Shown here: piece by piece, positions 1-64,000 of the stretch
How positions within the stretch are numbered: position 1 is the stretch's first letter
Layout of the letters: each line of letters starts with the position of its first letter
DNA from: a virus
Reading direction: 5' to 3' (one strand)
UHGV virus genome: UHGV-1370141
DNA: 64,000 nucleotides
The notes under the pieces: generated by a model
The model's database searches: none
Seen by the model: only the letters and a program-made list of their open reading frames with translations
What the model was told of the DNA's origin: nothing
Translations under genes and position numbers: made by a program

Positions 1-711
1 CCTAAAGGAATAATATATTTATAAATAAATATATTATACTATACGTGTGCGCACGCACACGCGTATAAGGAAGAGATCTTGAGATCAGGTTTTTGAGAGA
101 GTTAAATTTTTAAGATCGATCCGAGAGACTTGAGGTCTCTCGAGAGTATTTAAAAAACCAAGCAAGATAACTACTCAACTTGAATCTTCAGTGTGTGAAG
201 ATTCAAAACGTTGATCCAATCACTTGATCCGTTAGTACGCGAAGCGTGAATGTTTTTTTGATCGGCACGGCGGCTGGCCGTCGGGTGGCAGGGTCGGGTC
301 TCACCCACCCCCGGCAAGGGGTCGTACGCTTTCTCAATCGCTCCACATCGCGCTAAACGGGGTCAGGTAACCCAAGTGTACTGGGTAGGGGTAAAAACCG
401 CGTTAAAATCGTTTCTAGAGCGTTTTACGAAATCCGGTTAAAAAATCACCAACCGGATAGGGTTTCCAGAGACAATCCAGCACCCGGTTTTGGGGTTTGT
501 TGCGGTTTGGGTTAAAATAAATTCTTCGACAGGGAATAAAACCCCGTCAAATTCTTCCTGAGAAGCTCTCTAACGAGAAAAACTCACCCAGGGTATACGA
601 ACGTACCACCTCGACCTAAAAATGCGTTAGAATCGCTCTGAGGAGGTCGAAGTTTTTTTGGCAAAAAAAAAATAAAAAAAAACAGGTGGCCGAAGCCACC
701 CGATATTTTTT
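1..711. other. non-coding leader region with no ORF >=60 aa; AT-rich 5' part, 28-nt alternating purine-pyrimidine tract (approx 40..67), several short inverted repeats, GC-rich centre
   Basis: No ORF in six-frame track before 712; palindromes e.g. gagagac-ttgag-gtctctc (approx 123..141) and tgaatcttca-gtgtg-tgaagattca (approx 181..205). Confidence 0.5.
662..700 (-). terminator. intrinsic terminator for minus-strand transcripts (hairpin ggtggc-cgaa-gccacc followed on the minus strand by a long U-run)
   Basis: Stem approx 685..700; A-run 662..682 on plus strand is a T-run on minus; lies just downstream of the stop of CDS 712..1836. Confidence 0.5.
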
Positions 712-1836
712 TTACGGACAGACCTGTTCTTTCTGAGGGTAGTGCAGTTTTACCTCCAACAGGCTGTAGCCCGTGGCGTAGAAAATCTGACTCCCCACTG
801 AAGCCACAAAGCCTTCAGGGTCAATCACCTCAACGGAGAAATCCGATTCGAAAAGCCAGGTTTCTTGCTTACCGTCTCGTTCGAATACCGCTGCATAGCG
901 ACCGTACTCCGCACCCCGTCGGAAGCGGAAAAGCGTTAACCCTGTTTCACGTTCGTAACCGGAAATCACACCCCCTTCCTCGAAAATCTCGGCACGGTTA
1001 CAGCGGGTAACGGTCAATAACGCCGGTCGTTGTGTTGGAATGGTTTTGAACGGGGAAGGCCCTTCGTATGTCGTTGAGACCCAGTCTCCCATGTTGTCCA
1101 GCGCTAACGCTCGGTATGCGATAGGGGACTTGTAATTACACAGCCGATTCCCTTCCGTGTACATCGTGTATTCGATACGTAACGTCGTACCGACGATGTC
1201 TTCCAGGGAAAGTTTGTAGTGTTCTAACTGTGCCTGAATACGTCGTGAGAGTATCGTGCACAGGAAGGTGTGTCCTTCGGAAGAACGACAAACGATTCCG
1301 TAATCCGTTACGGCCAAAAGCGTCGCATCGGTTTTACGGACAGGTTCTAATCGGAATGTGTGTTCACCCGTTTCGATGATAAACTGGGAAACGGCTTGGT
1401 TACGGGATTTGACTTTAATCATGTCAAATACGTCACCGGCTTTTACGATTAATGGCTCAACAACGTTCACCTGGAAAGGCAAGGGTTTCGTGGGATACTG
1501 GCCTAGTGTGGTAATCGTTACCGAACTGAGTTCGGGGTCTGATGCGTCAGGGTCACTAGACAGCCAGTACGTTAACCACTTAGACAGCGTTTGTGGGATA
1601 ACACGGGTGGTGTAAAATAACACCTCGCCTTGTAACCCTGCTTCCGCCAGTTCTCGTGCTAAGAACGAGTTGACGGCGTCGTAAGTACCGTTACGCAGGA
1701 TGTCCATCCCACCGACTCTGTCCAGGTCACAAATCACGCCGTGAGGAAGCACCCACATCTTGACTTGTTGTTCGCGGTCGATGGTACCTTCACGCAACAT
1801 CTTGTGCCAAGCAGGTTTGCGCAGATAATTTCTCAT
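712..1836 (-). CDS. hypothetical protein (374 aa); ORF track gives 712..1869 from a GTG, but the ATG at 1836 has an AAAGGAG SD 8 nt upstream
   Basis: Long ORF; stop tta at 712..714; in-frame ATG (residue 12 of track ORF) preceded by AAAGGAG. Confidence 0.6.
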   Translation of the reverse strand: MRNYLRKPAWHKMLREGTIDREQQVKMWVLPHGVICDLDRVGGMDILRNGTYDAVNSFLARELAEAGLQGEVLFYTTRVIPQTLSKWLTYWLSSDPDASDPELSSVTITTLGQYPTKPLPFQVNVVEPLIVKAGDVFDMIKVKSRNQAVSQFIIETGEHTFRLEPVRKTDATLLAVTDYGIVCRSSEGHTFLCTILSRRIQAQLEHYKLSLEDIVGTTLRIEYTMYTEGNRLCNYKSPIAYRALALDNMGDWVSTTYEGPSPFKTIPTQRPALLTVTRCNRAEIFEEGGVISGYERETGLTLFRFRRGAEYGRYAAVFERDGKQETWLFESDFSVEVIDPEGFVASVGSQIFYATGYSLLEVKLHYPQKEQVCP

Positions 1837-1872
1837 GGTAAAAACTCCTTTAGGTAATAAGACTCTCACTAG

Positions 1873-1885
1873 GATAATATCTATC
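1873..1885 (-). promoter_or_regulatory. conserved AT-rich motif (plus-strand ATAATATCTATC), candidate phage promoter about 38 nt upstream of the minus gene start at 1836 and divergent to plus gene 1909
   Basis: Same 12-13 nt motif recurs at 46527..46539 and 55124..55136, related copy at 16661..16675, each 28-62 nt upstream of a minus-strand start codon. Confidence 0.3.
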
Positions 1886-1908
1886 CGTAATAATTTCGAG
1901 GTTCACTG

Positions 1909-3285
1909 ATGGCTGAACTGGTTTATGATTTTACCTCCGGTTGTTATCAAACCACCGGAACCCGCGTTGCTCAGGAATCGTTCGGTCACGACCCGTACTT
2001 CGACGACGCGGAAACCTCACCGGGTTTGTACTACGACTACGGTTTTGGTGGCTACGTACCGATGGGATTCTCCGTCGCTCACGAAGCCCGTCACGACGAC
2101 CGTTTACGTAAAGCGTTTGACAGCGTGTTTAACAAACTCGTGATTGATCGCAAGCTGGCGTCTAAGCTGCGTCACTACGTAAGCGGGATACTCTCTCGTG
2201 AAGGCAACGTGGAGTGGTTAGGGTCGAACCTCCTCGGTGTCCACAGCATTCGTTTTTTCGATTCTGACCGTAACCGTCTGTTCGATGAGGTGATTAACAT
2301 CGACGAAGACTATCTGTCAGAGTTGATTAAAGAGTCGCATTCCATCAATACCGATTGGCAGGTGGCGGGTGACACGTATAACCTGACCATCGTGTATCTG
2401 TTGCACCTGATGATTCCGAAGTTCGGTGACAAAGAGATTCTCGCTGCGGCTATCGACCTGGTGACGATTCTTCAGTTCAAATTTTACTCGAGTATTTACT
2501 ACCACTTCTTCCCGAAGCCGGTAGACTTACCTGCTGCCGAAGCCGCGTACTCGATGTTGTCGATGAAATTCGATATTCGTCGTTTAGGGAACTGGGGGTT
2601 GCACATGGCAGAACGTGCAACGTATTTCTGTTCTCCGGAATACCCTAACTACGATGCGGTAAAACGTTTCGATGCGCCGGATATGGTGTTGCGTTATATC
2701 ACCGACCTGAATACCCGTACGAAGCAAACCGTGAAAGACTACTACGCGGTGCTCGACCGTGTACGTCGTGAGAACGCTCGTGTGGTCAGCCAGTCGGCAC
2801 GTGTGGAATTAGACGGACAGTCGGTGATTCGTGACAAAGTCGGTGCGTTGGAAATCGCAAAACAGAACCTGTTTGATGCGTCTTACGATATCAACAATTT
2901 GTACAAAGAAGAGTTGGCGCGTGTGGTGCTGGAGATGGTACCGAAAGCGTCACCTGCGGCACTGAAAACGTTGCTGACGTATATCGCAGGACTCCCCATC
3001 GGGAAGAAACGTGATGAAGTTAACAGCATCATGGAAGACACGTTGTCTCACGCTTTTGACGAAATCGTTACCAACCGAATTAACTTCAATGATGCGGTCA
3101 CGGTATTACAGCGTATGCGTGCGTTGTACCAGGCGTCGAAATCGCCTAACCCGTATGTGTTGTCGTTGCGTTCTCGCATTGAGAAACTGGCAGCGAAAGA
3201 GACACACATTCGCCACGAGTCTGCGTTAGCTGCACTGCGTAACGCGCTACTGCTTTACTTCCTGATTCGTTCGTTACAGAAATAA
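1909..3285 (+). CDS. hypothetical protein (458 aa)
   Basis: Long ORF, ATG with GAGG SD about 6 nt upstream, followed by terminator hairpin. Confidence 0.65.
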   Translation: MAELVYDFTSGCYQTTGTRVAQESFGHDPYFDDAETSPGLYYDYGFGGYVPMGFSVAHEARHDDRLRKAFDSVFNKLVIDRKLASKLRHYVSGILSREGNVEWLGSNLLGVHSIRFFDSDRNRLFDEVINIDEDYLSELIKESHSINTDWQVAGDTYNLTIVYLLHLMIPKFGDKEILAAAIDLVTILQFKFYSSIYYHFFPKPVDLPAAEAAYSMLSMKFDIRRLGNWGLHMAERATYFCSPEYPNYDAVKRFDAPDMVLRYITDLNTRTKQTVKDYYAVLDRVRRENARVVSQSARVELDGQSVIRDKVGALEIAKQNLFDASYDINNLYKEELARVVLEMVPKASPAALKTLLTYIAGLPIGKKRDEVNSIMEDTLSHAFDEIVTNRINFNDAVTVLQRMRALYQASKSPNPYVLSLRSRIEKLAAKETHIRHESALAALRNALLLYFLIRSLQK

Positions 3286-3295
3286 AAAAAGAGTT

Positions 3296-3333
3296 AGCCT
3301 GAGACCCCGGTGGGTCTCAGGCTAGTTTATTTT
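3296..3333. terminator. bidirectional intrinsic terminator (stem agcctgagaccc / gggtctcaggct, loop cggt, A-run before and T-run after)
   Basis: 12-bp perfect stem between convergent genes 1909..3285 (+) and 3342..3581 (-). Confidence 0.6.
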
Positions 3334-3341
3334 AAAAGGCT

Positions 3342-3581
3342 TCAATGGGCCCCGGATACCGCTAATAGGTGGATGGTGTACACCAAGTTTAGAGCGTAAG
3401 TCGTTGATGTCCCTGCCACCATTAATCCGAATACTGCTACCGCCTGCGCATACCGCGTCGTACGATGACACACACCGTGCGATGCACCGTATCGTTCTAT
3501 CGATTGGTAACTGTGTCTAATCATTTTGTACGTCGCGATCCACGAAAAGAACACGAGCAAATAGTAAATTGGAGCCATCAC
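3342..3581 (-). CDS. small membrane protein (79 aa, two hydrophobic segments), translationally coupled to the upstream terminase gene
   Basis: ATG overlaps terminase stop (ATGA); hydrophobic stretches APIYYLLVFFSWIATY and AVAVFGLMVAGTSTTYALNLV. Confidence 0.45.
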   Translation of the reverse strand: MMAPIYYLLVFFSWIATYKMIRHSYQSIERYGASHGVCHRTTRYAQAVAVFGLMVAGTSTTYALNLVYTIHLLAVSGAH

Positions 3582-5686
3582 TTCATCCTCTGGCGTTGGA
3601 GAAGCTCTCTCAAGCTTTCCATTGACGCCACGTTTTGTGTATCAGTGTTAAGTTGAGAGATGAGGGCCTGAAGTCGGTTACGAGCGGCCATTGCTTGAAC
3701 CGGGTCGAGTAACCCGTGAGTCGTTCTCACTAACTGCTCAATTTCCCCCATCAGTTTTTGCTGTCGCGCTTCCTCTTCGAGCTGTAACTCTTCGTCCACC
3801 CCTTCCCGGTTTTCTGCCAAGTTACGATTACGCATCATCAATCGGCTGTTGTTGATCTCGTAATGTCCTAAGTTATTCCCAAGTAGCAATAACCACATCG
3901 CAAGTAACCAAGAAATCACAAGGTCATCGTGACCGGATGCTTTGTGGTCGATACGACCATTTTTCTCCACGAGGTTAAGAATTTGGTCGATGAGCTCTCC
4001 ACAACGGAGTTTATCGGCAGACAAGCGCAACGCGGTGGTGAATACCTCACCGTACAGTTTACGACGTTTCTCCTGGTCGGTTGAGAACCCGATGTATTTG
4101 CGGAATTTATTCCAGAATTTCTCTGCGCTCCCCACTGGGCCACGGTGATACTCTTTGTAGAGATCGTCCGTACGCGAGTAGTCCTGGGTGATTCGCACAA
4201 ACAAACGACGGTGTAAATCGGGTACCCGTGATTGCAATTGCAGGATAACCGCATCTGCAACGGATGAGCCTGTTGAGCGTCGTTCCAGAATCAGTACCGT
4301 GTTCGGATATCGCACCATAAAATCCGCTAAATGGATCGCGAACGAAATAACGTTGGATTCATTAACGGTAAGCTTACCGGCGTACTCGGCCGTGACTGAG
4401 TTGACGATGGACATGGCGATCGCATCTCGACCTACGGCTTCGGAGGTATCCAAACCGATGACATGACGATCTTTGAGTTTCATCATCATTTCTTCTTCGG
4501 TGTAGTACCAGTCGGTAACGTAGTTTTGTGGCGAGATATCTTTGAACACTGCACGCATTCGTGAAGCATTCATACGATCTGCATCTTCCGCTGAGAACGG
4601 CTTGTTCAGACCACCGGTCGTCCATTCGCCACCGAAGTCACGACGGATCTGGTCAGGGGTACCTTTGGCGTTCGCAATCATTGCCGCTAACTGTTCATCT
4701 GTGGTCCCGAGCTGACGGTGGTTGTACTTCACGTAGAACATGATACGTGGGACTTCTGCCGTGGAGTTAGAACGGATGATGTCAATGAGCTGTTTACGGG
4801 TTGGAATGTCGATATAGCGCTCATCCCACATAATCCCTGACGTCATCAGCTCGTACATGTACTTGCCTTCTTCCGTCGCTAAGTCACCAGGGGTTGTTGC
4901 GAATACGTTACCGTAAGGAACACCTTCCGCTTCGTTAATACGACGTGCCGCTGTACCGGATGCCAGCGCTGCCGGTAGAATGTGGTGTACGTTTTTGGTA
5001 AAGGGGCCTTCGTCCGAGAACAGACGACCAGCAGTAAGTCCACGACCGATACCGTTAGCGGACTCTGGGTCGTTTTGGCCGATACCTGTAATCAGTTTAT
5101 TACCCTGAGCTAAACACGCAAAGGTTTCTCGGTTATCTGGGTCATCAGGATGCGCTGGCCAGAGGTAACTCGGTAAACCGTTACGAAGTTGTTTCAGTTT
5201 GTTGATAGTTTCTTCACGCAGTGCCGGGCCTTTTGTGATAAGAATTGTTCGGGAGTTTTCTAAGAAACGAATCAACCACAGCAGTAAACCACTCATCCCG
5301 ACGGTTTTACCGTGCTGACGCAAGAACTCGACAGCAACGTCGATGTTGTTAAAGAAAATCCAGTACATCGAGAAGTTACCACGGTCGATACGGAACGGGG
5401 AACCGTACTTCATACCGTCCGCAGGCACCCTGACACATTCCCTGAACCAGTACCACGGGTTCTCAGCACATTCGATGGCGATGTATGCCTTCATCTGTTC
5501 TGAAAGGTTTTCATCGAACGGGTCTACGCCCTGCAACAGTGGGTTATGCAACGCCAGGTGAATATACCAGTGTTTGACACCCAGTTTTTTCAGTAAGTTA
5601 GCAAACTTGATAAAGGATTTGTTTGTTGTTTTATCGTCAACAATAGCGCCTGGATAATAACGCCAGTCCGATTCACGTAGTATCAT
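3578..5686 (-). CDS. terminase large subunit (ATPase plus nuclease), 702 aa
   Basis: Walker A-like FLRQHGKT; C-terminal RNase H-like nuclease motifs VIGLDTSEAVGRD and GHDDLVISW; ATG with AGGAG SD. Confidence 0.6.
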   Translation of the reverse strand: MILRESDWRYYPGAIVDDKTTNKSFIKFANLLKKLGVKHWYIHLALHNPLLQGVDPFDENLSEQMKAYIAIECAENPWYWFRECVRVPADGMKYGSPFRIDRGNFSMYWIFFNNIDVAVEFLRQHGKTVGMSGLLLWLIRFLENSRTILITKGPALREETINKLKQLRNGLPSYLWPAHPDDPDNRETFACLAQGNKLITGIGQNDPESANGIGRGLTAGRLFSDEGPFTKNVHHILPAALASGTAARRINEAEGVPYGNVFATTPGDLATEEGKYMYELMTSGIMWDERYIDIPTRKQLIDIIRSNSTAEVPRIMFYVKYNHRQLGTTDEQLAAMIANAKGTPDQIRRDFGGEWTTGGLNKPFSAEDADRMNASRMRAVFKDISPQNYVTDWYYTEEEMMMKLKDRHVIGLDTSEAVGRDAIAMSIVNSVTAEYAGKLTVNESNVISFAIHLADFMVRYPNTVLILERRSTGSSVADAVILQLQSRVPDLHRRLFVRITQDYSRTDDLYKEYHRGPVGSAEKFWNKFRKYIGFSTDQEKRRKLYGEVFTTALRLSADKLRCGELIDQILNLVEKNGRIDHKASGHDDLVISWLLAMWLLLLGNNLGHYEINNSRLMMRNRNLAENREGVDEELQLEEEARQQKLMGEIEQLVRTTHGLLDPVQAMAARNRLQALISQLNTDTQNVASMESLRELLQRQRMK

Positions 5687-5698
5687 ACAGACTCCTAA

Positions 5699-5722
5699 CC
5701 TCCTACCCTTGCGGGTAGGAGG
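5699..5722 (+). other. GC-rich stem-loop (cctcctaccc / gggtaggagg, loop ttgc) with T-run only on the plus strand; sits just 5' of the terminase SD on the minus strand
   Basis: 10-bp perfect inverted repeat between minus genes 5734..7374 and 3578..5686. Confidence 0.4.
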
Positions 5723-5733
5723 TCTTTTATTTT

Positions 5734-7374
5734 TTATTCGATGTGATGCGCAAGCATCGGTGACGCTGCAAGGTTAAGCGTATCGGTTGGAGTACGACGA
5801 ATCCAACGGATCACCAACGGTGCGTCTAACGGGACGCGGTAATCGATAACTTTCTTATCTAACCACTCGTCCACGCTGTAGGTGTAAACTTTACCCCCAA
5901 CGTGAATTTCGAAATGGGTAGGTTCAGGCGGTTCCGATTCGTTACGGCGATCGTACAACGGATAAATCGGTTCGTACAGCAGTTTAAGCCACTCTGCTTT
6001 CGAGCTGACTTTGTTACTGACGTCGATTTCCGAGTAGTTAACGTTGGAGTATTTGAATTCCGCCCATACGTTTTCACCGTATTTCTCACCGTCAGGCAGA
6101 TACTCCAGAATGAAGTTGGTGTTCAGTTCGTTACCTGGATTTACCAGTGTAATCGCAAAGGACTGCGACTGGATAAACGCACGGAACTTACTGTCTACCT
6201 TGCTGATGTCAACCTGGACGTTTAGACGCTGTTTCACACCCATCAATAGCGGGTCAAACGTGGTGCCCGTTGTGTAGTTGACGTGTGCTGTTGCATCGTA
6301 AACCTTACCACGCGTCAGGTTATACAACAGGAAGTCCAGACGATAACCACGGGTAGCATCCAACCATCTCGGTACCACAAACAGTTTCATGGAGTAAGCC
6401 CCATCAACCTGTTCGGTGACAGCGGTGTAGTTCTTCACGATGGTGTCACCAACGATATCCGTACCACCGTAAGTTTCCCCTTTCGAGAGTTTGTAACTCA
6501 GTACGCAAGGGAGACTGTTACCGGCGTTAGACGCGATGTAGAAGGTGTCATGAGAACCGGCGTTACGTAAACCGTTGAATTTCACACGCGCCTGGTCTAT
6601 CGGTAAACGTTTGGTACCGTCACTGTAAATCACATCACACCACAACGGAATAGAGTCGATAGGCATGTTGATAGGCAGTGTCAGCGTGGTACCGTCGTTG
6701 TCCACCAAGAACGGAGAAACCAGCTTAATGCCCAATACTGTACGAGCCGGTGTTTCCTGTGCCATCACCAGGTTGGTTTTGATGATGTGGGCATGGCCGA
6801 TTTGTACCACGTTACCTACGTCCGAGTACACGGCAAACATACACGCTTCACCGTTCTCAACGTCGGCTAAGCACGCGCCAGGTAGCGTTTGTTTAACAAC
6901 ACGTTCAGCGCCTTCCACCGAGATGGTCTGTACGGGCAGGTACGTGTATTTGAGTTTACCGTCTTTGTAATACCCCGACAGGATTTCTGCGTGGTCATCT
7001 ACGGTGCTCCCACGGAAGACACGTACACCGTCTACGTCAGGTCCTTCAAACGTCAACGCGTTATCCAAGACCATCGTTGCAGGCAGTTTTGAACTGTCCA
7101 CGTAGACACGGTATTTGTCACTTCGTAATGGGTAGTGGCCATTCAGACGTCCGTCCTGGTTGGCAACACCCACCCCACCCCACGGTTCAGTTTCCCACGA
7201 GGGTTTCGCGTAGTTAACGCTTACGACGATATCAAAACCAGAGGTGATATCGTTAACGATCAGATCTTTCGGGTTCGGTACGTAACCGGTAGGTCGTTCC
7301 GCCGCGTAAAGCTCCTCAGGACGCCATACACGGAAACCGCGATCCTTGTTGATAATGTCAGTTGTTAAGGCCAT
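5734..7374 (-). CDS. hypothetical protein (546 aa), possibly virion structural
   Basis: Long ORF in the terminase-proximal cluster; no recognisable motif. Confidence 0.6.
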   Translation of the reverse strand: MALTTDIINKDRGFRVWRPEELYAAERPTGYVPNPKDLIVNDITSGFDIVVSVNYAKPSWETEPWGGVGVANQDGRLNGHYPLRSDKYRVYVDSSKLPATMVLDNALTFEGPDVDGVRVFRGSTVDDHAEILSGYYKDGKLKYTYLPVQTISVEGAERVVKQTLPGACLADVENGEACMFAVYSDVGNVVQIGHAHIIKTNLVMAQETPARTVLGIKLVSPFLVDNDGTTLTLPINMPIDSIPLWCDVIYSDGTKRLPIDQARVKFNGLRNAGSHDTFYIASNAGNSLPCVLSYKLSKGETYGGTDIVGDTIVKNYTAVTEQVDGAYSMKLFVVPRWLDATRGYRLDFLLYNLTRGKVYDATAHVNYTTGTTFDPLLMGVKQRLNVQVDISKVDSKFRAFIQSQSFAITLVNPGNELNTNFILEYLPDGEKYGENVWAEFKYSNVNYSEIDVSNKVSSKAEWLKLLYEPIYPLYDRRNESEPPEPTHFEIHVGGKVYTYSVDEWLDKKVIDYRVPLDAPLVIRWIRRTPTDTLNLAASPMLAHHIE

Positions 7375-7376
7375 GA

Positions 7377-9893
7377 TTAACCCTTGATTTTCAGATACTG
7401 GTTCAGCTGAACTTCACCGTTCAGGTACCGTTCGTTTACGCGGTCTAAGAACGCAAAACCGAGTTCGTTGATTTCCACCGTCTCGTATTTGACGTGTGGG
7501 TGGAGTTTGACGAACGCTTTATCGTAGCCGATATACGCCGGGTCGAAGGGAAGCAGATCTTTGTAACGTTCCATGATCTCATCCAACTGAGTCGTTGAGA
7601 TACGGTAGTCAGGATCGTCTTCTCGCAGGATTAAAATACCGTTTAGGTAATCCCACATGATTTTGTTCAGTGTCGGCGAATACAGGTGGTATAAGTGCGG
7701 TAGCGGTACCGGGTTTTCAGGCGGTGGTGTTGGGAACCAGTGTGTCATGTAATTCTCAACACGCGTGTCCAGGTCTCGGGCAACGTCACGCAATTCGTAC
7801 GTGTCCCCGGTGACCATCGTCAGTAACGGGATAGTCGGGTCGTCAACCGAGTACGGATAACCGTCGTCAACGATATTGACCCCAACGGTGTTGTCTTCAC
7901 GGAACACCACTTCATCACGCAGCAGTAAAGAACCGCCAGCCACAACACGAATGACTTTGTCATCACGACAATCGAATTGGCTGTTGTTAGACAGTAAGCC
8001 ACTGGAGACAAACCCGTGTTTCGGTATACGCAGCATACCCGTTACTCCACGGCAGCGTACGGCGATATGGTTGTCTTCGTCGTCACTTACCCAGGACTTA
8101 CACACCACGACGATTTCAGGCCAAATAACGTGATAGTCGATACCGTGTACCAGCGGGTGGCCGTTTAACCACACTTCAACGGTTTCCATCGGAATCCACA
8201 GCGTACGCTGGTTCCCTTCCTGGTTACGTGCCATAATCGGAATACGGATTTCCCCTTCCCGTACTGCAAAGGTGGTCTCGAAGAACAGATGACGGTCGTC
8301 GTAAATCACCGTTGGATGACGTCGCGTTCTGTCTACCGACCAGGTAATCTTGTTCCCGTCCCGTTCGTAGTCCGTCCCTTCTACCGCTTCGATATACTCG
8401 TCACGAGGAATATCGTCAATGACTTTACGTAACCAGAGGTTAACGTTTTCACCTTCGTTAATCACGAAGTCATCGGCGTTATCGACAATGGTCACCGCGT
8501 CGTCTTTTGCCCCCGCAATCGCTTCGATAATGCGTGCGTTGGGATTACGAGCTTGGTAAACGTCATAACCTGTGTTTTGATGCGCCTCTAACAGTAAACC
8601 ATCACCGTCGTATTCGTATACGGTGGAGTTAACCGCCAGTAACGCAGGGAGCGTTGCACGATAACCACCTTCGGTTAAGGTCAGGCGCTGCGGTGTGTCA
8701 GCTGCGTAACGCGTAACGGCATTATAACCGTAAGCGTCAGTGCACAGGTCACGGTTAATGTTTTCCAGCTTAGCCGCAGCCAAACGGTTAAACGCAGCCT
8801 GTTCTAAGTTAGCCGCTTGCCACTCCGTTACGTTGGCGTTAGCGCCAATCATCGCGTCGATAATCAGCTCGTCAGTGAGACGATACAAATCGTGGACGTG
8901 GGACGAGTTATACAGCGGCGTAATGTCCAGATAGTCGTCACGGATAATAAGACGAATGACCAGTTCATCTAAGTCGGTGATAGACTCGTTAAAGACATTA
9001 CGGTATTTCGCAATGCGTTCAGTCGGGATTGCCAAATCGTTCCACGTTAGCTGACGCATCGCCTGGTGACGATGACGGTGGTAATAACGACCGCGACCTT
9101 TCCAGAACAGCTGAATTTCGGCGTCGTTGTTGAAAATCCAAATCCCGTCTTTTTTCGGAATGTGGAGCAAATACTTACGCTTGCTGTCGAGCGTAGACAT
9201 AAACGTCGGTAAGTCGCCACAACGGAATTCAACGATGCGGCGTACACGACCGTCAACACGAATGTCGATGTCGTCCCAGACTTTAATGTCTTGCGTTTTC
9301 GGTGAGTCGATTAATTCACCGTTTAACCAGAACTCAACGTAACCTTTATTCTGTTGCTTAAGTAGGTTATACCGATCGACGACTCTCTGAACCTGTTCGC
9401 GGTTAGGCGGTGAGAAATACTCAACGGTGGTTGGGTTAATATACGGTGCGTTTTCACCCCCACTGTAACCCGGATAAATTCGCAGGTAGCAGATGTCTTC
9501 TTCTAACCAGCTATAGCGATCGGATTGTGGGATAGCCATGTAAACCATCCCAGAGCTGGTGCGGTAAAAGTAGACGTACTCAGAGGGGATCGAAACTCCG
9601 CTCTCGTTGTAGACCAGCATCCAGGTACTGAAGCCGTTCACACACGTTGAAAGCTTCTTCCAACGGTTTAGGGGGATGGCTAAGTTCCCCCAGTTTACGT
9701 GAAGTTTATCAATAGCGAATGCGTGCCACCAGGTATTTTCTTTCGGTAGCGCTACCGGTGTCCGACCGTGTTTGAAAAAGCCGATCGCCCCGGTCTTGGG
9801 TGAAAGACGGAAGGGTGCAATGTTCAACACCCCGTCGAGATATGGACGCTGCCACGCTTTTTGGATGGCGTGGGCGACCAGCCAGTTCTCCAT
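7377..9893 (-). CDS. hypothetical protein (838 aa), possibly virion structural
   Basis: Long ORF tightly packed with neighbours. Confidence 0.6.
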   Translation of the reverse strand: MENWLVAHAIQKAWQRPYLDGVLNIAPFRLSPKTGAIGFFKHGRTPVALPKENTWWHAFAIDKLHVNWGNLAIPLNRWKKLSTCVNGFSTWMLVYNESGVSIPSEYVYFYRTSSGMVYMAIPQSDRYSWLEEDICYLRIYPGYSGGENAPYINPTTVEYFSPPNREQVQRVVDRYNLLKQQNKGYVEFWLNGELIDSPKTQDIKVWDDIDIRVDGRVRRIVEFRCGDLPTFMSTLDSKRKYLLHIPKKDGIWIFNNDAEIQLFWKGRGRYYHRHRHQAMRQLTWNDLAIPTERIAKYRNVFNESITDLDELVIRLIIRDDYLDITPLYNSSHVHDLYRLTDELIIDAMIGANANVTEWQAANLEQAAFNRLAAAKLENINRDLCTDAYGYNAVTRYAADTPQRLTLTEGGYRATLPALLAVNSTVYEYDGDGLLLEAHQNTGYDVYQARNPNARIIEAIAGAKDDAVTIVDNADDFVINEGENVNLWLRKVIDDIPRDEYIEAVEGTDYERDGNKITWSVDRTRRHPTVIYDDRHLFFETTFAVREGEIRIPIMARNQEGNQRTLWIPMETVEVWLNGHPLVHGIDYHVIWPEIVVVCKSWVSDDEDNHIAVRCRGVTGMLRIPKHGFVSSGLLSNNSQFDCRDDKVIRVVAGGSLLLRDEVVFREDNTVGVNIVDDGYPYSVDDPTIPLLTMVTGDTYELRDVARDLDTRVENYMTHWFPTPPPENPVPLPHLYHLYSPTLNKIMWDYLNGILILREDDPDYRISTTQLDEIMERYKDLLPFDPAYIGYDKAFVKLHPHVKYETVEINELGFAFLDRVNERYLNGEVQLNQYLKIKG

Positions 9894-9903
9894 AGTGGAC
9901 CTC

Positions 9904-10809
9904 TTACTGGATATTTAAGGGTTTGGTATTCTGGTTCAGTAATGTATCGTAAGCGATGGTAAACGCATCTTTACGTTTTGCTACGTCACATTTCTTAATC
10001 AGCCCACCCAAACGTGAACGGTTGAACACCGAGTTTTCTAAACAGGTGCGGACAATCACAAACAGCGATGGCGGATATTCGATGGCGCTCGTTACCAACT
10101 GGCGGTCGTAGCTGATGTAGCTGCCTAAGCTGGTCGCCAGCATTGACTGCAAGCTAACCACGCTCAGTTCATTAAGACGTGGGATGCCTGCTGCTTTAAC
10201 CATCTCAACGAATTCACCGATATTACGCGGGAACAGAAACTCGGTATTACCGGTGACGGTTTCGAAAAACTGTGGCGAAAGTCGCAGTTCACGTTCCAAC
10301 TGCTGCTGCATACGCAGCATTTTTACTTCATCTTCGAAGTTGTTATAGAACTGTCCTACGGAAAACAGCGCTGCGAGTGCCTTGACTTGACCGCTTTGAT
10401 ATGGAGCAAGTGCATAGGTGTGTTCAATCGCATCGCTAATCCACCTGCTGAAGATCTCATGGTGATAAGACATTCGGGCCATCAACGCACCGAGCTTATC
10501 ATTGTTCCGTTTCCACACTAATTCCCAACGTGCTTCGTCTAGACGTAATTGGTGCTCAATGGGGTTACGAATTTTTAACTCGCCGTTTTTATCGAGCGTC
10601 GTAAAAGTTCGTGCGTCAACGTACACGTCATCACCAATGACGATAGGTAACGGGAACGGTTTTACATCGGCTGTTTCGATAACGTAATGGACTTCTTCAG
10701 ACTGAGCAACAGTTTGGTTAACCTTACGAGCCAATTCCAAGTCCGCGTGTAAGCGGGTAAGGTCTATGGTATTAAAGGGAGTGCCGTTGTAAGCGTTTTT
10801 GAGTGCCAT
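9904..10809 (-). CDS. hypothetical protein (301 aa)
   Basis: ORF with ATG start; divergent from 10872 (+). Confidence 0.55.
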   Translation of the reverse strand: MALKNAYNGTPFNTIDLTRLHADLELARKVNQTVAQSEEVHYVIETADVKPFPLPIVIGDDVYVDARTFTTLDKNGELKIRNPIEHQLRLDEARWELVWKRNNDKLGALMARMSYHHEIFSRWISDAIEHTYALAPYQSGQVKALAALFSVGQFYNNFEDEVKMLRMQQQLERELRLSPQFFETVTGNTEFLFPRNIGEFVEMVKAAGIPRLNELSVVSLQSMLATSLGSYISYDRQLVTSAIEYPPSLFVIVRTCLENSVFNRSRLGGLIKKCDVAKRKDAFTIAYDTLLNQNTKPLNIQ

Positions 10810-10871
10810 GAGTATGATACCTTAGTATGACCCTTTTTCAAGGTCTTAAAGACTGAATATGGAGACGTTCC

Positions 10872-12929
10872 ATGAGTTTTATTCCACGAAACGGCGCGCC
10901 GTTGAATAACAAGCAGGGGTGGCAGGACAATTCTGTCCCTGAGCTTGTTCGGACCCCCACGGGTGATCCGATTCATAAGCCGCTGATCTTCACCTTTGCT
11001 TCACGCGGGGTAGACGACGAGGCGTTCCCGTTATCCGGGGATAATGCATTGTCTCTGCTTGGTCGCGATCTGTTCGACCTGCGTGGCGATTACGCGACGT
11101 TTAACACACCTTTCCAGGCGATGTTCAACGCTAACGGTAACGATTGCATGTATCAGCGCCTGGTACCGGATGATGCGAAAACCGCAGCTATCCGTCTGGT
11201 TGCTGACGTACTGGAAACGAAAGTTCCCGCTTATGAGCGTGTGAACGGCGTGATTCAGTACGACGTAAGCGGTAAGCCGAAAGTCAGAGAACAGGTAGAC
11301 GGTCTGAAAATCGTCTTCCGACTGTCCGTCATCGAAGATGTCAGCAACGTAAAAGCGGGCACCGTCACCGAAGGTACGATGACTGATACCGAGACTCAGG
11401 CGAAATCAAAACTCTATCCGATTTTTGATATCAAAGGTCCGTACGCGGGTGCTGATGTCAACGGATTTGGTTTCAAACTGGTTCCGCTGAACGAAAAATC
11501 CAGCCCGTCTATTGCGTCTGCTTATCAGACGAATGTAGGCGGACGTATGTACGCACTGCAATGGTTTGAGACCTTAGCAGGGGTAACATCACCGGTGATT
11601 TGGAAGACCCTCAAAGGTCTTAGCAGCATCAATGTTAGCTTCAAGCCCGATGCATACTATCAGCCGATGAGCACCCAGCTGGACTTCGAAGTCGTCGTTC
11701 CAGATGCGTATCGTCAGACGATGCCGGATATCGGTGGTCTGCCGGATTACGGCCCGTTCGAAGAGTTTTACATCTACCGCGAAAACCTGGAAACGGTGCT
11801 GAAACTGGCCCAATCTAAGATTCAAAACGCAAAACCGGCAATTACCGATCCGTATATGGTCGATATTTTCGGTGGCGTTGACTTAACCGGTCAGCTCTAC
11901 GACGGTTTACAAGTTAACCCGTCTGAAGAAGTAGGTAAAATTGTTTTCTCTGCTTCGAATATCCACTACCTGCAAGGCGGTAGTAACGGGACCATGAACA
12001 ACGATGTTTACGACGAACTGGTTCGCCGTGAAATGTCTCTGTTCCCGGACGGTGGTAAAGTCCGCTACGATAACGAACTGAAATACTCTCTGGGTTGCTT
12101 CTGGGACTCCGGCTTCAGCATGGATACCAAGAAAGCCCTGACGAACTTCATCGGTCGTTCTCGTAACACGTTCCTGACTCTTTGCACTCACGTTTACAAC
12201 CAAGGTCGTAACGATCTGCAAACGGAAGAGAACGTGAAGACAGCGCTGATCGAAATGATCACGTCTGTACCTGAATCGTCTTATTACGGTACCCCAGCGT
12301 GCCGTGGGATGATTTGTGGTCAGGACGCCTACATCCGTAACTCCTCTTACAAGAAACCGGTTCCGATGTGTTACAGCATCGCGAACTTCTTCTCGAAGTA
12401 TCTGGGTTCCGGTGAAGGTCGCGCTAAACCTGCTTATCGCTTCAGCCGTGGTGAAGAGACGATTATCGAAGATCTGTACGATCTGAGTATGCCGTGGAAA
12501 GGTAACGAGATTTACGCATCCGACTGGGATGTGTCACTGGTTACTGCACGTTCCCGCGACTACTATCGTTTGTTCATCCCAGCACTTCAGTCCATCTATA
12601 GCGAAGAACGTTCAGTGCTGAATAACGCACTGTTTAACTTCATCATGACCTACGTTTATCGTGTCAGTGATCAAGTTTGGGCAGATATGTCCGGTGAGAG
12701 CCGTATGACGGACGACGAACGCGCGAAAATGATTGAGAACAAAATCACCGAGCGTTTGGAAGGTCGCCTGGATAGTATTGCCAACATTACTCCGAGTGCG
12801 TACATGACAGCGGATGACAAAGCTAACGGCTATTCCATCACGCTGGACATTAAAGCTGAAGGCGGTGTACTGTTGACGCAGTTCAACACGACGATCAAAG
12901 TTTATCGTCGCGACAGTACGGAGAGCTAA
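10872..12929 (+). CDS. hypothetical structural protein (685 aa); tail sheath is a tentative guess from size and order only
   Basis: ATG with GGAG SD 7 nt upstream; followed 3 nt later by a 291-aa ORF and a strong terminator. Confidence 0.55.
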   Translation: MSFIPRNGAPLNNKQGWQDNSVPELVRTPTGDPIHKPLIFTFASRGVDDEAFPLSGDNALSLLGRDLFDLRGDYATFNTPFQAMFNANGNDCMYQRLVPDDAKTAAIRLVADVLETKVPAYERVNGVIQYDVSGKPKVREQVDGLKIVFRLSVIEDVSNVKAGTVTEGTMTDTETQAKSKLYPIFDIKGPYAGADVNGFGFKLVPLNEKSSPSIASAYQTNVGGRMYALQWFETLAGVTSPVIWKTLKGLSSINVSFKPDAYYQPMSTQLDFEVVVPDAYRQTMPDIGGLPDYGPFEEFYIYRENLETVLKLAQSKIQNAKPAITDPYMVDIFGGVDLTGQLYDGLQVNPSEEVGKIVFSASNIHYLQGGSNGTMNNDVYDELVRREMSLFPDGGKVRYDNELKYSLGCFWDSGFSMDTKKALTNFIGRSRNTFLTLCTHVYNQGRNDLQTEENVKTALIEMITSVPESSYYGTPACRGMICGQDAYIRNSSYKKPVPMCYSIANFFSKYLGSGEGRAKPAYRFSRGEETIIEDLYDLSMPWKGNEIYASDWDVSLVTARSRDYYRLFIPALQSIYSEERSVLNNALFNFIMTYVYRVSDQVWADMSGESRMTDDERAKMIENKITERLEGRLDSIANITPSAYMTADDKANGYSITLDIKAEGGVLLTQFNTTIKVYRRDSTES

Positions 12930-12932
12930 TAG

Positions 12933-13808
12933 ATGTCCATCAAAGAACGCATGATTTTACCTGACCAGGGCTTGCATGTTGACGGTGGTCAGTACGACAT
13001 GGTCAACCCGTTCAGCTCGGGTCAAAACGGTCCGGTCGGACAGGTTGGTAAGTTTGTTACCAACGCCCACCGTCTGCGTCGTAACGTAATCGCCCGTGTG
13101 ATGGAATTCCCTCGCTGGGTTGATTACATGCCGAACCCACAATTGTGGCGTCAGGCAATCAAATCGTTTATCGAGGTTCACACCACGATTACCGGTTTGG
13201 ATAAATCCCTGAGTGCTGAGTACGTGCAGACCCAACAGGGTCGTAACAACCGCGTCCAGTATGAAGCTGGTCTGGTAACGGAAGCTCTGTCTTCTGTTAC
13301 GCACACTACCCCGGATAAACTGGGTAAAGTGTATCAGAACATGCTCTGGGCGTGGCTGGTATACGGTGTTTGTGACCCGCACACAGGCCACCCTGGTCTG
13401 GCGGCAATCAACCCGAACGTTCCTGACCACCTGCCGGATATGTATAGCATGACTGTGCTGTACTTCGAACCGGATGCGTATCAGCGTAAACCGCAGAACG
13501 CATGGTGGCTGACCAACATGGCTCCTGAGTCTAACGGTCAGGATATCGGTGAACGTGACCCGAACACTGGTCCGCAAACTAACGAACTGTCCATCACCTT
13601 TACCTCCCAGCAATGGACAGGTTGGGGCCCGATGCAGGCAGCGCAGAAGGAACTGGAACGTATGAAACTGTACGGTCTGCGTCCTTACGAGCGCAAACTG
13701 TGGCTCACTCCGTCTCAACAGACCGACGGTATCAACCCAGACGTCGATGCTACGGCTGGCGGTTATCGTTCTGTGTCCGACGAGCAGATGGCCAATCAGC
13801 TTCGTTAA
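12933..13808 (+). CDS. hypothetical structural protein (291 aa); tail tube is a tentative guess
   Basis: Co-directional and adjacent to the 685-aa ORF; terminator downstream. Confidence 0.5.
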   Translation: MSIKERMILPDQGLHVDGGQYDMVNPFSSGQNGPVGQVGKFVTNAHRLRRNVIARVMEFPRWVDYMPNPQLWRQAIKSFIEVHTTITGLDKSLSAEYVQTQQGRNNRVQYEAGLVTEALSSVTHTTPDKLGKVYQNMLWAWLVYGVCDPHTGHPGLAAINPNVPDHLPDMYSMTVLYFEPDAYQRKPQNAWWLTNMAPESNGQDIGERDPNTGPQTNELSITFTSQQWTGWGPMQAAQKELERMKLYGLRPYERKLWLTPSQQTDGINPDVDATAGGYRSVSDEQMANQLR

Positions 13809-13824
13809 GAAAAAAAAATAAGTT

Positions 13825-13860
13825 TACCTACCTCCGTAAAGGAGGTAGGTACTTTTTTAT
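13825..13860. terminator. bidirectional intrinsic terminator (stem tacctacctcc / ggaggtaggta, loop gtaaa, flanked by A-run and T-run)
   Basis: 11-bp perfect stem between convergent genes; same stem reused at 37529..37553. Confidence 0.65.
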
Positions 13861-14417
13861 TTTTCTTCCGTTCCCAGGACTTTCGATGCGGATGCACGGA
13901 TGATTAAGTTTTTCATTTGCATCAACAACAGGAAGGTTGAAATTAAATCGTAAGTGGTCGGTGGGGTGTTGGTGATATCGTCAGGATAAGCGAGTTTCCA
14001 CAGCGTTAATTCGTTGGAACCCTCACCTTTTTCGTTACGTACGATTTCGTTGTCGTGTAACGAAACCAGTTCACGTTCAAGGGAATCGATAACATCTTTA
14101 CCGAATTCGATTAACAGTAACTGTTTGAAACGAATAACAAAACCGGCGATAACGTTACCTGAAGCCGTTGATCTGATTTCAGTTAGGAAACGTTGATATC
14201 CGTTGATGGTGTGGGGGATGGTTTCAGCAGGCCAGCCTGCAATGTGTGGGAACGCATCTTCCAACACAGATTTCATTGACAGCGTAAAGACTTCACCGAT
14301 TTGGTTTAGGCGATTAATAACCTCAGTGCGCGTCATGACGTTAGGTAACGGTTTTACATCATCGACAATCTGATGTCCTGGTGTAACAGGCCCACCAAAA
14401 AGGTTAGGATTTGACAT
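13857..14417 (-). CDS. hypothetical protein (186 aa)
   Basis: ATG at 14417 preceded by AGGAG SD. Confidence 0.55.
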   Translation of the reverse strand: MSNPNLFGGPVTPGHQIVDDVKPLPNVMTRTEVINRLNQIGEVFTLSMKSVLEDAFPHIAGWPAETIPHTINGYQRFLTEIRSTASGNVIAGFVIRFKQLLLIEFGKDVIDSLERELVSLHDNEIVRNEKGEGSNELTLWKLAYPDDITNTPPTTYDLISTFLLLMQMKNLIIRASASKVLGTEEK

Positions 14418-14443
14418 TTTATATCTCCTGAGATCAAAAAAAT

Positions 14444-14480
14444 AAGGCGGTCATAAAACCGCCTTAACTTTTATTTTCTC
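14444..14480. terminator. intrinsic terminator hairpin (aaggcggt / accgcctt) with flanking A- and T-runs
   Basis: 8-bp stem inside the 200-bp non-coding gap 14418..14621. Confidence 0.5.
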
Positions 14481-14621
14481 CGTCGATGCGACAGATACAC
14501 CAAACCGTCAATCGGTTTAGGTAACCCTAACGTTCTGGAGAGTGGGTTCTGCCAGGCCGTAGGGTTAATCGGTGTAGGAGGGATATAGGTACGTTTTACC
14601 TTCCCTCCGAGTATCGCAACC

Positions 14622-15104
14622 TTATTCGTCGTCTTCGTCATCGGAAGCCATCATGTCCGCAGCGAATTGCTTACGAAGTTTGCCTTCCAGTGCTTTAGAC
14701 TTCGGCACACCGTAACCGAAACCGATGGATGCAGCCCATTCTTTCTGGCTGATGGTGTCCCCGGTCGGGCGAGAGAACACCGTGGAGAACGATGCGTTGC
14801 CGATTTCGGTGGTGATGTTCATCGCGGCCAACTCAGCATCGGCTTTCGCTTTTTCCACAATCAGACCAGAAGCGACTTTCCCGTACACTTCCAGGAAGTT
14901 AGCATCGTGTTGACGAACCGCGTCGGCGTCTTTCAGCGTTAAGCGATAGTCAGTATCGTTAACTTTGATAACCGGCAGCGTTTCTTCATAAATTTTTACC
15001 ATCGGGTCAGCGTTGACCACCAGGTCGTCGTTCATGGTCATTGCCGGAGTTTCCAGTGCATCGATCATTGCAGCCAGGTCTTTGATAGAAGTTACTTTAG
15101 CCAT
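14622..15104 (-). CDS. hypothetical protein (160 aa) with strongly acidic C-terminal tail (ASDDEDDE)
   Basis: ORF; acidic tail seen in some phage SSB or scaffold proteins, function not assigned. Confidence 0.55.
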   Translation of the reverse strand: MAKVTSIKDLAAMIDALETPAMTMNDDLVVNADPMVKIYEETLPVIKVNDTDYRLTLKDADAVRQHDANFLEVYGKVASGLIVEKAKADAELAAMNITTEIGNASFSTVFSRPTGDTISQKEWAASIGFGYGVPKSKALEGKLRKQFAADMMASDDEDDE

Positions 15105-15125
15105 TAGTTTTATTCCTTCAGGTTA

Positions 15126-15797
15126 TTACTGGTTTTGGATACGACTTTCTAAGTCGTTGGTGATTTCAAAAGTAAAGTGCTCGAGGCTGAGCATCTCTAC
15201 GTACTCTTGACGTTCCAGAATCTCTTTCGCGAAGAGTTTCTCGTACCACTCTGGAACGCGAGATTTGCCATTACGACCGAACTTTTCTTGTACGTGACGA
15301 ATCGCATGGAACTTCGAATCGGTAACGGATTTTCCATGGTCACGTGCGTATAAGTAAGAGCGGTACATGTAATTTTTCACTTCATCGATAGAAGGGATAC
15401 CACGATCCGCAGCCGCGACAATTTCGGATACGATAGAGTTGTACCCGCCTTTGTGTGAACTGCGATGTTCTAGTACCGCGTAAGCTATCTCGGTAACGTC
15501 ATCACAGGTAAGCTTAAAGCGACGTTTTAGAATCGGTGCAGAATCCAGAACGTAGTTGAAGGCTTTGATGTGATGGGAAGCACGATCGGCTTTAGTTGAG
15601 AAAATGTCATGTGCTGCCACAGCGACCAGGATATTTTTAAGGTGCTTAGACTCACCCAGCAGATAAGCAATGCGAATGGCATTAGACTTCACTGACTGGA
15701 TGTGGTCGATACGGTGGGCGCTGTCTGTGTAGCGATAGAAATCGCGGAATTGAGCAATGACTTGTTCCCAGAATTTGTTAATTTCGATAGCTTCCAT
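15126..15797 (-). CDS. HD-domain phosphohydrolase-like protein (223 aa)
   Basis: H..H then HD spacing (HRIDHIQSV ... VAAHDIFS), consistent with HD superfamily metal-binding motif. Confidence 0.4.
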   Translation of the reverse strand: MEAIEINKFWEQVIAQFRDFYRYTDSAHRIDHIQSVKSNAIRIAYLLGESKHLKNILVAVAAHDIFSTKADRASHHIKAFNYVLDSAPILKRRFKLTCDDVTEIAYAVLEHRSSHKGGYNSIVSEIVAAADRGIPSIDEVKNYMYRSYLYARDHGKSVTDSKFHAIRHVQEKFGRNGKSRVPEWYEKLFAKEILERQEYVEMLSLEHFTFEITNDLESRIQNQ

Positions 15798-15818
15798 TTA
15801 TAAAACCTTACATGTCGA

Positions 15819-16208
15819 TTAGGAGAATGTGAACTGGCAGCGGATTAACATCAGACGTAAGTCGTGCCAACTGTCAGGTTGTTGAATGATATTCCGATAG
15901 AGCAGATGGTCAGAACTCACCGCTCGGGCAAGTTCTTGTACCATGTCTGCTAACGTCGGTGCCTTTAACCGATGTGTTTTACGCCACGTAGGAGACATCA
16001 TACGGACATAAAACGCATCAGCTGGTTCTAGGGTATTACTTTCCTCTTTAAGCGTCTCTAAACGCGTCTCCTCACGTTTTACGTGATTGCTCAACGCTTG
16101 TGGGTCTTTGACGAAAGTATAGAATCTGTCGTCTCGCCGTAGGCTGCACAGCAACCACAGTGTGAACGGGTCACGACAGACCTCGATAAGTTCTTTTGAC
16201 CATTTCAT
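15819..16208 (-). CDS. hypothetical protein (129 aa)
   Basis: ORF in co-directional gene string. Confidence 0.5.
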   Translation of the reverse strand: MKWSKELIEVCRDPFTLWLLCSLRRDDRFYTFVKDPQALSNHVKREETRLETLKEESNTLEPADAFYVRMMSPTWRKTHRLKAPTLADMVQELARAVSSDHLLYRNIIQQPDSWHDLRLMLIRCQFTFS

Positions 16209-16209
16209 C

Positions 16210-16599
16210 TTAGCTACCTACGCTAGAAAGCATCCAATTGTTTCTGATGGCGTTAATTTGTTTAACGGATTCCCGAATACCTTCAAATAGTTCGATGCGT
16301 TCCGATGTGGAAAGACACTGTTTAAGATCTTTATCGAGAGAGAACAGCATCGCCAGTTTTGCAAGCGAAACACTCAAGATATCAGACAATTCATTGTTTC
16401 TACGCCACTCGGGATTACGGAAGATAGTCACCAGACGTCCGATGCTTTCGCAAGGACATTCTTTGTTCAGTAGTTTGTCACGTTGCTCGCACAGATAAGC
16501 CTCATCTGTAATTAATCGTTCCAGGTCATCTGGACGCATGATTGCACGAGTAGAAATCATTAGTACAACAAACGGGTCTTTGAATAATTCGTTTTTCAT
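16210..16599 (-). CDS. hypothetical protein (129 aa)
   Basis: ORF; AAAGGAG SD upstream of ATG. Confidence 0.55.
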   Translation of the reverse strand: MKNELFKDPFVVLMISTRAIMRPDDLERLITDEAYLCEQRDKLLNKECPCESIGRLVTIFRNPEWRRNNELSDILSVSLAKLAMLFSLDKDLKQCLSTSERIELFEGIRESVKQINAIRNNWMLSSVGS

Positions 16600-16660
16600 C
16601 TTTAATACTCCTTTAGGTTAACAAGTCGAATAGCGTGTAATTCTACAACGCTCACCTAAG

Positions 16661-16675
16661 TAATATATATCTAAG
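16661..16675 (-). promoter_or_regulatory. AT-rich promoter-like motif (plus-strand TAATATATATCTAAG; minus strand reads CTTAGATATATATTA) about 62 nt upstream of the minus gene start at 16599
   Basis: Related to the ATAATATCTATC motif at three other sites. Confidence 0.25.
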
Positions 16676-16689
16676 ATATTTTTCAATAG

Positions 16690-16733
16690 GGCTAAAAATA
16701 AGTAGGGTAGTCTATCCAATGGATAGACTACCC
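16690..16733 (-). terminator. intrinsic terminator (stem gggtagtctatcc / ggatagactaccc, loop aat, U-run on minus strand)
   Basis: 13-bp perfect stem directly downstream of minus gene 16742..17293. Confidence 0.6.
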
Positions 16734-16741
16734 GAGAGGTT

Positions 16742-17293
16742 TTACTGCACGCACAAAATTTGACCTGAGTATTCTAAGGGACTTTCTGCAAACGTCCTGA
16801 TTTGTCGGCAAATCACATCGACTTCAGGTTCGTTCGTCCGCGTATAAATTGCGGTCCCGCCCTTTAACACCCACTCACGGCAATTACGACCATAATCGTC
16901 AACCAACAATCTTCCCTTCTCCGCGTAGGTCGCTTTCTCCGCAGAGGAAGTTGTCACGATGACTTTATGGCCAGGGATACCGAAGTGTTTTTCGAAGAAT
17001 AATTTTTTGCTTTCTACAACACGGTCGTGGTCGAAATGATCTTCTGAACCTGACGTTAAAATCGCCCAACATTCTCCCAGACTTTCTACTGTTTCGAGGA
17101 TTTTAACGGCCTCGGGTATCGGGTCTAGTTTATAAAAAAGATCCGGGTCGTTTAAATAGATTTCCCGCATCAAAGCACGACGATGCAACTCTGGCATTCC
17201 GTGAAATTCTTCTATACTCATTCCTTTAAGGTGGTGTTCCAAAACGTAACCACGCCAGTTTGCGAAAACGCCGTCGCTGTCTAAATTAAACAT
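16742..17293 (-). CDS. HAD-superfamily 5'(3')-deoxyribonucleotidase-like protein (183 aa)
   Basis: N-terminal HAD motif I (LDSDGV = DxDGV), later LTSGS and LLVDD motifs. Confidence 0.45.
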   Translation of the reverse strand: MFNLDSDGVFANWRGYVLEHHLKGMSIEEFHGMPELHRRALMREIYLNDPDLFYKLDPIPEAVKILETVESLGECWAILTSGSEDHFDHDRVVESKKLFFEKHFGIPGHKVIVTTSSAEKATYAEKGRLLVDDYGRNCREWVLKGGTAIYTRTNEPEVDVICRQIRTFAESPLEYSGQILCVQ

Positions 17294-17350
17294 ATTTGGT
17301 TATCCTTTGTAATTTTCCTCCGACACAGTAAACGGTAGAAATTGTAAAAA

Positions 17351-17650
17351 TTAAGACTGCTTAATCGAAAGAATGAACCGACAAGGTTCAGTTAACAAGA
17401 GATACGTACGCGCAAAGTCGATTTCGGTTCCAGCTTTACGGACGTCGCAATAAAATTTTGCGATATCTTGTTGTGAAATACCTGCGACAATGTTGTTTAC
17501 TTTACGTTTGGTGTCGAAACGTTCAGCGAGTATTTCGGAAAGCACCTCCTTTCCTGCACGTCCTTGGACGGCAAAGATTGTTAGTGCTTTCAATTCCTCA
17601 GGCGTTAAAGTTTGCAAAGTCGGAGGTATGGCAATGTTAACCACTTTCAT
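17351..17650 (-). CDS. hypothetical protein (99 aa)
   Basis: ORF. Confidence 0.45.
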   Translation of the reverse strand: MKVVNIAIPPTLQTLTPEELKALTIFAVQGRAGKEVLSEILAERFDTKRKVNNIVAGISQQDIAKFYCDVRKAGTEIDFARTYLLLTEPCRFILSIKQS

Positions 17651-17699
17651 GCTTCCCTCACAATCGACAAATTCGGGTTGCAGACCATGAACTGGGCGA

Positions 17700-18338
17700 T
17701 TATGGAGTTACAGTGTATTCGTTTAACGCAGCGTCAAAAATACCACGCGAGATTTCTGTCGCATCACTAACAGCAATCAGCGGTTCCCGTTCAGAGATAG
17801 TCACCGTGATTTCGTAAAACTTACCTGCCTTTAACAGCTGGTTATTGTTTAAACGAACGTCTTCGTGTAACGCAACAGCGAGTGTGTGTTTATATCCGTT
17901 ATCTGCTAATCGAACTAGGCGCAACTCACCGATAACGGTGGGTTTGATTTCCCAGTTCGATAAACGATGTGGAACAATCCAAACCTCGTTCGCACGGAAA
18001 GGTTCACTTGAGAGTTCTACCGATGGTTGAACAACGTCACGCTCATCAAATGCATGAAGATAGTAACGGTGTCTCAGGTCCTCATAAGGACTCGGTACGA
18101 AGTAACGTCGAACGCCGCGCAAACATTTTTCTAAATCGACAGAACAACAAATACGAGGAACCGTTTTGTCTTCGTCGCTGTAAACGCTATGAGGAATCCT
18201 GGGCGTAAAGACCGGGATTTTTTTATCGCTGATGTGGAGTGGAGCGGTATCCAGTTTTTTCAACGAAACTTTTTTCGCGGTACGTGGCAACTGTTGCTCC
18301 AACCACTTTACCAGCGAAGGTTCGACATTATCAGCCAT
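17700..18338 (-). CDS. hypothetical protein (212 aa)
   Basis: ORF. Confidence 0.5.
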   Translation of the reverse strand: MADNVEPSLVKWLEQQLPRTAKKVSLKKLDTAPLHISDKKIPVFTPRIPHSVYSDEDKTVPRICCSVDLEKCLRGVRRYFVPSPYEDLRHRYYLHAFDERDVVQPSVELSSEPFRANEVWIVPHRLSNWEIKPTVIGELRLVRLADNGYKHTLAVALHEDVRLNNNQLLKAGKFYEITVTISEREPLIAVSDATEISRGIFDAALNEYTVTP

Positions 18339-19142
18339 TTACCACTTCCCGTTCCCTAAGCCCATAACACGCAGGTTGGTGCGTTTGTTGGCAATTGCCA
18401 GATACTCCTGAGCTAAAGCACGGACTTCACCACGACGGGATTCCGTTGCGATAGTTGAAGTGGTGTTTGGATTACGCAGGATGTCTTCCAGCGCCTGAAG
18501 CGACACACGGCGGTCCAGCAGGACACGGGTAGATTCCTGAGCCACTTTGCTACCACGCTGAATCGCGGAGTATTTGTTGCAAATCTGAAGCCCATCTTCG
18601 ATAACCCAGTCGAAGGTGACCAGACGATCCAGACGACGCGTTTTCACCCCACCAACATACCCTTCACGTACGATAGCACGCAGAGAGAAGCAAACGTTTT
18701 GATGTGGATTCTCTAACGCTTCTGCCAGATACGGACCACGTTCACGGTTCGGTTTAATCCAGCCCCAGATTTCCATTACCGGCAAACCATTACAGGTCTG
18801 GTCGGTCGGAATAACTTCAACTTCACGAATGTGCATACAGACGTTTTTCGTCTCAATCCATTCGTTACGGTCAATCCACTGCGCTTCGGTCATTCCCGGT
18901 TCTGGTGCAGGGTGGTCTTCTTCCCCGAACAGGTTACCGGCTTTTACTTTACGCATGAAAATGTTAGAGCGTTCGAATACGTGCTTAGACTCGTTATAGG
19001 CGTAGAAAATCCCTTCCGAGTTAAAAATATTCAGAGCACCCAATAATACGCGGTAATAACCATCCGCGTCTTTCTCCAGAGTAGCTGGAGCATTAACACC
19101 GGCTAACGCTACGCAATTGTAACGTAGGGTCAAGTTGTCCAT
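18339..19142 (-). CDS. hypothetical protein (267 aa)
   Basis: ORF abutting 17700..18338. Confidence 0.5.
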   Translation of the reverse strand: MDNLTLRYNCVALAGVNAPATLEKDADGYYRVLLGALNIFNSEGIFYAYNESKHVFERSNIFMRKVKAGNLFGEEDHPAPEPGMTEAQWIDRNEWIETKNVCMHIREVEVIPTDQTCNGLPVMEIWGWIKPNRERGPYLAEALENPHQNVCFSLRAIVREGYVGGVKTRRLDRLVTFDWVIEDGLQICNKYSAIQRGSKVAQESTRVLLDRRVSLQALEDILRNPNTTSTIATESRRGEVRALAQEYLAIANKRTNLRVMGLGNGKW

Positions 19143-19173
19143 TGTTTTCCCCGAGTGAAAGTAAAAAGGTAAA

Positions 19174-19908
19174 TTACCTCATAAACAAATCTTCGAGCGG
19201 TTCGGCACGTACCGGGTCAACTTGTAGCGCAGAACGAATACCACGTTTCAGTTCTACGTCAGCAAGCTTCGCCAGTCTCGACGTTTTGTTAAGAGACCCA
19301 CTACGTAGTGGGATGAATTGGACAGGGTTGTTTAAGTCACTGTCTTTTTTCAGTGTATAACGGAAAAACGTTTTTGGATCACCCACTTTACGCTGCGTGT
19401 GTGCAGCATAAACGTCAGCGGTAATCTGGTCGGCAAATACAGTAAAACCGTTCCATCGCTTTACCTTATCCGGTGCTAATAGTTCAGCATCGTCGTAAGC
19501 GGTAAACCAGAAAGGACGGTTACCAAAGTCGTAAATATACGACGCAATGTTGTATATCGGTGCGGACAACACCTGTAAATTGCGGTTGGGGAAAACCACT
19601 GTGCCGGGGTCAAAACGAAATTCGTAATAAGGGACGCCAAAGACGTCAATCTCTTCAAACGCCGTTGGGGTAATCTCAATCAGTGTTGTGACACTGGAAA
19701 CCCCGTAAGTTTTACGGTCCGTTGAGATAGCAAAAATACCTACAATCGTTACCGTAGAAGAAATAACCGCCAACTCTTTCGCCACAAACCCAACGGGGAT
19801 GTAAATGTAACATCCCCCTTTGGTAGTGGTGACCGTGCCGTTATTTACCAAGTCCGCATGAATCTTAGTGGGATCACGACGGGCTGTTTCAATCGCACTC
19901 ACGATCAC
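19174..19908 (-). CDS. hypothetical protein (244 aa), possibly structural
   Basis: ORF. Confidence 0.5.
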   Translation of the reverse strand: MIVSAIETARRDPTKIHADLVNNGTVTTTKGGCYIYIPVGFVAKELAVISSTVTIVGIFAISTDRKTYGVSSVTTLIEITPTAFEEIDVFGVPYYEFRFDPGTVVFPNRNLQVLSAPIYNIASYIYDFGNRPFWFTAYDDAELLAPDKVKRWNGFTVFADQITADVYAAHTQRKVGDPKTFFRYTLKKDSDLNNPVQFIPLRSGSLNKTSRLAKLADVELKRGIRSALQVDPVRAEPLEDLFMR

Positions 19909-19919
19909 CTCCTATTGCA

Positions 19920-21380
19920 TTAGAGTTTGTCAACAAACACAGAACCTGAAATCCAGTCCAGAACGTAGTCAATCATCCAACTGGTTGCTGCTTGTGACGG
20001 GTCTTGATTATCCACCATCGCCTGGTGAATCGTCCGCATCAGTGGGGCAATTTCCCATACGCGGAACACGTCATTACACGCGGTCTGGATAATAAAGAGC
20101 GTGATGTCATCATCAGCACTGCTAAAGAAGGCGTCACAGCTTGCCATGACCCAACGTTTCACGTCTTCACGCGTACGCTGGTCTTCTCCGTTATCGAAGT
20201 AGCCCTGATCGAGTTGGTCAATAGCCAGTGAGAACGCCGTTTTCAGTGACTGACGGTTACGTGTTACCCAGTCCTGTTCGTTTTTCTTCTGCGTGATAAT
20301 CGCACGACGGTTATAAGCGTCGACGTACGCATTCTGGTTTTCCAGCAGTGCAGGAACACGTGCAGAAACGTTATAGTCGCCTTCGTCCATCAGATAGATA
20401 GCGCCCAGAAGACCTTCAACGATACCACCTTTAGACAGATAGTCATCCATCGTTTCCTGACAGATGTACACGTCTTTCTTATCGGTGTCGTAGCTGTAAA
20501 TAATGTTACCTGTCGCGACACGGTTCAGGATTTCTTTTTCGAAACCGTAAACCCAACCGATAGAGGTGTAGTAAGCACGACCCATCTCTGCTTTCCACTT
20601 CAACGCGTCAACGCCAGAGTCAGGCCAAGGACGTTCGATGTAGTAGGAAGACAGCAGCAGAACCAGCACACGCTCTTTCAGAATCATCGGTGCGTTGCTT
20701 GCAACCGGTACGGTGTTGTTACCGGCCAGGATCAGTTTAGCCGCATCGTAAATGCTAATGCCTAAATCGTTAAGCAGGCTACGTACTAACTCGTCGTACG
20801 CCTTAACACCGGTTTCTGGGATTTCGATGTTGGTTGGAACGTCGAAATTAATCGGGTCGTAAGTCGTCCCGTTGCCCATCGGGTTAGCGATTTCCTGAAT
20901 CAGTGCCTGGACAACTGGAGAATCAACACAGCTGTCGATACCCACCGGAATCAGGTTCCAGTCTTCTACCAACGGTTTAACTTCGTCGATAACGTTGTTC
21001 TGAATAACCAACTGAACGAACGGTTGCACCACGTTACGGGCGAAATCAAGCATCCCGTTGCAGCGTTGAATTGCCATGTTCTTCAGTTCGAACAGCGTAG
21101 TTTCATGATCGTCAACACGCAGCGCTTCTGGCTCAATGGCACCGTCACGGATAACGGACGCTTCTGACGTTGCCTCCGTCGGACGTTTCAGCTGAGTGAT
21201 TGCTGGCAGTTCCTGGAAGAACTGTTCGTCAGTAATGGTGGTATCAAAAACACGAGATGGATCTACCGCACGGTTCAGCAGGTCAACCGGAGAGTCAACG
21301 TCGGTGCCGAGTTGAATGTTGTGCTGTTTGCACAGCTTCATGGCGTTGGTAACTGCGTTCAGCGAGTATAAACTGATCAT
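19920..21380 (-). CDS. hypothetical protein (486 aa), possibly structural
   Basis: ORF. Confidence 0.55.
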   Translation of the reverse strand: MISLYSLNAVTNAMKLCKQHNIQLGTDVDSPVDLLNRAVDPSRVFDTTITDEQFFQELPAITQLKRPTEATSEASVIRDGAIEPEALRVDDHETTLFELKNMAIQRCNGMLDFARNVVQPFVQLVIQNNVIDEVKPLVEDWNLIPVGIDSCVDSPVVQALIQEIANPMGNGTTYDPINFDVPTNIEIPETGVKAYDELVRSLLNDLGISIYDAAKLILAGNNTVPVASNAPMILKERVLVLLLSSYYIERPWPDSGVDALKWKAEMGRAYYTSIGWVYGFEKEILNRVATGNIIYSYDTDKKDVYICQETMDDYLSKGGIVEGLLGAIYLMDEGDYNVSARVPALLENQNAYVDAYNRRAIITQKKNEQDWVTRNRQSLKTAFSLAIDQLDQGYFDNGEDQRTREDVKRWVMASCDAFFSSADDDITLFIIQTACNDVFRVWEIAPLMRTIHQAMVDNQDPSQAATSWMIDYVLDWISGSVFVDKL

Positions 21381-21670
21381 TGTTTAACCTCATTATTGGT
21401 GGTGATGGCGTCCTGAAGCTTCGTGTACAAACGAGCTCCCACCAGGTCAGCGATATCGCGTTTCAGCAGTTTCTGATCGCCGATACGGTCAGACATTCCA
21501 GAATTGCCACGAATCAATCCGTGCACGATTTCGGTCGTCAGTTCAACCGTGTTGCCCAAAGACACGTAGTTAGTACGTTGGATAGGGCTATAGCCTTCCA
21601 CGCTTTGCTGGGTAATATTTTTCCCAGTCGGAATACCGTGTCGCTGTTTGATTTTATCTAAAATAGACAT
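21377..21670 (-). CDS. hypothetical protein (97 aa)
   Basis: ORF overlapping downstream gene by 4 nt; GGAG SD after a hairpin. Confidence 0.5.
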   Translation of the reverse strand: MSILDKIKQRHGIPTGKNITQQSVEGYSPIQRTNYVSLGNTVELTTEIVHGLIRGNSGMSDRIGDQKLLKRDIADLVGARLYTKLQDAITTNNEVKQ

Positions 21671-21692
21671 TCTCTACTCCGGAGTTTATCAG

Positions 21693-21711
21693 GGTGGGAG
21701 CGACCCACCCC
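21693..21711 (-). other. GC stem-loop (gggtggg / cccaccc) between the 1388-aa gene stop and the next SD; no U-run
   Basis: 7-bp perfect inverted repeat. Confidence 0.35.
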
Positions 21712-21717
21712 TTGAGA

Positions 21718-24700
21718 TTATTTAAGTGTCGCTGGTAACTCAGGCACGGACTCGCCGTCGAGGATACGACCGATAAGAATCCCTGCTTGTTCACCCACAG
21801 CATTTGCGGTACCGATTCGTTGGATAGAACCTACGATACGTGCGTCGACAGAATCACGACCGAACAAAATGTCAATGTCATCGCCATCTTCTGTTTTGTT
21901 TTCCCCGTACATCACTTCTTGTACAGTGGTTTTCAGCTGGTTAGCAATAACCATCTTATCCGCTGCGGCCATTTCCACTTCGTGCGTAATAAAGAATCGA
22001 ACACAAAGCGAGTTAAAGGCTAACGGTACACCCTCTACACGGTAATCCCCATTAACACTCCCTGATACCGGATCGCCACGATTAACAGCCAATGCTGCTT
22101 TACGACGAATGCGATCGTATTTACGTACCAGTTCTGCCAGTGAAGGCGTCATGTCTTCGGTTTCACCGTGATATACGACTTCGATTTTATCCACGATACC
22201 ACGAACCCCAGCACGAGGCGCGTACGAACTTAAACTTTGCAACGTTTGTGCTGCTTCCTTACTAAAGGTACTCATATCCCCCGTAAGGTCGTCAGTAAAT
22301 GTGCATAGGATTGTGTCGACGTCAACGTGTTCCCCTTCGTTAACGATTTCCAGGAGCATCTGGTTGCTGTTAATCACCACTTCTTTCAGCTTAGTAACCT
22401 GCCCAACCATTTTCTTCGCGAACCGTTCAGAAATAGCATTGGAGTCTTCGATTACTTCTTCAGCTTCGATTAGAGCGACGGTAGCCAGCACCCCGTTTTT
22501 CCAGGAAACCTGAGTAGGGTCGTAGATATCGGGTTCAAAGTGTTGCTCGTTATAGGTGATGACTGCCCCGGCCGGGAGTTTGTCACCGGCTTTCCAGCGA
22601 GTCACCAGGGTGTGCGGATAGAAGGTACCTTCGTGGGGGCCGAACCAGCGCCCTAGAGGAAAGGCTTCTTTACTTCCATCTTCGTACGTAATTTCGATAT
22701 GGTCTTTAGACAGACCGGTGATTTTACCTGCTTTATCAATAACGCGTGCGTGTTTCACCGATGTACGGTGAGCGACAAATTTCTCCTGTTCGGTACGATA
22801 AGGGGTAGTGGTAGCGCCGTTGCAACTGGTGGCAGAACCTAACTGAATCCCAACGAAGTTTTGACGTTTAGCGTCGTCCATCAGGGTATCCGGCACGAGA
22901 CCGTCAATAAATGACAGAGTGTCGCTCGGCTTCAGTTTCTTTTCATCCCGTTTATAGGTTGTGCCGTCAACGGTATCAAAACGCGGGTTGTTGGTGGCGA
23001 AAGCAGTAATACCTACGTCACCGTTATCCACCGTGTTACCGGATACAATACCCAGGTCACTCGGTTGGAACTCACGCGTGTGATAAACCATTGTTTTACG
23101 GTTACGGCCACCCGTACCACCCATGGTGATAACGTCTTTCTCTTTAATCGACTGGATAGGGTTAGCACCCGGCGCTAACAGAACAGACGGGTCGGAGTTA
23201 ATTGCGCCCCAAATCATGTCCTGAGTAAGCTCGAACTTACGGTTACTGTTCGGTGCGTTGTTGTAGTTACGCATCGCCCTGACCATCGCAGTGTAGATGT
23301 GGTAGGAAATACGTTGGTTCCCTAAGAACATCATTTCATCACCGTTAATCTCCGGTAAAGAGTGGTCGGTTTGTAACAGTTCGTTAGAACGTTCCAATAG
23401 CCCGATAAAGGTTTCCGGTTCACCCATTTTCCTGAGGATACGTGCGTGCATGTCATCAACAAACGCGGCCCGCATTTGTTTCAGCTCGTTGATGTAGCGT
23501 GGAGTTAGCCCATCTGCATCACGTATTAAGTTCAGGTAAATGTCTTCGCGGTCGACTTCGGACTCGGTATAAGCTACCAGGTGTTTCAGGTACTTATCCA
23601 GACCGTGTAGAATCATTCGTTGCTGATCGTTATCACACGTTACCAGGAACTTACTGTCCTGGAGACGAATAATAGAATCGTACGTGCTCTTATCTACACG
23701 TTGGCCAACAGGGACGATTTCGTACTGAATACCGAAATGTTTAAGCATCCCTTGCAGACCTAAATAGAACGAGAAGATGAAGCCCAGTGAGAGCGATTTG
23801 CCCATCAGTGAAAGCTCGGTCATTTCTCTTGGCGCTTTCTGGCTACTGAAGCCAAGCACTTCCGAGATGGTACCCAGTGGTGTACACTCTTTACCCTTAA
23901 CGGTATAGAGCATGGACTTGGTATCCATCACCACAATAACTTCACTGCGCGGACGTTTCGCAACCGGCAACATCTCAACGTTGTTTGCGTCAGTAAGCTG
24001 TTCGTCATTAAAGAAGTTAACCGCTTCTTTATAATCGAAGTTCCACATATACCCGCCTGCATTGAAGCTGGCGATACGGCGTGCAATCTCCGTGTACTGA
24101 CGAGGAAGTTTCTCTGTAGGATCGAAAACGTTCGCGAGACGTGCGTCGGTGATCTCCGTGTTGGTCGGGTCTACGGCACGCGTGATAATCGCGTTCGTTA
24201 ACCAACGGCCGTAGTCGTTTGCGACTTTGTCACTACGACGTACGAAGTTTTTACCGTAAGCGGTAGTTAACGCTACGGTGTCTGGGGCGACCTTACGAAT
24301 CGGAACGTCTACACGCTGACGACGCATGGTGTATTCAACACCGTTTGCTACCCAGGTACCGTCTTCGGTTAAACCAGGGATAGAGAAACGCACTGTCGTC
24401 GGTTCACCACCAATCGGTTGAACACGCAGGGTGTGGTGTTCGATAGTTCCCGTAACGGAAACCTCTTTCTCGATCGTGTGGTTGTGAATAGCTAAACCAA
24501 GACGCTGCGAGCTGGCGACTGCTGCCAGCACGTCTTTACTCATCATGGTCTGGTTGTATTGTTTCACCATTTGGTCGGTGACGTTTTCTGCCCAACCTTC
24601 ATCCGTAACCAGTCGCTGGACTTTCTTCGGTTCCGCTTTCACGGCAATGTCTTTTTCGTGAATGGTTAATGCTTCACCGTAAGTCTCTTTCGGGTTGTAC

Positions 24701-25884
24701 GGGTTTGGTAACTGAACGAAACGTTTGGTCGAATCAGACAGGAATTGATACGCTTTGGAGCTTAAGCGGCCCGCCTCAGCCAGTTTCTGCGCTTCCTGTT
24801 TGATAATGTCATCGTGAGCAATCGTTTTTTCGATAACGATAGTCGTCGGCTTAACGTCTTCTTTCGGCTCCTCAATAACGAGGTCTTCTTTTTCATCGAA
24901 AGCGTTATCCGATTCAACCACAGCGTCGTTAACAACGTCTGTATCGTCAACGACGTCAACGGTATCCTCTTCGATGTCCTTAACAAAGATACGTTCATCA
25001 CCTTCCGGTGTCAGGAATTCAGCTTCGTAAGCATTAGACGGTGCTTGAGTCATTACACGCACTAACGTACGATAGAACATCCTGGCCATCTGGTCGTCAC
25101 TTAAACGGCCACCGGACGATTTACGCATCTTCTCCACGACACCCATGTTCATCGACGTAAAGCCGCCGTTGTGGGTGAAGATGAAGTTCATTCGAGACAG
25201 TTGCGTTAAGTCCATTCCCGCAAACAGAGAATCGGACTGTTTACCGTACGCCCAAGCGAACAGTTCCAATAACCACAGCAGGTTAAAATCCTGGAACTTT
25301 TCAATCTTGCTTTTAACACGATCGTTATACGTCGTTTGGAACTTCTGGAAAGACGGTAACGTTGACCCCAGCTCAATCACGAAGTAGTTCTGACGCATGT
25401 ATTCTTGCGTGTCGTATTTGAACTGGTTAGTCATTAACAGCTGGATGTTACGCAGTCTGTCGTACCAGGCTAGTTGAGTGTCTGGATAATAGTAGTGCGA
25501 TAACATCGGTGTATAGTTCTCAATAAGGAGAACTTTTAAGTCTTTACGAATCAGGTCATCTGAAGTCAGACGACGAATTGGACGGTTAGCGCGATGATAC
25601 GCAAAGATAGCACGTTCTTGCCCCTGCACAGGTTTGTTACGTGGATGCCCACTGATCCCTTCTTCGGGAAGTTTAAAGTGGTGGCGAATTTGTGCAGGTT
25701 TTTCCAACGGCTGGATGATTTCCAGCGTAGCAGGTGGCGCTAAGACCACCTGATCGAGATCCACGACGTGCAGTATGGAGCCTCGTGGTATCTGGAGCTT
25801 CTCGAGCGGGATAATCCTCGGATTACCAAACTCGTCTGTTTTACGCACAGAGAAGCGTTGGTTAAACTGTTTAATGAGCAGCAT
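21718..25884 (-). CDS. large protein (1388 aa) immediately downstream of the RNAP beta'-N gene; tentative second RNAP subunit, subunit assignment uncertain
   Basis: Adjacent and co-transcribed with 25888..27513; C-terminal block DKMVIANQLKTT...EVMYGENKTEDGDDIDILFG loosely resembles the beta-subunit GDKM...[20 protein letters not shown] region; acidic linker in middle. Confidence 0.3.
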   Translation of the reverse strand: MLLIKQFNQRFSVRKTDEFGNPRIIPLEKLQIPRGSILHVVDLDQVVLAPPATLEIIQPLEKPAQIRHHFKLPEEGISGHPRNKPVQGQERAIFAYHRANRPIRRLTSDDLIRKDLKVLLIENYTPMLSHYYYPDTQLAWYDRLRNIQLLMTNQFKYDTQEYMRQNYFVIELGSTLPSFQKFQTTYNDRVKSKIEKFQDFNLLWLLELFAWAYGKQSDSLFAGMDLTQLSRMNFIFTHNGGFTSMNMGVVEKMRKSSGGRLSDDQMARMFYRTLVRVMTQAPSNAYEAEFLTPEGDERIFVKDIEEDTVDVVDDTDVVNDAVVESDNAFDEKEDLVIEEPKEDVKPTTIVIEKTIAHDDIIKQEAQKLAEAGRLSSKAYQFLSDSTKRFVQLPNPYNPKETYGEALTIHEKDIAVKAEPKKVQRLVTDEGWAENVTDQMVKQYNQTMMSKDVLAAVASSQRLGLAIHNHTIEKEVSVTGTIEHHTLRVQPIGGEPTTVRFSIPGLTEDGTWVANGVEYTMRRQRVDVPIRKVAPDTVALTTAYGKNFVRRSDKVANDYGRWLTNAIITRAVDPTNTEITDARLANVFDPTEKLPRQYTEIARRIASFNAGGYMWNFDYKEAVNFFNDEQLTDANNVEMLPVAKRPRSEVIVVMDTKSMLYTVKGKECTPLGTISEVLGFSSQKAPREMTELSLMGKSLSLGFIFSFYLGLQGMLKHFGIQYEIVPVGQRVDKSTYDSIIRLQDSKFLVTCDNDQQRMILHGLDKYLKHLVAYTESEVDREDIYLNLIRDADGLTPRYINELKQMRAAFVDDMHARILRKMGEPETFIGLLERSNELLQTDHSLPEINGDEMMFLGNQRISYHIYTAMVRAMRNYNNAPNSNRKFELTQDMIWGAINSDPSVLLAPGANPIQSIKEKDVITMGGTGGRNRKTMVYHTREFQPSDLGIVSGNTVDNGDVGITAFATNNPRFDTVDGTTYKRDEKKLKPSDTLSFIDGLVPDTLMDDAKRQNFVGIQLGSATSCNGATTTPYRTEQEKFVAHRTSVKHARVIDKAGKITGLSKDHIEITYEDGSKEAFPLGRWFGPHEGTFYPHTLVTRWKAGDKLPAGAVITYNEQHFEPDIYDPTQVSWKNGVLATVALIEAEEVIEDSNAISERFAKKMVGQVTKLKEVVINSNQMLLEIVNEGEHVDVDTILCTFTDDLTGDMSTFSKEAAQTLQSLSSYAPRAGVRGIVDKIEVVYHGETEDMTPSLAELVRKYDRIRRKAALAVNRGDPVSGSVNGDYRVEGVPLAFNSLCVRFFITHEVEMAAADKMVIANQLKTTVQEVMYGENKTEDGDDIDILFGRDSVDARIVGSIQRIGTANAVGEQAGILIGRILDGESVPELPATLK

Positions 25885-25887
25885 TGA

Positions 25888-27513
25888 TTAGCCTTTTGGA
25901 TTCTTTAATAACGCTTGCGTCGCACGTTTAATCACGTTGTTGACAGGATTGATTTTGAAATTCCCGTCTGAATCGAACCAGTAGTTCTTCGAGTGTATCC
26001 AGTTACGGTTTTCCTCGAGTGCTTCTTGCGACATAGGCGCGTTAAGTGAACCGGTGTCACCATCGTAGTCACCCCCTAAGCCACCCAATCGTGACGGGTG
26101 CGGTGCCATCGACTCGACAAAGGTTGGAACCGACCTGTCAGGATAACTGATAGCTCCGTGTGGCTTTTCAGTCTCCCAGTCATCTTCCAGTTCTTTTAGG
26201 TATAAAGATGACGTGGTGGTCTCCAATCTTATGGTCGATGAGTACGTCGAGCCTCGACCGGTGACGGGATAACGTGTAACGAAACCGAAATAATTGTTCC
26301 ACAGTTCGTAACCCGATAAATAGAGTAATTCTACCAGGGTCATTCCGTGGACGTTTTTACGGTCAAACGTTTTAGGCAGTTCGTCGATATCGTAGAACAC
26401 CTTAAAATGTTTGTTGTCTTGGTAGACCAGTGCGACATAATGGGTATCGTTAATCATTAACGGTTGATGACGAAGCTCGCGAGCTTCCATCCGGTTAATT
26501 AATGTTTCGATGCCATCGTCCGTGGTAAAGGTGTCGTAAACACGACCCCCAACCTCCAAGAACTCACGTTTAAGCGTTTTGGTGTTCACGCCATAAAGGT
26601 TGCCATCGCCAGCACGAATGTTACCGAGGTAACGTTCACGTATCTGGTATTGCGCAACAGGTAGCAACGCTTTCAGACCCTGATACAAACCAATTTTGGT
26701 GTCGGTCGGTCGAATCGCATCCTCACGTCCCATGCATTTAGAGCCTGTGGAGAATGAGGACAACACGTTACGTGTCCCGTTCATCAGTTTACGCGACGTC
26801 ACTTTACGACGTTGGAAACCTCCTTTACCGTCCTGGATGTTAAAGAAGTACATCCAGATTTCGTTAAAGGTTTGTTGGAGTTTCCATCGTACAGGGTTCG
26901 TTAATTCAACCCGTGTAGCACGGTCAGGAATCGCCCTGGCCAAAGAAATCAAACGACGATATAACCCACCGATTTCCTCTTCCTGTTCCCTACCGTCTTG
27001 TCTAACCACCAAATCACGTAAACCCGCGGGTAATACGAGAACATAGCGGCTAAGACTCACGGGACGGAACTTCTCGAAGAAATCCACCGTTTCGTCACGT
27101 TGTAACGATTCGTTACGTCCGGGTTTTAAGTCGTTGTAGTGACTAAGGAAAAAGTTAAAACCGGTATCTGCGCCAGCGTCGCCAGGCAAAGCCGGTTCAA
27201 AATCTTTTTCTTTTTCGCTCCAGGTTGCGTAGCGTTTTCCAGAACAAATTTCTTCGTAGAGTTGTTTTAGTTGGAATAACGCCAAACACACCGTCGGCGA
27301 AATGATATCTAATTTAATATCAATGTAAGAAAACGTTGAGTCTCGGGCTTCACTTCCCGTAAGACCGAATATCTCCGTGGAGTACAACCCTTCAGGGTGA
27401 AAGTTTTTTGTCAACCCTTGAAAAGTATCTGTGGTCGTGACGGGTCGTAATCGCGACACAAGAGACTTGTTTACATTGAGCAGATAAAAGTCAACCCAAT
27501 TAAGTTTATTCAC
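25888..27513 (-). CDS. multisubunit RNA polymerase beta' subunit, N-terminal fragment (541 aa, split beta' as in phiKZ-like phages)
   Basis: Ordered beta' hallmark blocks: EIFG...ISP; VLVLPAGLRDLV...GGLYRRLI; GGFQRRKVTSRKLMNGTRNV; TRYPVTGRGS; catalytic GGDYDGD followed by NAPMSQEALEENR; GTG start with AGGAG SD. Confidence 0.75.
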   Translation of the reverse strand: MNKLNWVDFYLLNVNKSLVSRLRPVTTTDTFQGLTKNFHPEGLYSTEIFGLTGSEARDSTFSYIDIKLDIISPTVCLALFQLKQLYEEICSGKRYATWSEKEKDFEPALPGDAGADTGFNFFLSHYNDLKPGRNESLQRDETVDFFEKFRPVSLSRYVLVLPAGLRDLVVRQDGREQEEEIGGLYRRLISLARAIPDRATRVELTNPVRWKLQQTFNEIWMYFFNIQDGKGGFQRRKVTSRKLMNGTRNVLSSFSTGSKCMGREDAIRPTDTKIGLYQGLKALLPVAQYQIRERYLGNIRAGDGNLYGVNTKTLKREFLEVGGRVYDTFTTDDGIETLINRMEARELRHQPLMINDTHYVALVYQDNKHFKVFYDIDELPKTFDRKNVHGMTLVELLYLSGYELWNNYFGFVTRYPVTGRGSTYSSTIRLETTTSSLYLKELEDDWETEKPHGAISYPDRSVPTFVESMAPHPSRLGGLGGDYDGDTGSLNAPMSQEALEENRNWIHSKNYWFDSDGNFKINPVNNVIKRATQALLKNPKG

Positions 27514-27542
27514 GCTAAATCTCCTGATACGGATTAAACGTT

Positions 27543-30500
27543 ATGGCTAAAAAAGGTAAAGACGATTTCGATGAAATCGATCTTGATAACATGGACGACT
27601 GGGACGATTTTGATGAGCCCCCTCGTCAACAAGACCAATCGCGTAACCCGGTCATGGACACATTTCGTGCTGCCCGTAAGTCGGCATTGTCGACTATCTG
27701 GCCCGAAAATAAACGTGATCAGGTCATTTTAAAAGGAATGCCAAAACCGGCGTCTGACGCTTATGAAGGTTATAAGAACGTCAAAGCCGCAGGTCAAGAC
27801 ATTCTGGCCCATACGAAAGACGAGATTGAAAAGACCTCCCGCGTGGTGAAGGCACAAGCTCGTCAATTAGGCCCAACCCTAAAACGGTATTTGCCTGACA
27901 GCGTAACCCGTAAGATCGATAAATGGGCGAAAAGCGACCAGTACGATTACGGGAATTACGATCCTAAACAAGCATTAATGGATCGTGAGTTAGACACTGT
28001 TTTTGCAGGTACCCCACAAACACCTGAACAACAACGTGAAGTTCAGGAAGGAATGGTAGAAGACCGTCTTCGTGACACCATCAAGGACATGAAGTCTGAT
28101 GCGCTGTTCCAGACGGTTATCGGTATTGCGAAAGACGTTAACCTGACGACCAGTTTAAGTCGTGGGGTGATGCTTAACGTTCAGCGTAAACAGTTAGAAC
28201 TGCAATACCGTACGTTATTCGCGTTGCAAGATATTGCTAAACTTAAACAGGATGAGTTTAGCCGTAACACCCCGGCACTTGAAGCGATTGTTAAAAACAC
28301 CGCGTTGCCGGACTACGCAAAAGAGGAATTCTCTGAAGTTCGTTGGGCTAACGTAAAACGTAAAGCTGCCGAATGGATGAACCCCTTGCGTTACGCGGAT
28401 AACTTTATTGATCAGATTCGTGAGAACGCGAAGAAAAAGATTTCGAATATCTTCAGCGACGGACGCGGGATATTAGAACAAGTTCTGTCAATGGGTCAGG
28501 AAGACGACTTTGGCATGGATGACAGTTCTACACTGTCGCCAGAACGTCGTCGTACGAATAGCCGAGGTAAAGTCGCAGGGTTTGCCGGTGGTTGGTTAGC
28601 AAAACGATTCTTACAACCGCAAGTAGAACGTTTACAGAACTGGACACGCAGTGAGTTAGAAAAGAACCCTGAAGTCATGAAACGGCTTCAGTTGGCACGC
28701 TACGGGTTCGGTAACTTATCTTCTATCTCTAACTCGGCGATTGCTGGTGAGATAGACGGCCCACTGGCCACCGTCTTCCGTTTAATGCACGAGTTGGGGT
28801 TAGTGACACCGCTGCGTCGTGAGGGATTAGCTTTAGAAGAACGTTCAGCAGAAGCGTTATCCGCTGCCGCGAAGTTCGACCGTAAAGCGTATCTTAGCAT
28901 CACGGAAGTCATCCCGACTTTGCTGACGGAGATTAACAAATCTATTCGTCGCGGGTACGGCGAACACCACGACCAGGTGTACGATTTAACCACGCGTGGG
29001 ATGATTGACCGTAAAGTCATCGGTAACCGTGTCCGTAAAGCGGTTGCGAACGATGAACAGCGGAAGCGTTTACAGCAGTACATTAACGAAACCGTTGACT
29101 TTATCGACAAAGACAAAACCCTGGATTCGAAAACTCGCCAGGCGCTGGCGGACTATATCGAATCCCGTGCGTCTGAAGGTAAGGCATTCGACGTAGGCAG
29201 TCTGCTGAAAGACCCGATGCACATGTATCGTTACATGAATGCAAACGCGGTAGAAGCGATTCAGGCGGTCTTAGAAGCACGGTCTTCAGAACTGACAGGC
29301 GGTCATCACGAACTTAGCAATGAGATTGCTAGTAAGATTTCAGCCATTCAGTCAACGATACGTGCACGTCAAAACACGGTAGACGAAGCTTCAATTATCT
29401 ACGGTGAGAATGCGTTACGTGACGCAGGTATCTTTAAGTACGATGCGAAGAACGATCGGTTTGATGTAGATAAAGACATTAACGATCCGTATACGCTATA
29501 CAACGACCTGGCCATGGGGAAAACCCGTTCCGGTCGTTCGTTAACGCGTGAACAAGAAATCCAGCGCAAACTGAAAAACGGTTCTGCGCTAGGTGACTAC
29601 TTACGTCGTTTAGGGGTAGACGCTTCCGTAACCGGTGACGAGTCGACTATTGACACCGTTAAAGGTAAAGGTGGACGTGGTGGTCGTGGGCTGTCGGCAC
29701 GACAACTTGCTGCTGTCCTCTACGGTGAAAAATCCACCAACTTTGTTGAACTGTTAAGCGAACGGCCTGACACTAATGCGGGTTTAGAGCAACAGTTTGA
29801 TAGAATCGTTGATGCTATCCGTAACAAATCCGAATCCAACACCGTGCAGGAAATTCTGAAACATGTTAAGAACATGGATGAGGAAGGCATCCTGCTGGCC
29901 AGCTTAGGTGGTGGTCGTGACGGTGAGGGTGACGCATCTGAAGACGCGGGTAGTACCGGTAACAAACGCAAACGTAAGCGCATTGTGCTTGGTGAAAGTG
30001 GGCTGTTCCGTCGTTGGGCGGGCGTACTTTGGGACACCGGTACGGGTGCTGGTCGTTTTGCGAAGAACATGTTCCTGAGAGGAAAAGGGCGTTTACAGTC
30101 ACTGGGCAGTTTTATCCGTGGGAAGTTCTCCGGTGGGTCTTCTGACGGTCCAGGTGTTTTTGAACGACTGAAAGGTTTAGTTACTGGTACGCTGTCCACA
30201 GGCTGGAATTCAGCAGTAGCGTTCGGGAAAGGCGTTCTTGGTGTTCGAGACATCTACGACGAGAAAGGCAATGTTGTTTTACAAGGTAGCCGTTTAGAGG
30301 CAGGTGAGTATTATCAGGCTGACCCTAAAACCAACAAGTTGGTACAACTCCGCTCGTTAGACGACATTAAGCTGGGTCGTGATATTGTTGACGAAGCCGG
30401 GAACTTGATTCTCGCAGCGGCGGACTTAGCGGCTGCGGGTAAACTGCGCTTCTATAAAGGTGGTAAGCTCCAGGCCCTGTTCCAGTATATCTCTGGTAAA

Positions 30501-33500
30501 GCAGGTACAGCGGTAAACAAAGCTGTTAACTTACCGAAGAAACTGATTGGTCTAATCTCACCAAGAGCAGCGTCTATCTTCGAGAAAGCACGTGAGTGGC
30601 TTAACGAGATTCCCGAGGGTAGTGAGAAAACGCGTTTACAAAGCATGATTTCTCGCGTAACCGGAATGCCTGCTCGTTTGTGGAACAATGCAAAACGCGG
30701 CTTTGAGAAATTCAAAGAGTTAGCGACTGACAACCCACTTACCCGGTGGTGGCAGAATCGTAAGGACGGTGGTTCTGGCGGCGGTTTCAGCATGTTCTCC
30801 TGGTCGAATGGCCGTAAGACCAACCATATCCTGATTCGTATCTATAAACTCCTTAACCGTCGTTTAGACGGTGAGCCTGAAGATGAATCCTGGACGGAGC
30901 AACTGGAGAAAAACGTTGGCTCGAAATCTATCAAAGGGATGCTTAACCGTGTTAAGGATTTCCGCGATGGGTTTAAAGACTATTTCCAGAATTTCCGGGA
31001 TTGGCGAGGCAGACAACGTGACCGGTTCTCGCGTTTCCGTCATGGTGTTGGCGATAGACTGTCACGTTGGGGTGCTGCGGGTAAAGGGTGGTTTGACCGT
31101 TTCCGTGGACGCTTTGGCGAAACGGTAGATAGCTTCCGCGATCCACGCTACGACATTGCCACACGTTATCGGACGGAGTCTCGTTTAGCAGGTCGTGACG
31201 ATGACGTTGCTGAGTTTTACCGTCAACACTTATACGCCCGTGGTAAGGTTTCTCCAACACGCGTGATTAACGCAGCGAAGGAGGATTTCGAAACCGCAAC
31301 GGATAGCGCAGGACGCGTTATCAACAAAGGTAAGCAGAAAGCGAAGAGTGTTGGTTCAGCATTACTGGAACGTTTAAACCGGATGGTTAACCTCCAGGAA
31401 ATGTCCTGGTTTAACACCATGCGTGACTCTGCGGAACGTGCTGGTGCGCCAGATGGCTTGATTCGTACGATGTTCAGTAAATTCGGACAACGTAACAAAC
31501 CGGCAGCCAATGATGAAAAACGCGACTACTTCCAATTCTTCCGTCGTCGTAGACGTTCTAAGGAAGAAGAGAAAGCCAAGAAATCCGCCGAACAGAAAGG
31601 ACGTAAAGGCGGGGTGATGGACTTCCTCAAAGGGCTACCGTTAGTAGGACCAATCGTGAGTATCTTAGGTACGGTGGGTTCCATACTGGGTAAAGTTGCG
31701 AAGTGGGGTATTTTTAAACCTACCGGGTTCCTTGGTAAAGCAGTGTGGAACGTTGGTAAGTTTGCCGTCCAGCGTTTAGCGGTTCCGGCGGTGACTGCGG
31801 TAGCCTCGGCTGCGTCTACGGTGGTAGCAGCGGTGGGATGGCCCGCAATTGTGATCGGTGCGACTGCCGCCGGTCTGGGTTATTGGGCGTATAAATGCGC
31901 TACCCGTGTGAAAGCACAGTACCTCGACTATATGCGTCTGGCACAATACGGTTTCCGTGACTACGACCAGTGGTCTTCTGAAGACGGTATGAAAGCCCGT
32001 TATTTAGAAGACGCTTTGAAACCTTACGTCTCGTATACCGAAGGGGGTGAAGCACAATTACGTGGCTTGTCTTCCGAGGACGTGAAGAAACTCGCAGAAG
32101 GGTTCGGTGTAAACTTAGAAGAACGTGGTGAGATGTTAGCATTTACTGCGTTTATGCTACAACGTTTCGCACCGATTTACCTCCGTTGGATTTCAGCACT
32201 GAAGTCTATGGATAACGATATCGCTTTGGCAGATGTCGGTGATCCGAAGAAAGTGTCGAAAGCGGATATGATTACCCTCTACAACAAAATGAAGATGGGT
32301 AAAGATTCTGTGGAATTCCGTTCGTTGACTGACCCGCGTAAAGTTAACCAGGGTTGGTTCTCTAAAGCGTGGGATTTCGTTACCTTTACACCGGCAGAGT
32401 TCTTGTCAGGGGAAGAGGTTGTCGAAGCACAGGAACGTGTGTGGCGGTCAATCAACATGCGTACCGACGACAAACGGAAACAACGTTCGGGTATGCGTGA
32501 TGCCGTCGAAGGCCACAAAGTTGCGTCCGTTGCTGAAACCAGTCAGGTACTGGCGAATGCGGATGCTGAACGTAACGAGAAAGTTGCGAAGGTTGAAGGT
32601 TGGGAAGACGGAACTGAACAGGTTCAAATCCAAGTTGACTGGCATTCGTTACCGAAGAAAAGCGATTTGGAAGACCTGGAATCGGTCAGGTGGAAAACCT
32701 ACGGTGCGGTTACTATCAACCAAACAACGCGTAATCTTTTCACGCTGTTAGAGAAGAACGTGTTGAAAGACATTGATGTGAAGAACTGTACCTATAAAGG
32801 CAACTGGAAAGAAGCCATTGCGGTTATCTCGCCTGACCTGATAGGTGGTCCTAAAGAGGAGCGTTGTAAGAACTGGTTCTACAACCGTTTCTTACCGGCG
32901 TATATGACCTACGTCGTTGGTCTGAAACGTTACATTCCGCAAGCAGACCCTACCGAATTGAAAGTATCCGGTGGGTTCATGTACGAATTAGCGTTGATGA
33001 TTCGTGGCGCTTACAACATGAAGGGCGGTATTCGTCAGTCCGTGTGGGAGATTCCATTCAACCCGCTGGGTGAGGAAGCAAACACTGACGCAGGTTCTGT
33101 TGCTACTGAACTTGCCAACCTGAAAGAACTGTCAAAAGAACCTGACCTGGCTGTTCGTAACACCCTGCGCTCTACACCCGCAGCAGGAAAACGTGCGAAG
33201 TGGCAGAAAGCCGATCGTGCGACGAGAATGTATCAAACCGACGAAGATACCAAAGATCGTTTCAAAGGTGTCGTTGATTGGGGTACAGCGTCTAACGATG
33301 GGTACTTGCCAAACGGTGGGTCGTCTTACGGTACACCGGGCGATCTGACTCAAGTTGTGGGTGAGATGGGCATCAGCAATTACGCGAAGTTCTCTACGGG
33401 CCAATCCGGGATTAAACTCGGGGACGTCAAAGAAGGTGATTACAAAACCTTGGCTGAGAAGTATCCAATCAGCAAACTGGGTGATGGTAAATCACCTAAC

Positions 33501-34676
33501 GTAGAAGGCGTTAAAGCGATGATTGCGGATGTCGCAAATACCTTAGGTGTTCCGCCTGCGGTCGCGATTGCGATGGCGAAAGCCGAATCTGATTTCAAAT
33601 ACGGTGTCAAGAACCCAGGTGCGTCAGCAGCAGGGTTGTTCCAGTTCATTGACAAAACGTGGTCTGGAATGATGAAAGGGTATTCTCGTCGGTACGGTAT
33701 ACCGCAAGTAAACCAGTATGACCCGTGGGCAAATACCATCCTCGGGGTACAGTTTATTCGTGACAATATCATGCAGGCGCAGAAAGACTTGGGTGGTGTA
33801 GAACCGCCTCCGGCTGTTGCGTATCTGTATCACTTCTTGGGTCCAGGCGGTGGTAAGAAGTTCCTTAATGCGTGGCGTCAGAATCCGAACATGCCAGCCG
33901 ACAAAGCAGAAGGCATTACTCCTCAAATCCTTAGAGGTAATAAGGGGGTCTTCTACGAAATGCGTGGCAAACAGATTGTTCGTATTCGTACTGTTGGCGA
34001 AGTTATTAATGAACTGAACCGCCGTATGGGTGCTGTGGCGACAAACGAAATTGCGGCTAACCCAGCTTCAACGAAAGACATGGTGAAAGGGCTAACGCCT
34101 GCGGTTGCCTCCTCTCCGGCGGTAGCAGCAGGGGCAGCTAACGATCCATCAATTTCTGGAGCGACGGATAACTTGCCTGCGTCCAATGCGGCGCGTCGTG
34201 ACGATGCGTTAGCAGAGAAAGGTGCAATGAGTGCAGACAACGTCAAAGCCGCAACCAGTGGTGGTCCGGCAGTACCGTCACCTGGCGGTAGTAGTGCAGG
34301 CGGCGACGCCTCTATGATTGGGGAGACCGTTGCAGCCGGAGCCAGAAACGAAGGGTTGCCTGAAGAAGATGTCGAGAAGGTGAAAGAAGGTGCTATGCAG
34401 CGCGTAGCAGCGACGAGTAAACCGGCACCTGCGGTTACTTCTGATGCACAAAACGGGCCTACACTCAGTAATGGTGATCCGATTAGTGTTCAGCAGTTGG
34501 CTGTTGCGAAAGAATCGGCGGGCTATCTCAAAGAGATTGTCACGATCCTTAAACAACGCCCGCAGCCGGTTCAAAACACTGTATCGTCTAAACCTACGGC
34601 ACCAGCAGGTTCAGCATCACGACAAATGTCCGTTGAACAGCCAGCACGACAGCTTAACGTTAGACGTGCAGGTTAA
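27543..34676 (+). CDS. giant virion-type protein (2377 aa) with hydrophobic segment and C-terminal lytic transglycosylase (SLT) domain; likely injected cell-wall-degrading protein
   Basis: SLT motifs AESDFKYGV (ES), GLFQF, AYLYHFLGPGG around residues 1950-2050; hydrophobic stretch near residue 1400; Ala/Pro/Ser-rich C-terminal tail. Confidence 0.7.
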   Translation: MAKKGKDDFDEIDLDNMDDWDDFDEPPRQQDQSRNPVMDTFRAARKSALSTIWPENKRDQVILKGMPKPASDAYEGYKNVKAAGQDILAHTKDEIEKTSRVVKAQARQLGPTLKRYLPDSVTRKIDKWAKSDQYDYGNYDPKQALMDRELDTVFAGTPQTPEQQREVQEGMVEDRLRDTIKDMKSDALFQTVIGIAKDVNLTTSLSRGVMLNVQRKQLELQYRTLFALQDIAKLKQDEFSRNTPALEAIVKNTALPDYAKEEFSEVRWANVKRKAAEWMNPLRYADNFIDQIRENAKKKISNIFSDGRGILEQVLSMGQEDDFGMDDSSTLSPERRRTNSRGKVAGFAGGWLAKRFLQPQVERLQNWTRSELEKNPEVMKRLQLARYGFGNLSSISNSAIAGEIDGPLATVFRLMHELGLVTPLRREGLALEERSAEALSAAAKFDRKAYLSITEVIPTLLTEINKSIRRGYGEHHDQVYDLTTRGMIDRKVIGNRVRKAVANDEQRKRLQQYINETVDFIDKDKTLDSKTRQALADYIESRASEGKAFDVGSLLKDPMHMYRYMNANAVEAIQAVLEARSSELTGGHHELSNEIASKISAIQSTIRARQNTVDEASIIYGENALRDAGIFKYDAKNDRFDVDKDINDPYTLYNDLAMGKTRSGRSLTREQEIQRKLKNGSALGDYLRRLGVDASVTGDESTIDTVKGKGGRGGRGLSARQLAAVLYGEKSTNFVELLSERPDTNAGLEQQFDRIVDAIRNKSESNTVQEILKHVKNMDEEGILLASLGGGRDGEGDASEDAGSTGNKRKRKRIVLGESGLFRRWAGVLWDTGTGAGRFAKNMFLRGKGRLQSLGSFIRGKFSGGSSDGPGVFERLKGLVTGTLSTGWNSAVAFGKGVLGVRDIYDEKGNVVLQGSRLEAGEYYQADPKTNKLVQLRSLDDIKLGRDIVDEAGNLILAAADLAAAGKLRFYKGGKLQALFQYISGKAGTAVNKAVNLPKKLIGLISPRAASIFEKAREWLNEIPEGSEKTRLQSMISRVTGMPARLWNNAKRGFEKFKELATDNPLTRWWQNRKDGGSGGGFSMFSWSNGRKTNHILIRIYKLLNRRLDGEPEDESWTEQLEKNVGSKSIKGMLNRVKDFRDGFKDYFQNFRDWRGRQRDRFSRFRHGVGDRLSRWGAAGKGWFDRFRGRFGETVDSFRDPRYDIATRYRTESRLAGRDDDVAEFYRQHLYARGKVSPTRVINAAKEDFETATDSAGRVINKGKQKAKSVGSALLERLNRMVNLQEMSWFNTMRDSAERAGAPDGLIRTMFSKFGQRNKPAANDEKRDYFQFFRRRRRSKEEEKAKKSAEQKGRKGGVMDFLKGLPLVGPIVSILGTVGSILGKVAKWGIFKPTGFLGKAVWNVGKFAVQRLAVPAVTAVASAASTVVAAVGWPAIVIGATAAGLGYWAYKCATRVKAQYLDYMRLAQYGFRDYDQWSSEDGMKARYLEDALKPYVSYTEGGEAQLRGLSSEDVKKLAEGFGVNLEERGEMLAFTAFMLQRFAPIYLRWISALKSMDNDIALADVGDPKKVSKADMITLYNKMKMGKDSVEFRSLTDPRKVNQGWFSKAWDFVTFTPAEFLSGEEVVEAQERVWRSINMRTDDKRKQRSGMRDAVEGHKVASVAETSQVLANADAERNEKVAKVEGWEDGTEQVQIQVDWHSLPKKSDLEDLESVRWKTYGAVTINQTTRNLFTLLEKNVLKDIDVKNCTYKGNWKEAIAVISPDLIGGPKEERCKNWFYNRFLPAYMTYVVGLKRYIPQADPTELKVSGGFMYELALMIRGAYNMKGGIRQSVWEIPFNPLGEEANTDAGSVATELANLKELSKEPDLAVRNTLRSTPAAGKRAKWQKADRATRMYQTDEDTKDRFKGVVDWGTASNDGYLPNGGSSYGTPGDLTQVVGEMGISNYAKFSTGQSGIKLGDVKEGDYKTLAEKYPISKLGDGKSPNVEGVKAMIADVANTLGVPPAVAIAMAKAESDFKYGVKNPGASAAGLFQFIDKTWSGMMKGYSRRYGIPQVNQYDPWANTILGVQFIRDNIMQAQKDLGGVEPPPAVAYLYHFLGPGGGKKFLNAWRQNPNMPADKAEGITPQILRGNKGVFYEMRGKQIVRIRTVGEVINELNRRMGAVATNEIAANPASTKDMVKGLTPAVASSPAVAAGAANDPSISGATDNLPASNAARRDDALAEKGAMSADNVKAATSGGPAVPSPGGSSAGGDASMIGETVAAGARNEGLPEEDVEKVKEGAMQRVAATSKPAPAVTSDAQNGPTLSNGDPISVQQLAVAKESAGYLKEIVTILKQRPQPVQNTVSSKPTAPAGSASRQMSVEQPARQLNVRRAG

Positions 34677-34689
34677 TACATACGGGGGT

Positions 34690-34710
34690 GGGAAACCACC
34701 CCCATCTTAA
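34690..34710 (+). other. GC stem-loop (gggggtgg / ccaccccc, loop gaaa) between the 2377-aa gene and the next gene; no T-run
   Basis: 8-bp perfect stem. Confidence 0.35.
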
Positions 34711-34721
34711 AGAGGTAGAAA

Positions 34722-36923
34722 GTGGACGCTAGAACAGTTAACGACTCAAGCTGGGTCAAAAACCTATTTAATGGCGCAGTCGATGGCCGAGATGAACGTT
34801 TCCTGGCCTTGCGCCGCTATTCCGGTGGTATGATGTCGTTTGAAGACACCACAGTTGGTGGTAGTAAAGCGATTAACACACCGCCCCAGTTTACACTTTT
34901 TGCAGACCCTTCCTCAACAGGCGCGTTTGCACAACCCGACGCGACTAAGAGCGGTACCGAGTCCCTTTATAATTCCTCAGCCGCAGGGTCTTATCGCTTA
35001 GGGACGTATTACTACGAAAGTATCAGCCAGAACTCATTTTACGTTCATTGCCGTTTCGGTAAACCGAAGTATCTGGGTATGGCTTCGTTCTTTGCGAACA
35101 TGTACGACTCTAACCTGGCGTATCTTGCACGTACAGGTGACTATCCAGGAATTATTCGAACAGCGGCATCGTATATCGGTGCGGCTGCTATTTGGGCGAC
35201 GGTGGGTACTGTGGCATTCGCGGTGATTCTGATTACACCGAGGATTCTTTCGGCAGCGCTGAATAAAGAAACGTCAAGATACTATTACGTTAAGCCCACA
35301 ATGCATCTGTACTTACGTGCAGTGCAAAACATCCTGAACACCCAGCTAATTTATCGTCGTTTAGTACCAACGGGTGTGTTAGGGACTTTTGCGTTGGGTT
35401 ACGATACCGAAAGTAAAGAAAATAGTTACCATAAAGATCGTAAAGAGTGGTATGAATCTTTGCCCGAAGTCTGGAAAGCGAACGGTGAGTTTGACATTTA
35501 CCGAATGATTAACCGTTACCAGACCTTGGCGAACTACCAGGCTAAAACTATCGACGCGATTCGTGTAGAATCCGGTGACGATGAAGAATTGTTTGCCAGT
35601 CGCTTACGTGCGTTTTACTATAATGCTACTTACAGCGATAACGTACGTCTAAAAGCAGAACAGTTCGAAGTCTCACTATACAACTTGGAAAAAGTTGCCA
35701 GAAGTGAAAAGGGGGGTTACGCTTCTCCGATACAGGATATTGACAGCCAGGAAGACGAACTCATCGGACAGATGAGTAATAGCCTGGTGGTGGGTGGTAC
35801 CGCTAATGAACTGCAAGAGCAAGCTGCACAAATCCAGTCAGAGCAGGAAAAAACCCGTCAGGCTATGGAGAAACGTGCGGCAGCTGCTAAGCAGTTGAAC
35901 TCTACGTTGGATGAAAAGAACCCGGAGGATCTTACTGAGGGCGATATTGTCGAAGTTCAAGATTGGATGAACAAAGGTAAAGATGAATCCAAAGTAGGAA
36001 CGTTCTTTAAAGAGTTTACCGATATGGTTGCGGATGTTGGCGATAACGTCCTGTCAGAGATTAAGAACGGTTCACAATGGGTTACTTGGCGTATTGACGG
36101 TAAAGACACCGTTTCGCGTTCGTTCTCTAACTCCACGAAAGAACCTGAGATTTCCGGGATGGTAAACTCCGCAACAGCAAAAGCGCGTTCGTTGGAGGTT
36201 AACCTGTCGGGTGGACAAACCGGTTTTAGTGCGGTCGATGCTTTAGTTTCCGGTATTAAGTCAGCGATGCGAGGCGTTGCAGACACCCTACATTTGACAG
36301 GGATAATGTCGTTGTACAACTCCTCGGTGATAGACTTCCCAGAAGTCTGGGATAGTTCTGACGCATCAGGAGACGACATTACTTTAACCATTCCTTTACG
36401 TTGTTGGTCGGGTAACGACCTGGATATTTTCCAGGATTTGTTAGTTCCGCTTTCGTTTTGGATTGCAGCAGTGTGTCCTCTGGCTACAGGTAAACAATCT
36501 TTTACTCACCCGTTCTATTTAGAGTGTTATTCACAAGGACGTTTTTCTTTCCGTAACGCGATGGTGACGTCGATGTCGTTACAGTTCGGTGTGGGTGGTT
36601 TAGGTTGGCGGCCAGGTGATTCCGTCCCACTGTCTTGCGACATCTCTGTTACTATTCGTGATTTGACTCGCGTTATGTACATGCCCATTGTTACTGACAC
36701 AGGTGTGTGGGATGATGATAACAAATTCAGTGAATTTATGGCGTGTTTAGGTGGTGCTACGTTGTACGAACGTACTAACGGTATTGCGCGTGCCAAGATT
36801 AATGCGAGCATCTGGGCACAAAACTGGGCATCTGCATGGTCACAGGGTAGTTTTATTAACTCGGCACTGGATGTTATCCCAGCACGCCAGATCGCGAACA
36901 TCTTCCTGCCGCAAGCACGTTAA
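34722..36923 (+). CDS. hypothetical virion protein (733 aa) with a hydrophobic segment
   Basis: GTG start with AAGAGG SD; hydrophobic IGAAAIWATVGTVAFAVILIT. Confidence 0.55.
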   Translation: MDARTVNDSSWVKNLFNGAVDGRDERFLALRRYSGGMMSFEDTTVGGSKAINTPPQFTLFADPSSTGAFAQPDATKSGTESLYNSSAAGSYRLGTYYYESISQNSFYVHCRFGKPKYLGMASFFANMYDSNLAYLARTGDYPGIIRTAASYIGAAAIWATVGTVAFAVILITPRILSAALNKETSRYYYVKPTMHLYLRAVQNILNTQLIYRRLVPTGVLGTFALGYDTESKENSYHKDRKEWYESLPEVWKANGEFDIYRMINRYQTLANYQAKTIDAIRVESGDDEELFASRLRAFYYNATYSDNVRLKAEQFEVSLYNLEKVARSEKGGYASPIQDIDSQEDELIGQMSNSLVVGGTANELQEQAAQIQSEQEKTRQAMEKRAAAAKQLNSTLDEKNPEDLTEGDIVEVQDWMNKGKDESKVGTFFKEFTDMVADVGDNVLSEIKNGSQWVTWRIDGKDTVSRSFSNSTKEPEISGMVNSATAKARSLEVNLSGGQTGFSAVDALVSGIKSAMRGVADTLHLTGIMSLYNSSVIDFPEVWDSSDASGDDITLTIPLRCWSGNDLDIFQDLLVPLSFWIAAVCPLATGKQSFTHPFYLECYSQGRFSFRNAMVTSMSLQFGVGGLGWRPGDSVPLSCDISVTIRDLTRVMYMPIVTDTGVWDDDNKFSEFMACLGGATLYERTNGIARAKINASIWAQNWASAWSQGSFINSALDVIPARQIANIFLPQAR

Positions 36924-36939
36924 TGTTTGAGAGGAAATA

Positions 36940-37503
36940 ATGGCTAATACGCTATTAGGTAAATCAGGAAAACAACTGGTTTATGAGTTATTAGTAAAAA
37001 AGAATCCAGGTTTGGTAGAGAAAGGTATTACAATCGATAAATTGAATTTCGGCACGCCGTCACATATTCCTGCGGTAGAAACACCAGAAACTCAATTTAC
37101 GCGATTAAATACTCAACTTAGCGTCCAGGGTATCATCGAGCAGAAAACATTTGGTAAAATTGACGTTATTTATCGTCGGTTGGATTTAGAGCACCTGTTA
37201 GGTGACTTTGTAGTTTCTGTTGCGGGTGTTAATGCGGCTACGGTATCTGAGGTACTACAGCTTTTTCGCACTAAGTACAATTTGCAGATTACGGATGACG
37301 AAGTTGAGAACCCAACAGCTGCACCAGACAGCAGAGATAAAACCATCATTATCATGAACGGGAGATCTTTGGCTTGGACAGGTCAGTTGGAAGTGTACTT
37401 AACTGAACTGCCATCTGACGGTAAGGATATTTCGAAGCTGATTAAAGTTACCGAACTTGACGGTTTGACGTATATCTCTTCTGGAATTGTTCCTGGCGCT
37501 TAA
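36940..37503 (+). CDS. hypothetical protein (187 aa)
   Basis: ATG with GAGAGG SD; terminator downstream. Confidence 0.55.
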   Translation: MANTLLGKSGKQLVYELLVKKNPGLVEKGITIDKLNFGTPSHIPAVETPETQFTRLNTQLSVQGIIEQKTFGKIDVIYRRLDLEHLLGDFVVSVAGVNAATVSEVLQLFRTKYNLQITDDEVENPTAAPDSRDKTIIIMNGRSLAWTGQLEVYLTELPSDGKDISKLIKVTELDGLTYISSGIVPGA

Positions 37504-37528
37504 AAAAAGAAAAAAAATAAGAAAGTTA

Positions 37529-37560
37529 ACCTACCTCCTTTCGGAGGTAGGTACTTTTAT
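37529..37560. terminator. bidirectional intrinsic terminator (stem acctacctcc / ggaggtaggt, loop tttcg)
   Basis: Same stem sequence as terminator at 13825..13851; flanking A- and T-runs. Confidence 0.65.
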
Positions 37561-38391
37561 TTATTTCGCCAAATCTGCTTCTTTTACAAAAATACCGTCA
37601 GCGTTCAGATAGCCTTTACGGTCTTTGATTTCGTGCCAGGCTAAAGAGAAGCAATGGCGAATGTCAAGACGATAGTAGAGAGCCAGTTTTGCAAGACGGT
37701 ACAAAGCCCAGTTAAGCTGATCGAAACCAGCATCGGAGCGAATAAATGCGGTAGCGAAGATTTCGGTAGCGTGGAGATACAGATGGTGCGGATACCCGTT
37801 GTCATCAAAATGTTCTTCAACGTCAGCGACATCATCCACCTGTAGCTGTAAACCGTGCTCGATGATCTCGGTGGTTGACATTTCTCCAGACAGTTTGTCT
37901 TTACCCAGTTCCAGGATGTTTACCAGAACCACTAACGCATCACCGATACCATCCATGATCAGTTCAGGTTTGTTTTTACTGATACCTGTTGCGATTTCAC
38001 CAAACTCTTCAAAGAATTTCGTGATTTGGGTTTCCAGTTTACCGTTATCGAGGATGCCGCGTTCTTTAGACCAGCCTTTAACATGTTCTGCACAGTTCGC
38101 AATAGAATAGACCGGAACCGATACGGTGTGCATTACTGTACCGTTATATTCGGCACCTGTAAGTTTAAGCGGCGCTTCAATCGTTTCGATGTCCAGTTCC
38201 TGATTACCGGTGTGGCGTTTACCTTCTACGCGAACACGGTTAGTACCAGGATTTACCCCGATGGTGTAGATAGCATCAAACTGAATCGCTTTCTCGTCCA
38301 TAGCGCGTAGTTGTGTGTTAACTTCGTCCAGGAAGTTACCTGGGTTAAGAACGATGTTGTAGATAGCGTTGATGTTAAAACGTTCGCCCAT
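37561..38391 (-). CDS. MazG-like nucleotide pyrophosphohydrolase domain protein (276 aa)
   Basis: C-terminal half has MazG-like helical pattern (EEFGEIATGISKNKPELIMDGIGDALVVLVNILELGKD) with acidic metal-binding residues. Confidence 0.4.
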   Translation of the reverse strand: MGERFNINAIYNIVLNPGNFLDEVNTQLRAMDEKAIQFDAIYTIGVNPGTNRVRVEGKRHTGNQELDIETIEAPLKLTGAEYNGTVMHTVSVPVYSIANCAEHVKGWSKERGILDNGKLETQITKFFEEFGEIATGISKNKPELIMDGIGDALVVLVNILELGKDKLSGEMSTTEIIEHGLQLQVDDVADVEEHFDDNGYPHHLYLHATEIFATAFIRSDAGFDQLNWALYRLAKLALYYRLDIRHCFSLAWHEIKDRKGYLNADGIFVKEADLAK

Positions 38392-38419
38392 TTTAAAACT
38401 CCATTAGATTAAACAAAAA

Positions 38420-38454
38420 AAGAATAAAGATTAGGGGTGCTACATAAGCACCCC
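38420..38454 (-). terminator. intrinsic terminator (stem ggggtgct / agcacccc, U-run on minus strand)
   Basis: 8-bp stem directly downstream of small ORF 38463..38606. Confidence 0.5.
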
Positions 38455-38462
38455 GTGAACTG

Positions 38463-38606
38463 TTAAATTTTGCAAGCCCCGCCTGAGCAGTTATCGTCTT
38501 CCGTAGTTGGGTCAGCACCCTTCTCTACGGTAGCTTCCGGGTCTAAGCCAGGGATTGCAAATTCGTCAGTTTCTTTAACGGTTTCTACTTTAACTTCTTC
38601 AGTCAT
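38463..38606 (-). CDS. small acidic peptide (47 aa) ending in Cys-containing CSGGACKI; translationally coupled to upstream small ORF
   Basis: Hand translation MTEEVKVETVKETDEFAIPGLDPEATVEKGADPTTEDDNCSGGACKI; ATG overlaps upstream TGA (ATGA); terminator follows. Confidence 0.35.
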   Translation of the reverse strand: MTEEVKVETVKETDEFAIPGLDPEATVEKGADPTTEDDNCSGGACKI

Positions 38607-38827
38607 TTTTTAGTTTCCAAATTTCTTACAAAGGGGTTAATAGTTTTGATTTTAAGGTTAGCGAACGGCGACAGAAGTTTCACCATCGGTGCTAGACCTG
38701 GCGGCGTCTCTTTATATCGCACGATGCGCACTTTCGATTTACCAGGACCCTTACGTACACGGTTGTAGCCAATAAAATATAGAGCACCTGTAAAGAATCT
38801 CAGGCTGTGAAATCGTGGTTTTTTCAT
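38603..38827 (-). CDS. small basic protein (74 aa)
   Basis: In ORF track; start overlaps stop of upstream 49-aa ORF (TGATG); shares RKGP.K motif with it. Confidence 0.4.
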   Translation of the reverse strand: MKKPRFHSLRFFTGALYFIGYNRVRKGPGKSKVRIVRYKETPPGLAPMVKLLSPFANLKIKTINPFVRNLETKK

Positions 38828-38976
38828 CAGACATCCCCAAAAGCCAGAAAGCGTTTACGACCCTTGTGTGGTCCTTTACGCCAGCGACTAGCGATAGTTT
38901 TACGATTTACTTTGCAACGGATTCTCTTATTCAGATTGATATACTTTATAGTAACTTTAATGACATCATTCGTCAT
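38827..38976 (-). CDS. small basic protein (49 aa; MTNDVIKVTIKYINLNKRIRCKVNRKTIASRWRKGPHKGRKRFLAFGDV)
   Basis: Hand translation; below 60-aa track threshold; GAGGG SD upstream; coupled to the 74-aa ORF. Confidence 0.35.
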   Translation of the reverse strand: MTNDVIKVTIKYINLNKRIRCKVNRKTIASRWRKGPHKGRKRFLAFGDV

Positions 38977-38997
38977 AAAGAATTCCCTCATCATTAA

Positions 38998-39444
38998 TTA
39001 ACCCATTAAATGGATTACAACGTCTTTAGTTACTGAGTTTGCAAGTAAGCGGAAGAACTTCATGTAACGGAACATGCTAAAGAAAACCCCAGCGTCATCT
39101 ACAATGACAAGGCTGTATTTTTCCTTTTCTGTACCCATTTGGTAACCGCTGATTTGTGTGATGTTTTCCGGTAAGTCTTCGAGACCCAAACGGAATAGCA
39201 CATCGTCCTCTAAGAACCCTTTTGGGCTAACGAACAACACTTTCCCTTTATGGTTCTTAGCTAACTCGACACCAAAGTCTGTAAGCCCCATCTGCCTACC
39301 TGTACCGTAGCGGATAGTACGAAATTCAGATAAGGCATTGGGACCATAACGATCGGTAAACGGATTATCTTTAGAATCCAGATCGGTTAAACCTTTTGAT
39401 AATTCTTCTACTACGATGTTATAGTTAACATGAGTTTTAGACAT
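38998..39444 (-). CDS. hypothetical protein (148 aa)
   Basis: ORF directly downstream of thymidylate synthase gene. Confidence 0.5.
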   Translation of the reverse strand: MSKTHVNYNIVVEELSKGLTDLDSKDNPFTDRYGPNALSEFRTIRYGTGRQMGLTDFGVELAKNHKGKVLFVSPKGFLEDDVLFRLGLEDLPENITQISGYQMGTEKEKYSLVIVDDAGVFFSMFRYMKFFRLLANSVTKDVVIHLMG

Positions 39445-39474
39445 TTTATCATACCTTTTTAATTAGGTGGTAAT

Positions 39475-40515
39475 TTATACTGCGACGGGGGCCGCAATAT
39501 GTGGATGAGCTTGATAACCAACTAATTCGAAGTCTTCGTATTTGTAATCGAAGATAGAATCCGGTTTACGTTTGATAACCAGTTTAGGTAACGGGTAAGG
39601 CTCACGTGTAAGTTGAAGTTTTGCTTGTTCCAGATGGTTAGAATACAGATGAACGTCTACACCACTATAAACCAACTCGTCTGGAACCATGTTCAGTTGT
39701 TGAGCAACGATGTATGTTAACAACGCGTACGAAGCGATGTTGAACGGTAAACCTAAGAATACGTCGTTTGATCGCATCAGGAAGAAACACGAAAGCTTAC
39801 GACGCGGAATACCTTCACGATCTAAAGTTTCATGAAGTCGTTCTTCATCATCAATATCTTCGTGTTTAATAAGCGGTGCGCTCGCAAATTTTTCCGGTTC
39901 GTTTACTTCGTACCATTCCAGTCTCTCAAGCAGTGACATTTCCGTTGTGTAGAATTGGAAGTAGTTGTGACACGGGTTAAGTGCCATATCGTCCAAGTCA
40001 CTTACGTTCCAGGCACTAACAATAATACGGCGGGAGTCAGGGTCTTCGAGAAGTTGTTGGATAACTTTGCTGATCTGGTCGTGAGATTTGCGATAAATAA
40101 CGATACTTTCTTCAGGGTTGTCCTTTGCAATAGTACCAACGTAGCGATAGCCTCGTTCTCTCAATACGTCTTTACTACGCTCGTCCCAAAGATAAACCAG
40201 TTTGGTATCCATCCATTCCCGCCACTGGTGTCCGTAGACAGGTCCTAATTCCCCTTCCGCATTCGCCCACTCGTTCCAGATTCTTACCCCATTCTCTTGC
40301 AGGTACTTCACGTTAGTGTCACCGTTCAAGAACCATAACAGTTCATGAATGATACTTTTCAGGTGAACCTTTTTCGTAGTAACTAATGGGAAACCTTCTT
40401 TCAGGTCAAAACGTAGTTGGCGACCAAATACAGAAAGTGTCCCTACACCTGTACGGTCTTTCTTAACAACGCCGTTATCCAGAATGTCTTGCATTAACGC
40501 TAAATACTGTTTCAT
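39475..40515 (-). CDS. thyA: thymidylate synthase (ThyA family) with two insertions, 346 aa
   Basis: MKQYL...[12 protein letters not shown]...FPLVTTKK...[12 protein letters not shown]; [13 protein letters not shown]; active-site [10 protein letters not shown]; [16 protein letters not shown]; [30 protein letters not shown]. Confidence 0.9.
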
Positions 40516-40823
40516 TAGATTTTGTCCTTTTCGAGTTCAGTTAAAATTTCAAATAGGTCTGCGTTGGATTGCAGTACGACTTCACTGCCTTCTGCTACAA
40601 CGGTAATTGAAGGCTTCTTACCACGTAGCAAGAACTCCCAACGCATTGTTCTTACGTGGCTGTCGAGTAACTGCTTTAATTTGTGGTTAACTTCGACTTC
40701 CAATTTGCCCAGTAACTGTGGTGTAATAGCTTCGCCTGAGTTTTTGTTATAAAGCGTACGCACTAAAGAACGTAAAGAATAGCCAATGCATTGCGAAATT
40801 GCCCAACCCGAATAGTTTTCCAT
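40515..40823 (-). CDS. hypothetical protein (102 aa)
   Basis: ORF overlapping thyA start by 1 nt. Confidence 0.5.
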
Positions 40824-40824
40824 G

Positions 40825-41370
40825 TTAATCCTTCAAAATGTCTTTAAGCTTTAGTTTTGTATAGAACGGAGAACCGCTTAGTTCTTCTGTCCAACTTATA
40901 CGTCCGTTCTGTAGAACCCGGTCGAAGATTAGGCCGTACATCTTTACAATTCTGGCCAATTGATAAAAGAGCGTCGTGAGGTGTAACCGACGCTCCATTT
41001 GTGCACGGGCGGTACAACTGCGCACCGCTTTGATAGCAAGTACCGCTTCTGGCATCAACGTAAGCGCGATTGACTCAGGATGTTCATTTTTCCATTTCTT
41101 AATGGCTAGTAGTCGGTGTAAAGATTTTTCAAGGGGACGTAAATCCCCGTTATTCATCACGTAAACCAAAGCAGCAATATCCCACAAGGCAATACCTACT
41201 GCTTTAGCAACAAACAACCCGTCCTGTGTTGTCGTGGACTCACAGACTTTGCCAATACTTCCGTAAACACGTGCAGTCCATGCGTCTGTCTGTTCGCCAG
41301 GTTTTATACCCGCGTTATCCAGAAAGTGTTTAAACGCATTAACATGATCAGTTAACTGTATTTGTTTCAT
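40825..41370 (-). CDS. hypothetical protein (181 aa)
   Basis: ORF. Confidence 0.5.
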   Translation of the reverse strand: MKQIQLTDHVNAFKHFLDNAGIKPGEQTDAWTARVYGSIGKVCESTTTQDGLFVAKAVGIALWDIAALVYVMNNGDLRPLEKSLHRLLAIKKWKNEHPESIALTLMPEAVLAIKAVRSCTARAQMERRLHLTTLFYQLARIVKMYGLIFDRVLQNGRISWTEELSGSPFYTKLKLKDILKD

Positions 41371-41384
41371 TTCCGATACCCGAT

Positions 41385-41849
41385 TTAGTCACGAGACTTT
41401 ATTTTAAGGTACGCAACCGCAGCTCCCATGATTGCAATACCGGCACCCCAACCTATCCTTTCTATTACACTCATATCGTCCCATCTTTTCTCTTCGTTAC
41501 GTCGTTTGGCCTCGTCTGCCCGTTCTCTCCACATCGCTTCGCGTTCCAGACAGCTGGGATTTATTTCCTCTTCACAACGACGTTTCCGTTCTTCTTCCCC
41601 AATCAGTTCTTCTAAATAGAGTCTCGTTTCTTCCACAGCTTGCTCATAGACGTCTATGCGATCGGGAAGAATTCTCCTGTGAGAGGCTTTGTTGCGAACG
41701 GAAGCAATCATGTGGAGTTTCCGTTCGTATTTTGGTTCGAGAAGATAGGCTATGCTTTTGGTCTTCTCATGAAGTCCACGACCAGTACCGCCGAGTTTTT
41801 CCACAAGTTCTTCTACAGAAATTGCAAGATCGAGAATATATCCACGCAT
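41385..41849 (-). CDS. hypothetical protein with C-terminal transmembrane helix (154 aa from ATG; track ORF 41385..41900 starts at a TTG)
   Basis: ATG at 41849 has GGAG SD 8 nt upstream; C-terminal IGWGAGIAIMGAAVAYL hydrophobic. Confidence 0.5.
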   Translation of the reverse strand: MRGYILDLAISVEELVEKLGGTGRGLHEKTKSIAYLLEPKYERKLHMIASVRNKASHRRILPDRIDVYEQAVEETRLYLEELIGEEERKRRCEEEINPSCLEREAMWRERADEAKRRNEEKRWDDMSVIERIGWGAGIAIMGAAVAYLKIKSRD

Positions 41850-41909
41850 AATTGTTTCTCCGCTTAAACGCAGTCTTGGGAGACATAAGTTTGTTCCCAA
41901 CTGTAAAAA

Positions 41910-42278
41910 TCATTTCAACAAAACAAGATGAATTTGGTATTCGTCATCCGCAGGAGAAGAATAGTCGCCGGTTTCAGGAAACGATAAATCCCCTAGTAGA
42001 CTGTGGAAGGATAATCCGTGTACAGCTTCAACTTTTCGTACAAGCGGAAAACCTGTTCTTTTAATCCAATTGTAATCGACAAACAAAACACCACCAGGAC
42101 TTCCCGAACCTGACCACACGCGAATGTCCACAGTCTTTCCTGAGAAGTTGGCAAGTACAGTGCGCAGTCCTAATAGCACATAACGGGGGAAGGGTACTTC
42201 AATAACTTGTTTTGGTAAAACAAATTCAGGGAATTTAAAACCGAAACCGTTGGGGGTATTAAAAAATTGAGCTTGCAT
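41910..42278 (-). CDS. hypothetical protein (122 aa)
   Basis: ORF. Confidence 0.5.
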   Translation of the reverse strand: MQAQFFNTPNGFGFKFPEFVLPKQVIEVPFPRYVLLGLRTVLANFSGKTVDIRVWSGSGSPGGVLFVDYNWIKRTGFPLVRKVEAVHGLSFHSLLGDLSFPETGDYSSPADDEYQIHLVLLK

Positions 42279-42299
42279 GGTAATTCTCCTTTAGGGTAA

Positions 42300-42336
42300 A
42301 AAATAAAAATACCCTACTCCCAGACAGGAGTAGGGT
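42300..42336 (-). terminator. intrinsic terminator (stem accctactcc / ggagtagggt, loop cagaca, U-run on minus strand)
   Basis: 10-bp perfect stem downstream of 42342..43001; identical stem reused at 61133..61158 and near 61750. Confidence 0.6.
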
Positions 42337-42341
42337 AGGTG

Positions 42342-43001
42342 TTACATACGGGTAACTGAATCCCAGTAATCACGAAGATATTCTTGGTCTTCAGGATCTT
42401 TTGGCGTAGCCGGAATATGGCCGTCAAACTCAAACGGAATCACGGACAACACATCCGCAATCTCGTAACGCTCGACTTCCAGTTCAACTTTCACCCAGTC
42501 ACCAACGCTGGTGCTACTACGCATCTCGGTGATAAGATCGTTAAAGTCACCTGAAACTTCAATGGCAGGGTGTCCGGTGGTGATTGTGAAAATATCAATA
42601 TCCCAATGCTTAGCCCCTTTATCGGCTAATTCACCCGGCTCTAAGTGAATACGTTTCACCAGGTGTGCCAAATAACCGTCTTTGTAAAAAGAGAGTGCGG
42701 AACTAATCCCGATATCCGAATTCTCTTCAACCTTTCCGTCCAGGAATTTACGCTTAAGCGTTAGCTGTGCCGTTCCGTCTTCTTTAATACGGATACGACG
42801 ACGCCCACCTTCTATCGGCATGAGAATGTCCATGAACATCTTGGCTTCTTGTGCGTGGAGCCAATCCCATCCCGCTTGCGTCGGTTTTACCCAAACGCAG
42901 TATTCCTTTTCGACTTCGTGTTTAATGGACTCACCAGCAACACGAATGATTTCTTCTTCCTGCGCTTTATCCAGCCGCGCTAGGGTATCGAACAATCCCA
43001 T
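42342..43001 (-). CDS. hypothetical protein (219 aa)
   Basis: ORF; start coupled to upstream stop. Confidence 0.55.
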   Translation of the reverse strand: MGLFDTLARLDKAQEEEIIRVAGESIKHEVEKEYCVWVKPTQAGWDWLHAQEAKMFMDILMPIEGGRRRIRIKEDGTAQLTLKRKFLDGKVEENSDIGISSALSFYKDGYLAHLVKRIHLEPGELADKGAKHWDIDIFTITTGHPAIEVSGDFNDLITEMRSSTSVGDWVKVELEVERYEIADVLSVIPFEFDGHIPATPKDPEDQEYLRDYWDSVTRM

Positions 43002-43822
43002 TAGATTAATCCCATACGTTCACTGACGTCCGTAATATCGAACGTCGAGTCGTTATAGTCGATGTTTTCTACAATAGAAATCACCAGATTAGGAAGCCAT
43101 TCAGAATGTAGTGGTGTAATCACCCGACCGTTCATGACGTAATAATGCAAGAACGGAAGATTCATCGAATGGCAGTAAGACAGGGTATTACCTAAACAAG
43201 ACCCGTCGTATTGCAATAGGTGCAACTTACGCAGCAGTGCATTCTTAAATGCACCAGTCGCGTAGCTACTAAACTCACCGGGACGGTAATCCGTTTTCCC
43301 GTAAATTGCCGCTTTTAATCGACGACCTAACTGAATACATTCCGTACCCGTTAACGTACGTAAACGAAGAATATCAGGAAATTCAGTCTCCAGACGTCCC
43401 ATCGTTTTAATCGAGTAACCCATGTGTAACATGTAGTCAACGATACGCAAGTAGTGATAGTAACCTTCCAACGTCAGGAACTGACCGTGTATCGTGTCAA
43501 ATTTTGACCCGTCGGGTTTCGCGTAGAAGTTACTGATCATCTTACCCACGGTAGTACGACCGTTGGAGTAAAAGTTGATGTGGTTCACCCCATCGGTAAA
43601 CGGGAGTTGTTCAGGTAAAGCACAAACATAGCCTAACCGTCTCAGGTATAGGACATAAGCAAGGCGCTCATCAGGCGTGAGTACAATGCTTGACGCGTTC
43701 ACGTAGGATTTAGAACGTAAATCGCCCGGCGCATAACCGAGCGTTAAAGCCAATGATTGAATGTCTTCACTTTGACTTTTGATTTTCTTTAATACGGAGC
43801 GCAGTAATTGTGGTTCGGACAT
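43001..43822 (-). CDS. hypothetical protein (273 aa from ATG at 43822; track ORF extends to 43864)
   Basis: In-frame ATG (residue 15) has AAGAGG SD overlapping upstream stop; upstream ATG lacks SD and overlaps the previous gene. Confidence 0.5.
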   Translation of the reverse strand: MSEPQLLRSVLKKIKSQSEDIQSLALTLGYAPGDLRSKSYVNASSIVLTPDERLAYVLYLRRLGYVCALPEQLPFTDGVNHINFYSNGRTTVGKMISNFYAKPDGSKFDTIHGQFLTLEGYYHYLRIVDYMLHMGYSIKTMGRLETEFPDILRLRTLTGTECIQLGRRLKAAIYGKTDYRPGEFSSYATGAFKNALLRKLHLLQYDGSCLGNTLSYCHSMNLPFLHYYVMNGRVITPLHSEWLPNLVISIVENIDYNDSTFDITDVSERMGLI

Positions 43823-43832
43823 ATCCGGCCTC

Positions 43833-45107
43833 TTAGATTGCAAAGTAGTCTTCCACGATTTCATCGGTAGACTGATAACTTACACTACCTGCCGCTAAAA
43901 CGTAGTTACGTTTTTCGGTGGTCATCAGCGCTTGTATCGCGTTAGCGCCTGCGTAAGTATAAAGTTTCAGTTCAGTGGTTTCGGGAGTAACGTTTTTCGT
44001 TTTATCCCATTTGGCATCCAGTGCTTTAAACAACGCTAACATTCGTGTCCCGTACGTACTAAAGCTCGTGCCGGTTTCCACACGCAAGTTAGCCATGATG
44101 TTTTGAATCACGGTTTCCGCAATCTGTTTGCCCTGACCTTCCTGAAGTTTGCCCAGGTAATACTCTGTTGAGTCCAAGTTGCCGGTAGCAGCAGCTTGAA
44201 TCATCAACTCCCCGTAAAGCGCCTCTTTTGCTTGATCGTCACTGATAGCCTGAATCATCGGGTCGATTTTTGCAGGCAATCCGTAACTGTTAAGTTTCGT
44301 AGACAGACCGTAGATCAACGCAGACGACGTGTTAATGTCTAACGCTGAAAAACTGTCACTGCCTTTGAAACTGTTAATCAAGTTGTCGATGGCTAAGAAA
44401 TCGTCAAGGTCTTTATAGCTGTCAAACGTGTGTTGTACGTCATCAATAACTGAGGTTATCTGGTAACGCATACTGTTGACTTCAGACATAAAGTTGTTGA
44501 CTTCATGACTGATTTCTGAAGGAAGCTTAGCCAGTTGACCTGCGATATTCAGCGTTCCTTCGAGACGCTTCTTCACGGAGGAGAAGTCAGTACCGATTCC
44601 TGACAGAAAAGAATCACTCAGCGACGAAAGGCTGTCCCAACCTTTGCCCAGTAAACTTCCTGAGTCACCGGGTGACAGATACCCTAGTGCTTTAAGCCCT
44701 TCCTCATTAACCTTTTTGAAAGGTTCTGAAACATCACGCTTCTGCGGATCGAGAACAGGTAGTGTCTCTTTAGTGTTAGAAGCAAACCCAGGAACTTTTT
44801 GTCCTGGGGAAACACCGGAGGTGGAGCTGCCTGCTGTTTTGGTACCCCCTACGCTGGCAATGTCACTACCACCGAACAGGTTACCGATTTTTGAGGTCAG
44901 TTCACTTCCACCGCTGATGAGTTTGTTAAAGGTTTCACCAGCACGATCGGAAAGCTGACTGACTTTATCTACGGTATTCTGAATGCCACGTTCGGCGTTC
45001 TCTACCGTAGATTGTACTCGGTTAACCGCATTCTTCGCGGTATTAACCGAGTTGTCGATAGCCGATTGACCTTTGTTAATCTGGCCGGTTATCTGATCGA
45101 GTTTCAT
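43833..45107 (-). CDS. hypothetical protein (424 aa), Ser/Gly-rich with predicted coiled-coil N-terminus; possibly structural
   Basis: ORF; low-complexity S/G-rich segments. Confidence 0.55.
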   Translation of the reverse strand: MKLDQITGQINKGQSAIDNSVNTAKNAVNRVQSTVENAERGIQNTVDKVSQLSDRAGETFNKLISGGSELTSKIGNLFGGSDIASVGGTKTAGSSTSGVSPGQKVPGFASNTKETLPVLDPQKRDVSEPFKKVNEEGLKALGYLSPGDSGSLLGKGWDSLSSLSDSFLSGIGTDFSSVKKRLEGTLNIAGQLAKLPSEISHEVNNFMSEVNSMRYQITSVIDDVQHTFDSYKDLDDFLAIDNLINSFKGSDSFSALDINTSSALIYGLSTKLNSYGLPAKIDPMIQAISDDQAKEALYGELMIQAAATGNLDSTEYYLGKLQEGQGKQIAETVIQNIMANLRVETGTSFSTYGTRMLALFKALDAKWDKTKNVTPETTELKLYTYAGANAIQALMTTEKRNYVLAAGSVSYQSTDEIVEDYFAI

Positions 45108-45919
45108 TCTGTACTCCGAAATTGATAAGCCTCGAGGTCAACCGTGTGAACGACTTCGTAAATCTTGTTGTCGTTTTTGCGTTTTAACGTCAACAGAATG
45201 TCGAATTTCTTCACATCAATCGCCTTGAGTATCCTCATAAACCATTTCCAAGACAGCTTCTTTTTCAGTCGCATGTTGTGCTGCATATTGTGCCGCATGT
45301 CGTTGCGTTTAGAAGCGATAGGAAGACAGTTCTCTGGATTATTAACATAGTTCGTTGAAAGTCGATGCCACCAATCCGAAGTCATTTTGATATTCGCAAA
45401 GATTGTCCACAGGAGTCTCGAAAGGGGGTGTTCCATCGTCTTTGCTGTCCCCGCACAATCTCGGAAGAAACGATTTAATTCCGTACTGGCACTGGCCGTC
45501 GGTTTCTCGTTACAGTCTTCAAAATCGTAGCGGATAAGATCGTCACGCACTCGTGTGGTGACTTCAGAAATGGTTTTTGTCTGGAAACGTCCACGGTAAG
45601 TCGTTATACAGATTCTTAACGATTCTACTCCGGTAATCACTAACCCTTCCGTGAAACCTCGCCACGTAAGGTCAACTGGTAAGTCACGGTTGTTACCTGA
45701 GGTAAGTTTCGTTGAGATGCGTTGTACTCGATCTTCGAGAACGGCCTTCGAACGTGTGCGGAAATCAGGGGACAGGATGTGTCTTGCAACTGCAAGCTTA
45801 TAATCTTTAGGTTCCCACCCAATCTGAGTTTTATATTCCCAGTAAAGTTTTTGCAACGGTTTACCCGCACGTTCTTCTTCGTCTCGTTGCAGTTTTGCTT
45901 TTGCTTCGTTATCCATCAC
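45104..45919 (-). CDS. hypothetical protein (271 aa)
   Basis: ORF with 4-nt overlap to downstream gene. Confidence 0.5.
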   Translation of the reverse strand: MMDNEAKAKLQRDEEERAGKPLQKLYWEYKTQIGWEPKDYKLAVARHILSPDFRTRSKAVLEDRVQRISTKLTSGNNRDLPVDLTWRGFTEGLVITGVESLRICITTYRGRFQTKTISEVTTRVRDDLIRYDFEDCNEKPTASASTELNRFFRDCAGTAKTMEHPLSRLLWTIFANIKMTSDWWHRLSTNYVNNPENCLPIASKRNDMRHNMQHNMRLKKKLSWKWFMRILKAIDVKKFDILLTLKRKNDNKIYEVVHTVDLEAYQFRSTE

Positions 45920-45949
45920 TTCACCTTGTTACAAGGGGTTAACTGATTA

Positions 45950-46498
45950 TTAAACAGGTCGGTTTAAAAGGTAGTGTTCGATGAGTACCTCCATTTCACG
46001 AAACAAATGTGCACAGTGATTTACCAATGCCCGATCTTCATCGGTCTTGGGCTTTAAGAAAATATCTTCGTAAGGTTCGATAAGCTCGAGTAACTGCGTT
46101 AGCTTATAATAGGCAACCGCCGGATTGGACGTCCCAAAATAAGTGTCTAACCAGCGGTTTTCTGATGAGTCTTTTTGTTTACTTAACGACTCTGGCAATG
46201 ATAACCACTCGATAGAGGTTCCATTAATCGTGCGTTGGTATTCGTTGATATAAAAAGCAAGACGTTGGTAAAGAATATCGAGATTAGCGATACGTAACTC
46301 GAGATTACCACGTAAGCTGGGGTGGTAGGGTTCGGTATCTACGTTTATAGGCAACGTAAGCAACCGTAAGCCGCTAAACGTTCTCACGTAGGGGTTATGG
46401 ATGTTCTTATGAAACTCCTGCCTTAGAGACTCTCTGAGAGCCTGTAAACGCTTTTGCTGTAGACGTTTCTTAAAACGTGTTATTAATCCTGTAAACAT
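45950..46498 (-). CDS. hypothetical protein (182 aa)
   Basis: ATG with GGAG SD; AT-rich motif 29 nt upstream. Confidence 0.55.
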   Translation of the reverse strand: MFTGLITRFKKRLQQKRLQALRESLRQEFHKNIHNPYVRTFSGLRLLTLPINVDTEPYHPSLRGNLELRIANLDILYQRLAFYINEYQRTINGTSIEWLSLPESLSKQKDSSENRWLDTYFGTSNPAVAYYKLTQLLELIEPYEDIFLKPKTDEDRALVNHCAHLFREMEVLIEHYLLNRPV

Positions 46499-46526
46499 AA
46501 TTCACTCCGAAAGAATGTCTCACGTA

Positions 46527-46539
46527 AATAATATCTGTC
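46527..46539 (-). promoter_or_regulatory. conserved AT-rich motif (plus-strand AATAATATCTGTC), candidate promoter in divergent region
   Basis: 29 nt upstream of minus gene start 46498; about 32 nt upstream of plus gene start 46571. Confidence 0.3.
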
Positions 46540-46570
46540 TGACTTCTTTTTGAAAATGAGGTGGTTTTAA

Positions 46571-47035
46571 ATGGCTGAAGAAGAAGTGAAATACCAGGCG
46601 TTAGATGGTGAAGTAGACGACGAAGAATCGCTTCTCCGCCAAACGCAACAAGCCCGTGTCAGAATTGTCAATCTAATCTTAGACGATCCTAATGCTCACA
46701 AAGACTTAAAGACCGTGGATCGTATCGGGACGTTATTAAACGACCTAGATAAGCAGATCATTTCTAAACGTCGTGTTGCCGCTGCCCAGAAAAACAGTGA
46801 AGCGAACCAAGACTTGGCTAACGCACTGAATACAATTCTGATGCAACGCGGTAACGTGAAAATAAAACGTCACGATGAAGAACCTGATGAAAATAATGGT
46901 TACCAACCCACCCTTCCAGACATTCCTAACGTAGAAATCTCGGAAGGGGAGTTGGCTCCGGTTGGCGAACAAATTGACGTGAAGTCCATTATGACTGCGG
47001 CGTTTGCGCGTCCTTCTTCGGACGAGCCAGACTAA
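46571..47035 (+). CDS. hypothetical acidic protein (154 aa)
   Basis: ATG with GAGGTGG SD; 3' end overlaps convergent gene by 47 nt. Confidence 0.5.
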   Translation: MAEEEVKYQALDGEVDDEESLLRQTQQARVRIVNLILDDPNAHKDLKTVDRIGTLLNDLDKQIISKRRVAAAQKNSEANQDLANALNTILMQRGNVKIKRHDEEPDENNGYQPTLPDIPNVEISEGELAPVGEQIDVKSIMTAAFARPSSDEPD

Positions 47036-47711
47036 ATAGCGCAGAATCACGTGGGTCGACACCGACCCACTCTGCCATAAACCGGATGTGTTCCTTGAAC
47101 GGATTCACACCATCGCGTTTAAGCTGCTCTACCGTCTCTTTTGTAAGTTCCGGCGTTAGCAGGGCAGGGTGCGTAATGGTAAAGCTAGGGATAGGCTTTT
47201 TCAGATGTTTCGCATTGAGTTCAATCCAAGCGAACCAATCGTACATTATCCAACAATCCCAAGCTGTCGCTAAACGACCCGGCGTAAGTTCCGAATGCGG
47301 CCACGACACTAACTCAACCTGCACCATATCGTAATAGATACGGAACATCTGCAAGAACGTTTGCATTTCTTGGTCAGTAAGATCAGTATACGGCCAGGTG
47401 TTAATTGTCAGCGTCGGTTTTTCGATAGGCGAATGCATCTCGATTTCGAGTAACATACATTCGAACTCGTTCTTCATCGTCAACAACAGTTCGGTGGGTT
47501 CTGCATTCATCAACGCGCGTTTATCGCGTTTCTGATATTCCTCTTTCCAATTCTCAAACCCCAAGACAGTCGCCCATTCCTCCGTAAAACGACGACGATA
47601 AACGTCGTAATCCATAATTTCCAATCTTTCAGGTTTGATGGCTTTGACCCAACCGATTCGGGTGTCAAACAACGCATCGATATCAATCAAAAAACGTCGA
47701 GAAAATCTCAT
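46989..47711 (-). CDS. hypothetical protein (240 aa)
   Basis: ORF. Confidence 0.5.
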   Translation of the reverse strand: MRFSRRFLIDIDALFDTRIGWVKAIKPERLEIMDYDVYRRRFTEEWATVLGFENWKEEYQKRDKRALMNAEPTELLLTMKNEFECMLLEIEMHSPIEKPTLTINTWPYTDLTDQEMQTFLQMFRIYYDMVQVELVSWPHSELTPGRLATAWDCWIMYDWFAWIELNAKHLKKPIPSFTITHPALLTPELTKETVEQLKRDGVNPFKEHIRFMAEWVGVDPRDSALFSLARPKKDAQTPQS

Positions 47712-48376
47712 GACGGATGGCCTATGTTGTTACCAATGTGCATCGCTTTCAGATACGCAGACCAGGTACGTGTTGCTTTCGAACTGGTACGTTCTGCTCC
47801 CGGCAGGTCAATACGTCCCTTACCGGTTTGACGTAACGATTGATAGAACGCACGTTGTAAAGCTTCGTTACCCCCACGCGCCCACAGAAACTCTTTCAGT
47901 GTCCAGTCGTGACCATCGGAGTACATGATGTACGCTTCTGGGAAAGATACACCAGATGCTTTAGAAGGACCAACAACTTGACCGGAGAGTTTATCACGAA
48001 CTTTGTCGTTCTTCGCTACTGCCATTTTCTTTTCTTGCATCTGCGTTTGACGACGCGCAGGCAAGCGCAATACCAGATGTGGGTAGCGGGTACGATGGAA
48101 AACACCCGTTTTCGGCTCAGTTAACCACAATCGCTGTTCCAGGTTCAAACCTAAAACACGACATAGCTTAACGTTTCGCATGTGGTCGATTTTAACTTTA
48201 CTGCCGACCGGGTTGTAAATCGGTAAGCCTTCACGAAGACGATTAAACTGTTCGTCCGTCATTCGAGCAAAGGCTTTCTTTGCTGCCTCTGCGTTAATCC
48301 CAGAGGGGTCAACCAGGCTTAAGATTTGTAAGGCGTAAGCTTCTGCTTTTTTACGCCGCGCTGGATCGAGTTTCAT
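47708..48376 (-). CDS. hypothetical protein (222 aa)
   Basis: ORF. Confidence 0.5.
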   Translation of the reverse strand: MKLDPARRKKAEAYALQILSLVDPSGINAEAAKKAFARMTDEQFNRLREGLPIYNPVGSKVKIDHMRNVKLCRVLGLNLEQRLWLTEPKTGVFHRTRYPHLVLRLPARRQTQMQEKKMAVAKNDKVRDKLSGQVVGPSKASGVSFPEAYIMYSDGHDWTLKEFLWARGGNEALQRAFYQSLRQTGKGRIDLPGAERTSSKATRTWSAYLKAMHIGNNIGHPS

Positions 48377-48650
48377 TTTCTACCGCCTTACGCAAGTTGG
48401 AAAGTGTCCCTGCTTCGAGGGTTTCAATCCAATAACTGATGTCGTCGGTGTTTTCAGGTACGTCGAATTTCACCGGCGGGTAACCGTAGTGTTCGAGTAA
48501 CTTGGAATAATATTCACCGACCTTTAAACAAAAAGATTCACGATCGGGAAAGAAAGTAGCGAAAGTCTCACGAAATGCCGCTGCTGTTTCCAGACTGACG
48601 CTGGCTAAACCTTCGCTTAAGCGCTCCACAATCTCCGTTTGATAACGCAT
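48351..48650 (-). CDS. hypothetical protein (99 aa)
   Basis: ATG with AAGGAG SD immediately after a hairpin. Confidence 0.5.
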   Translation of the reverse strand: MRYQTEIVERLSEGLASVSLETAAAFRETFATFFPDRESFCLKVGEYYSKLLEHYGYPPVKFDVPENTDDISYWIETLEAGTLSNLRKAVENETRSSAA

Positions 48651-48665
48651 AACGACTCCTTAGCT

Positions 48666-48705
48666 AGGGTAGGGGATTACCCTACCCTAACGCTTTTATT
48701 TCTTT
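48666..48705 (+). other. stem-loop (agggtaggg / ccctaccct, loop gatta) with T-run only on the plus strand, inside a minus-strand gene string
   Basis: 9-bp perfect stem; oriented as a terminator for antisense (plus-strand) transcription. Confidence 0.4.
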
Positions 48706-50192
48706 TTGGTGAGGAACTTCGGTTCCAGGCCGTCCACGGCCATACCCAGAATCGTACGGGCAGTTAACGTGCGTTTACCACCTTTCGTTTCTTGGTCTTT
48801 AAACATCCAGTATTCTACGGTGTTCTCCAGAATCTCATTCCAATCCCATTTCTCATCAATGAGTTTGTAGATTTCTTCCATCGTGAGGTGGTATTTAACC
48901 TCTAAACGATGGTAGTTGTTCTGCATGTACGCAATCGCGGCCGTGATTTCTAATGCCCGACGCAGTTTCGGGTTATCGTCGATCATGTCGCGAATCGTCG
49001 TACGCTGGAATTTAACACCAGGCAGAATCTGGAGTTCTTTAATGGAACCACCGCTACCGCTGGATGTAAATCCAAATTCGGATTTTTTCAGAGTGTCACT
49101 CAGGTAATGCCACAGGCTCAGGTGATACAGTAGACCCATCTCTTGCGAGAAGATCATCTGGAACTTCACGCCCGTGTGACCGCCTTTAGCACGGTACTGC
49201 GTAAAGGTGATAACTTTCAGGTCGTTAACCGACGCGTTCATGGCTTTTGAACGTGCGGTTGGGTAAAGTTCTTCGTTAACACCGGTCTGGGCGTTATAAC
49301 TCTGGTCTTTTTTCAGCTCGCCTGATTTTGTCGCAACAATAAACGAGTTAGTCAAGAAACTTAATTGACGACGAGGAATCCCTGCGAATTTGAGATCGTC
49401 GTTCGCATCGTCCAGCAGTTTCGCGTTTGCTTTCTGTCCTTGACGACCGCCCGCCATCGCCTTACCGGAGTCATCGGCCATCTGTGCAACAAAGCCCATG
49501 TAGAAACCACCACGGGCAAACGCAGACGGCCAACGGCTCATCATGTTCGATTTCTGTAAGGCGTCGTGGGCGTTGAGGATGTTCTGATCGGAATCACCGA
49601 TATCCGTTTTAGCGTGCTTGTCTTCCAGAGAAGACGAGTGCCACTCCGACAGGGAGTCGATAGAATACAGCCACGGGTCAAGGATTTCTTTTTGCTTACG
49701 ACGAACCGGGTCAAGGAACGGCGTTACACGCGTTTTACCAGACATATACTGCTTGAAGCGTTTTTCCACTTCATCACGAATATAGTCACTGTAATATTGT
49801 TCCCCTGGCATCACGTCAGAACCAACGAGGTTATAACGACCTTCGTGAATAAGTTCCAGTACCGAAGTTCCATCGTCAATACCGTTGGCGTGCATGGCAG
49901 AAATATAACCGGTCTCTAAGCGATCGAGGGCAGCAGACACTTCGGTATCGTATTTCGAACCCCACTCCGCTTTATAGCGTTGCAGGATTTGGAAGATACA
50001 GAAATCCAACAGTGTGGATTTGAAGGTGTTACCACGACCCGCGAAACCCATGATGTGGGCAAAACCACCGTTAAGGTAGTATAAACCATCTTCGCCTCTT
50101 TCGTAGTTGCCTAAGGCGTGGTCCATGATGGTATAAACGTTAAAACGAGGACGAATTACTTCACCGATAACTTGCTTAGTTGGGCCTGCCAT
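48696..50192 (-). CDS. possible RecA/UvsX-like ATPase (498 aa), degenerate P-loop
   Basis: GFAGRGNTFKSTLL resembles the UvsX-type Walker A (GPSKSFKS-like); otherwise unassigned. Confidence 0.3.
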   Translation of the reverse strand: MAGPTKQVIGEVIRPRFNVYTIMDHALGNYERGEDGLYYLNGGFAHIMGFAGRGNTFKSTLLDFCIFQILQRYKAEWGSKYDTEVSAALDRLETGYISAMHANGIDDGTSVLELIHEGRYNLVGSDVMPGEQYYSDYIRDEVEKRFKQYMSGKTRVTPFLDPVRRKQKEILDPWLYSIDSLSEWHSSSLEDKHAKTDIGDSDQNILNAHDALQKSNMMSRWPSAFARGGFYMGFVAQMADDSGKAMAGGRQGQKANAKLLDDANDDLKFAGIPRRQLSFLTNSFIVATKSGELKKDQSYNAQTGVNEELYPTARSKAMNASVNDLKVITFTQYRAKGGHTGVKFQMIFSQEMGLLYHLSLWHYLSDTLKKSEFGFTSSGSGGSIKELQILPGVKFQRTTIRDMIDDNPKLRRALEITAAIAYMQNNYHRLEVKYHLTMEEIYKLIDEKWDWNEILENTVEYWMFKDQETKGGKRTLTARTILGMAVDGLEPKFLTKKK

Positions 50193-50207
50193 TTAGCGCT
50201 CCAATAA

Positions 50208-50507
50208 TTAACGATTCTTGGTCGGAAGAAGAAGACGGCGTTTGTGCCAGAATTCAAAGTAGGTCTCTACCCACTCGGTGACTTCTTCCGATTTTTCAGG
50301 ATAGGGGTTCTCAATAGACTCGAAACGACGTTTGTTGCGCTCGTCGATTTCTAATTCCATCACGCGCTTACCGTTAGGTAAAGAGGTCACGCTAAGAATC
50401 TTACCTACTTGAATAGGCTTACCTTCTTTGTCTTTTTTCACCGGGGTAAGATAGATTTCCGGTTCCAGACGAGGCGTGGTGTTTCGAGTCAGTAATTTGA
50501 TTTTCAT
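50208..50507 (-). CDS. hypothetical protein (99 aa)
   Basis: ORF. Confidence 0.45.
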   Translation of the reverse strand: MKIKLLTRNTTPRLEPEIYLTPVKKDKEGKPIQVGKILSVTSLPNGKRVMELEIDERNKRRFESIENPYPEKSEEVTEWVETYFEFWHKRRLLLPTKNR

Positions 50508-50604
50508 CGAGCTTTACCTTTATGAGATAATCTCGGTCATAAGTTCAGGATGAACTGTAAAAAGACTTTACTATGTAACCCTGACTTATAATCCGAGGTT
50601 TTAA

Positions 50605-51360
50605 ATGAACGTAAATCCACTTGCAGCGTTAACTAGCTTTGCCGCTAAAGCGTCTGCAATCTTACCCAAAGGGTTCAGTGGCCCTCAACAAGAGATTGCA
50701 TTAACCACTTACGACGACATGTCAGACGTTTCCAAGTGGATGCAACAGGAAAAATTCTTACACTTTGCAGGCATGTTGGTTATTGTACCGCCAGGCTTCA
50801 ATACCTACGTAATGGATCACATTAACCGCTTAGAATCGGTGTGGAGTTCATTACAGAAGATCTACGACGGTGTCCTTTTACCTGTTGAGTTGCAACTTTC
50901 CGCCCTTACACATGATGTGGGCGTACTGTCATTACCTATCGGTTTCCGTTATAAAAACGTTAACATTCCGTTACGTAACGTGAATCCGAAAGACCTGGTT
51001 AACCAGTTGGCTAAGTCTTACACCAACAACGTTATTGACCAGCGTCCGATTGAGAAAACGTATCACAGTGCTACGGAGATCGATATTGCGTTTAACCGTG
51101 CAAAAGCACTGAACGTTGAAATCACGAAGAAACTTCGTACGAACATCGATAAATCCATCGAGTCCATCAAAGCCTCTGCAACGATTCTGTCTGAACAAAA
51201 CATTCATCCTAACGTGGCAAAAGAACTGACAGCGATGTTAGACTTTGCATCCGATTGGGTTGAACTGTTTGGTTTGTTCATGAAACAGGTGAACGAATTG
51301 ATTGAATGTCTGAACGTGACGGCTGAACGCCTGAAAGCGCTGAAGGCAAACAAAAAATAA
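50605..51360 (+). CDS. hypothetical protein (251 aa)
   Basis: ATG with GAGG SD; terminator downstream. Confidence 0.55.
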   Translation: MNVNPLAALTSFAAKASAILPKGFSGPQQEIALTTYDDMSDVSKWMQQEKFLHFAGMLVIVPPGFNTYVMDHINRLESVWSSLQKIYDGVLLPVELQLSALTHDVGVLSLPIGFRYKNVNIPLRNVNPKDLVNQLAKSYTNNVIDQRPIEKTYHSATEIDIAFNRAKALNVEITKKLRTNIDKSIESIKASATILSEQNIHPNVAKELTAMLDFASDWVELFGLFMKQVNELIECLNVTAERLKALKANKK

Positions 51361-51372
51361 AAAGTAAAAGCT

Positions 51373-51410
51373 ACCCCTAGACCACAAGGTCTAGGGGTAA
51401 TCTTTATTTT
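51373..51410. terminator. bidirectional intrinsic terminator (stem acccctagacc / ggtctaggggt, loop acaa)
   Basis: 11-bp perfect stem with flanking A- and T-runs between convergent genes. Confidence 0.65.
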
Positions 51411-51414
51411 CACG

Positions 51415-52299
51415 CTAAAAACCAGATATAAAGGTGGGCGCAATCCATCGCCACTCCTGCCAGCGTGGTCCTGTCATTGGCCCACACCAGACCCGTTTCC
51501 AATGTGCCCTGCGTATGTGCGCTGCGCGATGAGGCGTTAAACAGATTCTCCTGCCTTCCCTGCGTTGTTTTTCTAAGTCTTCGCGTTGTACTGGACTTAC
51601 GTCAACAACGACAGGTTCTCTCCGTGGGAGGATTTCTGTATCAGGTACGTAACGTGTCGTTCTACCACGGTATTCCCGTCTCTCGCGTTCCGATTTCTTC
51701 ACCCGCGAGGAAAGATATAAACCGATATGTACCTCATCCAGAAGTTCCTCGTCCTTTGACTCGTTAGCAAAGTAAGGCTCTAAACTAACAAAGTCATCTG
51801 CCTTTCTGTTGAACCGATAAATCTTGGTTGTCCAACAGTGCCGCTGATTTATCTCCACCCATCGTAAAACGAACAATACTTCTTCACCTTCGAATTTACG
51901 ACGACCGATAAAGAGCGTAGCAGGAAGTTCGTTAATCTTGACAGTCACGGAAAAGGTGAATGAAGGGATGGCTTCAATCCACGCGTACGGAATATCCGTT
52001 AAACGTTCTGTGTCTGCAAGTAATCCCATCAGCTCTTTATCAGAGATAATTTCAATACCTGCGTATTGCCAACCCAAACCTAACGACTGACGAATAGAAT
52101 ACGGCACCTGTTTGGTGGTGCCGAACTCACGGTACGTTGGGTCGTTAACGGGCAGAAAGGTTACGGGAAGTTGTCTCTTGTGTTCCCTGACAAACGTTAG
52201 AAAACGATCTTCTTTCAGACCAAACAAGTCTTTGTGTGCAGTCTCTATAGCTTCACTAATACGTCGAAGCGTGTCTCCATAAATTCTGCGTCTTAACAT
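51415..52299 (-). CDS. hypothetical protein, member of tandem paralog pair (294 aa from ATG at 52299; track ORF extends to 52422)
   Basis: ATG with AGGAG SD 7 nt upstream; C-terminal motif AAHIRRAHWKRVWCGP...WIAPTF shared with 52310..53242. Confidence 0.55.
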   Translation of the reverse strand: MLRRRIYGDTLRRISEAIETAHKDLFGLKEDRFLTFVREHKRQLPVTFLPVNDPTYREFGTTKQVPYSIRQSLGLGWQYAGIEIISDKELMGLLADTERLTDIPYAWIEAIPSFTFSVTVKINELPATLFIGRRKFEGEEVLFVLRWVEINQRHCWTTKIYRFNRKADDFVSLEPYFANESKDEELLDEVHIGLYLSSRVKKSERERREYRGRTTRYVPDTEILPRREPVVVDVSPVQREDLEKQRREGRRICLTPHRAAHIRRAHWKRVWCGPMTGPRWQEWRWIAPTFISGF

Positions 52300-52309
52300 T
52301 ATAATTCTC

Positions 52310-53242
52310 CTAGTCTTGCGTGTGGGGTACGTAGCCTCGGACAAATGTCGGTGGAATCCAGCAAAGTTTTCTTTTTCTTTCACCGTTTCTTGGGCCAACC
52401 CAGTATCTACGCCAGTGTGCACGACGTATATGTGCAGCTTTGGCGTGTTTGATACCCTGCATGGCTTTCAAGTCGGTGTTAAATCCTTTTAGATATTTTA
52501 CTTGTCCTGGTGTGATATCAACCTTAACATCACGTTCTCGCGGTTTAACGTCGTAACTAATACTACCGTTCTTTTTGATTTCCCTGAACTTAATATCATT
52601 AAAAGACTCCCTGTAATTAGGCGGGATTAGCGTGCACAGAAATATCATCGAAGTGGCGGCTTTGGCCAGAGATAACCATAACATCTTCTCTTCTTCGGTC
52701 TGTACGCCAGTTGTATAATCAATTTCAACAAGCCCGTTTCCTACACTACGAAGCTCTAACGAACAAGTGGCAATTGTGGTAACTCCTTCTGTTAACCCGT
52801 AATCAGTATTTGTAGCGATTATAATAAACCTTTTCTTCCCATTTTTTCGATAGCCGAGAAAGAAAGTCTCATCCTCTTTACCTACGTCGATTGCCACAGT
52901 CCATGCGGGTATAAAGTCCAACCATTCTTCAGGGAATTTACTGGGCATCTCAGTCTCGAAAACAAGTTCTCTAAGTGCTTGGTTGGATATTAAGGAAACC
53001 CCGCCATATAGCCACCCGATTGCCAACGTTTGTGCGTGAAGGGAACGTGGATCTTTGAGACCTAACTCAGTGTCGTAGGGTATAAAGGAATTGGTTAAAT
53101 GGTTACGATTCTTTTTTATCCATTTCGAGACAGGATTTTCTTTTGTTTGGTTTTCTTCCATGACATTTTCTAGATGCTGACTCCCCATTTGTCTAAGACA
53201 GTCTTTAATACCTTTTACTTTTTTACTTTTGTACAAATACAT
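52310..53242 (-). CDS. hypothetical protein, member of tandem paralog pair (310 aa)
   Basis: ATG with AGGAG SD; C-terminal AAHIRRAHWRRYWVGP...WIPPTF and internal GWLYGGVSLIS blocks shared with 51415..52299. Confidence 0.55.
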   Translation of the reverse strand: MYLYKSKKVKGIKDCLRQMGSQHLENVMEENQTKENPVSKWIKKNRNHLTNSFIPYDTELGLKDPRSLHAQTLAIGWLYGGVSLISNQALRELVFETEMPSKFPEEWLDFIPAWTVAIDVGKEDETFFLGYRKNGKKRFIIIATNTDYGLTEGVTTIATCSLELRSVGNGLVEIDYTTGVQTEEEKMLWLSLAKAATSMIFLCTLIPPNYRESFNDIKFREIKKNGSISYDVKPRERDVKVDITPGQVKYLKGFNTDLKAMQGIKHAKAAHIRRAHWRRYWVGPRNGERKRKLCWIPPTFVRGYVPHTQD

Positions 53243-53260
53243 GGTATATGCTCCTAAAAT

Positions 53261-53295
53261 GGTTAAAATAAAGCAACCCTAGCCGAAGCTAGGGT
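53261..53295 (-). terminator. intrinsic terminator (stem accctagc / gctagggt, loop cgaa, U-run on minus strand)
   Basis: 8-bp stem downstream of 53301..53789. Confidence 0.5.
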
Positions 53296-53300
53296 GTATG

Positions 53301-53789
53301 TTAGTCGATCTTGACGTAATTTGGGTAATTAGCTTTCAACCACTCCCACAGGTGTAATGCGAGCATACCTTGGTCGTAGCTAATAATATCCACAATACCG
53401 TGTGAGTGTGCTTCATTACCCCAAATTTGACTATAGAAACGACGCCACTCACCTTCTGCATATGGTGGTACAATTGCTGGGATAAAACCGTTATGGTATT
53501 CGTTAATTAGTGATTGTAAAGTTTCAATACGGATTCCGTATAACCGTCTATCGATGAACGATTTTGTGATCCCACCAAAGAAACCAACAAAGAAATCATC
53601 CAGACTCGTTATAAGTCGGGCTCTGTAATTATTTTCGATGTAGTCGGCGGCAACGCCAGCCATCCACGGAGTATCGACGACCATTGGCGCGAGTTTATTT
53701 CTGATCGTGGCATGTACACGGTCGGTATGGTTGAGGAATTCATGAATAATGTCGGAATTTTTCAAAGCGATAATTTGATTTAAATTCAT
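53301..53789 (-). CDS. hypothetical protein (162 aa)
   Basis: ORF. Confidence 0.5.
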   Translation of the reverse strand: MNLNQIIALKNSDIIHEFLNHTDRVHATIRNKLAPMVVDTPWMAGVAADYIENNYRARLITSLDDFFVGFFGGITKSFIDRRLYGIRIETLQSLINEYHNGFIPAIVPPYAEGEWRRFYSQIWGNEAHSHGIVDIISYDQGMLALHLWEWLKANYPNYVKID

Positions 53790-53806
53790 GTTTTAATCTC
53801 CTTAAG

Positions 53807-54355
53807 TTAAACGGTGCTTGTCTTAGCGGGTTGAAGTTTTGATGATAAATAAATAATCTCGGAACTACACACCCTTTTTACTAATGCCAAATTTTCAATA
53901 AAGATATCTCGAATGCGAGACGTGGTTTCATTAGTAAGAATATCGCTCCAGCATACAGTATCGACTATGTTGGTTTCAGCATTCTGTTGCTGTATAACAC
54001 CAACGTAAATCGTTTCGAAATCGTCTGGGGAATGGTTTTGTAAATAGTGTGCTGCGTCGACGAACGCCTTTTCCAGTATTGATTCTACCGTAGTGTCTGG
54101 GTCGGTTACACGAACCAGGTAGGGTCGCTCTATCACTGCGTGAATCCGCCTTTCTAACACGTCTACCAGAAAATCCACCATCGCTTTAGCATCTAAGATT
54201 ACCACGGTTTCCCCGTTGTTCTCTTTTGTTAGCTTTCTCTCGTACACCGCTATCGCGTCGTGCAGTTCTAACGTCACTTTATTTCGCATTTCGGTAAGTA
54301 TTTTATTTAGCCTGTCTCGTGACGAGCTCAGAGAGAAATCAATAAGTAATTTCAT
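53807..54355 (-). CDS. hypothetical protein (182 aa)
   Basis: ORF. Confidence 0.5.
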   Translation of the reverse strand: MKLLIDFSLSSSRDRLNKILTEMRNKVTLELHDAIAVYERKLTKENNGETVVILDAKAMVDFLVDVLERRIHAVIERPYLVRVTDPDTTVESILEKAFVDAAHYLQNHSPDDFETIYVGVIQQQNAETNIVDTVCWSDILTNETTSRIRDIFIENLALVKRVCSSEIIYLSSKLQPAKTSTV

Positions 54356-54356
54356 G

Positions 54357-55094
54357 TTAATAATCCTGATAAATGACGTCAGCCCGGTCTTTACGTAACT
54401 GGCAGTATGTCACATCCGCACCGTTAGGGATTCGCACACCGGTGTCTTCAAGATAGATAACACCAGTCTGATTACAGAAATAAAAAGACCACAAATACGG
54501 ATCGCCATGACACCCATTTTCGTAATGATTGAACGGCCAATAACCACGATGTAATTCATCAAAATCATCGCGCTCGATACCGTAAGCAATCATTTCTTTT
54601 TCCCACAACTTACATTCAGCGTCATAAGTCGAATACCAGAAACCAACGAGATTCTTTGTTCGTTTGACGTTCATTAAGTCGTTATAAATGGGAAAGAGCG
54701 CTTTATTGTAATTTTCTAACATGTTCGAGGAAAGTAGAAAATTCACGTAGTATTCTAGCCATTGATAAACGGCCTCCCAGACATCTTCAGAGGAGAAATG
54801 TTCGAATACGGCGTCATCACAATCGTAGTTATCGAAGATCGCTGAGAGATCTATTATGACGTCACGAAGGTCAAAGTTTCGGTTGGTGTTGACAGCGTCA
54901 ATAACCTCAGAGACGAGGTGGGTAAAGACATTTGTACAGGCTGATTGTGCGGTGTAAAAGAATTCTCCTTGGACAGTTGACCATTTTGGGTCTTTCAGGC
55001 GTTCATTGAAGTATTGTGGCCAAATTTTATAAAAGAGTCCCTCGAACAACGAGGGATTAATACGTTGTAATTGAGGGACATAAACTTTCAACAT
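54357..55094 (-). CDS. hypothetical protein (245 aa)
   Basis: ATG with GGAG SD; AT-rich motif 30 nt upstream. Confidence 0.55.
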   Translation of the reverse strand: MLKVYVPQLQRINPSLFEGLFYKIWPQYFNERLKDPKWSTVQGEFFYTAQSACTNVFTHLVSEVIDAVNTNRNFDLRDVIIDLSAIFDNYDCDDAVFEHFSSEDVWEAVYQWLEYYVNFLLSSNMLENYNKALFPIYNDLMNVKRTKNLVGFWYSTYDAECKLWEKEMIAYGIERDDFDELHRGYWPFNHYENGCHGDPYLWSFYFCNQTGVIYLEDTGVRIPNGADVTYCQLRKDRADVIYQDY

Positions 55095-55123
55095 GGTGAC
55101 TAACTCCGAGGGTTCTACACCTG

Positions 55124-55136
55124 AATAATATCTATC
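55124..55136 (-). promoter_or_regulatory. conserved AT-rich motif (plus-strand AATAATATCTATC), candidate promoter 30 nt upstream of minus gene start 55094
   Basis: Third exact copy of the ATAATATCT core. Confidence 0.3.
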
Positions 55137-55803
55137 TAAGAAAGTTTTTAGCGAAATAGGGATCGATGTGAAACGCTTTCACGAGAGAATCATAGCCGGA
55201 GTGAATCTGATCGGAGTTGAGCAGGAAACGGTCTAGATCGTGAGGCAATATCCAGGCGTCACCTTGTTTGAAAATAGTGTGACCTACAGTTTCTGGAGAA
55301 AATCGAATTTCTTCCGGGAAGGGATACGTTTGCTTCAAATCGAGGTCGGTGGGTTTTAAGGTAACTAAACGAACGGGTCGTTTACTGGCCACCTCCTTAA
55401 CGAATTGGTTACGATCAAACCAGATAATCTTTTCAGGGTAGCTTTCCAGCTCACTCCAGACCTTGTTAATCACCAGATTAAAGTTCTGTTGCAGTTCCCC
55501 GGATTGGTTAGCGTAACCTAAGCACTCTTCTACCAAAGCTGGATTACCGTAAGTGTTAGTAATAACCTGTGCAATCACACGTTGTGGGAAACAATCTTTC
55601 GGTATATCACAACCTGCATTGTACAATGCAATGATTTCCCACAATGAGCGTAAGGCAAGTTCAAGTGACACTTCCCCGAGTGTATAGTGGTCGTCAGAAT
55701 AGGGGGCTTTAAAGCCCCACTGCTGACGCGCAATTGCTGAAAAGCGTATCTGGATATAACTCGGTGCCATCGATAACGCTTGACTAAAAACAATCAGCAT
55801 CAA
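55132..55803 (-). CDS. hypothetical protein (223 aa)
   Basis: ORF, 4-nt overlap with upstream gene. Confidence 0.5.
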   Translation of the reverse strand: MMLIVFSQALSMAPSYIQIRFSAIARQQWGFKAPYSDDHYTLGEVSLELALRSLWEIIALYNAGCDIPKDCFPQRVIAQVITNTYGNPALVEECLGYANQSGELQQNFNLVINKVWSELESYPEKIIWFDRNQFVKEVASKRPVRLVTLKPTDLDLKQTYPFPEEIRFSPETVGHTIFKQGDAWILPHDLDRFLLNSDQIHSGYDSLVKAFHIDPYFAKNFLR

Positions 55804-57311
55804 AGTTCCTTATCGGTCAATATTCGTTTGTTTGAATAATAACCACACCATAGACCATGATACTTCTCACCGATATACACTAACGCGTATTCAATATACT
55901 GACGTTCTGGACGACGTACGGCAATGTAGAATCGCCCGTTTGGTTCTTTGATACGGTTGATTTCCGTACGCGTCGGTATGTCGATAGCACGCGTAAGAAT
56001 AGTTTTAACGTCAACCTTCCCGTTAGGGATTTTAATGGAAACGTCAAACCCTTTATCCACGTTTCGGTAAAAGTCTTTGGTGGGTTTACCTTTTTCGTCA
56101 TAAAGCAAATCGGTAATATCATTTAAGACAACGTTCGATTTGCCTTCCAAACAGTCACGCAGCCACTCTGCCAGTTCATCACGAATGGTTACGCAGCGGT
56201 ATGACAATAACGCGGGACGCAGAATACGACTGATAGACAAGTCTTCGTACATCCACAGGTTTTTGTCTTCGCTAAAGTGCATTTTGTCAACCGGGATACC
56301 GTTAGCCGCAGCTTCCGCAAACTTCTTACGTTTTACGAACAGGTTGAACACAACAGCGATAGGGTCAAACTGACGCAAACGTGGTACGCCCTCCCAGGCT
56401 TTAGCAGCGTGGGCGTTAACCAAATCATAAACGTTCGTCCACGGCTCACGTGTAAACATCACACAAAACTGCGCATCAGGGATGTATTTTCCGACGAAGA
56501 CAATATCGTCCTTCTGTTTTGCGTGGTTACCCCCGAACATGTAATAGAGATTTTCACCGTTTACTTTAACTGTAGGGTGTTGCTCATTTACCATCGGGTA
56601 GCAGAACTTGGTTACGCAAATATCAGGAAACGCGGCAACGTTAACGCCTTCACTGACGATTTCTTCCTGCTGTTCTTCCGGGATTTCGTCTGCTGACCAG
56701 TACGCCTGATAATCTAAACCTTCTCCGTGCGCAGAGATGGATGATCCTTTTCGTGCCAGCCCGTCAGCTCGTTCGTTACCGTAGTGACCAGAGTGTCCTT
56801 TGATTTTAAGAACACGAATCCCTTTTCCTTCTTTCTTCAGACGTTTCTTAATTTCCCACATCCGTTGAACCAGCTCAAGGTTCGCGATAGGGGTTCCATC
56901 AGCCCGTCGCCAGTCCCGCTTAGCCCAACCGTCAATCCAATCGTTAAACGTATTCACAACGTAAGACGCGTCGATATAGATAACGTAGTTTTTTGCAACG
57001 AACGGTGCTTTTTCGAAAACGGTTAAAAAAGCAACAATCTCTGCAACATCGGAGTGGTGGTGTTTCGGTACCGGAATAACACAGTCTACGAACTCAACAG
57101 AGTCCGGTAGCGCAGGAAGTTTTTCCTCTTTGTTAATCTGGCGATAACCAGAGGTCGTAATCCCTTCGGGAATGGTAGGGTGGCGATAAACGCCACCGTC
57201 AACAATCTCTTCCTTGTTAAACAGGTAGCCGTGAATCCCACCGCCTGTTCCCATCGGTGAGGTTAAATGGCTACCGTCGGTATAAAGTACAGCAACATCA
57301 ACGTTCTTCAT
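55800..57311 (-). CDS. ribonuclease H domain protein (N-terminal RNase HI-like domain plus about 300-aa C-terminal domain of unknown function), 503 aa
   Basis: RNase HI motifs LYTDGS, EIVAF, YIDASY, KIKGHSGHYGNERADGLAR. Confidence 0.8.
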   Translation of the reverse strand: MKNVDVAVLYTDGSHLTSPMGTGGGIHGYLFNKEEIVDGGVYRHPTIPEGITTSGYRQINKEEKLPALPDSVEFVDCVIPVPKHHHSDVAEIVAFLTVFEKAPFVAKNYVIYIDASYVVNTFNDWIDGWAKRDWRRADGTPIANLELVQRMWEIKKRLKKEGKGIRVLKIKGHSGHYGNERADGLARKGSSISAHGEGLDYQAYWSADEIPEEQQEEIVSEGVNVAAFPDICVTKFCYPMVNEQHPTVKVNGENLYYMFGGNHAKQKDDIVFVGKYIPDAQFCVMFTREPWTNVYDLVNAHAAKAWEGVPRLRQFDPIAVVFNLFVKRKKFAEAAANGIPVDKMHFSEDKNLWMYEDLSISRILRPALLSYRCVTIRDELAEWLRDCLEGKSNVVLNDITDLLYDEKGKPTKDFYRNVDKGFDVSIKIPNGKVDVKTILTRAIDIPTRTEINRIKEPNGRFYIAVRRPERQYIEYALVYIGEKYHGLWCGYYSNKRILTDKEL

Positions 57312-57313
57312 TC

Positions 57314-58048
57314 TTAATCCCTGGTTAACTGATCACGAATCTGTGGTGGAATATACTCACCGGTTTTCAGTTCTTCGTGACAGGCTTTAGCACGTTCGTA
57401 CCCATACTCGCGAGTAATCAGTGCAAGGTGATAAATACGTGCGGTGGTATAAGCTTCTTTCGCGGCATCCCACAAAGCATGGTGTTCAAATGCCGGTTTA
57501 CCCCGCGTCCAGTAAACTTGCTCAACGGTCAAGTCAGGCTCAAAACCAAACGCCAGCGCTAAACGTTCTGCGGTGCGGTCACTGTCTAACGCGCTGAACT
57601 TACGGAATTTACCTGGAGGGACGTCACATTGTGCGAACGCGTTCATGAAAATCGGCGAATCGAAATCCGGACCACGCATGGTGATAACAAAATTGTGTTT
57701 ACCGGTGATTTCGTCTAACCACTTACGCATCGCCCACAGCGCTTCCGGCATAGGAGTTGTACCGCCCCATGCTTCCGTGTAGGCTTCACGAGACGGTGCG
57801 TATTCAGGTTCCCCTTTACCTTCCCACCATCCTACGGTCTGTGGGTCTTCGTGGAACACAGCTTTTGCTTTAGGGTCGTTAGGATCAATACGCATATACG
57901 ACGACCCCACCATTTTTAAAGTCGGTACGTCAAAGGCAACTAAGCCCGTGGTTAACAGATACGCATCAGGACGCAGTGATTTAGTTTCTGCGTCGGCACC
58001 GATTACCAACGTCGGTAAGGTGGGTTGAATCGTTTTCGGGTATGTCAT
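57314..58048 (-). CDS. DEDDh-type 3'-5' exonuclease (DnaQ-like), 244 aa
   Basis: Exo I-like GADAET, C-terminal HHALWDA (H-x4-D) motif. Confidence 0.55.
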   Translation of the reverse strand: MTYPKTIQPTLPTLVIGADAETKSLRPDAYLLTTGLVAFDVPTLKMVGSSYMRIDPNDPKAKAVFHEDPQTVGWWEGKGEPEYAPSREAYTEAWGGTTPMPEALWAMRKWLDEITGKHNFVITMRGPDFDSPIFMNAFAQCDVPPGKFRKFSALDSDRTAERLALAFGFEPDLTVEQVYWTRGKPAFEHHALWDAAKEAYTTARIYHLALITREYGYERAKACHEELKTGEYIPPQIRDQLTRD

Positions 58049-58084
58049 GTTAAGCTCCTTTCTCTATACATTAGAAGGGGGTTA

Positions 58085-58130
58085 AACGTTAAAAAGAAAA
58101 TACCTCCTGTACCCCGAAGGATACAGGAGG
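58085..58130 (-). terminator. intrinsic terminator (stem cctcctgta / tacaggagg, U-run on minus strand)
   Basis: 9-bp stem downstream of 58136..58591. Confidence 0.5.
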
Positions 58131-58135
58131 CGTTG

Positions 58136-58591
58136 TCAGTTCAAACACATTGTCAGATACTGATCGTAGGCGTCTAATAAAGCTTGCCGGTCAGAGCGAT
58201 AATTCCACAACAACGAATTCAGTTTACGTGATAAATCCCGACTGATTTCTTGTGGCGTTAACGCTTTGTCGTCTAATAACATCTTTTCTGGAACGGAATG
58301 TAATTTAGGAATTTCAAATCGTTCGCAGATAGGTGCTAACATCGGTGGATTCCACCCGCGTTTGACTGCTTGTTGATTTAAGTTTCGTGTGTAAAGATAA
58401 ACGTAATAAGCGTATGTATTCACATCCGCAACATATTCCCGCATCGCGTCTTTATCAATTTTCCAATTTAGCATGATAGGCGGCGCTGGCGGAGGTTGTA
58501 ACGCAGTATAGGATGGCCGTTTACCGGGTTCTCCATAGCCATTACTCACCAAACCCACGCACAAAATCATGATGAATAACAGCGATTTCAT
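58136..58591 (-). CDS. secreted, Pro-rich protein with N-terminal signal peptide (151 aa); possible spanin-like partner of the upstream membrane protein
   Basis: N-terminal MKSLLFIMILCVGLVSNGYG hydrophobic signal; Pro-rich mature N-terminus. Confidence 0.45.
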   Translation of the reverse strand: MKSLLFIMILCVGLVSNGYGEPGKRPSYTALQPPPAPPIMLNWKIDKDAMREYVADVNTYAYYVYLYTRNLNQQAVKRGWNPPMLAPICERFEIPKLHSVPEKMLLDDKALTPQEISRDLSRKLNSLLWNYRSDRQALLDAYDQYLTMCLN

Positions 58592-58594
58592 CAG

Positions 58595-59098
58595 TTACTC
58601 CTTAGGTGAGGATAACGTCTTTATGATCTCCTGACGGAAACTGTTAGCGTTTTGACTACCAACAGGTCGCGCCGAAGCTTCTTTGCGTTGTTCTGGTGTT
58701 GAAGCTGGGCTAACAGGAGTTTCTGGTTTCTTAGGTGTTAAATCTTTGGTAGAGTTGTCTTCTTTTACCGTGCTGTACCCACTTTCATATGGCGGTTTCT
58801 GGCCGAGGCAAATAAAGAGCTTGTCGTATAATCTACCATTATCATCTTTCAGTTTGTCACGATCTTGCTTCATCTCTTGGTAAGATTGCGACATGTATTG
58901 ATCATGAGATTGTACGGTAACGAGCTTGTGAAACTGCACTACGTACGCATAGGAGACGAAAGCCGAGTAGGATAACAAGACCGTGATGATTAAAGTCATT
59001 ATCTTGTTTGCTCTTGATACGTTTTCTCCTTCTCCTGGTTTAAATGCTTCCATCAACATCTGAATGAAGAACGGAAGCACTTTAAGAAATGAACCCAT
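58595..59098 (-). CDS. membrane protein with single TM helix, coiled-coil and Pro-rich C-terminus (167 aa); possible i-spanin-like
   Basis: TM IMTLIITVLLSYSAFVSYAYVV; ATG with GAGGTG SD. Confidence 0.45.
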   Translation of the reverse strand: MGSFLKVLPFFIQMLMEAFKPGEGENVSRANKIMTLIITVLLSYSAFVSYAYVVQFHKLVTVQSHDQYMSQSYQEMKQDRDKLKDDNGRLYDKLFICLGQKPPYESGYSTVKEDNSTKDLTPKKPETPVSPASTPEQRKEASARPVGSQNANSFRQEIIKTLSSPKE

Positions 59099-59123
59099 TG
59101 CTCACCTCGGAGTATTTTTAATT

Positions 59124-60497
59124 ATGTTAGACTTACAAGGTTTTATTCAGATACCGGCTCTGTTTGACAATCAGGACGGCGTCACCGCTCCGGTAGGTGA
59201 GCTGTCTGATCTGACCCTCTCGTACGCGAAGAGTAAACAGACGTTTACTAAATCCAATCTGCAAGTGCAGTTGGTGACATTTACGTCTAAACGAGAAAAA
59301 CAGACGGTTGTTGTTCCAGCCGAGTTTTCTGATCATATTCTAACCGTTTCTCAATGGATTTACCAGCAAGCCATCTTGGGGAATCTGAGAAATGACGAAC
59401 TTGAATTCCAGCGCCTATTATTAGGTCAATTCCAAACAACCATTTCCGGTGTCCAGTCCGGTGCGATGATCCAGACGAACAGTAATTGGTTCCCACGTTG
59501 GGTGAGCTGGAAATATGAAGCAACTGCAGATCAAGTACAAGATGACACTGATGTAGATAACCAAATCATAGTTTGGTTCTCGGATGAAGACTTCGACCAG
59601 GACTACACGGGTTTTGAAATCGAAGTACAGATGCCGATTGAGCCAATCGACACATTCTTGGCCACAAAGTCAGTCGTTGAAAAAGCGATGGAAGGGTTTA
59701 ACCTTACCGAACACCATAAGAAAATCAACGAGTTAATGGCAGGGTTCCCGTATACTGCCATCCAAACTAACTACTACACCTGGCATGACCAAGAAAACTA
59801 CGAGTCAACACTGGTTATTCCAATGTCGGTTATCATTTACGGACGTGCAGGAAAAAACCCAACGAAAATAAAGCAAGCGTTGCGTGAACATATTCTTGCA
59901 AACTCCAGCTTTACGGTTCCGATCGGGGTGAAGGTATTCCCTGAGATCTTTACCACTACGAAATTCACAATGGTTCCGGGGTGGAAAATCCGTGGTATAC
60001 CGAATGAGGAAGACGTGGCGGCTCTCTATTCCCCCATCCTTCCATATGATTTCTGGGTCAAAGCCATTACAAAGTTTGGGGAATGGTCTGATCAGTCTGT
60101 TGCGGAAAGAAATAGTAAAACGGTAAGCAAACCGACGACGGATGTTACCGATTTACCGACCGTGTACAAATCACTGAACATGGTGGTTATCAGTGGTCCT
60201 GAAAACGACACTCGTAAGAATACCTTACACGAAACGTTACCAGACTACGCACTGATTGCAACAACAAACCCAGACATTGCACGAATGTCGAAATCCACCA
60301 CAGAATGGTTAGCGTTGTTCTTCCAGGCGTTAATAGCAGCGGAAGAATACCATCCGTATCAGACCAGTCTGGATGTCGTGAAACTCGTTGATGAAGCCGA
60401 TCCAGATAACTATTTCTGGGTGTTCGAATACGATAACGTCGAATATCGCATACTGTCTCGTAAATCGAAATGGTACACTGAAATCGACGAGGAGTAA
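59124..60497 (+). CDS. hypothetical protein (457 aa from ATG at 59124; track ORF starts at 59064)
   Basis: ATG at 59124 preceded by GGAG; the upstream extension would overlap the divergent gene start. Confidence 0.55.
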   Translation: MLDLQGFIQIPALFDNQDGVTAPVGELSDLTLSYAKSKQTFTKSNLQVQLVTFTSKREKQTVVVPAEFSDHILTVSQWIYQQAILGNLRNDELEFQRLLLGQFQTTISGVQSGAMIQTNSNWFPRWVSWKYEATADQVQDDTDVDNQIIVWFSDEDFDQDYTGFEIEVQMPIEPIDTFLATKSVVEKAMEGFNLTEHHKKINELMAGFPYTAIQTNYYTWHDQENYESTLVIPMSVIIYGRAGKNPTKIKQALREHILANSSFTVPIGVKVFPEIFTTTKFTMVPGWKIRGIPNEEDVAALYSPILPYDFWVKAITKFGEWSDQSVAERNSKTVSKPTTDVTDLPTVYKSLNMVVISGPENDTRKNTLHETLPDYALIATTNPDIARMSKSTTEWLALFFQALIAAEEYHPYQTSLDVVKLVDEADPDNYFWVFEYDNVEYRILSRKSKWYTEIDEE

Positions 60498-60500
60498 TGA

Positions 60501-61124
60501 ATGGCTACGCGTTTACCTCTTTTGGTTCCCGTTAACACAACGGGTTTATTTAAGGTAAAAACACCGTTTACGTTAGCCGAAACGGTTATCTTCACGGTGG
60601 AGGCATCACGTACCTTCCCAGATTTAGTACGTCAGAATATTGATGTTTACAACGAGTATTACAAGCCCGTTGGGTTGGAGCGAGAAGAATATCTTGCTGA
60701 TGCTACCGTTAACGCGTCTATTCTTACGTTTAAATCACGCGATGGTCAAGTCGTTTATATCCCCGACACTTACGTAGAATCGTGCCCCGGTTTATCGGGA
60801 ATCGCGTACCAGCGTAATGTGATGGTGGTGGACTTATCGTTTGTACCGGATTATGTAGATGTGTCGGTGATGACTAAAGACGTTTCGGATATTCTTACCC
60901 GTACGTTGGGTATCGACCCGAAAGTCGAAATCACGACCATGGAGTATGAAGGGAAAGTGACGGAGGAGCAACACCTGCAAATGGAAGCGGCTCGGAAAAG
61001 GAAAATTCGAGAGGCTATTCCGTTGTCAGAACAGGTTACTTCGTTGACAAACGAAAACAAAAAATTAAAAGAGTTAAACAACCAGATGTTAGAGATTCTT
61101 AAAGCTAACGGGTTAGTTAACTAA
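60501..61124 (+). CDS. hypothetical protein (207 aa) with C-terminal coiled-coil
   Basis: ORF 3 nt after upstream gene; terminator downstream. Confidence 0.55.
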   Translation: MATRLPLLVPVNTTGLFKVKTPFTLAETVIFTVEASRTFPDLVRQNIDVYNEYYKPVGLEREEYLADATVNASILTFKSRDGQVVYIPDTYVESCPGLSGIAYQRNVMVVDLSFVPDYVDVSVMTKDVSDILTRTLGIDPKVEITTMEYEGKVTEEQHLQMEAARKRKIREAIPLSEQVTSLTNENKKLKELNNQMLEILKANGLVN

Positions 61125-61132
61125 AAGAAATT

Positions 61133-61170
61133 ACCCTACTCCTTTTCGGGAGTAGGGTAGCTTTTATTTT
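61133..61170. terminator. bidirectional intrinsic terminator (stem accctactcc / ggagtagggt, loop ttttcg)
   Basis: Same 10-bp stem as 42311..42336; T-run follows. Confidence 0.65.
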
Positions 61171-61717
61171 AAATGTCGACTTCTAGTTTACGGTAATCAA
61201 TGACGCCTTGAGCAATCATAGCAGCAACATCGTTCCAAGTACGAAAAATGAAGTAAACGGTATCCCCGTTTAAAAAGATATTGGATTCTTTATCCGGGAA
61301 ATCATTTTCGCTGAGGTAGTAGTAGGGTTTGTCGAATGGGAAGTCACGCTCATCAGAGGAACCAAGTACCGCATAACGATTGCCACAGTCGAACAGAATC
61401 TTCCAACCTGATACTTCACTATTAACATCAACACGATCGACGATTTCAACAGTAATCGGAGAATGGTCAAGAAAACTGATCGTGATTCCCTCGCAATACC
61501 GTTTGAATCGCCAAATATCTGTGGGTACAATTTCAGACGCTGCTATAAGGGAATAAAGTTGTGTTGTGGTGATCTTTTTGTAAACGCTATTGCCGTCTCC
61601 CAAACGGTCAAATAAGAAATTAGCCAGGAAATTTATATCCTTTAAACGTGTACGGAAAACAGAACCACGGCGAATACCATAAGCCAGGTGGGTTAAATAT
61701 TCAGATGATGGAAACAT
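61169..61717 (-). CDS. hypothetical protein, member of second tandem paralog pair (182 aa)
   Basis: Shares MFPSSEYLTHLAYGIRR and LNGDTVYFIFRTWNDVA blocks with 61780..62712. Confidence 0.55.
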   Translation of the reverse strand: MFPSSEYLTHLAYGIRRGSVFRTRLKDINFLANFLFDRLGDGNSVYKKITTTQLYSLIAASEIVPTDIWRFKRYCEGITISFLDHSPITVEIVDRVDVNSEVSGWKILFDCGNRYAVLGSSDERDFPFDKPYYYLSENDFPDKESNIFLNGDTVYFIFRTWNDVAAMIAQGVIDYRKLEVDI

Positions 61718-61729
61718 TTTAATACTCCT

Positions 61730-61772
61730 AAGATGGAAAAAAGAATTAACCCTACTCCCGGAGGAGTAGGGG
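61730..61772 (-). terminator. intrinsic terminator (stem ccctactcc / ggagtaggg, loop cggag, U-run on minus strand) between the two paralogs
   Basis: 9-bp stem followed on minus strand by T-run, then AGGAG SD of 61169..61717. Confidence 0.5.
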
Positions 61773-61779
61773 ACTTAAA

Positions 61780-62712
61780 TTACTTTTTGGCTTGACCCAG
61801 GTTTTCAAGAACCAGTTCACGAATGTACTTTTGAGTACGTTTCTTCGGCGGTAAAGCCATAAGGGTGTCAACAATTTCCTGACCGCCGATAACCTTGCTG
61901 ACGAGTTGTTGAACTTGGAAGAGTTCCGCTTCTTCGTCACTGATCTCATTAGCTTGGTCTTTCTGACACAGCGCTTCTACCAGGTCAGCTACGGATATTT
62001 CTTTTTCGTCACCAGGGAAATCCAGGTTTAACGATTCGAAAACATCACGTTTAACGAGCACAGATTTCAGATCATCGTAGTCTTCGCAAACGGCGACTTC
62101 TGTACCAGGGACGGTTTCTTCTTCGTCTTGATCTTCATTCTCAGCGGAGAGGTAATTTACTTCTGTTGCGTGGAACGTTGCGTCAGCTTTTCTCAGGACG
62201 TAGCTCACATGCGCCCAGTTGCTCAGGATGAAGTAGACGACGCCCCCATTTAATCCGATATTGCCTTGGCGAAGCTCGAGAGCAATTTCCAGGCGGCGCG
62301 AAATCTGCCCCAAGTCAAAGAAAGACTCGTCGCGTGCCGCAACAACTTCGTACTGATTCACCCCTTGTTCTACAACAACGAACCAGTTATCCGGGAGAGG
62401 ATATGGGTTGGGCATGAGAGAATGTTCGATCCCTACGCTTGGGTCAACAGTAACGGATGTATGCCGCATTCCCATGGAGAAGTTGAACATATCCCCATTT
62501 TGAACCGCAATTGCATTGTCGATTGGAAGAATTTTGGTGGTACGATCGATAGAGAAAATCACTTCTTGCGTAATTGAAGACTGATTACTGCCTAGGAAAT
62601 GGTTGCGCAGAAAGGCAGCGGTTGCACCTACGCTGGTTTGCAGCATATGGTAGTTATAACGACGACGTAGAGTGTTAGCCAGTTCGTAAATTACTTCAGA
62701 TGGAAAAGTCAT
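61780..62712 (-). CDS. hypothetical protein, member of second tandem paralog pair (310 aa)
   Basis: Shares MTFPSEVIYELANTLRR and LNGGVVYFILSNWAHVS blocks with 61169..61717. Confidence 0.55.
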   Translation of the reverse strand: MTFPSEVIYELANTLRRRYNYHMLQTSVGATAAFLRNHFLGSNQSSITQEVIFSIDRTTKILPIDNAIAVQNGDMFNFSMGMRHTSVTVDPSVGIEHSLMPNPYPLPDNWFVVVEQGVNQYEVVAARDESFFDLGQISRRLEIALELRQGNIGLNGGVVYFILSNWAHVSYVLRKADATFHATEVNYLSAENEDQDEEETVPGTEVAVCEDYDDLKSVLVKRDVFESLNLDFPGDEKEISVADLVEALCQKDQANEISDEEAELFQVQQLVSKVIGGQEIVDTLMALPPKKRTQKYIRELVLENLGQAKK

Positions 62713-62765
62713 TTTAATAGTCCTCTTTAGGTTTGTTCAAATCAACTAAGGGTTTTGTAAAAAAG

Positions 62766-63245
62766 TTAAAAGAGTGGGAGGTTACGCCATTGACCTACGG
62801 AATAGAAAGCCTTCGGATGTTTACGAATATAGTCCTTCGCTTCTTTCGGTAACCAGCGTTGACCTGCACGTTTCTGCTGGGCAACAATAACAGCCAGCAG
62901 CAAATAAGGATTCTTTGACCCAGGGAATTTTGCATTCGTTTCTAGCGCAATATCCAACATCGATTCCCATCCCAGTGTTTTAGACTGAGCGGGTAAACGG
63001 TCTTCGATATACATCAACCAGTTCATGATTTCTCTGGGTTTAAATGGACAGGTGTAGTTCGCCCAGCTTATCATGAAAAACTTAATAATCTTTGCAAATA
63101 CCCACAACGGTATAGCTACGAATACACAGAAAATCACCATTTGTTTCGTAGGGGCGTTTACGAACGTCACTAACAGTAGAACGGTGATTACCTCTAATAC
63201 CACGAACCAAAAGCGGGTTGGGTAACGCCAGATAAACTTCAACAT
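62766..63245 (-). CDS. integral membrane protein (159 aa, two to three N-terminal TM helices)
   Basis: Hydrophobic FWFVVLEVITVLLLVTFV and VIFCVFVAIPLWVFAKII. Confidence 0.5.
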   Translation of the reverse strand: MLKFIWRYPTRFWFVVLEVITVLLLVTFVNAPTKQMVIFCVFVAIPLWVFAKIIKFFMISWANYTCPFKPREIMNWLMYIEDRLPAQSKTLGWESMLDIALETNAKFPGSKNPYLLLAVIVAQQKRAGQRWLPKEAKDYIRKHPKAFYSVGQWRNLPLF

Positions 63246-63264
63246 ACCTTTGCTCCTTTAGGGG

Positions 63265-63302
63265 AATAAATAAAAGTACCCCTAATCCGATTGGATTAGG
63301 GG
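63265..63302 (-). terminator. intrinsic terminator (stem cccctaatcc / ggattagggg, loop gatt, U-run on minus strand)
   Basis: 10-bp perfect stem downstream of 63309..63818. Confidence 0.6.
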
Positions 63303-63308
63303 CAAGTA

Positions 63309-63818
63309 TTAGAAGAACGGTTGGTTTGGAATCACAGCAAATTCCAGAACGAAGATGTGTTCAGGGGCACCTGCCTGACGCCAGATTTTGTGCGTAGTCG
63401 CCAGTTTCTCCAGAATCGTCAGGAAGCTACGCTGGCAGTAGGTGTTCTCACCCAACAGCAAATTCTGTAACTCTACAGTGGCTTCCATATACGCTTCTTT
63501 AAAGACCTGATTCGGATTGTATTTACCGGTATGATGCCACAACAGAACTTTCCCTTGCTCTGTGTCTCTCACGGCCGGACGTAACCCGCAAATCCACAAC
63601 AAGGCAAGGTTGACGTTCCAGTCAAACTCTAAGCCTTCTTCTTCGTCATCACCGAAAGCCGTTTTAAGGGCATCGTAAAACTCATGTCGCGTTGCAAAGT
63701 CTTCGTCGGACTTTATCTGGTCTTCGTTACTGCTACGAACGATACTGTACACGTCCTGGGCAGTAATTTGGGTAGCCTTAGTGATACCTTTATACCAATC
63801 GGTTACAACGATGCTCAA
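63309..63818 (-). CDS. hypothetical protein (169 aa), TTG start
   Basis: TTG start with AAGGAG SD 7 nt upstream; overlaps stop of small upstream ORF. Confidence 0.5.
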   Translation of the reverse strand: MSIVVTDWYKGITKATQITAQDVYSIVRSSNEDQIKSDEDFATRHEFYDALKTAFGDDEEEGLEFDWNVNLALLWICGLRPAVRDTEQGKVLLWHHTGKYNPNQVFKEAYMEATVELQNLLLGENTYCQRSFLTILEKLATTHKIWRQAGAPEHIFVLEFAVIPNQPFF

Positions 63819-63991
63819 AGGGTGACTCCTTGTTTAAATGGAAAACTGGTGTTTATCGTATCCCAAATTCGGTTAACTTCTGCCAACTGAATCTGGCGTT
63901 CTGGTTTCTTCGCAAACGCAAGCTGACGAGATGCTACAGGCTTGTTGATTTTCGCACTGTAGAACGTTGCATCTTTCATAAAGCTCGCCAT
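63815..63991 (-). CDS. small hypothetical protein (58 aa) translationally coupled to 63309..63818
   Basis: Hand translation MASFMKDATFYSAKINKPVASRQLAFAKKPERQIQLAEVNRIWDTINTSFPFKQGVTL; below track threshold; close to window end. Confidence 0.3.
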   Translation of the reverse strand: MASFMKDATFYSAKINKPVASRQLAFAKKPERQIQLAEVNRIWDTINTSFPFKQGVTL

Positions 63992-64000
63992 TTCTCGTTG

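Follow-up and report, generated by a model that had tools for sequence, protein, structure and literature searches.

The giant gene of a previously undescribed phiKZ-like jumbo phage: a predicted ortholog of SPN3US gp239 and phiKZ gp181 with a lytic transglycosylase domain

The window analysed here, i.e., the whole stretch of 64,000 nucleotides of viral DNA, contains an open reading frame of 2377 codons that starts close to a divergently oriented RNA polymerase gene. This arrangement raises the question of what the giant product does in the virion, and of where the promoters are located that drive the two genes. An initial annotation had proposed a virion-injected, wall-degrading protein of the phiKZ gp181 type. 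This kind of protein is already known and was recognized correctly, whilst the phage itself is new. With a probability of roughly three in four, the phage is phiKZ-like and of the Chimalliviridae type, and the giant gene encodes a tail-internal protein, with the ruler function, the injection and the embedded promoters as proposed below.

Identity of the giant protein and its neighbors

The genes and signals around the giant gene are the following:

21718..25884 (−): virion RNA polymerase β N-terminal subunit, 1388 aa (homology, SPN3US literature)
25888..27513 (−): virion RNA polymerase β′ N-terminal subunit, 541 aa, DYDGD at aa 482 (homology, motif)
27543..34676 (+): giant ORF, 2377 aa, predicted ortholog of SPN3US gp239 and phiKZ gp181 (homology)
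34684..34703 (+): GC-rich hairpin downstream of the giant gene and ahead of the gp182-like gene, −19.9 kcal/mol, z −2.6, clear U-run absent (folding)
34722..36923 (+): homolog of phiKZ gp182 and Goslar gp203, baseplate spacer ring of the tail-tube initiator complex (PDB-chain match)
36940..37503 (+): DUF7941 virion structural protein, with which the plus-strand unit ends (Pfam, PHROG)
37529..37552 (no strand assigned): bidirectional terminator-like hairpin that closes the plus-strand unit (hairpin prediction)

The giant ORF starts with ATG, and a renewed examination confirmed the earlier call of a single frame of 2377 codons at 27543..34676 on the plus strand. In tblastn searches, it matched 242 phage records in total, with 61% identity over 100% of its length in SPN3US, Asesino and their relatives. 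The PHROG 3201 profile scored 2092 bits. BLASTP against the homolog of phage PA7 yielded two colinear HSPs, covering aa 12-550 (E 3e-17) and aa 1450-2210 (E 4e-36), and phiKZ-type gp181, with which a comparison had been suggested, is colinear with the giant protein at ~23% identity. The proposed gp181-type identity is thus borne out by the PA7 matches and PHROG 3201. The nearest proteins are unannotated metagenomic ones, with 98, 80, and 78% identity. A megablast search with positions 27000-35000 against 50,697 phage records revealed a single weak match of 191 bp, and no close sequenced relative was found among these records at the nucleotide level. Neither the giant protein nor its neighbors matched any NCBIfam model.

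The lengths of the family members are tightly grouped, with a median of 2411 aa. The giant protein shares the family layout: a length of ~2200-2600 aa, a hydrophobic cluster in the central part and, ~560-650 aa beyond it, a muralytic domain. This order, with the cluster in the same position, is present in 109 of the 117 homologs inspected. Also the gene order is conserved: the β-N and β′-N genes on one strand, diverging from the giant gene and the gp182-like gene on the other, were found in SPN3US, Asesino, ChrisDB, CR5, pVa-21, PA7, 201phi2-1, and Goslar. The β′-N gene has a GTG start preceded by AGGAG. The label given to it initially agrees with the DYDGD sequence, which is the β′ catalytic motif, and with its ortholog gp240, the β′ N-terminal subunit of the virion RNA polymerase of SPN3US (PMC5105663). 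On the other side, the product of 34722..36923 matched the PDB chains PHIKZ182 and Goslar "tail tube initiator complex protein gp203" with an E-value of 1e-53; phiKZ gp182 forms a spacer ring beneath the tube initiator (PMC13250141). Homology, size and layout, and synteny together identify the giant protein, as judged from its sequence, as the ortholog of SPN3US gp239 and phiKZ gp181 in a jumbo phage not described before.

The properties reported for these orthologs point to the tail. SPN3US gp239, a virion protein of 259 kDa, was named tape measure, and its tail location was shown by mass spectrometry of wild-type and tailless particles, as it was absent from or depleted in the latter (PMC5105663; PMC10052503). 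For phiKZ, orf181 was found to be essential and was described as "likely the tape measure" (PMC12676376). The record of 201phi2-1 lists gp276 as a virion protein detected by mass spectrometry.

Domain anatomy and the muralytic module

The segments of the giant protein are listed with the evidence for each:

27564..27620 (+): acidic patch DFDEIDLDNMDDWDDFDEP, aa 8-26 (translation)
27648..31562 (+): long, mostly α-helical N-terminal part, aa ~36-1340; candidate tube-lumen or ruler segment (structure models)
28287..28337 (+): motif IVKNTALPDYAKEEFSE, aa 249-265, best conserved of the whole family (family conservation)
29640..30242 (+): Gly/Lys/Arg-rich low-complexity region, aa ~700-900, poorly conserved (composition, homolog alignment)
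30933..31142 (+): Arg/Phe-rich long helix, aa ~1131-1200, least conserved and with most indels (homologs, structure model)
31611..31880 (+): hydrophobic Gly/Ala-rich cluster, aa 1357-1446, with 2-4 segments resembling membrane spans (hydropathy)
31890..33152 (+): family-specific folded helical domain, aa 1450-1870, pLDDT 80-90 (structure model)
33525..34022 (+): SLT/GH23-like lytic transglycosylase domain, aa 1995-2160 (Pfam, gp144 alignment, structure model)
33585-33587 (+): codon of the predicted catalytic E2015 (alignment to gp144)
34035..34673 (+): Ala/Pro/Ser-rich C-terminal tail, predicted helices (composition, model)
34482-34553 (+): conserved helix in the tail, aa 2314-2337, L2329 nearly invariant (family conservation)

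Most of the composition-based features described initially are present, i.e., the highly acidic N terminus at aa 8-26, the long hydrophobic segment near residue 1400, where Kyte-Doolittle values exceed 1.5 over 19 residues at aa 1357-1386 and aa 1412-1446, and the Ala/Pro/Ser-rich tail (21% Ala, 8% Pro, and 16% Ser plus Thr in aa 2201-2300). The "Gly/Arg-rich repeats" were right as to composition, with 22% Gly and 18% Lys plus Arg in aa 801-900, but not as to repeats: the patches are of low complexity, a further stretch at about aa 1151-1200 is rich in Arg and Phe, and the sole repeat reported by Tandem Repeats Finder is a 9-nt unit present 2.2 times at 29670-29689. Residues 1-1200 were predicted to be 64% helical with low model confidence, and a fold search with these 1200 residues revealed nothing with E < 2. 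The domain at aa 1450-1870 occurs solely within proteins of about 2100-2800 aa and had no match in a comparison with PDB folds.

The lytic transglycosylase domain is well supported. Pfam family PF01464 matched the whole protein at aa 1997-2082 with 32.7 bits and a sub-fragment with 36.2 bits, both above the cut-off of 21.3, so the profile test named initially speaks for the domain. Alignment to phiKZ gp144 covers aa 1995-2159 (E 1e-14), the domain has a lysozyme-like fold, and the motifs ES (2015-2016), GLFQF (2031-2035), and AYLYHF (2093-2098) are in place, with E2015-S2016 aligned to Glu115 of gp144. The domain and motifs noticed earlier are therefore real, but their assignment to residues 1950-2050 was not accurate, as the true span lies ~45-100 residues further toward the C terminus. 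The ES motif is invariant in 77 of 81 homologs and the remaining four have GH19 instead, which leaves the catalytic Glu conserved in every homolog with an SLT domain. In some members of the family, the muralytic module is replaced by GH19, GH24 or others, which suggests that wall cutting as such, and not a given fold, is under selection. PhiKZ gp181 was reported to be muralytic, with 60,000 U/mg (PMC5380687). The giant protein thus carries a lytic transglycosylase with E2015 as its catalytic residue, whose wall-cutting activity is predicted from sequence and structure model.

The 29-bp divergent gap

Two features define the region between the giant gene and the β′-N gene:

27514..27542 (no strand assigned): divergent gap of 29 bp with CTCCT, which is AGGAG upstream of the β′-N gene, and GGA upstream of the giant gene (sequence)
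27392..27692 (no strand assigned): peak of nucleotide and synonymous-site conservation across both gene starts; candidate embedded-promoter site (comparison with relatives)

The distance between the two starts, initially given as about 29 bp, is exactly 29 bp, and the gap contains just two back-to-back, opposed Shine-Dalgarno sequences. The window shares this exact length with SPN3US, Asesino, and three metagenomic relatives. In ChrisDB, the annotated gap is 14 bp with a TTG start, and 29 bp if the gene starts at a downstream in-frame ATG that is conserved in relatives. The length is thus kept between genera with proteins that are only ~50-60% identical; the phiKZ-type gap measures 63 bp. Since the gap holds just two ribosome-binding sites, the promoters of each unit would be located inside the 5′ coding sequence of the other, as had been suggested. 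The codons themselves are consistent with this idea, as synonymous sites are frozen at the starts of both genes. Codons 1-50 show a synonymous codon identity of 0.89-0.96, compared with 0.49 elsewhere, and rank first among 230 windows (p 1.6e-8 and 9e-12); in independent phage pairs the p-values at the gene starts ranged from 0.001 to 0.14. We infer from the layout and the frozen synonymous sites that candidate promoters are embedded in the 5′ coding sequences. A σ70 scan revealed fewer sites than expected (8 vs. 18.1), none of them in the gap. Among 31 upstream regions, the only enriched k-mers were Shine-Dalgarno sequences, T-runs and early-promoter fragments, and the phiKZ-type late motif TATG was absent from the 250 nt upstream of either start, except for one copy overlapping the ATG itself.

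It is possible, if rather doubtful, that the extra conservation around the divergent starts reflects a recent recombination tract rather than regulatory constraint. Between the window and the metagenomic relatives, a tract of ~300 bp is 97-99% identical against a background of 75-88% and has fairly sharp edges, as recombination would produce. However, it is centered exactly on the two starts, the spacing of 29 bp is retained across the genera mentioned above, and in saturated independent pairs codon identity is still in excess over codons 1-25 of each of the two genes (p 0.001, 0.016, and 0.029). The conserved gap and frozen codons offer a specific place to seek middle or late promoters, which are not yet predictable in these phages.

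Role in the tail and comparison with known systems

The published label of the ortholog is tape measure, and the anatomy of the giant protein fits this label: it is the product of the largest tail gene, long, mostly helical, with hydrophobic segments, and encoded next to baseplate hub or initiator genes. A function as tail-length ruler is presumed on this basis. As a late structural gene, it would be co-transcribed with the genes for the gp182-like spacer and the DUF7941 protein, which lie in line with it up to the terminator at 37529-37552. During assembly, the conserved C-terminal part may dock at the baseplate hub and spacer, and the mostly helical first 1350 residues may fill the lumen of the tail tube while it polymerizes, in the fashion of a tape measure. 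Upon infection, once the sheath has contracted and the spike is lost, the giant protein would be expelled before the DNA, and its lytic transglycosylase would cut MurNAc-GlcNAc bonds via E2015, thus opening the peptidoglycan locally. The Gly/Ala-rich cluster at aa 1357-1446 may then enter the inner membrane and help form a conduit for DNA and co-ejected proteins; this insertion is suggested only by analogy with T5 Pb2 and λ gpH.

The most serious competitor, which we nevertheless consider unlikely, is a pilot or conduit protein in the tail lumen that is ejected, cuts the wall and builds a trans-envelope channel, while tail length is set otherwise. In comparison with Goslar, which has a tube of 46 × 39.16 Å = 1801 Å, the tube of phiKZ measures 43 × 37.73 Å = 1622 Å. 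This difference of 11% is not matched by the homologs, which count 2252 and 2241 aa, respectively (0.5% longer in Goslar), or by the part before the conserved RLAQYG anchor (1356 vs. 1374 aa, i.e., 1.3% shorter in Goslar), but the comparison covers only the two phages with structures. At 1.5 Å per residue, the giant protein would extend over 357 nm, ~1.7 times what a helical ruler requires for a tail of ~200 nm, and the 68-Å lumen of phiKZ could accommodate folded domains. Negative-stain tail lengths were rejected for testing the ruler, as they were imprecise or implausible (160-200 ± 20 nm; 116 nm). Profiles do not help the ruler either: no tape-measure family was matched by 20 family members in Pfam at E ≤ 0.1, and in a search with seven sub-fragments of the giant protein at E ≤ 1, the only hint beyond SLT was Tape_meas_lam_C in one fragment (E 0.029; 14.9 bits, below the cut-off of 23). 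No frameshifted chaperone gene pair was apparent upstream of the giant gene. On the other hand, the narrow length distribution of the family favors a ruler, the C-terminal part is constant across homologs (867-921 aa) and the N-terminal part varies from 1356 to 1603 aa, with ~1450 aa in SPN3US and ~1600 aa in CR5 or Derbicus-type phages, as expected if the N-terminal part alone measures, and these genomes have no other known candidate for a tape measure. The presumed ruler remains the preferred reading.

Other roles fare far worse. That the protein is a component of a T4 gp5-like cell-puncturing spike, with a lysozyme-type domain on a needle, is an older reading of phiKZ gp181 and 201phi2-1 gp276 and very improbable. 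In one review, gp181 appears as a "needle-like cell-puncturing device" (PMC5380687), and the 201phi2-1 record has the note "putative cell-puncturing device." This idea has been superseded by the 2026 phiKZ atlas, which assigns the spike to gp164 and the tip to gp163.1, on hub gp101, without gp181 (PMC13250141). Moreover, the models of the giant protein contain about 50-64% helix and 4-5% strand, without an OB-fold or β-helix. Slightly less credible still is an ejection protein of the T7 gp16 type, which would be packaged inside the head together with the DNA and then injected: a lytic transglycosylase domain within a very large ejected-type protein, the many ejection proteins packaged by these phages, and the adjacent virion RNA polymerase genes would suit it, but the absence or depletion of the SPN3US ortholog in tailless particles does not. 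A tail fiber can practically be dismissed, since the label "tail fiber protein" of most matching records and PHROG 3201 is a legacy one, fiber-like β-structures and receptor-binding domains were not found with Pfam or in structure models, the ortholog is called tape measure (PMC5105663; PMC12676376; PMC10052503), and the fibers of phiKZ are gp131-135 (PMC13250141).

The identification, a routine call in itself, corrects the widespread "tail fiber" label of this gene family in a new phage. It also draws attention to the largest virion protein of phiKZ-like phages, which phiKZ cannot do without but which neither of the two near-atomic virion structures of 2026 contains. In the phiKZ atlas, gp181 is neither modeled nor mentioned (PMC13250141), and the same applies to the homolog in the Goslar structure. 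A PDB search with the phiKZ-type homolog found only gp144, indicating that gp181 has not been deposited. The anatomy suggests the NTALPDYAKEEF motif, the hydrophobic cluster, the aa 1450-1870 domain, E2015, and the swappable enzyme module as targets for mutagenesis. A more speculative joint reading, even less probable than the ejected conduit by itself, would make the protein the main ejected, non-ruler "pilot" of chimalliviruses, in which the C-terminal 900 residues breach the wall and reshape the inner membrane, the variable N-terminal half merely packs into the 68-Å lumen, and the 29-bp gap is perhaps a compact bidirectional promoter. If so, the hydrophobic cluster, the family-specific domain and the swappable wall-cutting module would together constitute the folded C-terminal part, which might seed the membrane-bound vesicle that first receives the phage DNA, and the promoter at the gap, nested within two coding sequences, would be used by the RNA polymerase of the phage itself.

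Returning to the presumed tape measure, muralytic or membrane-active parts are present in the tape measure proteins T5 Pb2, λ gpH, and T4 gp29. These three resemble the giant protein in being encoded by the largest tail gene, beside baseplate hub or initiator genes, in being mostly helical with hydrophobic segments toward the C-terminal half, and in having a wall-degrading module. The giant protein differs in being 3-4 times longer, which exceeds the need of the tail, and in lacking a tape-measure Pfam match. T7 gp16 is head-internal and has its lytic transglycosylase domain at the N terminus; the giant protein shows neither of these traits, nor any other similarity to gp16. PhiKZ gp144 (PDB 3bkh) is a separate protein of 260 aa that is not part of the giant protein and was long regarded as an endolysin; it is now also known as a neck wedge in the virion (PMC13250141). 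The similarity to phiKZ gp181 comprises homology at both ends, a gp144-type C-terminal lytic transglycosylase, and the synteny of gp178/gp180 with the divergent gp181-gp182, whereas the phiKZ-type homolog is ~135 aa shorter and has a much weaker hydrophobic cluster and a 63-bp gap. The closest counterpart is SPN3US gp239, labeled "tail fiber" in GenBank: it belongs to a different phage than the window, but has 2372 aa vs. 2377 aa here, the same domain order, the same neighbors on both sides, and the same divergent gap of 29 bp.

Identity of the giant protein and its neighborhood

The window belongs to a hitherto undescribed jumbo phage with affinity to Seoulvirus and Erskinevirus. When compared with 50,697 phage records by megablast, the locus at 27000-35000 gave a single weak match; tblastn with the giant protein matched 242 phage records, with the best, full-length matches at 61% in Asesino, SPN3US and relatives. 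Metagenomic proteins without annotation showed 98, 80, and 78% identity to it. The locus is organized as follows:

25888..27513, minus strand: β'-N gene of the virion RNA polymerase (vRNAP), GTG start preceded by AGGAG, β' catalytic motif DYDGD
27543..34676, plus strand: giant gene, a single ORF of 2377 codons with an ATG start
34684-34703: GC-rich hairpin GGGGGUGG-GAAA-CCACCCCC (-19.9 kcal/mol, z -2.6) within the 45-bp gap after the giant gene
34722..36923, plus strand: gp182-like gene, homolog of phiKZ gp182 (E 8e-38 vs. the PA7 protein)
37529-37552: hairpin with a perfect 10-bp stem and T-runs on both strands, between convergent genes

The initial annotation had proposed the single 2377-codon ORF, and its coordinates and start are borne out. 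The divergent neighbor is indeed β'-N, as claimed, since both the DYDGD motif and the ortholog SPN3US gp240, the β' N-terminal subunit of the virion RNA polymerase (PMC5105663), agree. The gene beyond it corresponds to SPN3US gp241, the β N-terminal subunit (PMC5105663; PHROGs). The order β-N and β'-N (leftward), giant gene and gp182-like gene (rightward) is kept in SPN3US, Asesino, ChrisDB, CR5, pVa-21, PA7, 201phi2-1, and Goslar. The phiKZ-type homolog of PA7 is colinear with the giant protein (aa 1450-2210, E 4e-36; aa 12-550, E 3e-17), which supports the proposed phiKZ gp181-type identity. All testable features place the giant protein in the gp181/gp239 family; the gene is a new case of an already known protein family, correctly read from the sequence. 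A 492-kb Paraburkholderia adhaesiva contig has an annotated family member of 2253 aa (P0095) and could represent a jumbo phage co-assembled with, or carried by, the bacterial genome.

The 34722..36923 product matches PDB chains of PHIKZ182 and of the Goslar "tail tube initiator complex protein gp203" (E about 1e-53). In the 2026 atlas, phiKZ gp182 is a hexameric spacer ring with the tube initiator on one side and the hub on the other (PMC13250141), and the gp182-type protein of Goslar is one of two layers in the tube initiator complex. A third PDB chain, 36za_rp, named "Capsid decorator gp77" (648 aa), also matches the gp182-type baseplate spacer (E 1e-52); its name or its assignment seems at odds with the PHIKZ182 and gp203 entries. 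The hairpin at 34684-34703 lacks a clear U-run, and several other intergenic gaps hold similar GC-rich hairpins; it may serve in attenuation or RNA stability. The one at 37529-37552 looks like a bidirectional terminator closing the giant-gene unit. The GC skew changes from slightly negative to +0.10 to +0.15 over the giant gene and two downstream genes (from ~27500 onward), coinciding with the coding-strand change at the 29-bp gap.

Architecture and enzyme domain

The following segments were distinguished in the giant protein:

aa 1-1200: long helices making up 64% of the segment, modeled at low confidence (mean pLDDT 57)
aa 249-265 (window 28287-28337): IVKNTALPDYAKEEFSE, top conserved motif family-wide, flanked by a long helix on either side in a part modeled at low confidence
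aa 1096-1107: ILIRIYKLLNRR, second in the family for motif conservation
aa 1357-1446: hydrophobic cluster, position kept in 109 of 117 homologs
aa 1450-1870: helical domain, confidently folded in the model (pLDDT 80-90), without PDB match
aa ~1995-2160: lytic transglycosylase (SLT) domain

Most compositional features proposed earlier were recovered, i.e., the acidic N terminus (aa 8-26), the hydrophobic segment near residue 1400, and the Ala/Pro/Ser-rich tail. The supposed Gly/Arg-rich repeats are Gly/Lys/Arg-rich (aa ~700-900) and Arg/Phe-rich (aa ~1150-1200) low-complexity patches rather than true repeats, and the SLT domain is present slightly more C-terminally than the 1950-2050 suggested.

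A fold search with aa 1-1200 gave no match; as modeled, this low-confidence helical part would be as expected for an extended protein that becomes ordered only within an assembly. The helical domain at aa 1450-1870 is present in 350 representative clusters and, among the 150 listed clusters, occupies a constant relative position in proteins of ~2100-2800 aa, except in a few shorter, probably fragmentary sequences. Beyond the conserved RLAQYG anchor, the C-terminal part is constant in length (867-921 aa), whilst the N-terminal part before it varies from 1356 to 1603 aa. The two best-conserved family motifs, IVKNTALPDYAKEEFSE and ILIRIYKLLNRR, are both located outside the enzyme domain and may be partner-binding sites.

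The giant protein carries a family-1 lytic transglycosylase domain. It scores 32.7 bits against the Pfam SLT profile (cut-off 21.3), and its sole PDB sequence matches are entries of phiKZ gp144 (E 1e-14), with E2015 aligned to Glu115. The E-S pair is invariant in 77 of 81 aligned family members; the other four have a GH19 domain instead. Thus, neither the profile score nor the conservation of the catalytic glutamate speaks against the proposed domain. The muralytic module is exchanged in the otherwise colinear family: GH19 replaces SLT in several members, including the Goslar "putative chitinase" (Goslar_00232, L013:10417-17175), GH24 is found in one, and others carry an additional VanY-type peptidase or S74 domain (homologs with an altered module: P0042-45, P0108, P0116, P0117, P0092, P0102, P0111, P0114, and Goslar_00232). 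Such exchange speaks for wall degradation as the function under selection. Among solved structures, phiKZ gp144 is closest to the SLT domain; it was long regarded as the endolysin. The 2026 atlas shows gp144 as a structural wedge between neck whiskers and sheath (PDB 9xps_S; PMC13250141), and phiKZ virions therefore hold two gp144-type transglycosylase domains.

The divergent starts

The gap between the GTG of 25888..27513 and the ATG of the giant gene, put at about 29 bp before, measures exactly 29 bp (27514..27542), as it does in three metagenomic relatives (98, 80, and 78% protein identity), SPN3US, and Asesino. In ChrisDB, it is 14 bp from the annotated TTG start and 29 bp from a downstream in-frame ATG conserved in relatives; the annotated start (L003 2923-2937) is probably 15 nt too far upstream. 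Elsewhere, the equivalent gap is 23 (CR5), 40 (pVa-21), 63 (PA7), or 152 bp (Goslar). The other divergent gaps in the window are likewise short (39, 62, and 97 bp), so tight packing is a genome-wide property.

Apart from CTCCT, which reads AGGAG in front of the minus-strand gene, and the GGA(A) of the plus-strand gene, the 29 bp hold little. The nearest same-strand gene upstream of the giant gene is about 14 kb distant, and that of the RNAP genes lies beyond a bidirectional terminator; hence, each promoter would be antisense inside the opposite unit. From this layout and the frozen synonymous sites, we infer that the promoters of both units are embedded in each other's 5' coding sequence, consistent with the overlap or within-coding location suggested initially. 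At the nucleotide level, identity to the relatives with 80 and 78% protein identity is highest in 27392-27692 (0.91-0.99 vs. 0.65-0.9 elsewhere). Over the first 50 codons of the giant gene, synonymous codon identity reaches 0.89-0.96, compared with 0.49 elsewhere (first among 230 windows; Fisher p 1.6e-8 and 9e-12). For this strongest signal, a short recombination tract is a plausible, if less probable, source; the independent pairs (SPN3US vs. ChrisDB, Asesino) display a less pronounced excess over codons 1-25 in both genes (p 0.001, 0.14, 0.016, and 0.029).

Matches of the σ70 type are depleted in 21000-38600 (8 observed vs. 18.1 +/- 3.6 expected), which fits host-polymerase-independent transcription. 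Neither the σ70 scan, nor k-mer enrichment, which yielded only ribosome-binding, terminator, and early-promoter fragments, nor a scan for phiKZ-type TATG in the 250 nt upstream of both starts, where the one hit overlaps the ATG itself, located a promoter for the giant gene or the β'-N unit. This agrees with an earlier publication, according to which the middle and late promoters of such phages are not predictable (PMC7598289). The AT-rich AGATAKATATTAY occurs four times on the minus strand (1874-1886, 16660-16672, 46528-46540, and 55125-55137), each copy upstream of a minus-strand gene (0.14 expected; four reached in 0 of 100 shuffles). This motif appears to be the phage's consensus for early (virion RNAP) promoters; no copy is near the 29-bp gap. 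The conserved gap with its frozen codons offers a defined target for promoter mapping.

Proposed role in the tail and comparison with known systems

The best-supported reading, with a probability of roughly three in four for the whole explanation including the docking, lumen, ejection, wall, membrane, and embedded-promoter steps, is that the giant protein is a tail-internal, tape-measure-type protein. It builds on the homology, the conserved linkage to the spacer gene, the enzyme domain, including its fold and catalytic residue, and the helical and hydrophobic architecture described here; tail location and muralytic activity come from the literature on orthologs. SPN3US gp239, a virion protein of 259 kDa, is depleted or missing in tailless particles and was named tail tape measure protein (PMC5105663, PMC10052503). 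Its phiKZ counterpart gp181 was described as essential and likely the tape measure (PMC12676376) and was reported to be strongly muralytic (PMC5380687). The C-terminal part would dock on the hub and spacer, with the helical N-terminal part occupying the tube lumen. Upon contraction, the protein would be expelled, its transglycosylase would open the peptidoglycan, and the hydrophobic cluster may aid formation of an inner-membrane conduit.

Length control is the weakest step. As a single helix, the giant protein would measure 357 nm. The tube of Goslar (46 layers x 39.16 Å = 1801 Å) is 11% longer than that of phiKZ (43 x 37.73 Å = 1622 Å), the homologs are 2252 and 2241 aa (phiKZ type), respectively, and the Goslar protein has a slightly shorter N-terminal part. 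In this comparison of two phages, the only one possible, protein length does not follow tube length as expected of a simple ruler. The homolog is neither modeled nor mentioned in the phiKZ atlas (PMC13250141) or the Goslar structure paper, and the gp181/gp239 family is still structurally unplaced.

The older assignment of gp181 as a cell-puncturing needle is superseded, because the phiKZ spike consists of gp164/gp163.1 on hub gp101 (PMC13250141). The database label "tail fiber" was rejected, as no feature supports it. The giant protein is not a spike of the T4 gp5 type, and T7 gp16 is a functional analog only. A Pfam search of its fragments and of 20 family members matched no tape-measure family, apart from a sub-threshold Tape_meas_lam_C hit (E 0.029) in one fragment. 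Functionally, the giant protein would resemble a tape measure that carries a muralytic module; by sequence, it belongs to no defined tape-measure family.

Follow-up and report, generated by a model that had tools for sequence, protein, structure and literature searches.

A free-standing phage peptide that resembles the C-terminal redox tail of host ribonucleotide reductase

Three very small ORFs of 49, 74, and 47 codons, here called ORF-A, ORF-B, and ORF-C, follow one another on the minus strand of viral genome UHGV-1370141, between a MazG-like gene and a 148-aa gene located after thyA. The locus raises two questions, namely, whether such short ORFs are genes at all and, if so, what a phage would gain from the last one, an acidic peptide with two Cys residues next to its C terminus. 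The stretch of DNA that was analyzed (the window) is 64,000 nucleotides long and falls within the SPN3US / CR5 / Erwinia-phage group of jumbo phages. The features of the locus are as follows.

37561..38391, minus strand: MazG-like nucleotide pyrophosphohydrolase, the downstream neighbor (phrog_7855, E = 2e-72)
38415..38454, minus strand: intrinsic-terminator-like hairpin, GGGGTGCT-TATGT-AGCACCCC, plus a T-rich tract, 3′ of ORF-C and before mazG
38463..38606, minus strand: ORF-C, 47 aa, acidic; its sequence is MTEEVKVETVKETDEFAIPGLDPEATVEKGADPTTEDDNCSGGACKI
38603..38827, minus strand: ORF-B, 74 aa, basic
38606..38611, minus strand: A6 homopolymer (ACT AAAAAA TGA) at the ORF-B/ORF-C junction
38827..38976, minus strand: ORF-A, 49 aa from an ATG with a GAGGGA Shine-Dalgarno sequence
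38998..39444, minus strand: 148-aa gene (phrog_2586), homologue of Caitlin gp245, SPN3US gp033, and CR5_115 (E values of 1e-21 to 1e-41)
39475..40515, minus strand: thyA, thymidylate synthase (PF00303 and a thymidylate synthase annotation on the relatives' copies)

The three ORFs are chained by overlapping stop and start codons and have the sizes given in the preliminary description. The stop codon of ORF-A and the start codon of ORF-B have one base in common (TGATG), and the ORF-B stop and the ORF-C start overlap by four nucleotides (ATGA). An alternative ATG upstream of ORF-A, at 38994, would yield a protein of 55 aa. The calculated pI values are 11.7 for ORF-A, 11.4 for ORF-B, and 4.05 for ORF-C; the acidic nature of the latter and its CSGGACKI ending were confirmed, and the RKGP motif is present as quoted in both basic ORFs. 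Upstream, thyA marks the boundary of a nucleotide-metabolism block. The hairpin 3′ of ORF-C lies at 38454..38434, with an 8-bp GC-rich stem and a folding energy of −16.3 kcal/mol (z = −4.1). In relatives the stem has another sequence with its pairing kept (GGGTGCTT...AAGCACCC), and this stretch shows the highest DNA conservation relative to distant phages, at 80% identity. A search of the region against Rfam returned no RNA family. This terminator-like element probably ends the ORF-C transcription unit ahead of mazG.

Selection was assessed with 10 distinct alleles or loci, drawn from metagenomic relatives whose contigs reach about 220-230 kb. For ORF-C, pN/pS over the 10 related loci was 0.088 in frame versus 2.4 and 42.7 in the other two frames. 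The corresponding values for ORF-B were 0.29 versus 0.76 and 1.16 over codons 1 to 43, and 0.40 versus 0.68 and 1.7 over its C-terminal half. ORF-A has an open frame in all three of its strongly diverged alleles (pS of about 0.6), which retain R[WC]RKGP[HR]KGR[KN]RF within the wider pattern MYFEPK...R.RKGPRKGRKRF. Because of the pN/pS values of ORF-B and ORF-C and of the preservation of the ORF-A frame across diverged alleles, all three ORFs are real coding genes. A 47-codon ORF can thus be the most strongly constrained gene of its neighborhood. The expectation that default annotation would miss such genes was not borne out, as both public gene sets and GenBank relatives include the small ORFs among their calls.

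The three genes vary independently of each other among relatives. ORF-A is a truncated allele of a lineage-specific family of 56 to 65 aa, MYFEPK..R.RKGPRKGRKRFQVIQ..YS..LE.NPFE, whose 27 clusters include many members on short fragments, the longest of the contigs measuring about 222-230 kb. It is missing from five relatives (L027, L028, L029, L032, and L033), in which the 148-aa gene abuts ORF-B. ORF-A is therefore an accessory, dispensable gene with a presence/absence polymorphism. The N-terminal core of ORF-B is conserved (MKKPRFHSLRFFTG.LYFIGYNRVRKGPGKSK.R.V.YKE), and indels have shortened the gene in L031 and L033. A single ORF of 120 or 121 aa (P0005-P0013) replaces ORF-B plus ORF-C in many relatives, and it is the length of the A run at the B/C junction that sets the split (A6) or fused (A4 or A7) state. 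Among 10 aligned loci, A6 is found in the window, L005, L008, and L032, and A4 in L027-L031 and L033. A programmed −1 ribosomal frameshift from ORF-B into ORF-C, by a slip on A6 before the TGA codon, would recreate the A7-type fusion, as in P0005; in the alignment, however, the run of the relatives varies in length among A4, A6, and A7. Some close relatives have a clean deletion of the 148-aa gene. In most jumbo relatives examined, this gene is located directly upstream of the tail-peptide gene, which argues that ORF-A and ORF-B represent a lineage-specific insertion upstream of ORF-C. Among relatives the trio is thus no fixed unit, given the losses of ORF-A and the B/C fusions; the reading frames of ORF-B and ORF-C are conserved, as judged by pN/pS.

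We then focused on the ORF-C product, for which Pfam holds no match. Its residues 13 to 47 match the C-terminal ends of the profiles of PHROGs 14561 (E = 1.6e-15), 38753 (E = 9.8e-15), and 24014 (E = 2.4e-13), which are families of unknown function devoid of annotation. Using tblastn, we identified homologues in 81 phage records, and the hosts are Erwinia, Salmonella, Escherichia, Cronobacter, or Proteus for all of them. The peptide gene is gp032 in SPN3US and CR5_113 in CR5. The peptide family is found only in phages of Enterobacterales, where it occurs in at least six phage genera as well as in unrelated small phages. Its conserved part and the two Cys residues map as follows.

38466..38558, minus strand: conserved C-terminal module, residues 17 to 47 (IPGLD, an 18-residue acidic spacer, the Cys pair, Lys-Ile-COOH)
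38487..38489, minus strand: Cys40 of ORF-C, first Cys of C-x4-C
38472..38474, minus strand: Cys45 of ORF-C, second Cys of C-x4-C

An alignment of 11 representative jumbo-phage peptides (A1) has invariant residues at positions G20, G30, D32, C40, G43, A44, C45, and K46. The consensus of the module is IPGLD-x18-C-x4-C-K-[IL]-end, and the N termini are free in length (39-97 aa). Ten of the 11 jumbo-phage members share the spacing D-18-C-x4-C-x2-end exactly, and in all 11 only two residues come after C-x4-C; IPGLD is missing from some distant members (L137-L142). Scanning 1.84 billion representative proteins with HMMER yielded 12 matches, 10 of them small carriers of the module (39-120 aa) and the remaining two long repeat proteins. 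The module is located at the extreme C terminus in nine of the 10 small proteins, the tenth being a frameshifted variant, and none of the matches from those 1.84 billion proteins has it fused to a known domain. The uncultivated phage L126 has an in-frame fusion of the module with a protein of the gp244 family, the gene of which normally lies two genes upstream. Tolerance of unrelated N-terminal fusions, to ORF-B or to the gp244 family, fits with a unit that would need only a free C terminus. On a speculative note, the acidic and aromatic residues that precede IPGLD (PMDFGDIPG in Asesino) may resemble the C-terminal tip of SSB or the tail of NrdB.

The resemblance that points to a function lies at the other end of the module. 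We compared the A1 profile with 177,635 distinct PDB sequences and obtained 15 matches, 14 of which are C termini of NrdA, the alpha subunit of class Ia ribonucleotide reductase (RNR), aligned end to end. Eleven of these are full-length, 761-aa entries of E. coli R1, matched over residues 747 to 761 (E = 0.036-0.037); another is 1QFN_B, an isolated 25-residue chain of the R1 C terminus (E = 0.07), and the other two are 7mdi and 8vhp. The profile E values for NrdA range from 0.04 to 0.4 over a segment of about 12-15 residues, a modest margin that reflects the shortness of the motif. An ankyrin-repeat match obtained for ORF-C in a single-sequence phmmer search of the PDB was spurious, and the profile search gave NrdA instead.

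ORF-C ends in ...EDDNCSGGACKI and E. coli NrdA in ...QDDGCESGACKI, both at the very end of the protein; in its longer form, ...VPSIQDDGCESGACKI, the NrdA sequence includes Cys754 and Cys759. Cys40-x4-Cys45 of ORF-C is followed by KI and the stop codon, as C754-x4-C759 is followed by KI in NrdA. In 80 Enterobacterales species, the NrdA tails read ...DDGCE[SG]GACKI, with few variants. The tail of Rosenbergiella NrdA, EDDGCAGGACKI, is the same as the last 12 residues of gp255 of Erwinia phage Asesino (12/12), and gp116 of Phobos ends in GCESGACKL. Overall, 8 to 12 of 12 residues are identical between phage and host tails, which is within the natural variation of NrdA in Enterobacterales. An ungapped alignment places the module on residues 731 to 761 of NrdA, such that the 18 residues from the Asp of IPGLD to the first Cys correspond to the interval from D736 to C754. 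Upstream of the last 15 residues or so, the identity with NrdA is at chance level (3/19), and therefore only the tail proper is demonstrably related to NrdA. In tblastn searches with E. coli NrdA, the peptide gene was the top match both in the window and in the complete CR5 genome, a match that is not significant alone. The phage and host tail codons are only about 60-70% identical at the nucleotide level, which gives no hint that the gene was captured recently. We found no RNR domain in ORF-C or its neighbors, no informative Pfam domain in the neighboring genes of the window and relatives, and neither a PDB sequence relative nor similarity to NrdA for the 148-aa family. Judging from its sequence, ORF-C is the C-terminal redox tail of NrdA in free-standing form, as a homologue or as a mimic.

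The C-terminal tail of the alpha subunit re-reduces the active site of class Ia RNR (PMC11903788). At each turnover, the Cys754/Cys759 pair of NrdA reduces the active-site disulfide, and thioredoxin (Trx) or glutaredoxin (Grx) then reduces the tail (PMC11903788). We found no report in the literature of a free-standing RNR alpha (NrdA) tail in phages. What appears to be new here is thus the occurrence of the RNR redox tail as a separate, virus-encoded peptide, the tail as a part of RNR alpha being known already.

The genomes that harbor the peptide gene were searched for an RNR of their own. Complete carrier genomes were those of CR5 (223,989 bp), SPN3US (240,413 bp), and TH32 (69 kb). In CR5 and SPN3US, tblastn with E. 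coli NrdA, NrdB, NrdD, NrdE, NrdF, NrdG, NrdH, and NrdI found none of these genes, nor did it find Trx, Grx1, or T4 NrdC, for which three hand-written query sequences were used; the annotation of both genomes likewise lists no RNR. The same RNR, Trx, and Grx genes were not found by tblastn in TH32, an unrelated coliphage with a 39-aa member of the family, and no RNR was found in 22 IMG/VR loci with 20 kb of context. The absence of RNR is based on class Ia, Ib, and III queries plus annotation in the relatives, and on annotation for class II (NrdJ); it is established for the genomes of the relatives, the phage under study being represented by its 64-kb window. The surroundings of the peptide gene have a common theme. 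In jumbo phages it is located between thyA or a dCMP deaminase gene and mazG, in TH32 it adjoins a ThyX-like ORF (identified by eye), in uncultivated phages of ~60 kb such as L142 it is found beside genes for a dNMP kinase, ThyX, and a deaminase-like protein, and in the 154-kb contig L137 it directly follows a dUTPase gene. The peptide gene thus always lies among genes of deoxynucleotide metabolism, in at least four phage groups. The phage of the window carries thyA and mazG, and its relatives also have dTMP kinase, DHFR, and dCMP deaminase. The carrier phages appear to depend on the host RNR and otherwise to invest in dNTP synthesis.

We consider it somewhat more probable than not that ORF-C is a viral, free-standing NrdA tail that engages host Trx or Grx and/or NrdA and so tunes the deoxynucleotide supply. 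According to this model, the Cys40/Cys45 pair would cycle between dithiol and disulfide and would be recognized by Grx1 or Trx1 of the host, by the active site of NrdA, or by both. It would either exchange with the active-site cysteines of NrdA, which are Cys225 and Cys462, or compete with the endogenous tail. The phage would thereby tap the re-reduction half-cycle of the host RNR to tune its supply of deoxynucleotides. The direction that we prefer is that of a trans-acting shuttle or adaptor that sustains the output of the host RNR, with a competitive decoy nearly as likely. We favor a role in support of dNTP production because the gene neighborhood is one of nucleotide metabolism; on the other hand, boosting would not be obviously effective, because a free peptide competes with a tethered tail that is present at high local concentration. 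A more specific and more tentative proposal, which we find possible without holding it to be probable, is that phages which lost RNR, or which never possessed it, have only its mobile electron-carrying arm, in the form of a gene of its own, which host Grx or Trx would charge and which would serve NrdA in trans or be coupled to dNTP enzymes of the phage.

The resemblance to the NrdA tail would serve equally well for an inhibitor, and this is the strongest of the competing explanations, although we think it rather unlikely. A mimic of the tail could titrate host Grx or Trx or occupy the NrdA active site, in order to shut down dNTP synthesis and replication of the host or to keep thioredoxin from rival phages such as T7, in analogy with the interference of yeast Sml1 with the R1 tail. 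The R1 tail in isolation has been solved as a separate chain of 25 residues (1QFN_B), and a peptide of small size and high abundance lends itself to competition; moreover, the predicted expression of ORF-C looks strong, since it is translationally coupled and the last gene before the terminator. However, the carriers have no RNR and yet encode ThyA, dTMP kinase, DHFR, dCMP deaminase, dUTPase, and dNMP kinase. Because of this investment in downstream steps, blocking the sole de novo source of dNDPs seems counterproductive, unless the breakdown of host DNA suffices. An explanation of lower probability again is that the peptide serves as a redox tail or adaptor that recruits host Trx or Grx to a nearby phage enzyme, a gp244-family protein, a member of the 148-aa family, or ORF-B, in trans or as a fusion. 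It would account for the in-frame fusions, with ORF-B in numerous relatives and with the gp244-family protein in L126, as well as for the conserved order [~270 aa]-[~150 aa]-peptide in jumbo phages, and IPGLD with its fixed spacer suggests a second docking site. However, the fusion partners are mutually unrelated, and each can be dispensed with: some relatives have lost the 148-aa gene, the window lacks gp244, and L031 and L033 have a shortened ORF-B. Furthermore, the partners have no recognizable redox or catalytic domain, and the distant carriers TH32, L137, and L142 lack these neighbors altogether.

The two remaining explanations are both highly improbable in our estimation. The preliminary description likened ORF-C to a RiPP-type precursor, in which an acidic leader is cleaved from a modified Cys core, or to a small metal- or redox-active peptide. 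Small size, an acidic N terminus, and two Cys residues near the C terminus are in keeping with a modified or metal-binding core, and relatives carry two radical-SAM proteins elsewhere in their genomes. Nevertheless, those genes are ~30 kb away, with no homologues in the window, and as had been remarked, no modification enzyme is present nearby, the neighbors being thyA, the 148-aa gene, mazG, and the small basic ORFs; there is no maturase, protease, or transporter. In addition, it is the C-terminal "core" that is invariant across genera and the N-terminal "leader" that varies in length and sequence, and large N-terminal fusions are tolerated. Together with the strong conservation of the core (ORF-C pN/pS of 0.088) and its specific, end-to-end match with the NrdA tail, these observations argue against the idea of a RiPP precursor. 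The same match supports the redox part of the other suggestion, whereas the metal part fares poorly, because two Cys residues alone make a poor metal site. Equally improbable is that ORF-C is a non-functional relic, the decaying 3′ end of an ancestral phage nrdA gene that once followed thyA. The gene order td-nrdA-nrdB is that of T4, ORF-C lies downstream of thyA, and its similarity to NrdA is confined to the tail. Descent from such a gene is indeed plausible. Conversely, ORF-C has its own start codon and the low pN/pS given above, and no fewer than six phage genera, besides unrelated small phages, have retained it. An origin as a relic is thus compatible with a present function, and it is the term "non-functional" that is contradicted by the selection data.

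The reading of ORF-C as a trans-acting NrdA tail can be set against several known systems. With the tail of class Ia RNR alpha, as in E. coli NrdA, the peptide shares C-x4-C-K-I-COOH, an acidic run before the first Cys, and Gly-Ala before the second. Unlike the NrdA tail, it is not attached to the catalytic alpha/beta barrel of RNR but stands alone (39-120 aa) or is fused to unrelated small proteins; it also has the IPGLD motif, for which NrdA offers no counterpart, and is encoded by phages without RNR. PDB entry 1QFN is the complex of the R1 C-terminal 25-mer with E. coli glutaredoxin-1, in which the tail alone reportedly suffices for recognition by Grx1. A free phage peptide would depend on just such recognition of a bare tail, although it is the product of a natural gene and has further conserved residues at its N terminus, in contrast to the synthetic NMR fragment. 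In yeast, Sml1 (as well as Spd1 and Hug1) is a small, disordered RNR regulator that interferes with the C-terminal tail of R1. ORF-C would be similar in being small, intrinsically disordered, and directed at the re-reduction step of RNR. Unlike the phage peptide, Sml1 has no Cys pair and no sequence relationship to it, and it is a target of a cellular checkpoint rather than a viral mimic. The C-terminal peptides of the R2 subunits of herpesvirus and E. coli compete for the binding cleft on R1. They too are short, free copies of an RNR subunit tail that act on the holoenzyme in trans, but they derive from the beta tail and block subunit association, whereas the phage peptide copies the redox tail of alpha. 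Finally, ORF-C matches the ends of the PHROG 14561, 38753, and 24014 profiles, for which no link to NrdA is recorded.

Re-reduction of RNR by the alpha tail matters mechanistically for dNTP synthesis and is still poorly visualized. If the more tentative proposal of a charged arm serving NrdA in trans is correct, production of dNTPs would be raised or redirected during infection, and these phages would be the first viruses to encode just the redox-shuttle tail of a host enzyme, in the form of a diffusible co-substrate. A natural, diffusible tail peptide used with or against the host enzyme would represent a new viral control point over the nucleotide supply in phages devoid of RNR, including the well-studied SPN3US jumbo group, and would give a function to several "unknown" PHROG families that are represented in at least 81 sequenced phage records. 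The peptide would also provide a ready-made probe or inhibitor scaffold for the class Ia RNR of enterobacteria and its Trx and Grx partners.

As for the two basic proteins, it had been suggested that they be compared with nucleic-acid-binding and ribosomal protein families. ORF-A and ORF-B gave no match to any such family and no fold match; ORF-B had no match in Pfam, PHROG, or the PDB, ORF-A had none in Pfam or the PDB, and a Foldseek search with the ORF-A model returned nothing below E = 0.5. AlphaFold2 predicted three strands with a basic loop between them for ORF-A, at low confidence (pLDDT of 62), and the natural B-C fusion was also modeled at low confidence (pLDDT of 42). The same low-confidence layout of a beta-hairpin, the RKGP basic loop, and a further strand was predicted for both ORF-A and ORF-B. 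With regard to their paralogy, hhalign gave a probability of only 11.5% over 14 columns, limited to the RKGP loop. Our best guess is that ORF-A and ORF-B are small accessory proteins, with nucleic acid or an acidic partner as ligand; the tie between ORF-B and ORF-C would be translational coupling, or fusion.

The NrdA-tail module, the conserved C-terminal part of the ORF-C family that carries the Cys pair, occurs as a natural in-frame fusion with a protein of the Caitlin gp244 family in contig L126 (IMGVR_UViG_3300011862_000001, 9026..10093). The gp244-family partner, of about 270 aa, belongs to a family without an assigned function, and L126 lacks the 150-aa gene that usually separates the gp244-family gene from the module. 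Short NrdA-tail peptides of 36 to 49 aa are also encoded by unrelated, smaller phages, where their neighbors are ThyX, dNMP kinase, or dUTPase:

2495..2614 of L026, Escherichia virus TH32 (unannotated record), short NrdA-tail peptide
about 9974..10120 of L137, short NrdA-tail peptide
about 9989..10132 of L142, short NrdA-tail peptide

The Cys spacing of the TH32 peptide is C-x3-C, versus C-x4-C, and the IPGLD motif is absent from the L137-L142 peptides. A frameshifted ORF-C variant that lacks the Cys pair, P0003 (78 aa; …DDNCSVLTQLRK…), was found in one ENA contig only and probably reflects a sequencing error or a defective genome.

The 148-aa gene (phrog_2586; 38998..39444 in the window) is dispensable: several close relatives have lost it through a clean deletion, after which only its first seven codons remain, fused to its last codons (MSKTHVNG*, e.g., about 4560..4600 in L005). 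The window thyA (39475..40515) is a single uninterrupted ORF of 346 aa. In L029 (387..2505), two thyA pieces are separated by a GIY-YIG/NUMOD3/I-TevI-like ORF, and the gene is split or insert-bearing in L028 (857..2170) and L126 (6502..8399). This variation looks like mobile-intron and homing-endonuclease polymorphism, reminiscent of T4 td.

Relatives carry a conserved pair of radical-SAM-domain proteins whose role is unassigned, which is absent from the 64-kb window:

132830..134978 of CR5 (L014), radical-SAM-domain pair
140024..142139 of SPN3US (L036), radical-SAM-domain pair

A probable bidirectional terminator lies at 37529..37552 of the window, between the convergent mazG (-) and 187-aa DUF7941 (+) genes; it is a 10-bp hairpin that forms a perfect palindrome, and both strands carry T-tracts.

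Follow-up and report, generated by a model that had tools for sequence, protein, structure and literature searches.

Two insertions, predicted to be folded, in the thymidylate synthase of an apparent phiKZ-like jumbo phage are hallmarks of a large clade of phage enzymes

The window analyzed here is a stretch of 64,000 nucleotides of the virus genome UHGV-1370141. At 39475–40515, it contains an ORF with an ATG start whose product has 346 amino acids, according to the ORF list of the window. The ORF lies on the minus strand, and translating the plus strand of this interval gives stops throughout. The preliminary description of this locus had the ORF and its insertions right but the strand wrong. 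The features of the locus are as follows:

39475..40515, minus strand: thyA, thymidylate synthase, 346 codons plus stop (ORF list, Pfam PF00303, NCBIfam)
40084..40209, minus strand: insertion B, residues 103–144, which expands the loop at E. coli 103–108 (translation, alignment gap)
40027..40032, minus strand: codons of Arg162-Arg163, equivalent to E. coli R126/R127 (residue map)
39970..39972, minus strand: codon of the catalytic Cys182, equivalent to E. coli C146, in the motif NPCHN (translation, residue map)
39802..39942, minus strand: insertion C, residues 192–238, a predicted three-helix module at the β-hairpin turn after the catalytic Cys (translation, alignment gap)

The product, termed window ThyA in the following, has the thymidylate synthase (TS) fold, and PF00303 aligns over its entire profile (positions 1–266 of 266) to residues 2–346 with E = 1.9e-109 and 365 bits (cut-off 24.3). 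The protein passes the cut-offs of three NCBIfam ThyA equivalogs: NF002499 (410.3 against 405), NF002497 (397.2 against 327), and TIGR03284 (344 against 108). Across the 264 positions of E. coli ThyA, the identity amounts to 65%, and 24 of the 27 key residues compared are identical—the differing ones being C50V, Q165M, and the C-terminal I264V. Kept in E. coli numbering are R21, E58, I79, W80, W83, Y94, R126/R127, C146, H147, R166, S167, D169, L172, F176, N177, H207, and Y209. In the numbering of window ThyA, the catalytic set comprises C182 (C146 in E. coli), H183 (H147), E58, and Y94; the dUMP phosphate-site set comprises R21, R248 (R166), S249 (S167), and R162/R163 (R126/R127); and the folate-site residues are I79, W80, W83, D251, L254, and F258, all of which are present. 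In TS, R126' and R127' bind the dUMP phosphate in the site of the partner subunit, and Asn177 confers specificity for uracil rather than cytosine; the counterpart of the latter is N259. The notable change among the key residues is that of Q165 to Met, in a strand that reads LSCQLYQRS in E. coli and LSCFFLMRS in window ThyA. The C-terminus reads P-V-A-V versus P-V-A-I in E. coli. Family cut-offs and catalytic residues alike agree with the preliminary description in naming the gene a thymidylate synthase. As judged by its residues, the gene apparently encodes a catalytically complete ThyA converting dUMP and methylene-tetrahydrofolate to dTMP, and the conserved interface strands and cross-subunit arginines suggest that the enzyme forms a homodimer with dTMP-forming activity. 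The chemistry is almost certainly unaltered by the insertions.

The HMMER alignment of window ThyA to PDB chains of E. coli ThyA falls into three blocks: residues 1–102, 145–191, and 239–346 of the query are matched to E. coli residues 1–102, 109–155, and 157–264. Insertion B hence has 42 residues (103–144) in place of six E. coli residues, a net gain of 36, and insertion C has 47 residues (192–238) in place of a single E. coli residue, a net gain of 46. Both are in frame. The two sites are those at which the preliminary description had seen extra residues relative to E. coli; its counts of about 30 and about 40—the latter with 50 residues quoted—were slightly low. It had also called the second segment highly acidic, which is correct for the window protein (15 D/E versus 7 K/R, net charge −8) and does not extend to the homologues, among which the charge ranges from −8 to +1.

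An AlphaFold2 model of window ThyA, based on an alignment of 44 sequences, was obtained with a pLDDT of 94.3 and a pTM of 0.92, and both insertions are structured in it. Insertion B features a strand (101–108), a helix (112–120), and two further strands (124–129 and 138–145), and insertion C consists of three helices (195–205, 207–212, and 224–233). The confidence is lower within insertion C, with a mean pLDDT of 67 for residues 211–220 and of 83 for residues 221–230. The model superimposes with a TM-score of 0.92 on the BFVD model of 201phi2-1 TS and of 0.74 on E. coli TS; the insertion folds therefore appear to be common to window ThyA and the 201phi2-1 enzyme. Searches with the isolated segments were uninformative: phmmer against the PDB returned only chance WD40 matches for B (E of about 1) and none for C, and Pfam assigned no meaningful domain to either segment. 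A profile of the insertion-C region matched TS chains of the PDB at its flanks only, and no solved TS with insertion C was retrieved by it. Because the two segments are in frame, common to many relatives, and modelled as folded, they are taken to be real, folded parts of the predicted protein and not products of chance or sequencing error.

Insertion C begins 10 residues past Cys182, where a hairpin turn joins the strand of Cys182 to that of Arg248/Ser249. Cys182 and Arg248/Ser249 mark the end of this hairpin that lies in the active site of the same subunit, and the turn carrying insertion C is therefore its far end. The preliminary description had placed the segment right after the active-site cysteine and next to the catalytic core, which is true of the linear sequence but not of the fold. 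R175/R176 of human TS are equivalent to E. coli R126/R127, which reach into the phosphate site of the partner. Tyr189, which precedes insertion C, corresponds to Y202 of human TS. In crystal structures of human TS, Y202 is located at the perimeter of the monomer–monomer interface, where it stacks against F59' of the other subunit (PMC9831607), and structures of the Y202C variant feature a modified Cys202 with water-mediated contacts to D173/R175 of its own subunit and to K47'/T55'/D254' of the partner (PMC9831607). By homology to the human and E. coli structures—the window protein itself was modelled as a monomer—insertion C would emerge from the fold at the rim of the dimer interface, adjacent to the Arg162/163 loop of its own subunit and the start of the first β-strand of the partner. 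Its root would accordingly lie close to the active site of the partner, on the phosphate side, and not to its own site.

Both insertions are more variable than the remainder of the protein. Among 120 close relatives, the entropy is 0.62 for B, 0.28 for C, and 0.11 for the core, and indels of 2 and 5 amino acids occur. Compared with the gene of an Enterobacter ludwigii element, which is 90% identical, pN/pS is 0.18 for B, 0.20 for C, and 0.09 for the core, values that stem from one pair with few substitutions. Ratios of about 0.2 next to 0.09 for the core suggest that the insertions are under purifying selection weaker than that on the core. In ten divergent enzymes bearing insertion C, P237 and R239 do not vary and R198 hardly does; conservation of these three positions extends from chimalliviruses to phage-plasmids and a rhizobiophage. 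A T-R-E-L...E-R-L motif recurs in the region of insertion C among divergent ThyAs. The net charge of insertion C is −8 in the window protein, +1 in phiEaH2, and 0 in RHph_N28_1.

A tblastn search against 50,697 phage records yielded full-length matches with 59–64% identity to ThyA of jumbo phages: SPN3US-like Salmonella phages, Goslar, Proteus phage 7, and many Erwinia jumbo phages. In the six of these phage enzymes that were aligned (SPN3US, Goslar, Asesino, Parshik, phiEaH2, and SNUABM_38), insertions B and C are found at matching positions. The remainder of the window is of the same kind. It encodes split multisubunit RNA polymerase β subunits of the phiKZ-like type (21718–27513), a tail sheath protein (10872–12929), a large terminase (3578–5686), and a protein of 2377 amino acids with a transglycosylase, and a gene for a MazG-like pyrophosphatase lies directly downstream of thyA. 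Scanning approximately 20 of the window ORFs revealed no DHFR gene. RNA polymerase, sheath, terminase, and ThyA identify the source of the window, at the level of sequence, as a phiKZ-like (chimallivirus-type) jumbo phage. Window ThyA carries B and C at the sites of the jumbo-phage ThyA clade, with the motifs of that clade and in a phiKZ-like genome context.

The wider extent of this family was assessed with 1.84 billion cluster representatives (clusters at ≤50% identity), from which the best 150 were taken; 117 of these are near-full-length with respect to E. coli ThyA. Among these best matches, 87 of the 117 have at least 15 extra amino acids at site C (median 42, range 18–79) and 56 of the 117 have at least 15 at site B; 46 of the 117 have both insertions, 19 have C only, and 10 have B only. 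The selection is biased to the architecture of the query and nevertheless displays a large and diverse family. Ten insertion-bearing representatives were looked up, and all are Logan or ENA metagenome proteins. All six of the metagenomic contigs with insertion C that were inspected look phage-derived, having many small ORFs without a Pfam match; individual C-bearing contigs carry RNR, clamp loader, primase, terminase, RNA polymerase fragments, or DHFR, and in several C-bearing loci the DHFR gene adjoins thyA. B and C are hallmarks of a large clade of phage ThyAs and are not peculiar to the gene in the window.

Cellular genomes were scanned in two ways, both limited by the motif used. A scan of 185,579 species-representative genomes with the insertion-C profile confirmed none among the 600 pattern candidates listed, a weak negative given that the pattern was derived from the conserved flank. 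A DNA pattern for F-Q-F-Y-T-R/S-E-L occurs at 62 sites in the same 185,579 genomes, 59 of which are not ThyA: They are mostly GGDEF-EAL signalling proteins with a chance peptide, the rest being short spurious ORFs. Two of the 62 sites fall in a ThyA that has the motif; each lies on a short MAG contig, and one of these contigs has ambiguous PHROG matches. A third ORF scores as ThyA-like, with the motif upstream of its TS part. Hence, no chromosomal ThyA with insertion C was found in these two scans, and insertion C is likely restricted to phages. Literature searches returned no paper describing insertion B or C.

Taken together, the account that probably holds is that of a complete phage ThyA with two folded modules typical of its clade, of which C is seated at the rim of the dimer and neither alters the chemistry. 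Insertion C would enlarge or buttress the dimer interface together with the cross-subunit arginine loop, and/or present a surface to phage-specific partners. Insertion B would be a peripheral decoration—an enlarged variable loop at E. coli 103–108, as in Burkholderia-type enzymes—and both would be retained under purifying selection weaker than that on the core. A role of insertion C at the dimer rim, whether as buttress or for docking, is favoured with low confidence. Against a functional role stand the varying lengths (18–79 amino acids for C), the ability of each insertion to be absent, and the acidity of C, which is not conserved; wide length variation and independent absence fit a tolerated decoration as well as they fit function. 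phiKZ is only weakly affected by knock-down of gp235 (PMC12571901), and in nucleus-forming phages, the TS remains cytoplasmic (bioRxiv 10.1101/2021.04.26.441357). Since phages without a nucleus carry insertion C as well, a nucleus-related role is unlikely.

The serious rival to a role at the dimer rim is that B and C are neutral: tolerated surface expansions at permissive loops, inherited within the phage lineage. The greater variability of the insertions compared with the core, the small indels among close relatives, and the large length variation with B and C present or absent independently of each other are all in line with this, and other insertions in TS are known to be tolerated, such as that of the L. 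casei/E. faecalis type at another site. Neutrality sits less well with insertions that are kept across phage lineages whose ThyAs are merely about 35–47% identical to window ThyA, with an invariant P237 and R239, a nearly invariant R198, and a T-R-E-L...E-R-L motif that recurs in or at the edge of C, as well as with the confident fold prediction and a pN/pS of about 0.2; overall, we regard it as somewhat unlikely. The preliminary description had proposed that the acidic insertion could mediate phage-specific interactions. In this view, C would be a docking surface for partners such as DHFR or other enzymes of a dNTP-synthesising complex; a complex of this kind has been proposed for T4. The surface-exposed position of insertion C, its occurrence in phage-like contexts or on short MAG contigs only (in limited scans), the placement of thyA beside a DHFR gene in several C-bearing loci, and the net charge of −8 in the window protein point in this direction. 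However, the charge is not conserved, being +1 in phiEaH2 and 0 in RHph_N28_1, insertion C is found in unrelated phage groups with differing gene sets, and the approximately 20 window ORFs scanned include no DHFR gene—which leaves docking as the purpose of C distinctly unlikely.

Two further explanations concern the identity of the gene product itself. The extra segments might be absent from the mature enzyme, as an intron, an intein, a remnant of a homing endonuclease, or an artefact of annotation or sequencing. Mobile introns are known to target phage thyA genes, and in several phiKZ-like phages thyA is split by a segment encoding a homing endonuclease. But the segments in the window comprise 42 and 47 codons, far below the size of an intein (at least 130 amino acids), are in frame and conserved at the level of protein, and fold with the core in the model; an artefact is at odds with the recurrence of the B/C layout in hundreds of independent assemblies. 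Rfam matched no family in the entire 64,000-nt window, which argues against an intron. An intein or group I intron in thyA was rejected on these grounds: no Rfam match, no Pfam domain, and segments of 42 and 47 amino acids. The chance that the segments are missing from the enzyme is close to nil. The protein might also be a hydroxymethylase that acts on dCMP or dUMP and yields a modified base. Phage enzymes of this kind belong to the TS superfamily, those acting on dCMP having Asp in place of Asn177, and divergent homologues in fHe-Yen9-02 and pEa_SNUABM_32 carry a segment resembling insertion B. This is very improbable for a protein with 65% identity to E. coli ThyA that passes the NCBIfam ThyA equivalog cut-offs and keeps Asn259 (N177), the folate-site residues, and the C-terminal P-V-A-V. 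Either kind of hydroxymethylase was rejected for window ThyA, in which Asn259 is retained and the closing C-terminus is present.

Within the preferred account of a complete ThyA with two clade modules, a bolder reading is that insertion C is a phage-invented inter-subunit element that sits beside the Arg162/163 loop and reaches over the dUMP-phosphate site of the partner. This is unlikely as it stands, and would have consequences if true: C could make the dimer more stable, change the regulation or half-of-the-sites behaviour of the enzyme, or dock it to other phage nucleotide enzymes. The phage TS would then possess a property that cellular TS lacks, with R198, P237, and R239 as functional contacts. 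Few enzymes have been studied as thoroughly as TS, which is also a drug target and whose half-of-the-sites behaviour hinges on the dimer interface and the cross-subunit arginine loop. Insertion C would place a widespread three-helix module, seen in phage contexts, at the rim of this very interface. The clade is already present in sequence databases; insertion B is visible in a bacterial crystal structure, and insertion C is uncharacterised. From its sequence, thyA of the window is best regarded as encoding an ordinary jumbo-phage enzyme of nucleotide supply, and the insertions as traits of its lineage, not a novelty of this genome.

E. coli ThyA (264 amino acids; PDB 2TSC and 1AOB) features the same fold as window ThyA without either insertion. 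The ThyAs of L. casei, E. faecalis, and S. aureus have the classical insertion of 50 amino acids at approximately E. coli 87–89 and no insertion C. Window ThyA lacks this classical insertion: It has no gap at E. coli 87–89 and scores 317 with NF002496, below the cut-off of 325. T2 td, a T4-type enzyme of 286 amino acids, has the catalytic residues of window ThyA and neither B nor C; its extra residues are located after helix C, at approximately residue 87, and near the C-terminus. The comparison with E. coli, T4-type, and L. casei-type enzymes suggested in the preliminary description thus comes out in its favour: Neither E. coli ThyA nor the T2 enzyme contains B or C, and the L. casei type is without C and has its own extra segment elsewhere, at about E. 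coli 87–89.

The Burkholderia type of bacterial ThyA shares insertion B. A profile of the insertion-B region built from twelve phage enzymes aligns unbroken to residues 105–184 of the Burkholderia thailandensis enzyme 3V8H, whereas E. coli-type PDB chains match it at the two flanks only. Whole-enzyme queries with RHph_N28_1 and pKPHS1 did not retrieve 3V8H, but the insertion-B-region profile did. In several B-bearing phage enzymes, the best matches to NF010393 (PRK13821) span the B region in a single stretch. Window ThyA carries the trait of this type—an insertion of about 40 amino acids between W-R-x-W and D-Q-I, which is site B—and is 38% identical to 3V8H, a member of the NF010393/PRK13821 class; it lies outside the Burkholderia-type subfamily itself, since it reaches 217.2 bits with NF010393 against an equivalog cut-off of 576 bits. 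3V8H is absent among the chains matching the insertion-C-region profile. Judging from the profile alignment, insertion B is homologous to the corresponding segment of the Burkholderia-type bacterial ThyA 3V8H. The preliminary description had named the presence of its segments in ordinary bacterial ThyA as what would speak against it; for insertion B, this is the case in part, since the segment occurs in one bacterial class (3V8H) and not in the E. coli type.

Among phage enzymes, the two insertions are combined in several ways. The ThyA of Klebsiella jumbo phage K64-1 has B and lacks C, and that of Rhizobium phage RHph_N28_1 has a clear insertion C and a divergent B region. The SSU5-like phage-plasmid pKPHS1 of K. 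pneumoniae encodes a ThyA with a B of approximately 37 and a C of approximately 58 amino acids; it is about 38% identical to window ThyA and has a divergent strand after the Cys (PCHFVLSVW). This thyA sits amid RNR and DHFR genes, and the SSU5-like element is not a nucleus-forming phage. Plasmids of about 110 kb with a thyA of the pKPHS1-like span number in the hundreds in Klebsiella, E. coli, Salmonella, and relatives. The nucleus-forming Pseudomonas phages feature the largest enzymes: phiKZ gp235, 201phi2-1 gp350, and PhiPA3 gp274 (457–488 amino acids) have both B and C, and in addition, a third insertion of about 100 amino acids near E. coli residue 87. Insertion C is longer in phiKZ and PhiPA3 than in window ThyA. 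The 201phi2-1 enzyme is 47% identical to window ThyA. The enzymes of the nucleus-forming phages and window ThyA have motifs in common at both sites: W-x-D-x-K/R-x-V...R-G-Y/F...D-Q-I at site B, and F-Q-F-Y/W-T-R-E-L-x-x-x-E-R...I-P-x-R-x-L/I-S-C at site C.

The ThyA protein of the window phage deviates from E. coli ThyA in a normally well conserved strand, and further features were noted on either side of thyA:

Window 37561-38391, (-) strand: MazG-like nucleotide pyrophosphohydrolase gene, two genes downstream of thyA.
Window 39760-39786, (-) strand: variant strand LSCFFLMRS, residues 244-252 of ThyA.
Window 40515-41370, (-) strand: two ORFs of 181 and 102 aa, directly upstream of thyA.

The two upstream ORFs correspond to the N-terminal and C-terminal portions of a single PHROG family, phrog_10269 (299 positions), and the equivalent site in the jumbo phage SPN3US is occupied by one 289-aa gene instead. 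Since the two-ORF layout recurs in the Enterobacter ludwigii element described below, a genuine split of the gene is probable, and a sequencing error is the less likely explanation. On the other side, a gap of approximately 600 bp (38392-38997) lies between the MazG-like gene and its neighbor, in which all ORFs are at most 74 aa long and which has no match in Rfam.

A search with window 36000-44000 found no close DNA relative of the phage among 50,697 phage records—the single match has 78% identity over 6% of a 4-kb query. Elements with 94% DNA identity are instead deposited as circular "plasmids" in complete bacterial genomes, namely those of E. coli 98232 (NZ_CP173450.1; 221,873 bp) and E. 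ludwigii (NZ_CP134650.1; 222,441 bp). In addition, ThyA proteins near-identical to that of the window are encoded in assemblies of Salmonella, Shigella, and E. coli, on contigs that are 220-226 kb long. It looks as if these isolates harbor a persisting phiKZ-like jumbo phage, perhaps in a carrier state or as a pseudolysogen.

The peptide F-Q-F-Y-T-[RS]-E-L forms the start of insertion C (residues 192-238) in many phage ThyAs. It is also a conserved motif of long bacterial proteins, in the context AMY-x-AK-x-x-GRN-x-FQFYT-x-EL, which we take by eye to be GGDEF-EAL signaling proteins. Such presumed GGDEF-EAL proteins make up most of the non-ThyA matches (59 of 62) in the scan of species-representative genomes. 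The shared peptide is a coincidence, by which motif searches would be misled.

In several phiKZ-like Pseudomonas phages (e.g., PP456879.1, AP019418.1, MF805716.1, and OP310983.1), the thyA match falls into two pieces spanning ~2.46-2.55 kb compared with 1.46 kb. The annotation places a homing endonuclease between them—of the GIY-YIG type in SL2—which points to thyA being interrupted by a mobile intervening sequence in some strains.

The TS-superfamily proteins of two jumbo phages, Yersinia phage fHe-Yen9-02 and Erwinia phage pEa_SNUABM_32, are divergent (25.9% and 28.2% identity). In both, the N-terminus is extended, the insertion-B-like segment is longer, site C bears a short insertion, and an additional segment lies close to the C-terminus. 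Several ligand-site residues are altered (G23E, H51R, A263T, and the C-terminal Lys); hence, judged by sequence, these proteins may be other than plain dTMP synthases.

Within the variant strand, which reads LSCQLYQRS in its conserved form, Gln165 of E. coli ThyA is replaced by Met247. The fHe-Yen9-02 homologue likewise carries Met at this position, Goslar ThyA features Ala, and RHph_N28_1 ThyA Ile, whereas the ThyAs of SPN3US, phiKZ, and pKPHS1 retain Gln.

Follow-up and report, generated by a model that had tools for sequence, protein, structure and literature searches.

Recurrent intergenic hairpins of a phiKZ-related jumbo phage are probably terminators with a lineage-specific stem vocabulary

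The G+C-rich hairpins that recur between the genes of the virus genome UHGV-1370141 are most probably intrinsic-type terminators, or 3′-end hairpins, of a phiKZ-related jumbo phage, with stems taken from a narrow vocabulary of the lineage; the stems would look reused because the phage group draws its terminator stems from this vocabulary. The nascent RNA would fold into a G+C-rich hairpin of 9-13 bp, and the adjoining U-run (typically YUUUUAUUU) would release the polymerase. At convergent junctions, a perfect palindrome combined with an A-run and a T-run would terminate transcription in both directions. Transcript 3′ ends, mapped only in phiKZ and 201phi2-1, presumably form also at the hairpins of the window, i.e., the whole stretch of 64,000 nucleotides analysed here, and we infer that the stem vocabulary is maintained by selection.

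This reading extends the conserved-terminator phenomenon of phiKZ and 201phi2-1 to the SPN3US/Erwinia-phage branch, with each lineage having its own stem words, and sharpens a testable question, that of the reason why terminator stems are constrained in sequence in these phages but not in their hosts. On the practical side, the pattern of a hairpin followed by TTTTATTT can mark the limits of transcription units where a jumbo-phage genome lacks annotation, and the compact bidirectional terminators are usable for engineering.

The source genome and its relatives

Proteins encoded in the window include RNA polymerase beta-like subunits (identified by PHROG matches for RNA polymerase beta), a tail sheath, a terminase, a UvsX-like recombinase and a 2377-aa tail-fibre-like protein. 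By protein search, the closest isolates are Erwinia phages: at the amino-acid level, the large RNA polymerase subunit shares 82% identity with its counterparts in Asesino, Stratton and phiEaH2, followed by Salmonella phage SPN3US with 77%; the gene order of the window is collinear with that of Asesino. At the DNA level, a megablast search with 6 kb around the hairpin at 42310 matched no isolated phage, the relatives among isolates having been found by protein search, and IMG/VR holds uncultured relatives at ~94-99% identity. The window is thus part of a new member of the phiKZ-related jumbo phages, which use their own multisubunit RNA polymerases for transcription. Searches of the 64-kb window for Rfam families and for tRNA genes found none.

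An inventory of intergenic hairpins

A perfect inverted-repeat scan, folds of every intergenic gap and consensus scans together reveal that the gaps between genes of the 64 kb contain at least 18 G+C-rich hairpins. Eleven of them, with start positions 683, 3295, 5698, 14443, 16705, 34684, 38434, 51372, 53276, 58102 and 63279, are additions to the original prediction; the others start at 13825, 37529, 42310, 48665, 61132 and 61750, the six that it had named, and at 21691. All six named hairpins are present, with stems slightly longer than had been given, and each has a folding energy of -15 to -20 kcal/mol, whichever strand is folded. The common core proposed for them, CCTAC(C/T)CC, holds in part: CCTAC is common to all six, but the literal CCTACYCC (6 matches in the window vs 2.1 expected) fits only the three hairpins with CCTACTCC.

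The hairpin that gave rise to this analysis (42310..42337, minus strand) has an 11-bp stem, TACCCTACTCC-TGTCTG-GGAGTAGGGTA, followed by TTTTTATTTTTT on the minus strand; it lies between tandem minus-strand genes, and the genes downstream of it are without an Asesino homologue. The same 11-bp stem, TACCCTACTCC / GGAGTAGGGTA, recurs around a TTTTCG loop in a putative bidirectional terminator between convergent genes (61132..61159); the stems of the two hairpins are identical, their loops and flanks are not. A 9-bp version, CCCTACTCC-TCCG-GGAGTAGGG and then TTAATTCTTTTTT on the minus strand, forms a putative terminator 3′ of gene 61780..62712 (61750..61771, minus strand). The two remaining putative bidirectional terminators named earlier are the 11-bp TACCTACCTCC-GTAAA-GGAGGTAGGTA between convergent genes (13825..13851), with A9 upstream and CTTTTTTATTTTT downstream, and the 10-bp ACCTACCTCC-TTTC-GGAGGTAGGT (37529..37552), preceded by a long A-run and followed by ACTTTTATTTATTT. 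The last of the six (48665..48689, without an assigned strand) has the G-rich arm first in a 10-bp stem, TAGGGTAGGG / CCCTACCCTA, in the gap that follows the uvsX-like gene.

Among the newly added members, two further candidates for bidirectional termination lie between convergent genes: 3295..3324, with a 13-bp stem (TAGCCTGAGACCC) around a CGGT loop, flanked by an A-run and by TTTATTTT, and 51372..51399, TACCCCTAGACC-ACAA-GGTCTAGGGGTA. The hairpin at 3295 has orthologues in ~20 lineages, with different stems. Terminator-like hairpins on the minus strand are found at 683..702 (CGGGTGGC-TTCG-GCCACCTG, then T9 + ATTT, 3′ of the minus-strand gene 712..1869), at 14443..14466 (TAAGGCGGT / ACCGCCTTA, then T7 on the minus strand, with ACTTTTATTTT also present on the plus strand) and at 38434..38454 (GGGGTGCT-TATGT-AGCACCCC, then TAATCTTTATTCTTTTTTT on the minus strand). 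At 16705..16733, also on the minus strand, the G-rich arm comes first in a 13-bp hairpin, GGGTAGTCTATCC-ATT-GGATAGACTACCC, which is followed by TACTTATTTTT on that strand.

Three more putative minus-strand terminators complete this group: 53276..53295 (ACCCTAGC-UUCG-GCTAGGGT, then TGCTTTATTTT on the minus strand), 58102..58131 (GCCTCCTGTATCC-TTCG-GGGTACAGGAGGT, then ATTTTCTTTT), which contains U.G wobble pairs that can form on the transcribed strand only, and 63279..63302 (CCCCTAATCC-AATC-GGATTAGGGG, then TACTTTTATTTATT on the minus strand). Two hairpins differ in setting: ACCTCCTACCC-TTGC-GGGTAGGAGGT (5698..5723, without an assigned strand) lies directly upstream of the Shine-Dalgarno sequence of the terminase gene, and GGGGGTGG-GAAA-CCACCCCC (34684..34703, plus strand) is an intercistronic hairpin between tandem plus-strand genes and has no U-run. 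The hairpin at 21691..21711 is a separate, covarying one with an invariant UCGCU loop, 3′ of an RNA polymerase gene and with a 97-aa gene downstream.

Hairpin loops can be inverted between near-identical relatives: the loop at 37529 is GAAA or TTTC among close relatives, and that at 61132 is inverted in a relative of 99% identity. The UUCG at 53276 has the same orientation in 4/4 close relatives.

Terminator anatomy

The typical build is an A-run, a stem of 9-13 bp, a loop of 3-6 nt and then YTTTTATTT, and it is often bidirectional: all convergent junctions in the window (5/5) carry a perfect palindrome between an A-run and a T-run. At tandem junctions the hairpins are unidirectional, most of them with a T-run on the transcribed strand. 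TTTATT follows 13/18 hairpins, and 11 of the 14 copies of TTTTATTT in the 64 kb lie no more than 12 nt 3′ of a hairpin, a placement for which 0.34% of positions qualify. The combined pattern CTCC-loop-GGAG...TTTAT has 4 matches vs 0.04 expected. An A-run plus TACC at the stem base was considered as a phiKZ-like middle promoter (AAanTTACc) and rejected, as it would face antisense where genes are in tandem and run into the genes where they converge.

In about half of the stems, the 5′ arm is devoid of G and has CTCC or CCC next to the loop, and the 3′ arm begins with GGAG or GGG; as perfect palindromes, the stems show this pattern on both strands alike. The 5′ arm is G-free in 7/16 window hairpins and, when the window is combined with the complete Asesino genome, in 24/51 intergenic vs 1/23 intragenic hairpins, the latter serving as an internal control. 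Anchored at the loop, the window and Asesino arms give the consensus C-C-Y-A-C-T-C-C, with the final C in 24/24, and the lineage consensus reads CCYACTCC / GGAGTRGG. The G-rich arm comes first in 6 of ~18 hairpins. Where a unidirectional terminator contains a single non-Watson-Crick pair, this is a G.U on the U-run strand in seven cases and an A.C in one, a bias that lends modest support to selection at the RNA level.

The hairpin set is functionally mixed, because the coding strand has no U-run at 5698, 48665 and 34684. At 5698, a T-run is found on the plus strand only, opposite to both flanking genes; at 48665, it is on the antisense (plus) strand only, and this hairpin is probably not a sense-strand terminator. 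The 3′ arm of both adjoins the ribosome-binding site of the next gene, and at 48665 it continues into the downstream gene's Shine-Dalgarno sequence. The position of the 5698 hairpin is kept across the clade and that of the 48665 hairpin in distant relatives; at both sites, more distant lineages retain the hairpin and have lost the T-run. These three elements may make the downstream cistron more stable or adjust its expression, or they may stop antisense transcription.

Stem sharing above chance

The claim that the stem sequences are not independent is borne out, and the possibility that their identity merely reflects chance is rejected by two null models. Shuffling every one of 16 arms without altering its base composition yields four pairs with a common run of 8 nt or more at P ~3e-4, and an 11-nt identity at P ~7e-4; this null is conservative, because the unusual make-up of the arms belongs to what is to be explained. 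A position weight matrix derived from Asesino gives P = 0.0014 for the 11/11 identity in the window, and four pairs identical over at least 9 nt appear in 0/20000 draws. As the identity exceeds this position-independent clade consensus, the consensus alone is not the whole story.

All six occurrences of CCTACTCC in the window (6/6) are arms of three hairpins, the word being absent elsewhere, and CCCTA as a whole is at chance level (70 vs 70.3 expected).

Stem words and orthologous sites in relatives

A search for the stem core in related phages recovers the same words in Asesino and in jumbo-size viral contigs. Asesino has ~45 terminator-like hairpins, ~17 of them with ACTC(C)-loop-(G)GAGT tops. 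The 11-mer TACCCTACTCC is present at Asesino position 117052, a site that is orthologous neither to 42310 nor to 61132, and CTACCTACTCC occurs twice in that genome. In IMG/VR, CCTACTCC-N3-8-GGAGTAGG is found at no fewer than 117 loci, with 55 of the 117 listed being on contigs of >200 kb; among the matches listed, several 220-255 kb viral contigs have 3-5 copies per genome, and the chance expectation is ~3e-4 copies per 240 kb. One locus (L020), with two CCCTACTCC hairpins 550 bp apart, was rejected as an unrelated hairpin-rich region, without A-runs or T-runs.

At orthologous sites, the hairpin is kept and its stem differs. In Asesino, where the stems are still related to those of the window, the counterpart of 42310 (TACCCTACTCC) is CCCTCTCC-TTCG, that of 61132 (also TACCCTACTCC) is CTACCTACTCC-TTCG, that of 13825 (TACCTACCTCC) is CCTCACTCC-CGTAAA, and that of 51372 (TACCCCTAGACC) is GTACCCACTCC. 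The 13825 site, which follows a tail-tube-like gene, bears a perfect hairpin (8 bp or more) flanked by an A-run and a T-run in 20/21 lineages, built from 10 different stems; this comparison uses loop-anchored lists, as MAFFT/RNAalifold put stems of unequal length out of register. Pairing is thus kept while the stem sequence turns over, which argues that the hairpins are old resident elements and not recent insertions.

Terminators of the same class in phiKZ and 201phi2-1

The closest parallels come from two related jumbo phages that likewise have two multisubunit RNA polymerases. In phiKZ, 133 termination sites were mapped by ONT-cappable-seq (PMC10914365), and 61 of the mapped terminators share the motif BCCYCCCCHWWDGGGRRGGBYTTAT (Putzeys et al., 2024; PMC10914365). 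The same method mapped 132 termination sites in 201phi2-1, where motif A (n = 59) resembles the phiKZ motif (PMC11512511). The original prediction had taken a shared stem as a sign that these are not ordinary hairpin-plus-U terminators; this premise does not hold, since eight tested 201phi2-1 terminators confer strong termination in uninfected Pseudomonas chlororaphis (PMC11512511).

Our own scan of phiKZ at 100-150 kb finds the same hairpin architecture, e.g., GCCCTCCC-TTCG-GGGAGGGC-tttatg, and includes CCCTCTCC-TTCG-GGAGAGGG, the same hairpin as at the Asesino site orthologous to 42310. The window hairpins resemble those of phiKZ and 201phi2-1 in their C-rich, G-poor 5′ arm, loop of ~4 nt (often UUCG) and G-rich 3′ arm, in the U-run broken by an A (TTAT) after the stem, and in their dozens of copies per genome, mostly intergenic and some bidirectional at convergent genes. 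They differ in the stem, CCYACTCC with TA interruptions as opposed to CCYCCCC in phiKZ, and in the tail, TTTTATTT as opposed to TTATG, the TATG of phiKZ coinciding with the late-promoter consensus; the literal phiKZ consensus has 0 matches in the window at up to 3 mismatches. By architecture, the window hairpins are putative phiKZ-class terminators, as a lineage variant. The idea of a phage-lineage-specific termination signal fits the anatomy and architecture, but not as a new kind of element, the kind having already been described in these two phages.

Why the stems are shared

Several routes could lead to similar stems at unrelated sites. A G-free first arm might avoid mispairing with RNA upstream of it while the second arm is still to be transcribed, which is one possible reason for the arm order. 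Pairing with the upstream 40 nt is -0.64 kcal/mol for the native C-rich arm and -3.24 kcal/mol for a swapped, G-rich arm (p = 2e-4), although G-rich arms are more prone to promiscuous pairing whatever the genome; at equilibrium, the hairpin forms with a probability of 0.82 for the native and 0.84 for the swapped arm order, so there is no gain. The folding-order rationale is tentative, and to our knowledge there is no such arm-order rule in bacterial terminators.

Stem evolution may itself narrow the choice of words. Transitions via G.U intermediates (C-G -> U.G -> U-A) would keep the 5′ arm pyrimidine and the 3′ arm purine; the main words, CCTACTCC and CCCACTCC, are one such step apart, and this path probably contributes to stem sharing. 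The invariant final C of the 5′ arm is explained, at least in part, by the C-G pair that closes UUCG or GNRA tetraloops.

Descent probably accounts for one pair. Genes 61169..61717 and 61780..62712 encode distant paralogues (25% identity, E = 1e-8), and each has a CCCTACTCC hairpin at its 3′ side, at 61132 for the first gene and at 61750 for the second; an old duplication of a gene together with its terminator likely lies behind both hairpins. That the stems are identical though the proteins have diverged points to a constraint on the stem sequence. More generally, verbatim identity above the clade consensus suggests that old duplication or selection for particular words also contributes.

Alternative explanations

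The constraint could also be imposed by a phage factor, such as the non-virion RNA polymerase, a termination/antitermination factor or an RNA-binding protein, that reads the stem as a phage 3′-end signal or mRNA tag, the hairpins then being more specific than generic intrinsic terminators; such recognition can coexist with termination, and we consider it rather unlikely. It would accommodate a stem consensus that is unusual for terminators and is common to phiKZ, 201phi2-1 and this clade, with lineage variants, as well as the between-locus identity in excess of the position-independent consensus and the persistence of identical stems between loci whose loops and flanks drift. The activity of the eight 201phi2-1 terminators outside infection, however, means that a phage factor is not needed for basal function, and many terminators of the same genomes use unrelated stems, with the G-rich arm first. 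ChmC, a phage-nucleus-associated RNA-binding protein, was considered as the reader and is not supported: its eCLIP peaks lie near start codons and yield no motif (PMC11077065). A more elaborate form, in which the stem words are read by a phage-encoded factor co-evolving across phiKZ-like lineages and the 3′ hairpin doubles as an mRNA identity tag, is improbable. If true, a stem-reading factor would account for the convergence of unrelated loci on identical words of 9-11 nt, and the tag could serve regulated read-through, protection, or handling at the phage nucleus.

Identical stems might instead mark the boundaries of gene cassettes, providing microhomology for recombination that shuffles accessory genes among related phages, or have been copied along with duplicated genes. 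The hairpins at 42310, 61132, 61750, 63279 and 37529 do border genes or indels without an Asesino counterpart, the adjacent distant paralogues each have their CCCTACTCC hairpin, and the TACCCTACTCC 11-mer stands at a non-orthologous Asesino site. Yet 13825 and other members are flanked by conserved genes in synteny, terminators are in any case to be expected where accessory genes end, and homology ends with the stem, with no sign of recent transfer; at 25% identity between the paralogues, unselected stems would have diverged as well. Shuffling or co-duplication as the general cause is accordingly judged unlikely. A small mobile repeat, akin to miniature transposons or REP elements, which the original prediction had offered as an option for these near-identical inverted repeats at several intergenic sites, is very improbable. 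Sharing is limited to arms of 9-11 bp, with loops and flanks that differ; the 8-mer CCTACTCC is found nowhere outside hairpins; and terminal repeats and target duplications are absent. Orthologous junctions in Asesino and ~20 other lineages already have a hairpin with a different stem, and such retention of the hairpin with a changed stem argues against mobility.

The same prediction had also allowed for RNA processing, by RNase III or another endonuclease, at sites that separate cistrons. The hairpins at 5698, 48665 and 34684, between co-transcribed genes and lacking a coding-strand U-run, would suit such a role, but most members have a U-run and lie at convergent gene ends. RNase III requires about two helical turns (~20 bp), so stems of just 8-13 bp are too short, and processing is hardly credible as the function of the set.

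Comparison with other hairpin families

The promoter-early stem-loop (PeSL) cassettes of T4-type phages were reportedly described by Arbiol, Comeau and Krisch in 2010, with accessory-gene shuffling proposed. Like them, the window has repeated intergenic stem-loops in a large virulent phage, often bordering variable accessory genes. About 8/17 hairpins border genes without an Asesino homologue. In PeSL, however, the stem-loop is paired with a conserved early promoter and is concentrated in hyperplastic regions, whereas many window members lie between conserved core genes; no promoter component was identified here, and sigma-70-like sites are depleted.

Hairpins with C(UUCG)G and GNRA tetraloops are said to have been found in intercistronic regions of T4 by Tuerk et al. 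in 1988. The present hairpins share the loop closed by a C-G pair; UUCG is the commonest Asesino loop (15/51 hairpins), and GNRA loops are also present. The T4 tetraloop hairpins explain the closing pair only, not stem words of 8-11 nt. Bacterial REP/BIME and miniature inverted-repeat elements are likewise repeated intergenic palindromes; unlike these, the window hairpins have nothing conserved beyond the arms, carry no mobility signatures and occupy positions that are orthologous across lineages.

In Neisseria and Pasteurellaceae, terminators contain inverted pairs of DNA uptake sequences (Kingsford et al., 2007; PMC1852404). As in the window, many terminators of one genome share a stem word. 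Uptake sequences, however, are over-represented genome-wide, with lone copies within genes as well, owing to a second function; in the window, by contrast, CCTACTCC is confined to hairpins.

Inverted hairpin loops in close relatives

When the window was compared with loci L123, L129 and L132 of IMGVR_UViG_3300014543_000002, a relative with 94-99% identity, 6 of the 15 shared hairpins (those starting at window positions 37529, 42310, 48665, 61132, 61750 and 63279) were found to carry a reverse-complemented loop between unchanged arms and flanks. Five of these inversions are exact, TTTTCG/CGAAAA, CGGA/TCCG, GATT/AATC, GATTA/TAATC and TTTC/GAAA, and the sixth, in hairpin 42310, is accompanied by one additional substitution. 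The same loop flips separate other pairs of closely related loci (L124 and L125, L147 and L148, L133 and L151); in the unidirectional terminator 53276, the UUCG loop keeps its orientation in all relatives compared. This pattern fits frequent template switching or recombination inside the palindromes, a mechanism known for rRNA hairpins (PMC8794818).

Hairpins close to translation start sites

In two conserved hairpins, 5698 (window 5687..5733) and 48665 (48651..48695), the T-run is antisense to the genes on either side, and the 3' arm directly borders the ribosome-binding site of the gene that follows. The 5698 stem pairs a GGAGGU with an anti-Shine-Dalgarno-like ACCUCC, the real UAGGAG following 2 nt further on. 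In the gaps 42279..42341, 63246..63308, 16600..16741 and 62713..62765, a recurrent motif, YCCTAAAGGAG, lies shortly before the start codon. The gaps of hairpins 42310 and 63279 also hold, directly before the ribosome-binding site, a second copy of the first 7 nt of the 5' arm (TACCCTA and CCCCTAA, respectively), which gives the 3' arm two possible pairing partners.

The hairpin at 21691..21711 (- strand), located between an RNA polymerase subunit gene (21718..25884) and a 97-aa gene (21377..21670), has no U-run and does not belong to the terminators. The GGG-UCGCU-CCC top never varies, and the lower stem covaries, with both-sided changes in five of eight pairs across 11 lineages; an invariant ACUCCGGAGU and then the start codon follow. 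The element resembles a translational operator bound by a protein, which would act on the downstream 97-aa gene.

A duplicated cassette and comparison with phiKZ

Two adjacent genes in 61169..62712 encode distantly paralogous proteins (182 and 310 aa; 25% identity, E = 1e-8), and each copy has its own CCCTACTCC terminator; neither has a homologue in Erwinia phage Asesino, and the pair is a duplicated cassette specific to the lineage. Both ends of the window contain fewer matches to sigma-70-like promoters than shuffled sequence does, 14 versus 22.2 in 1..20000 and 20 versus 29.6 in 44001..64000, a depletion consistent with transcription that does not depend on the host polymerase.

In Pseudomonas phage phiKZ (L154; NC_004629.1, 100001..150000), many terminator hairpins are followed by TTATG. 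This sequence includes TATG, the consensus of the late promoters used by the non-virion polymerase, where transcription starts at the G (PMC4666361); the overlap suggests that in phiKZ the terminator is coupled with a promoter. The window hairpins, by contrast, carry TTTTATTT in place of TTATG.
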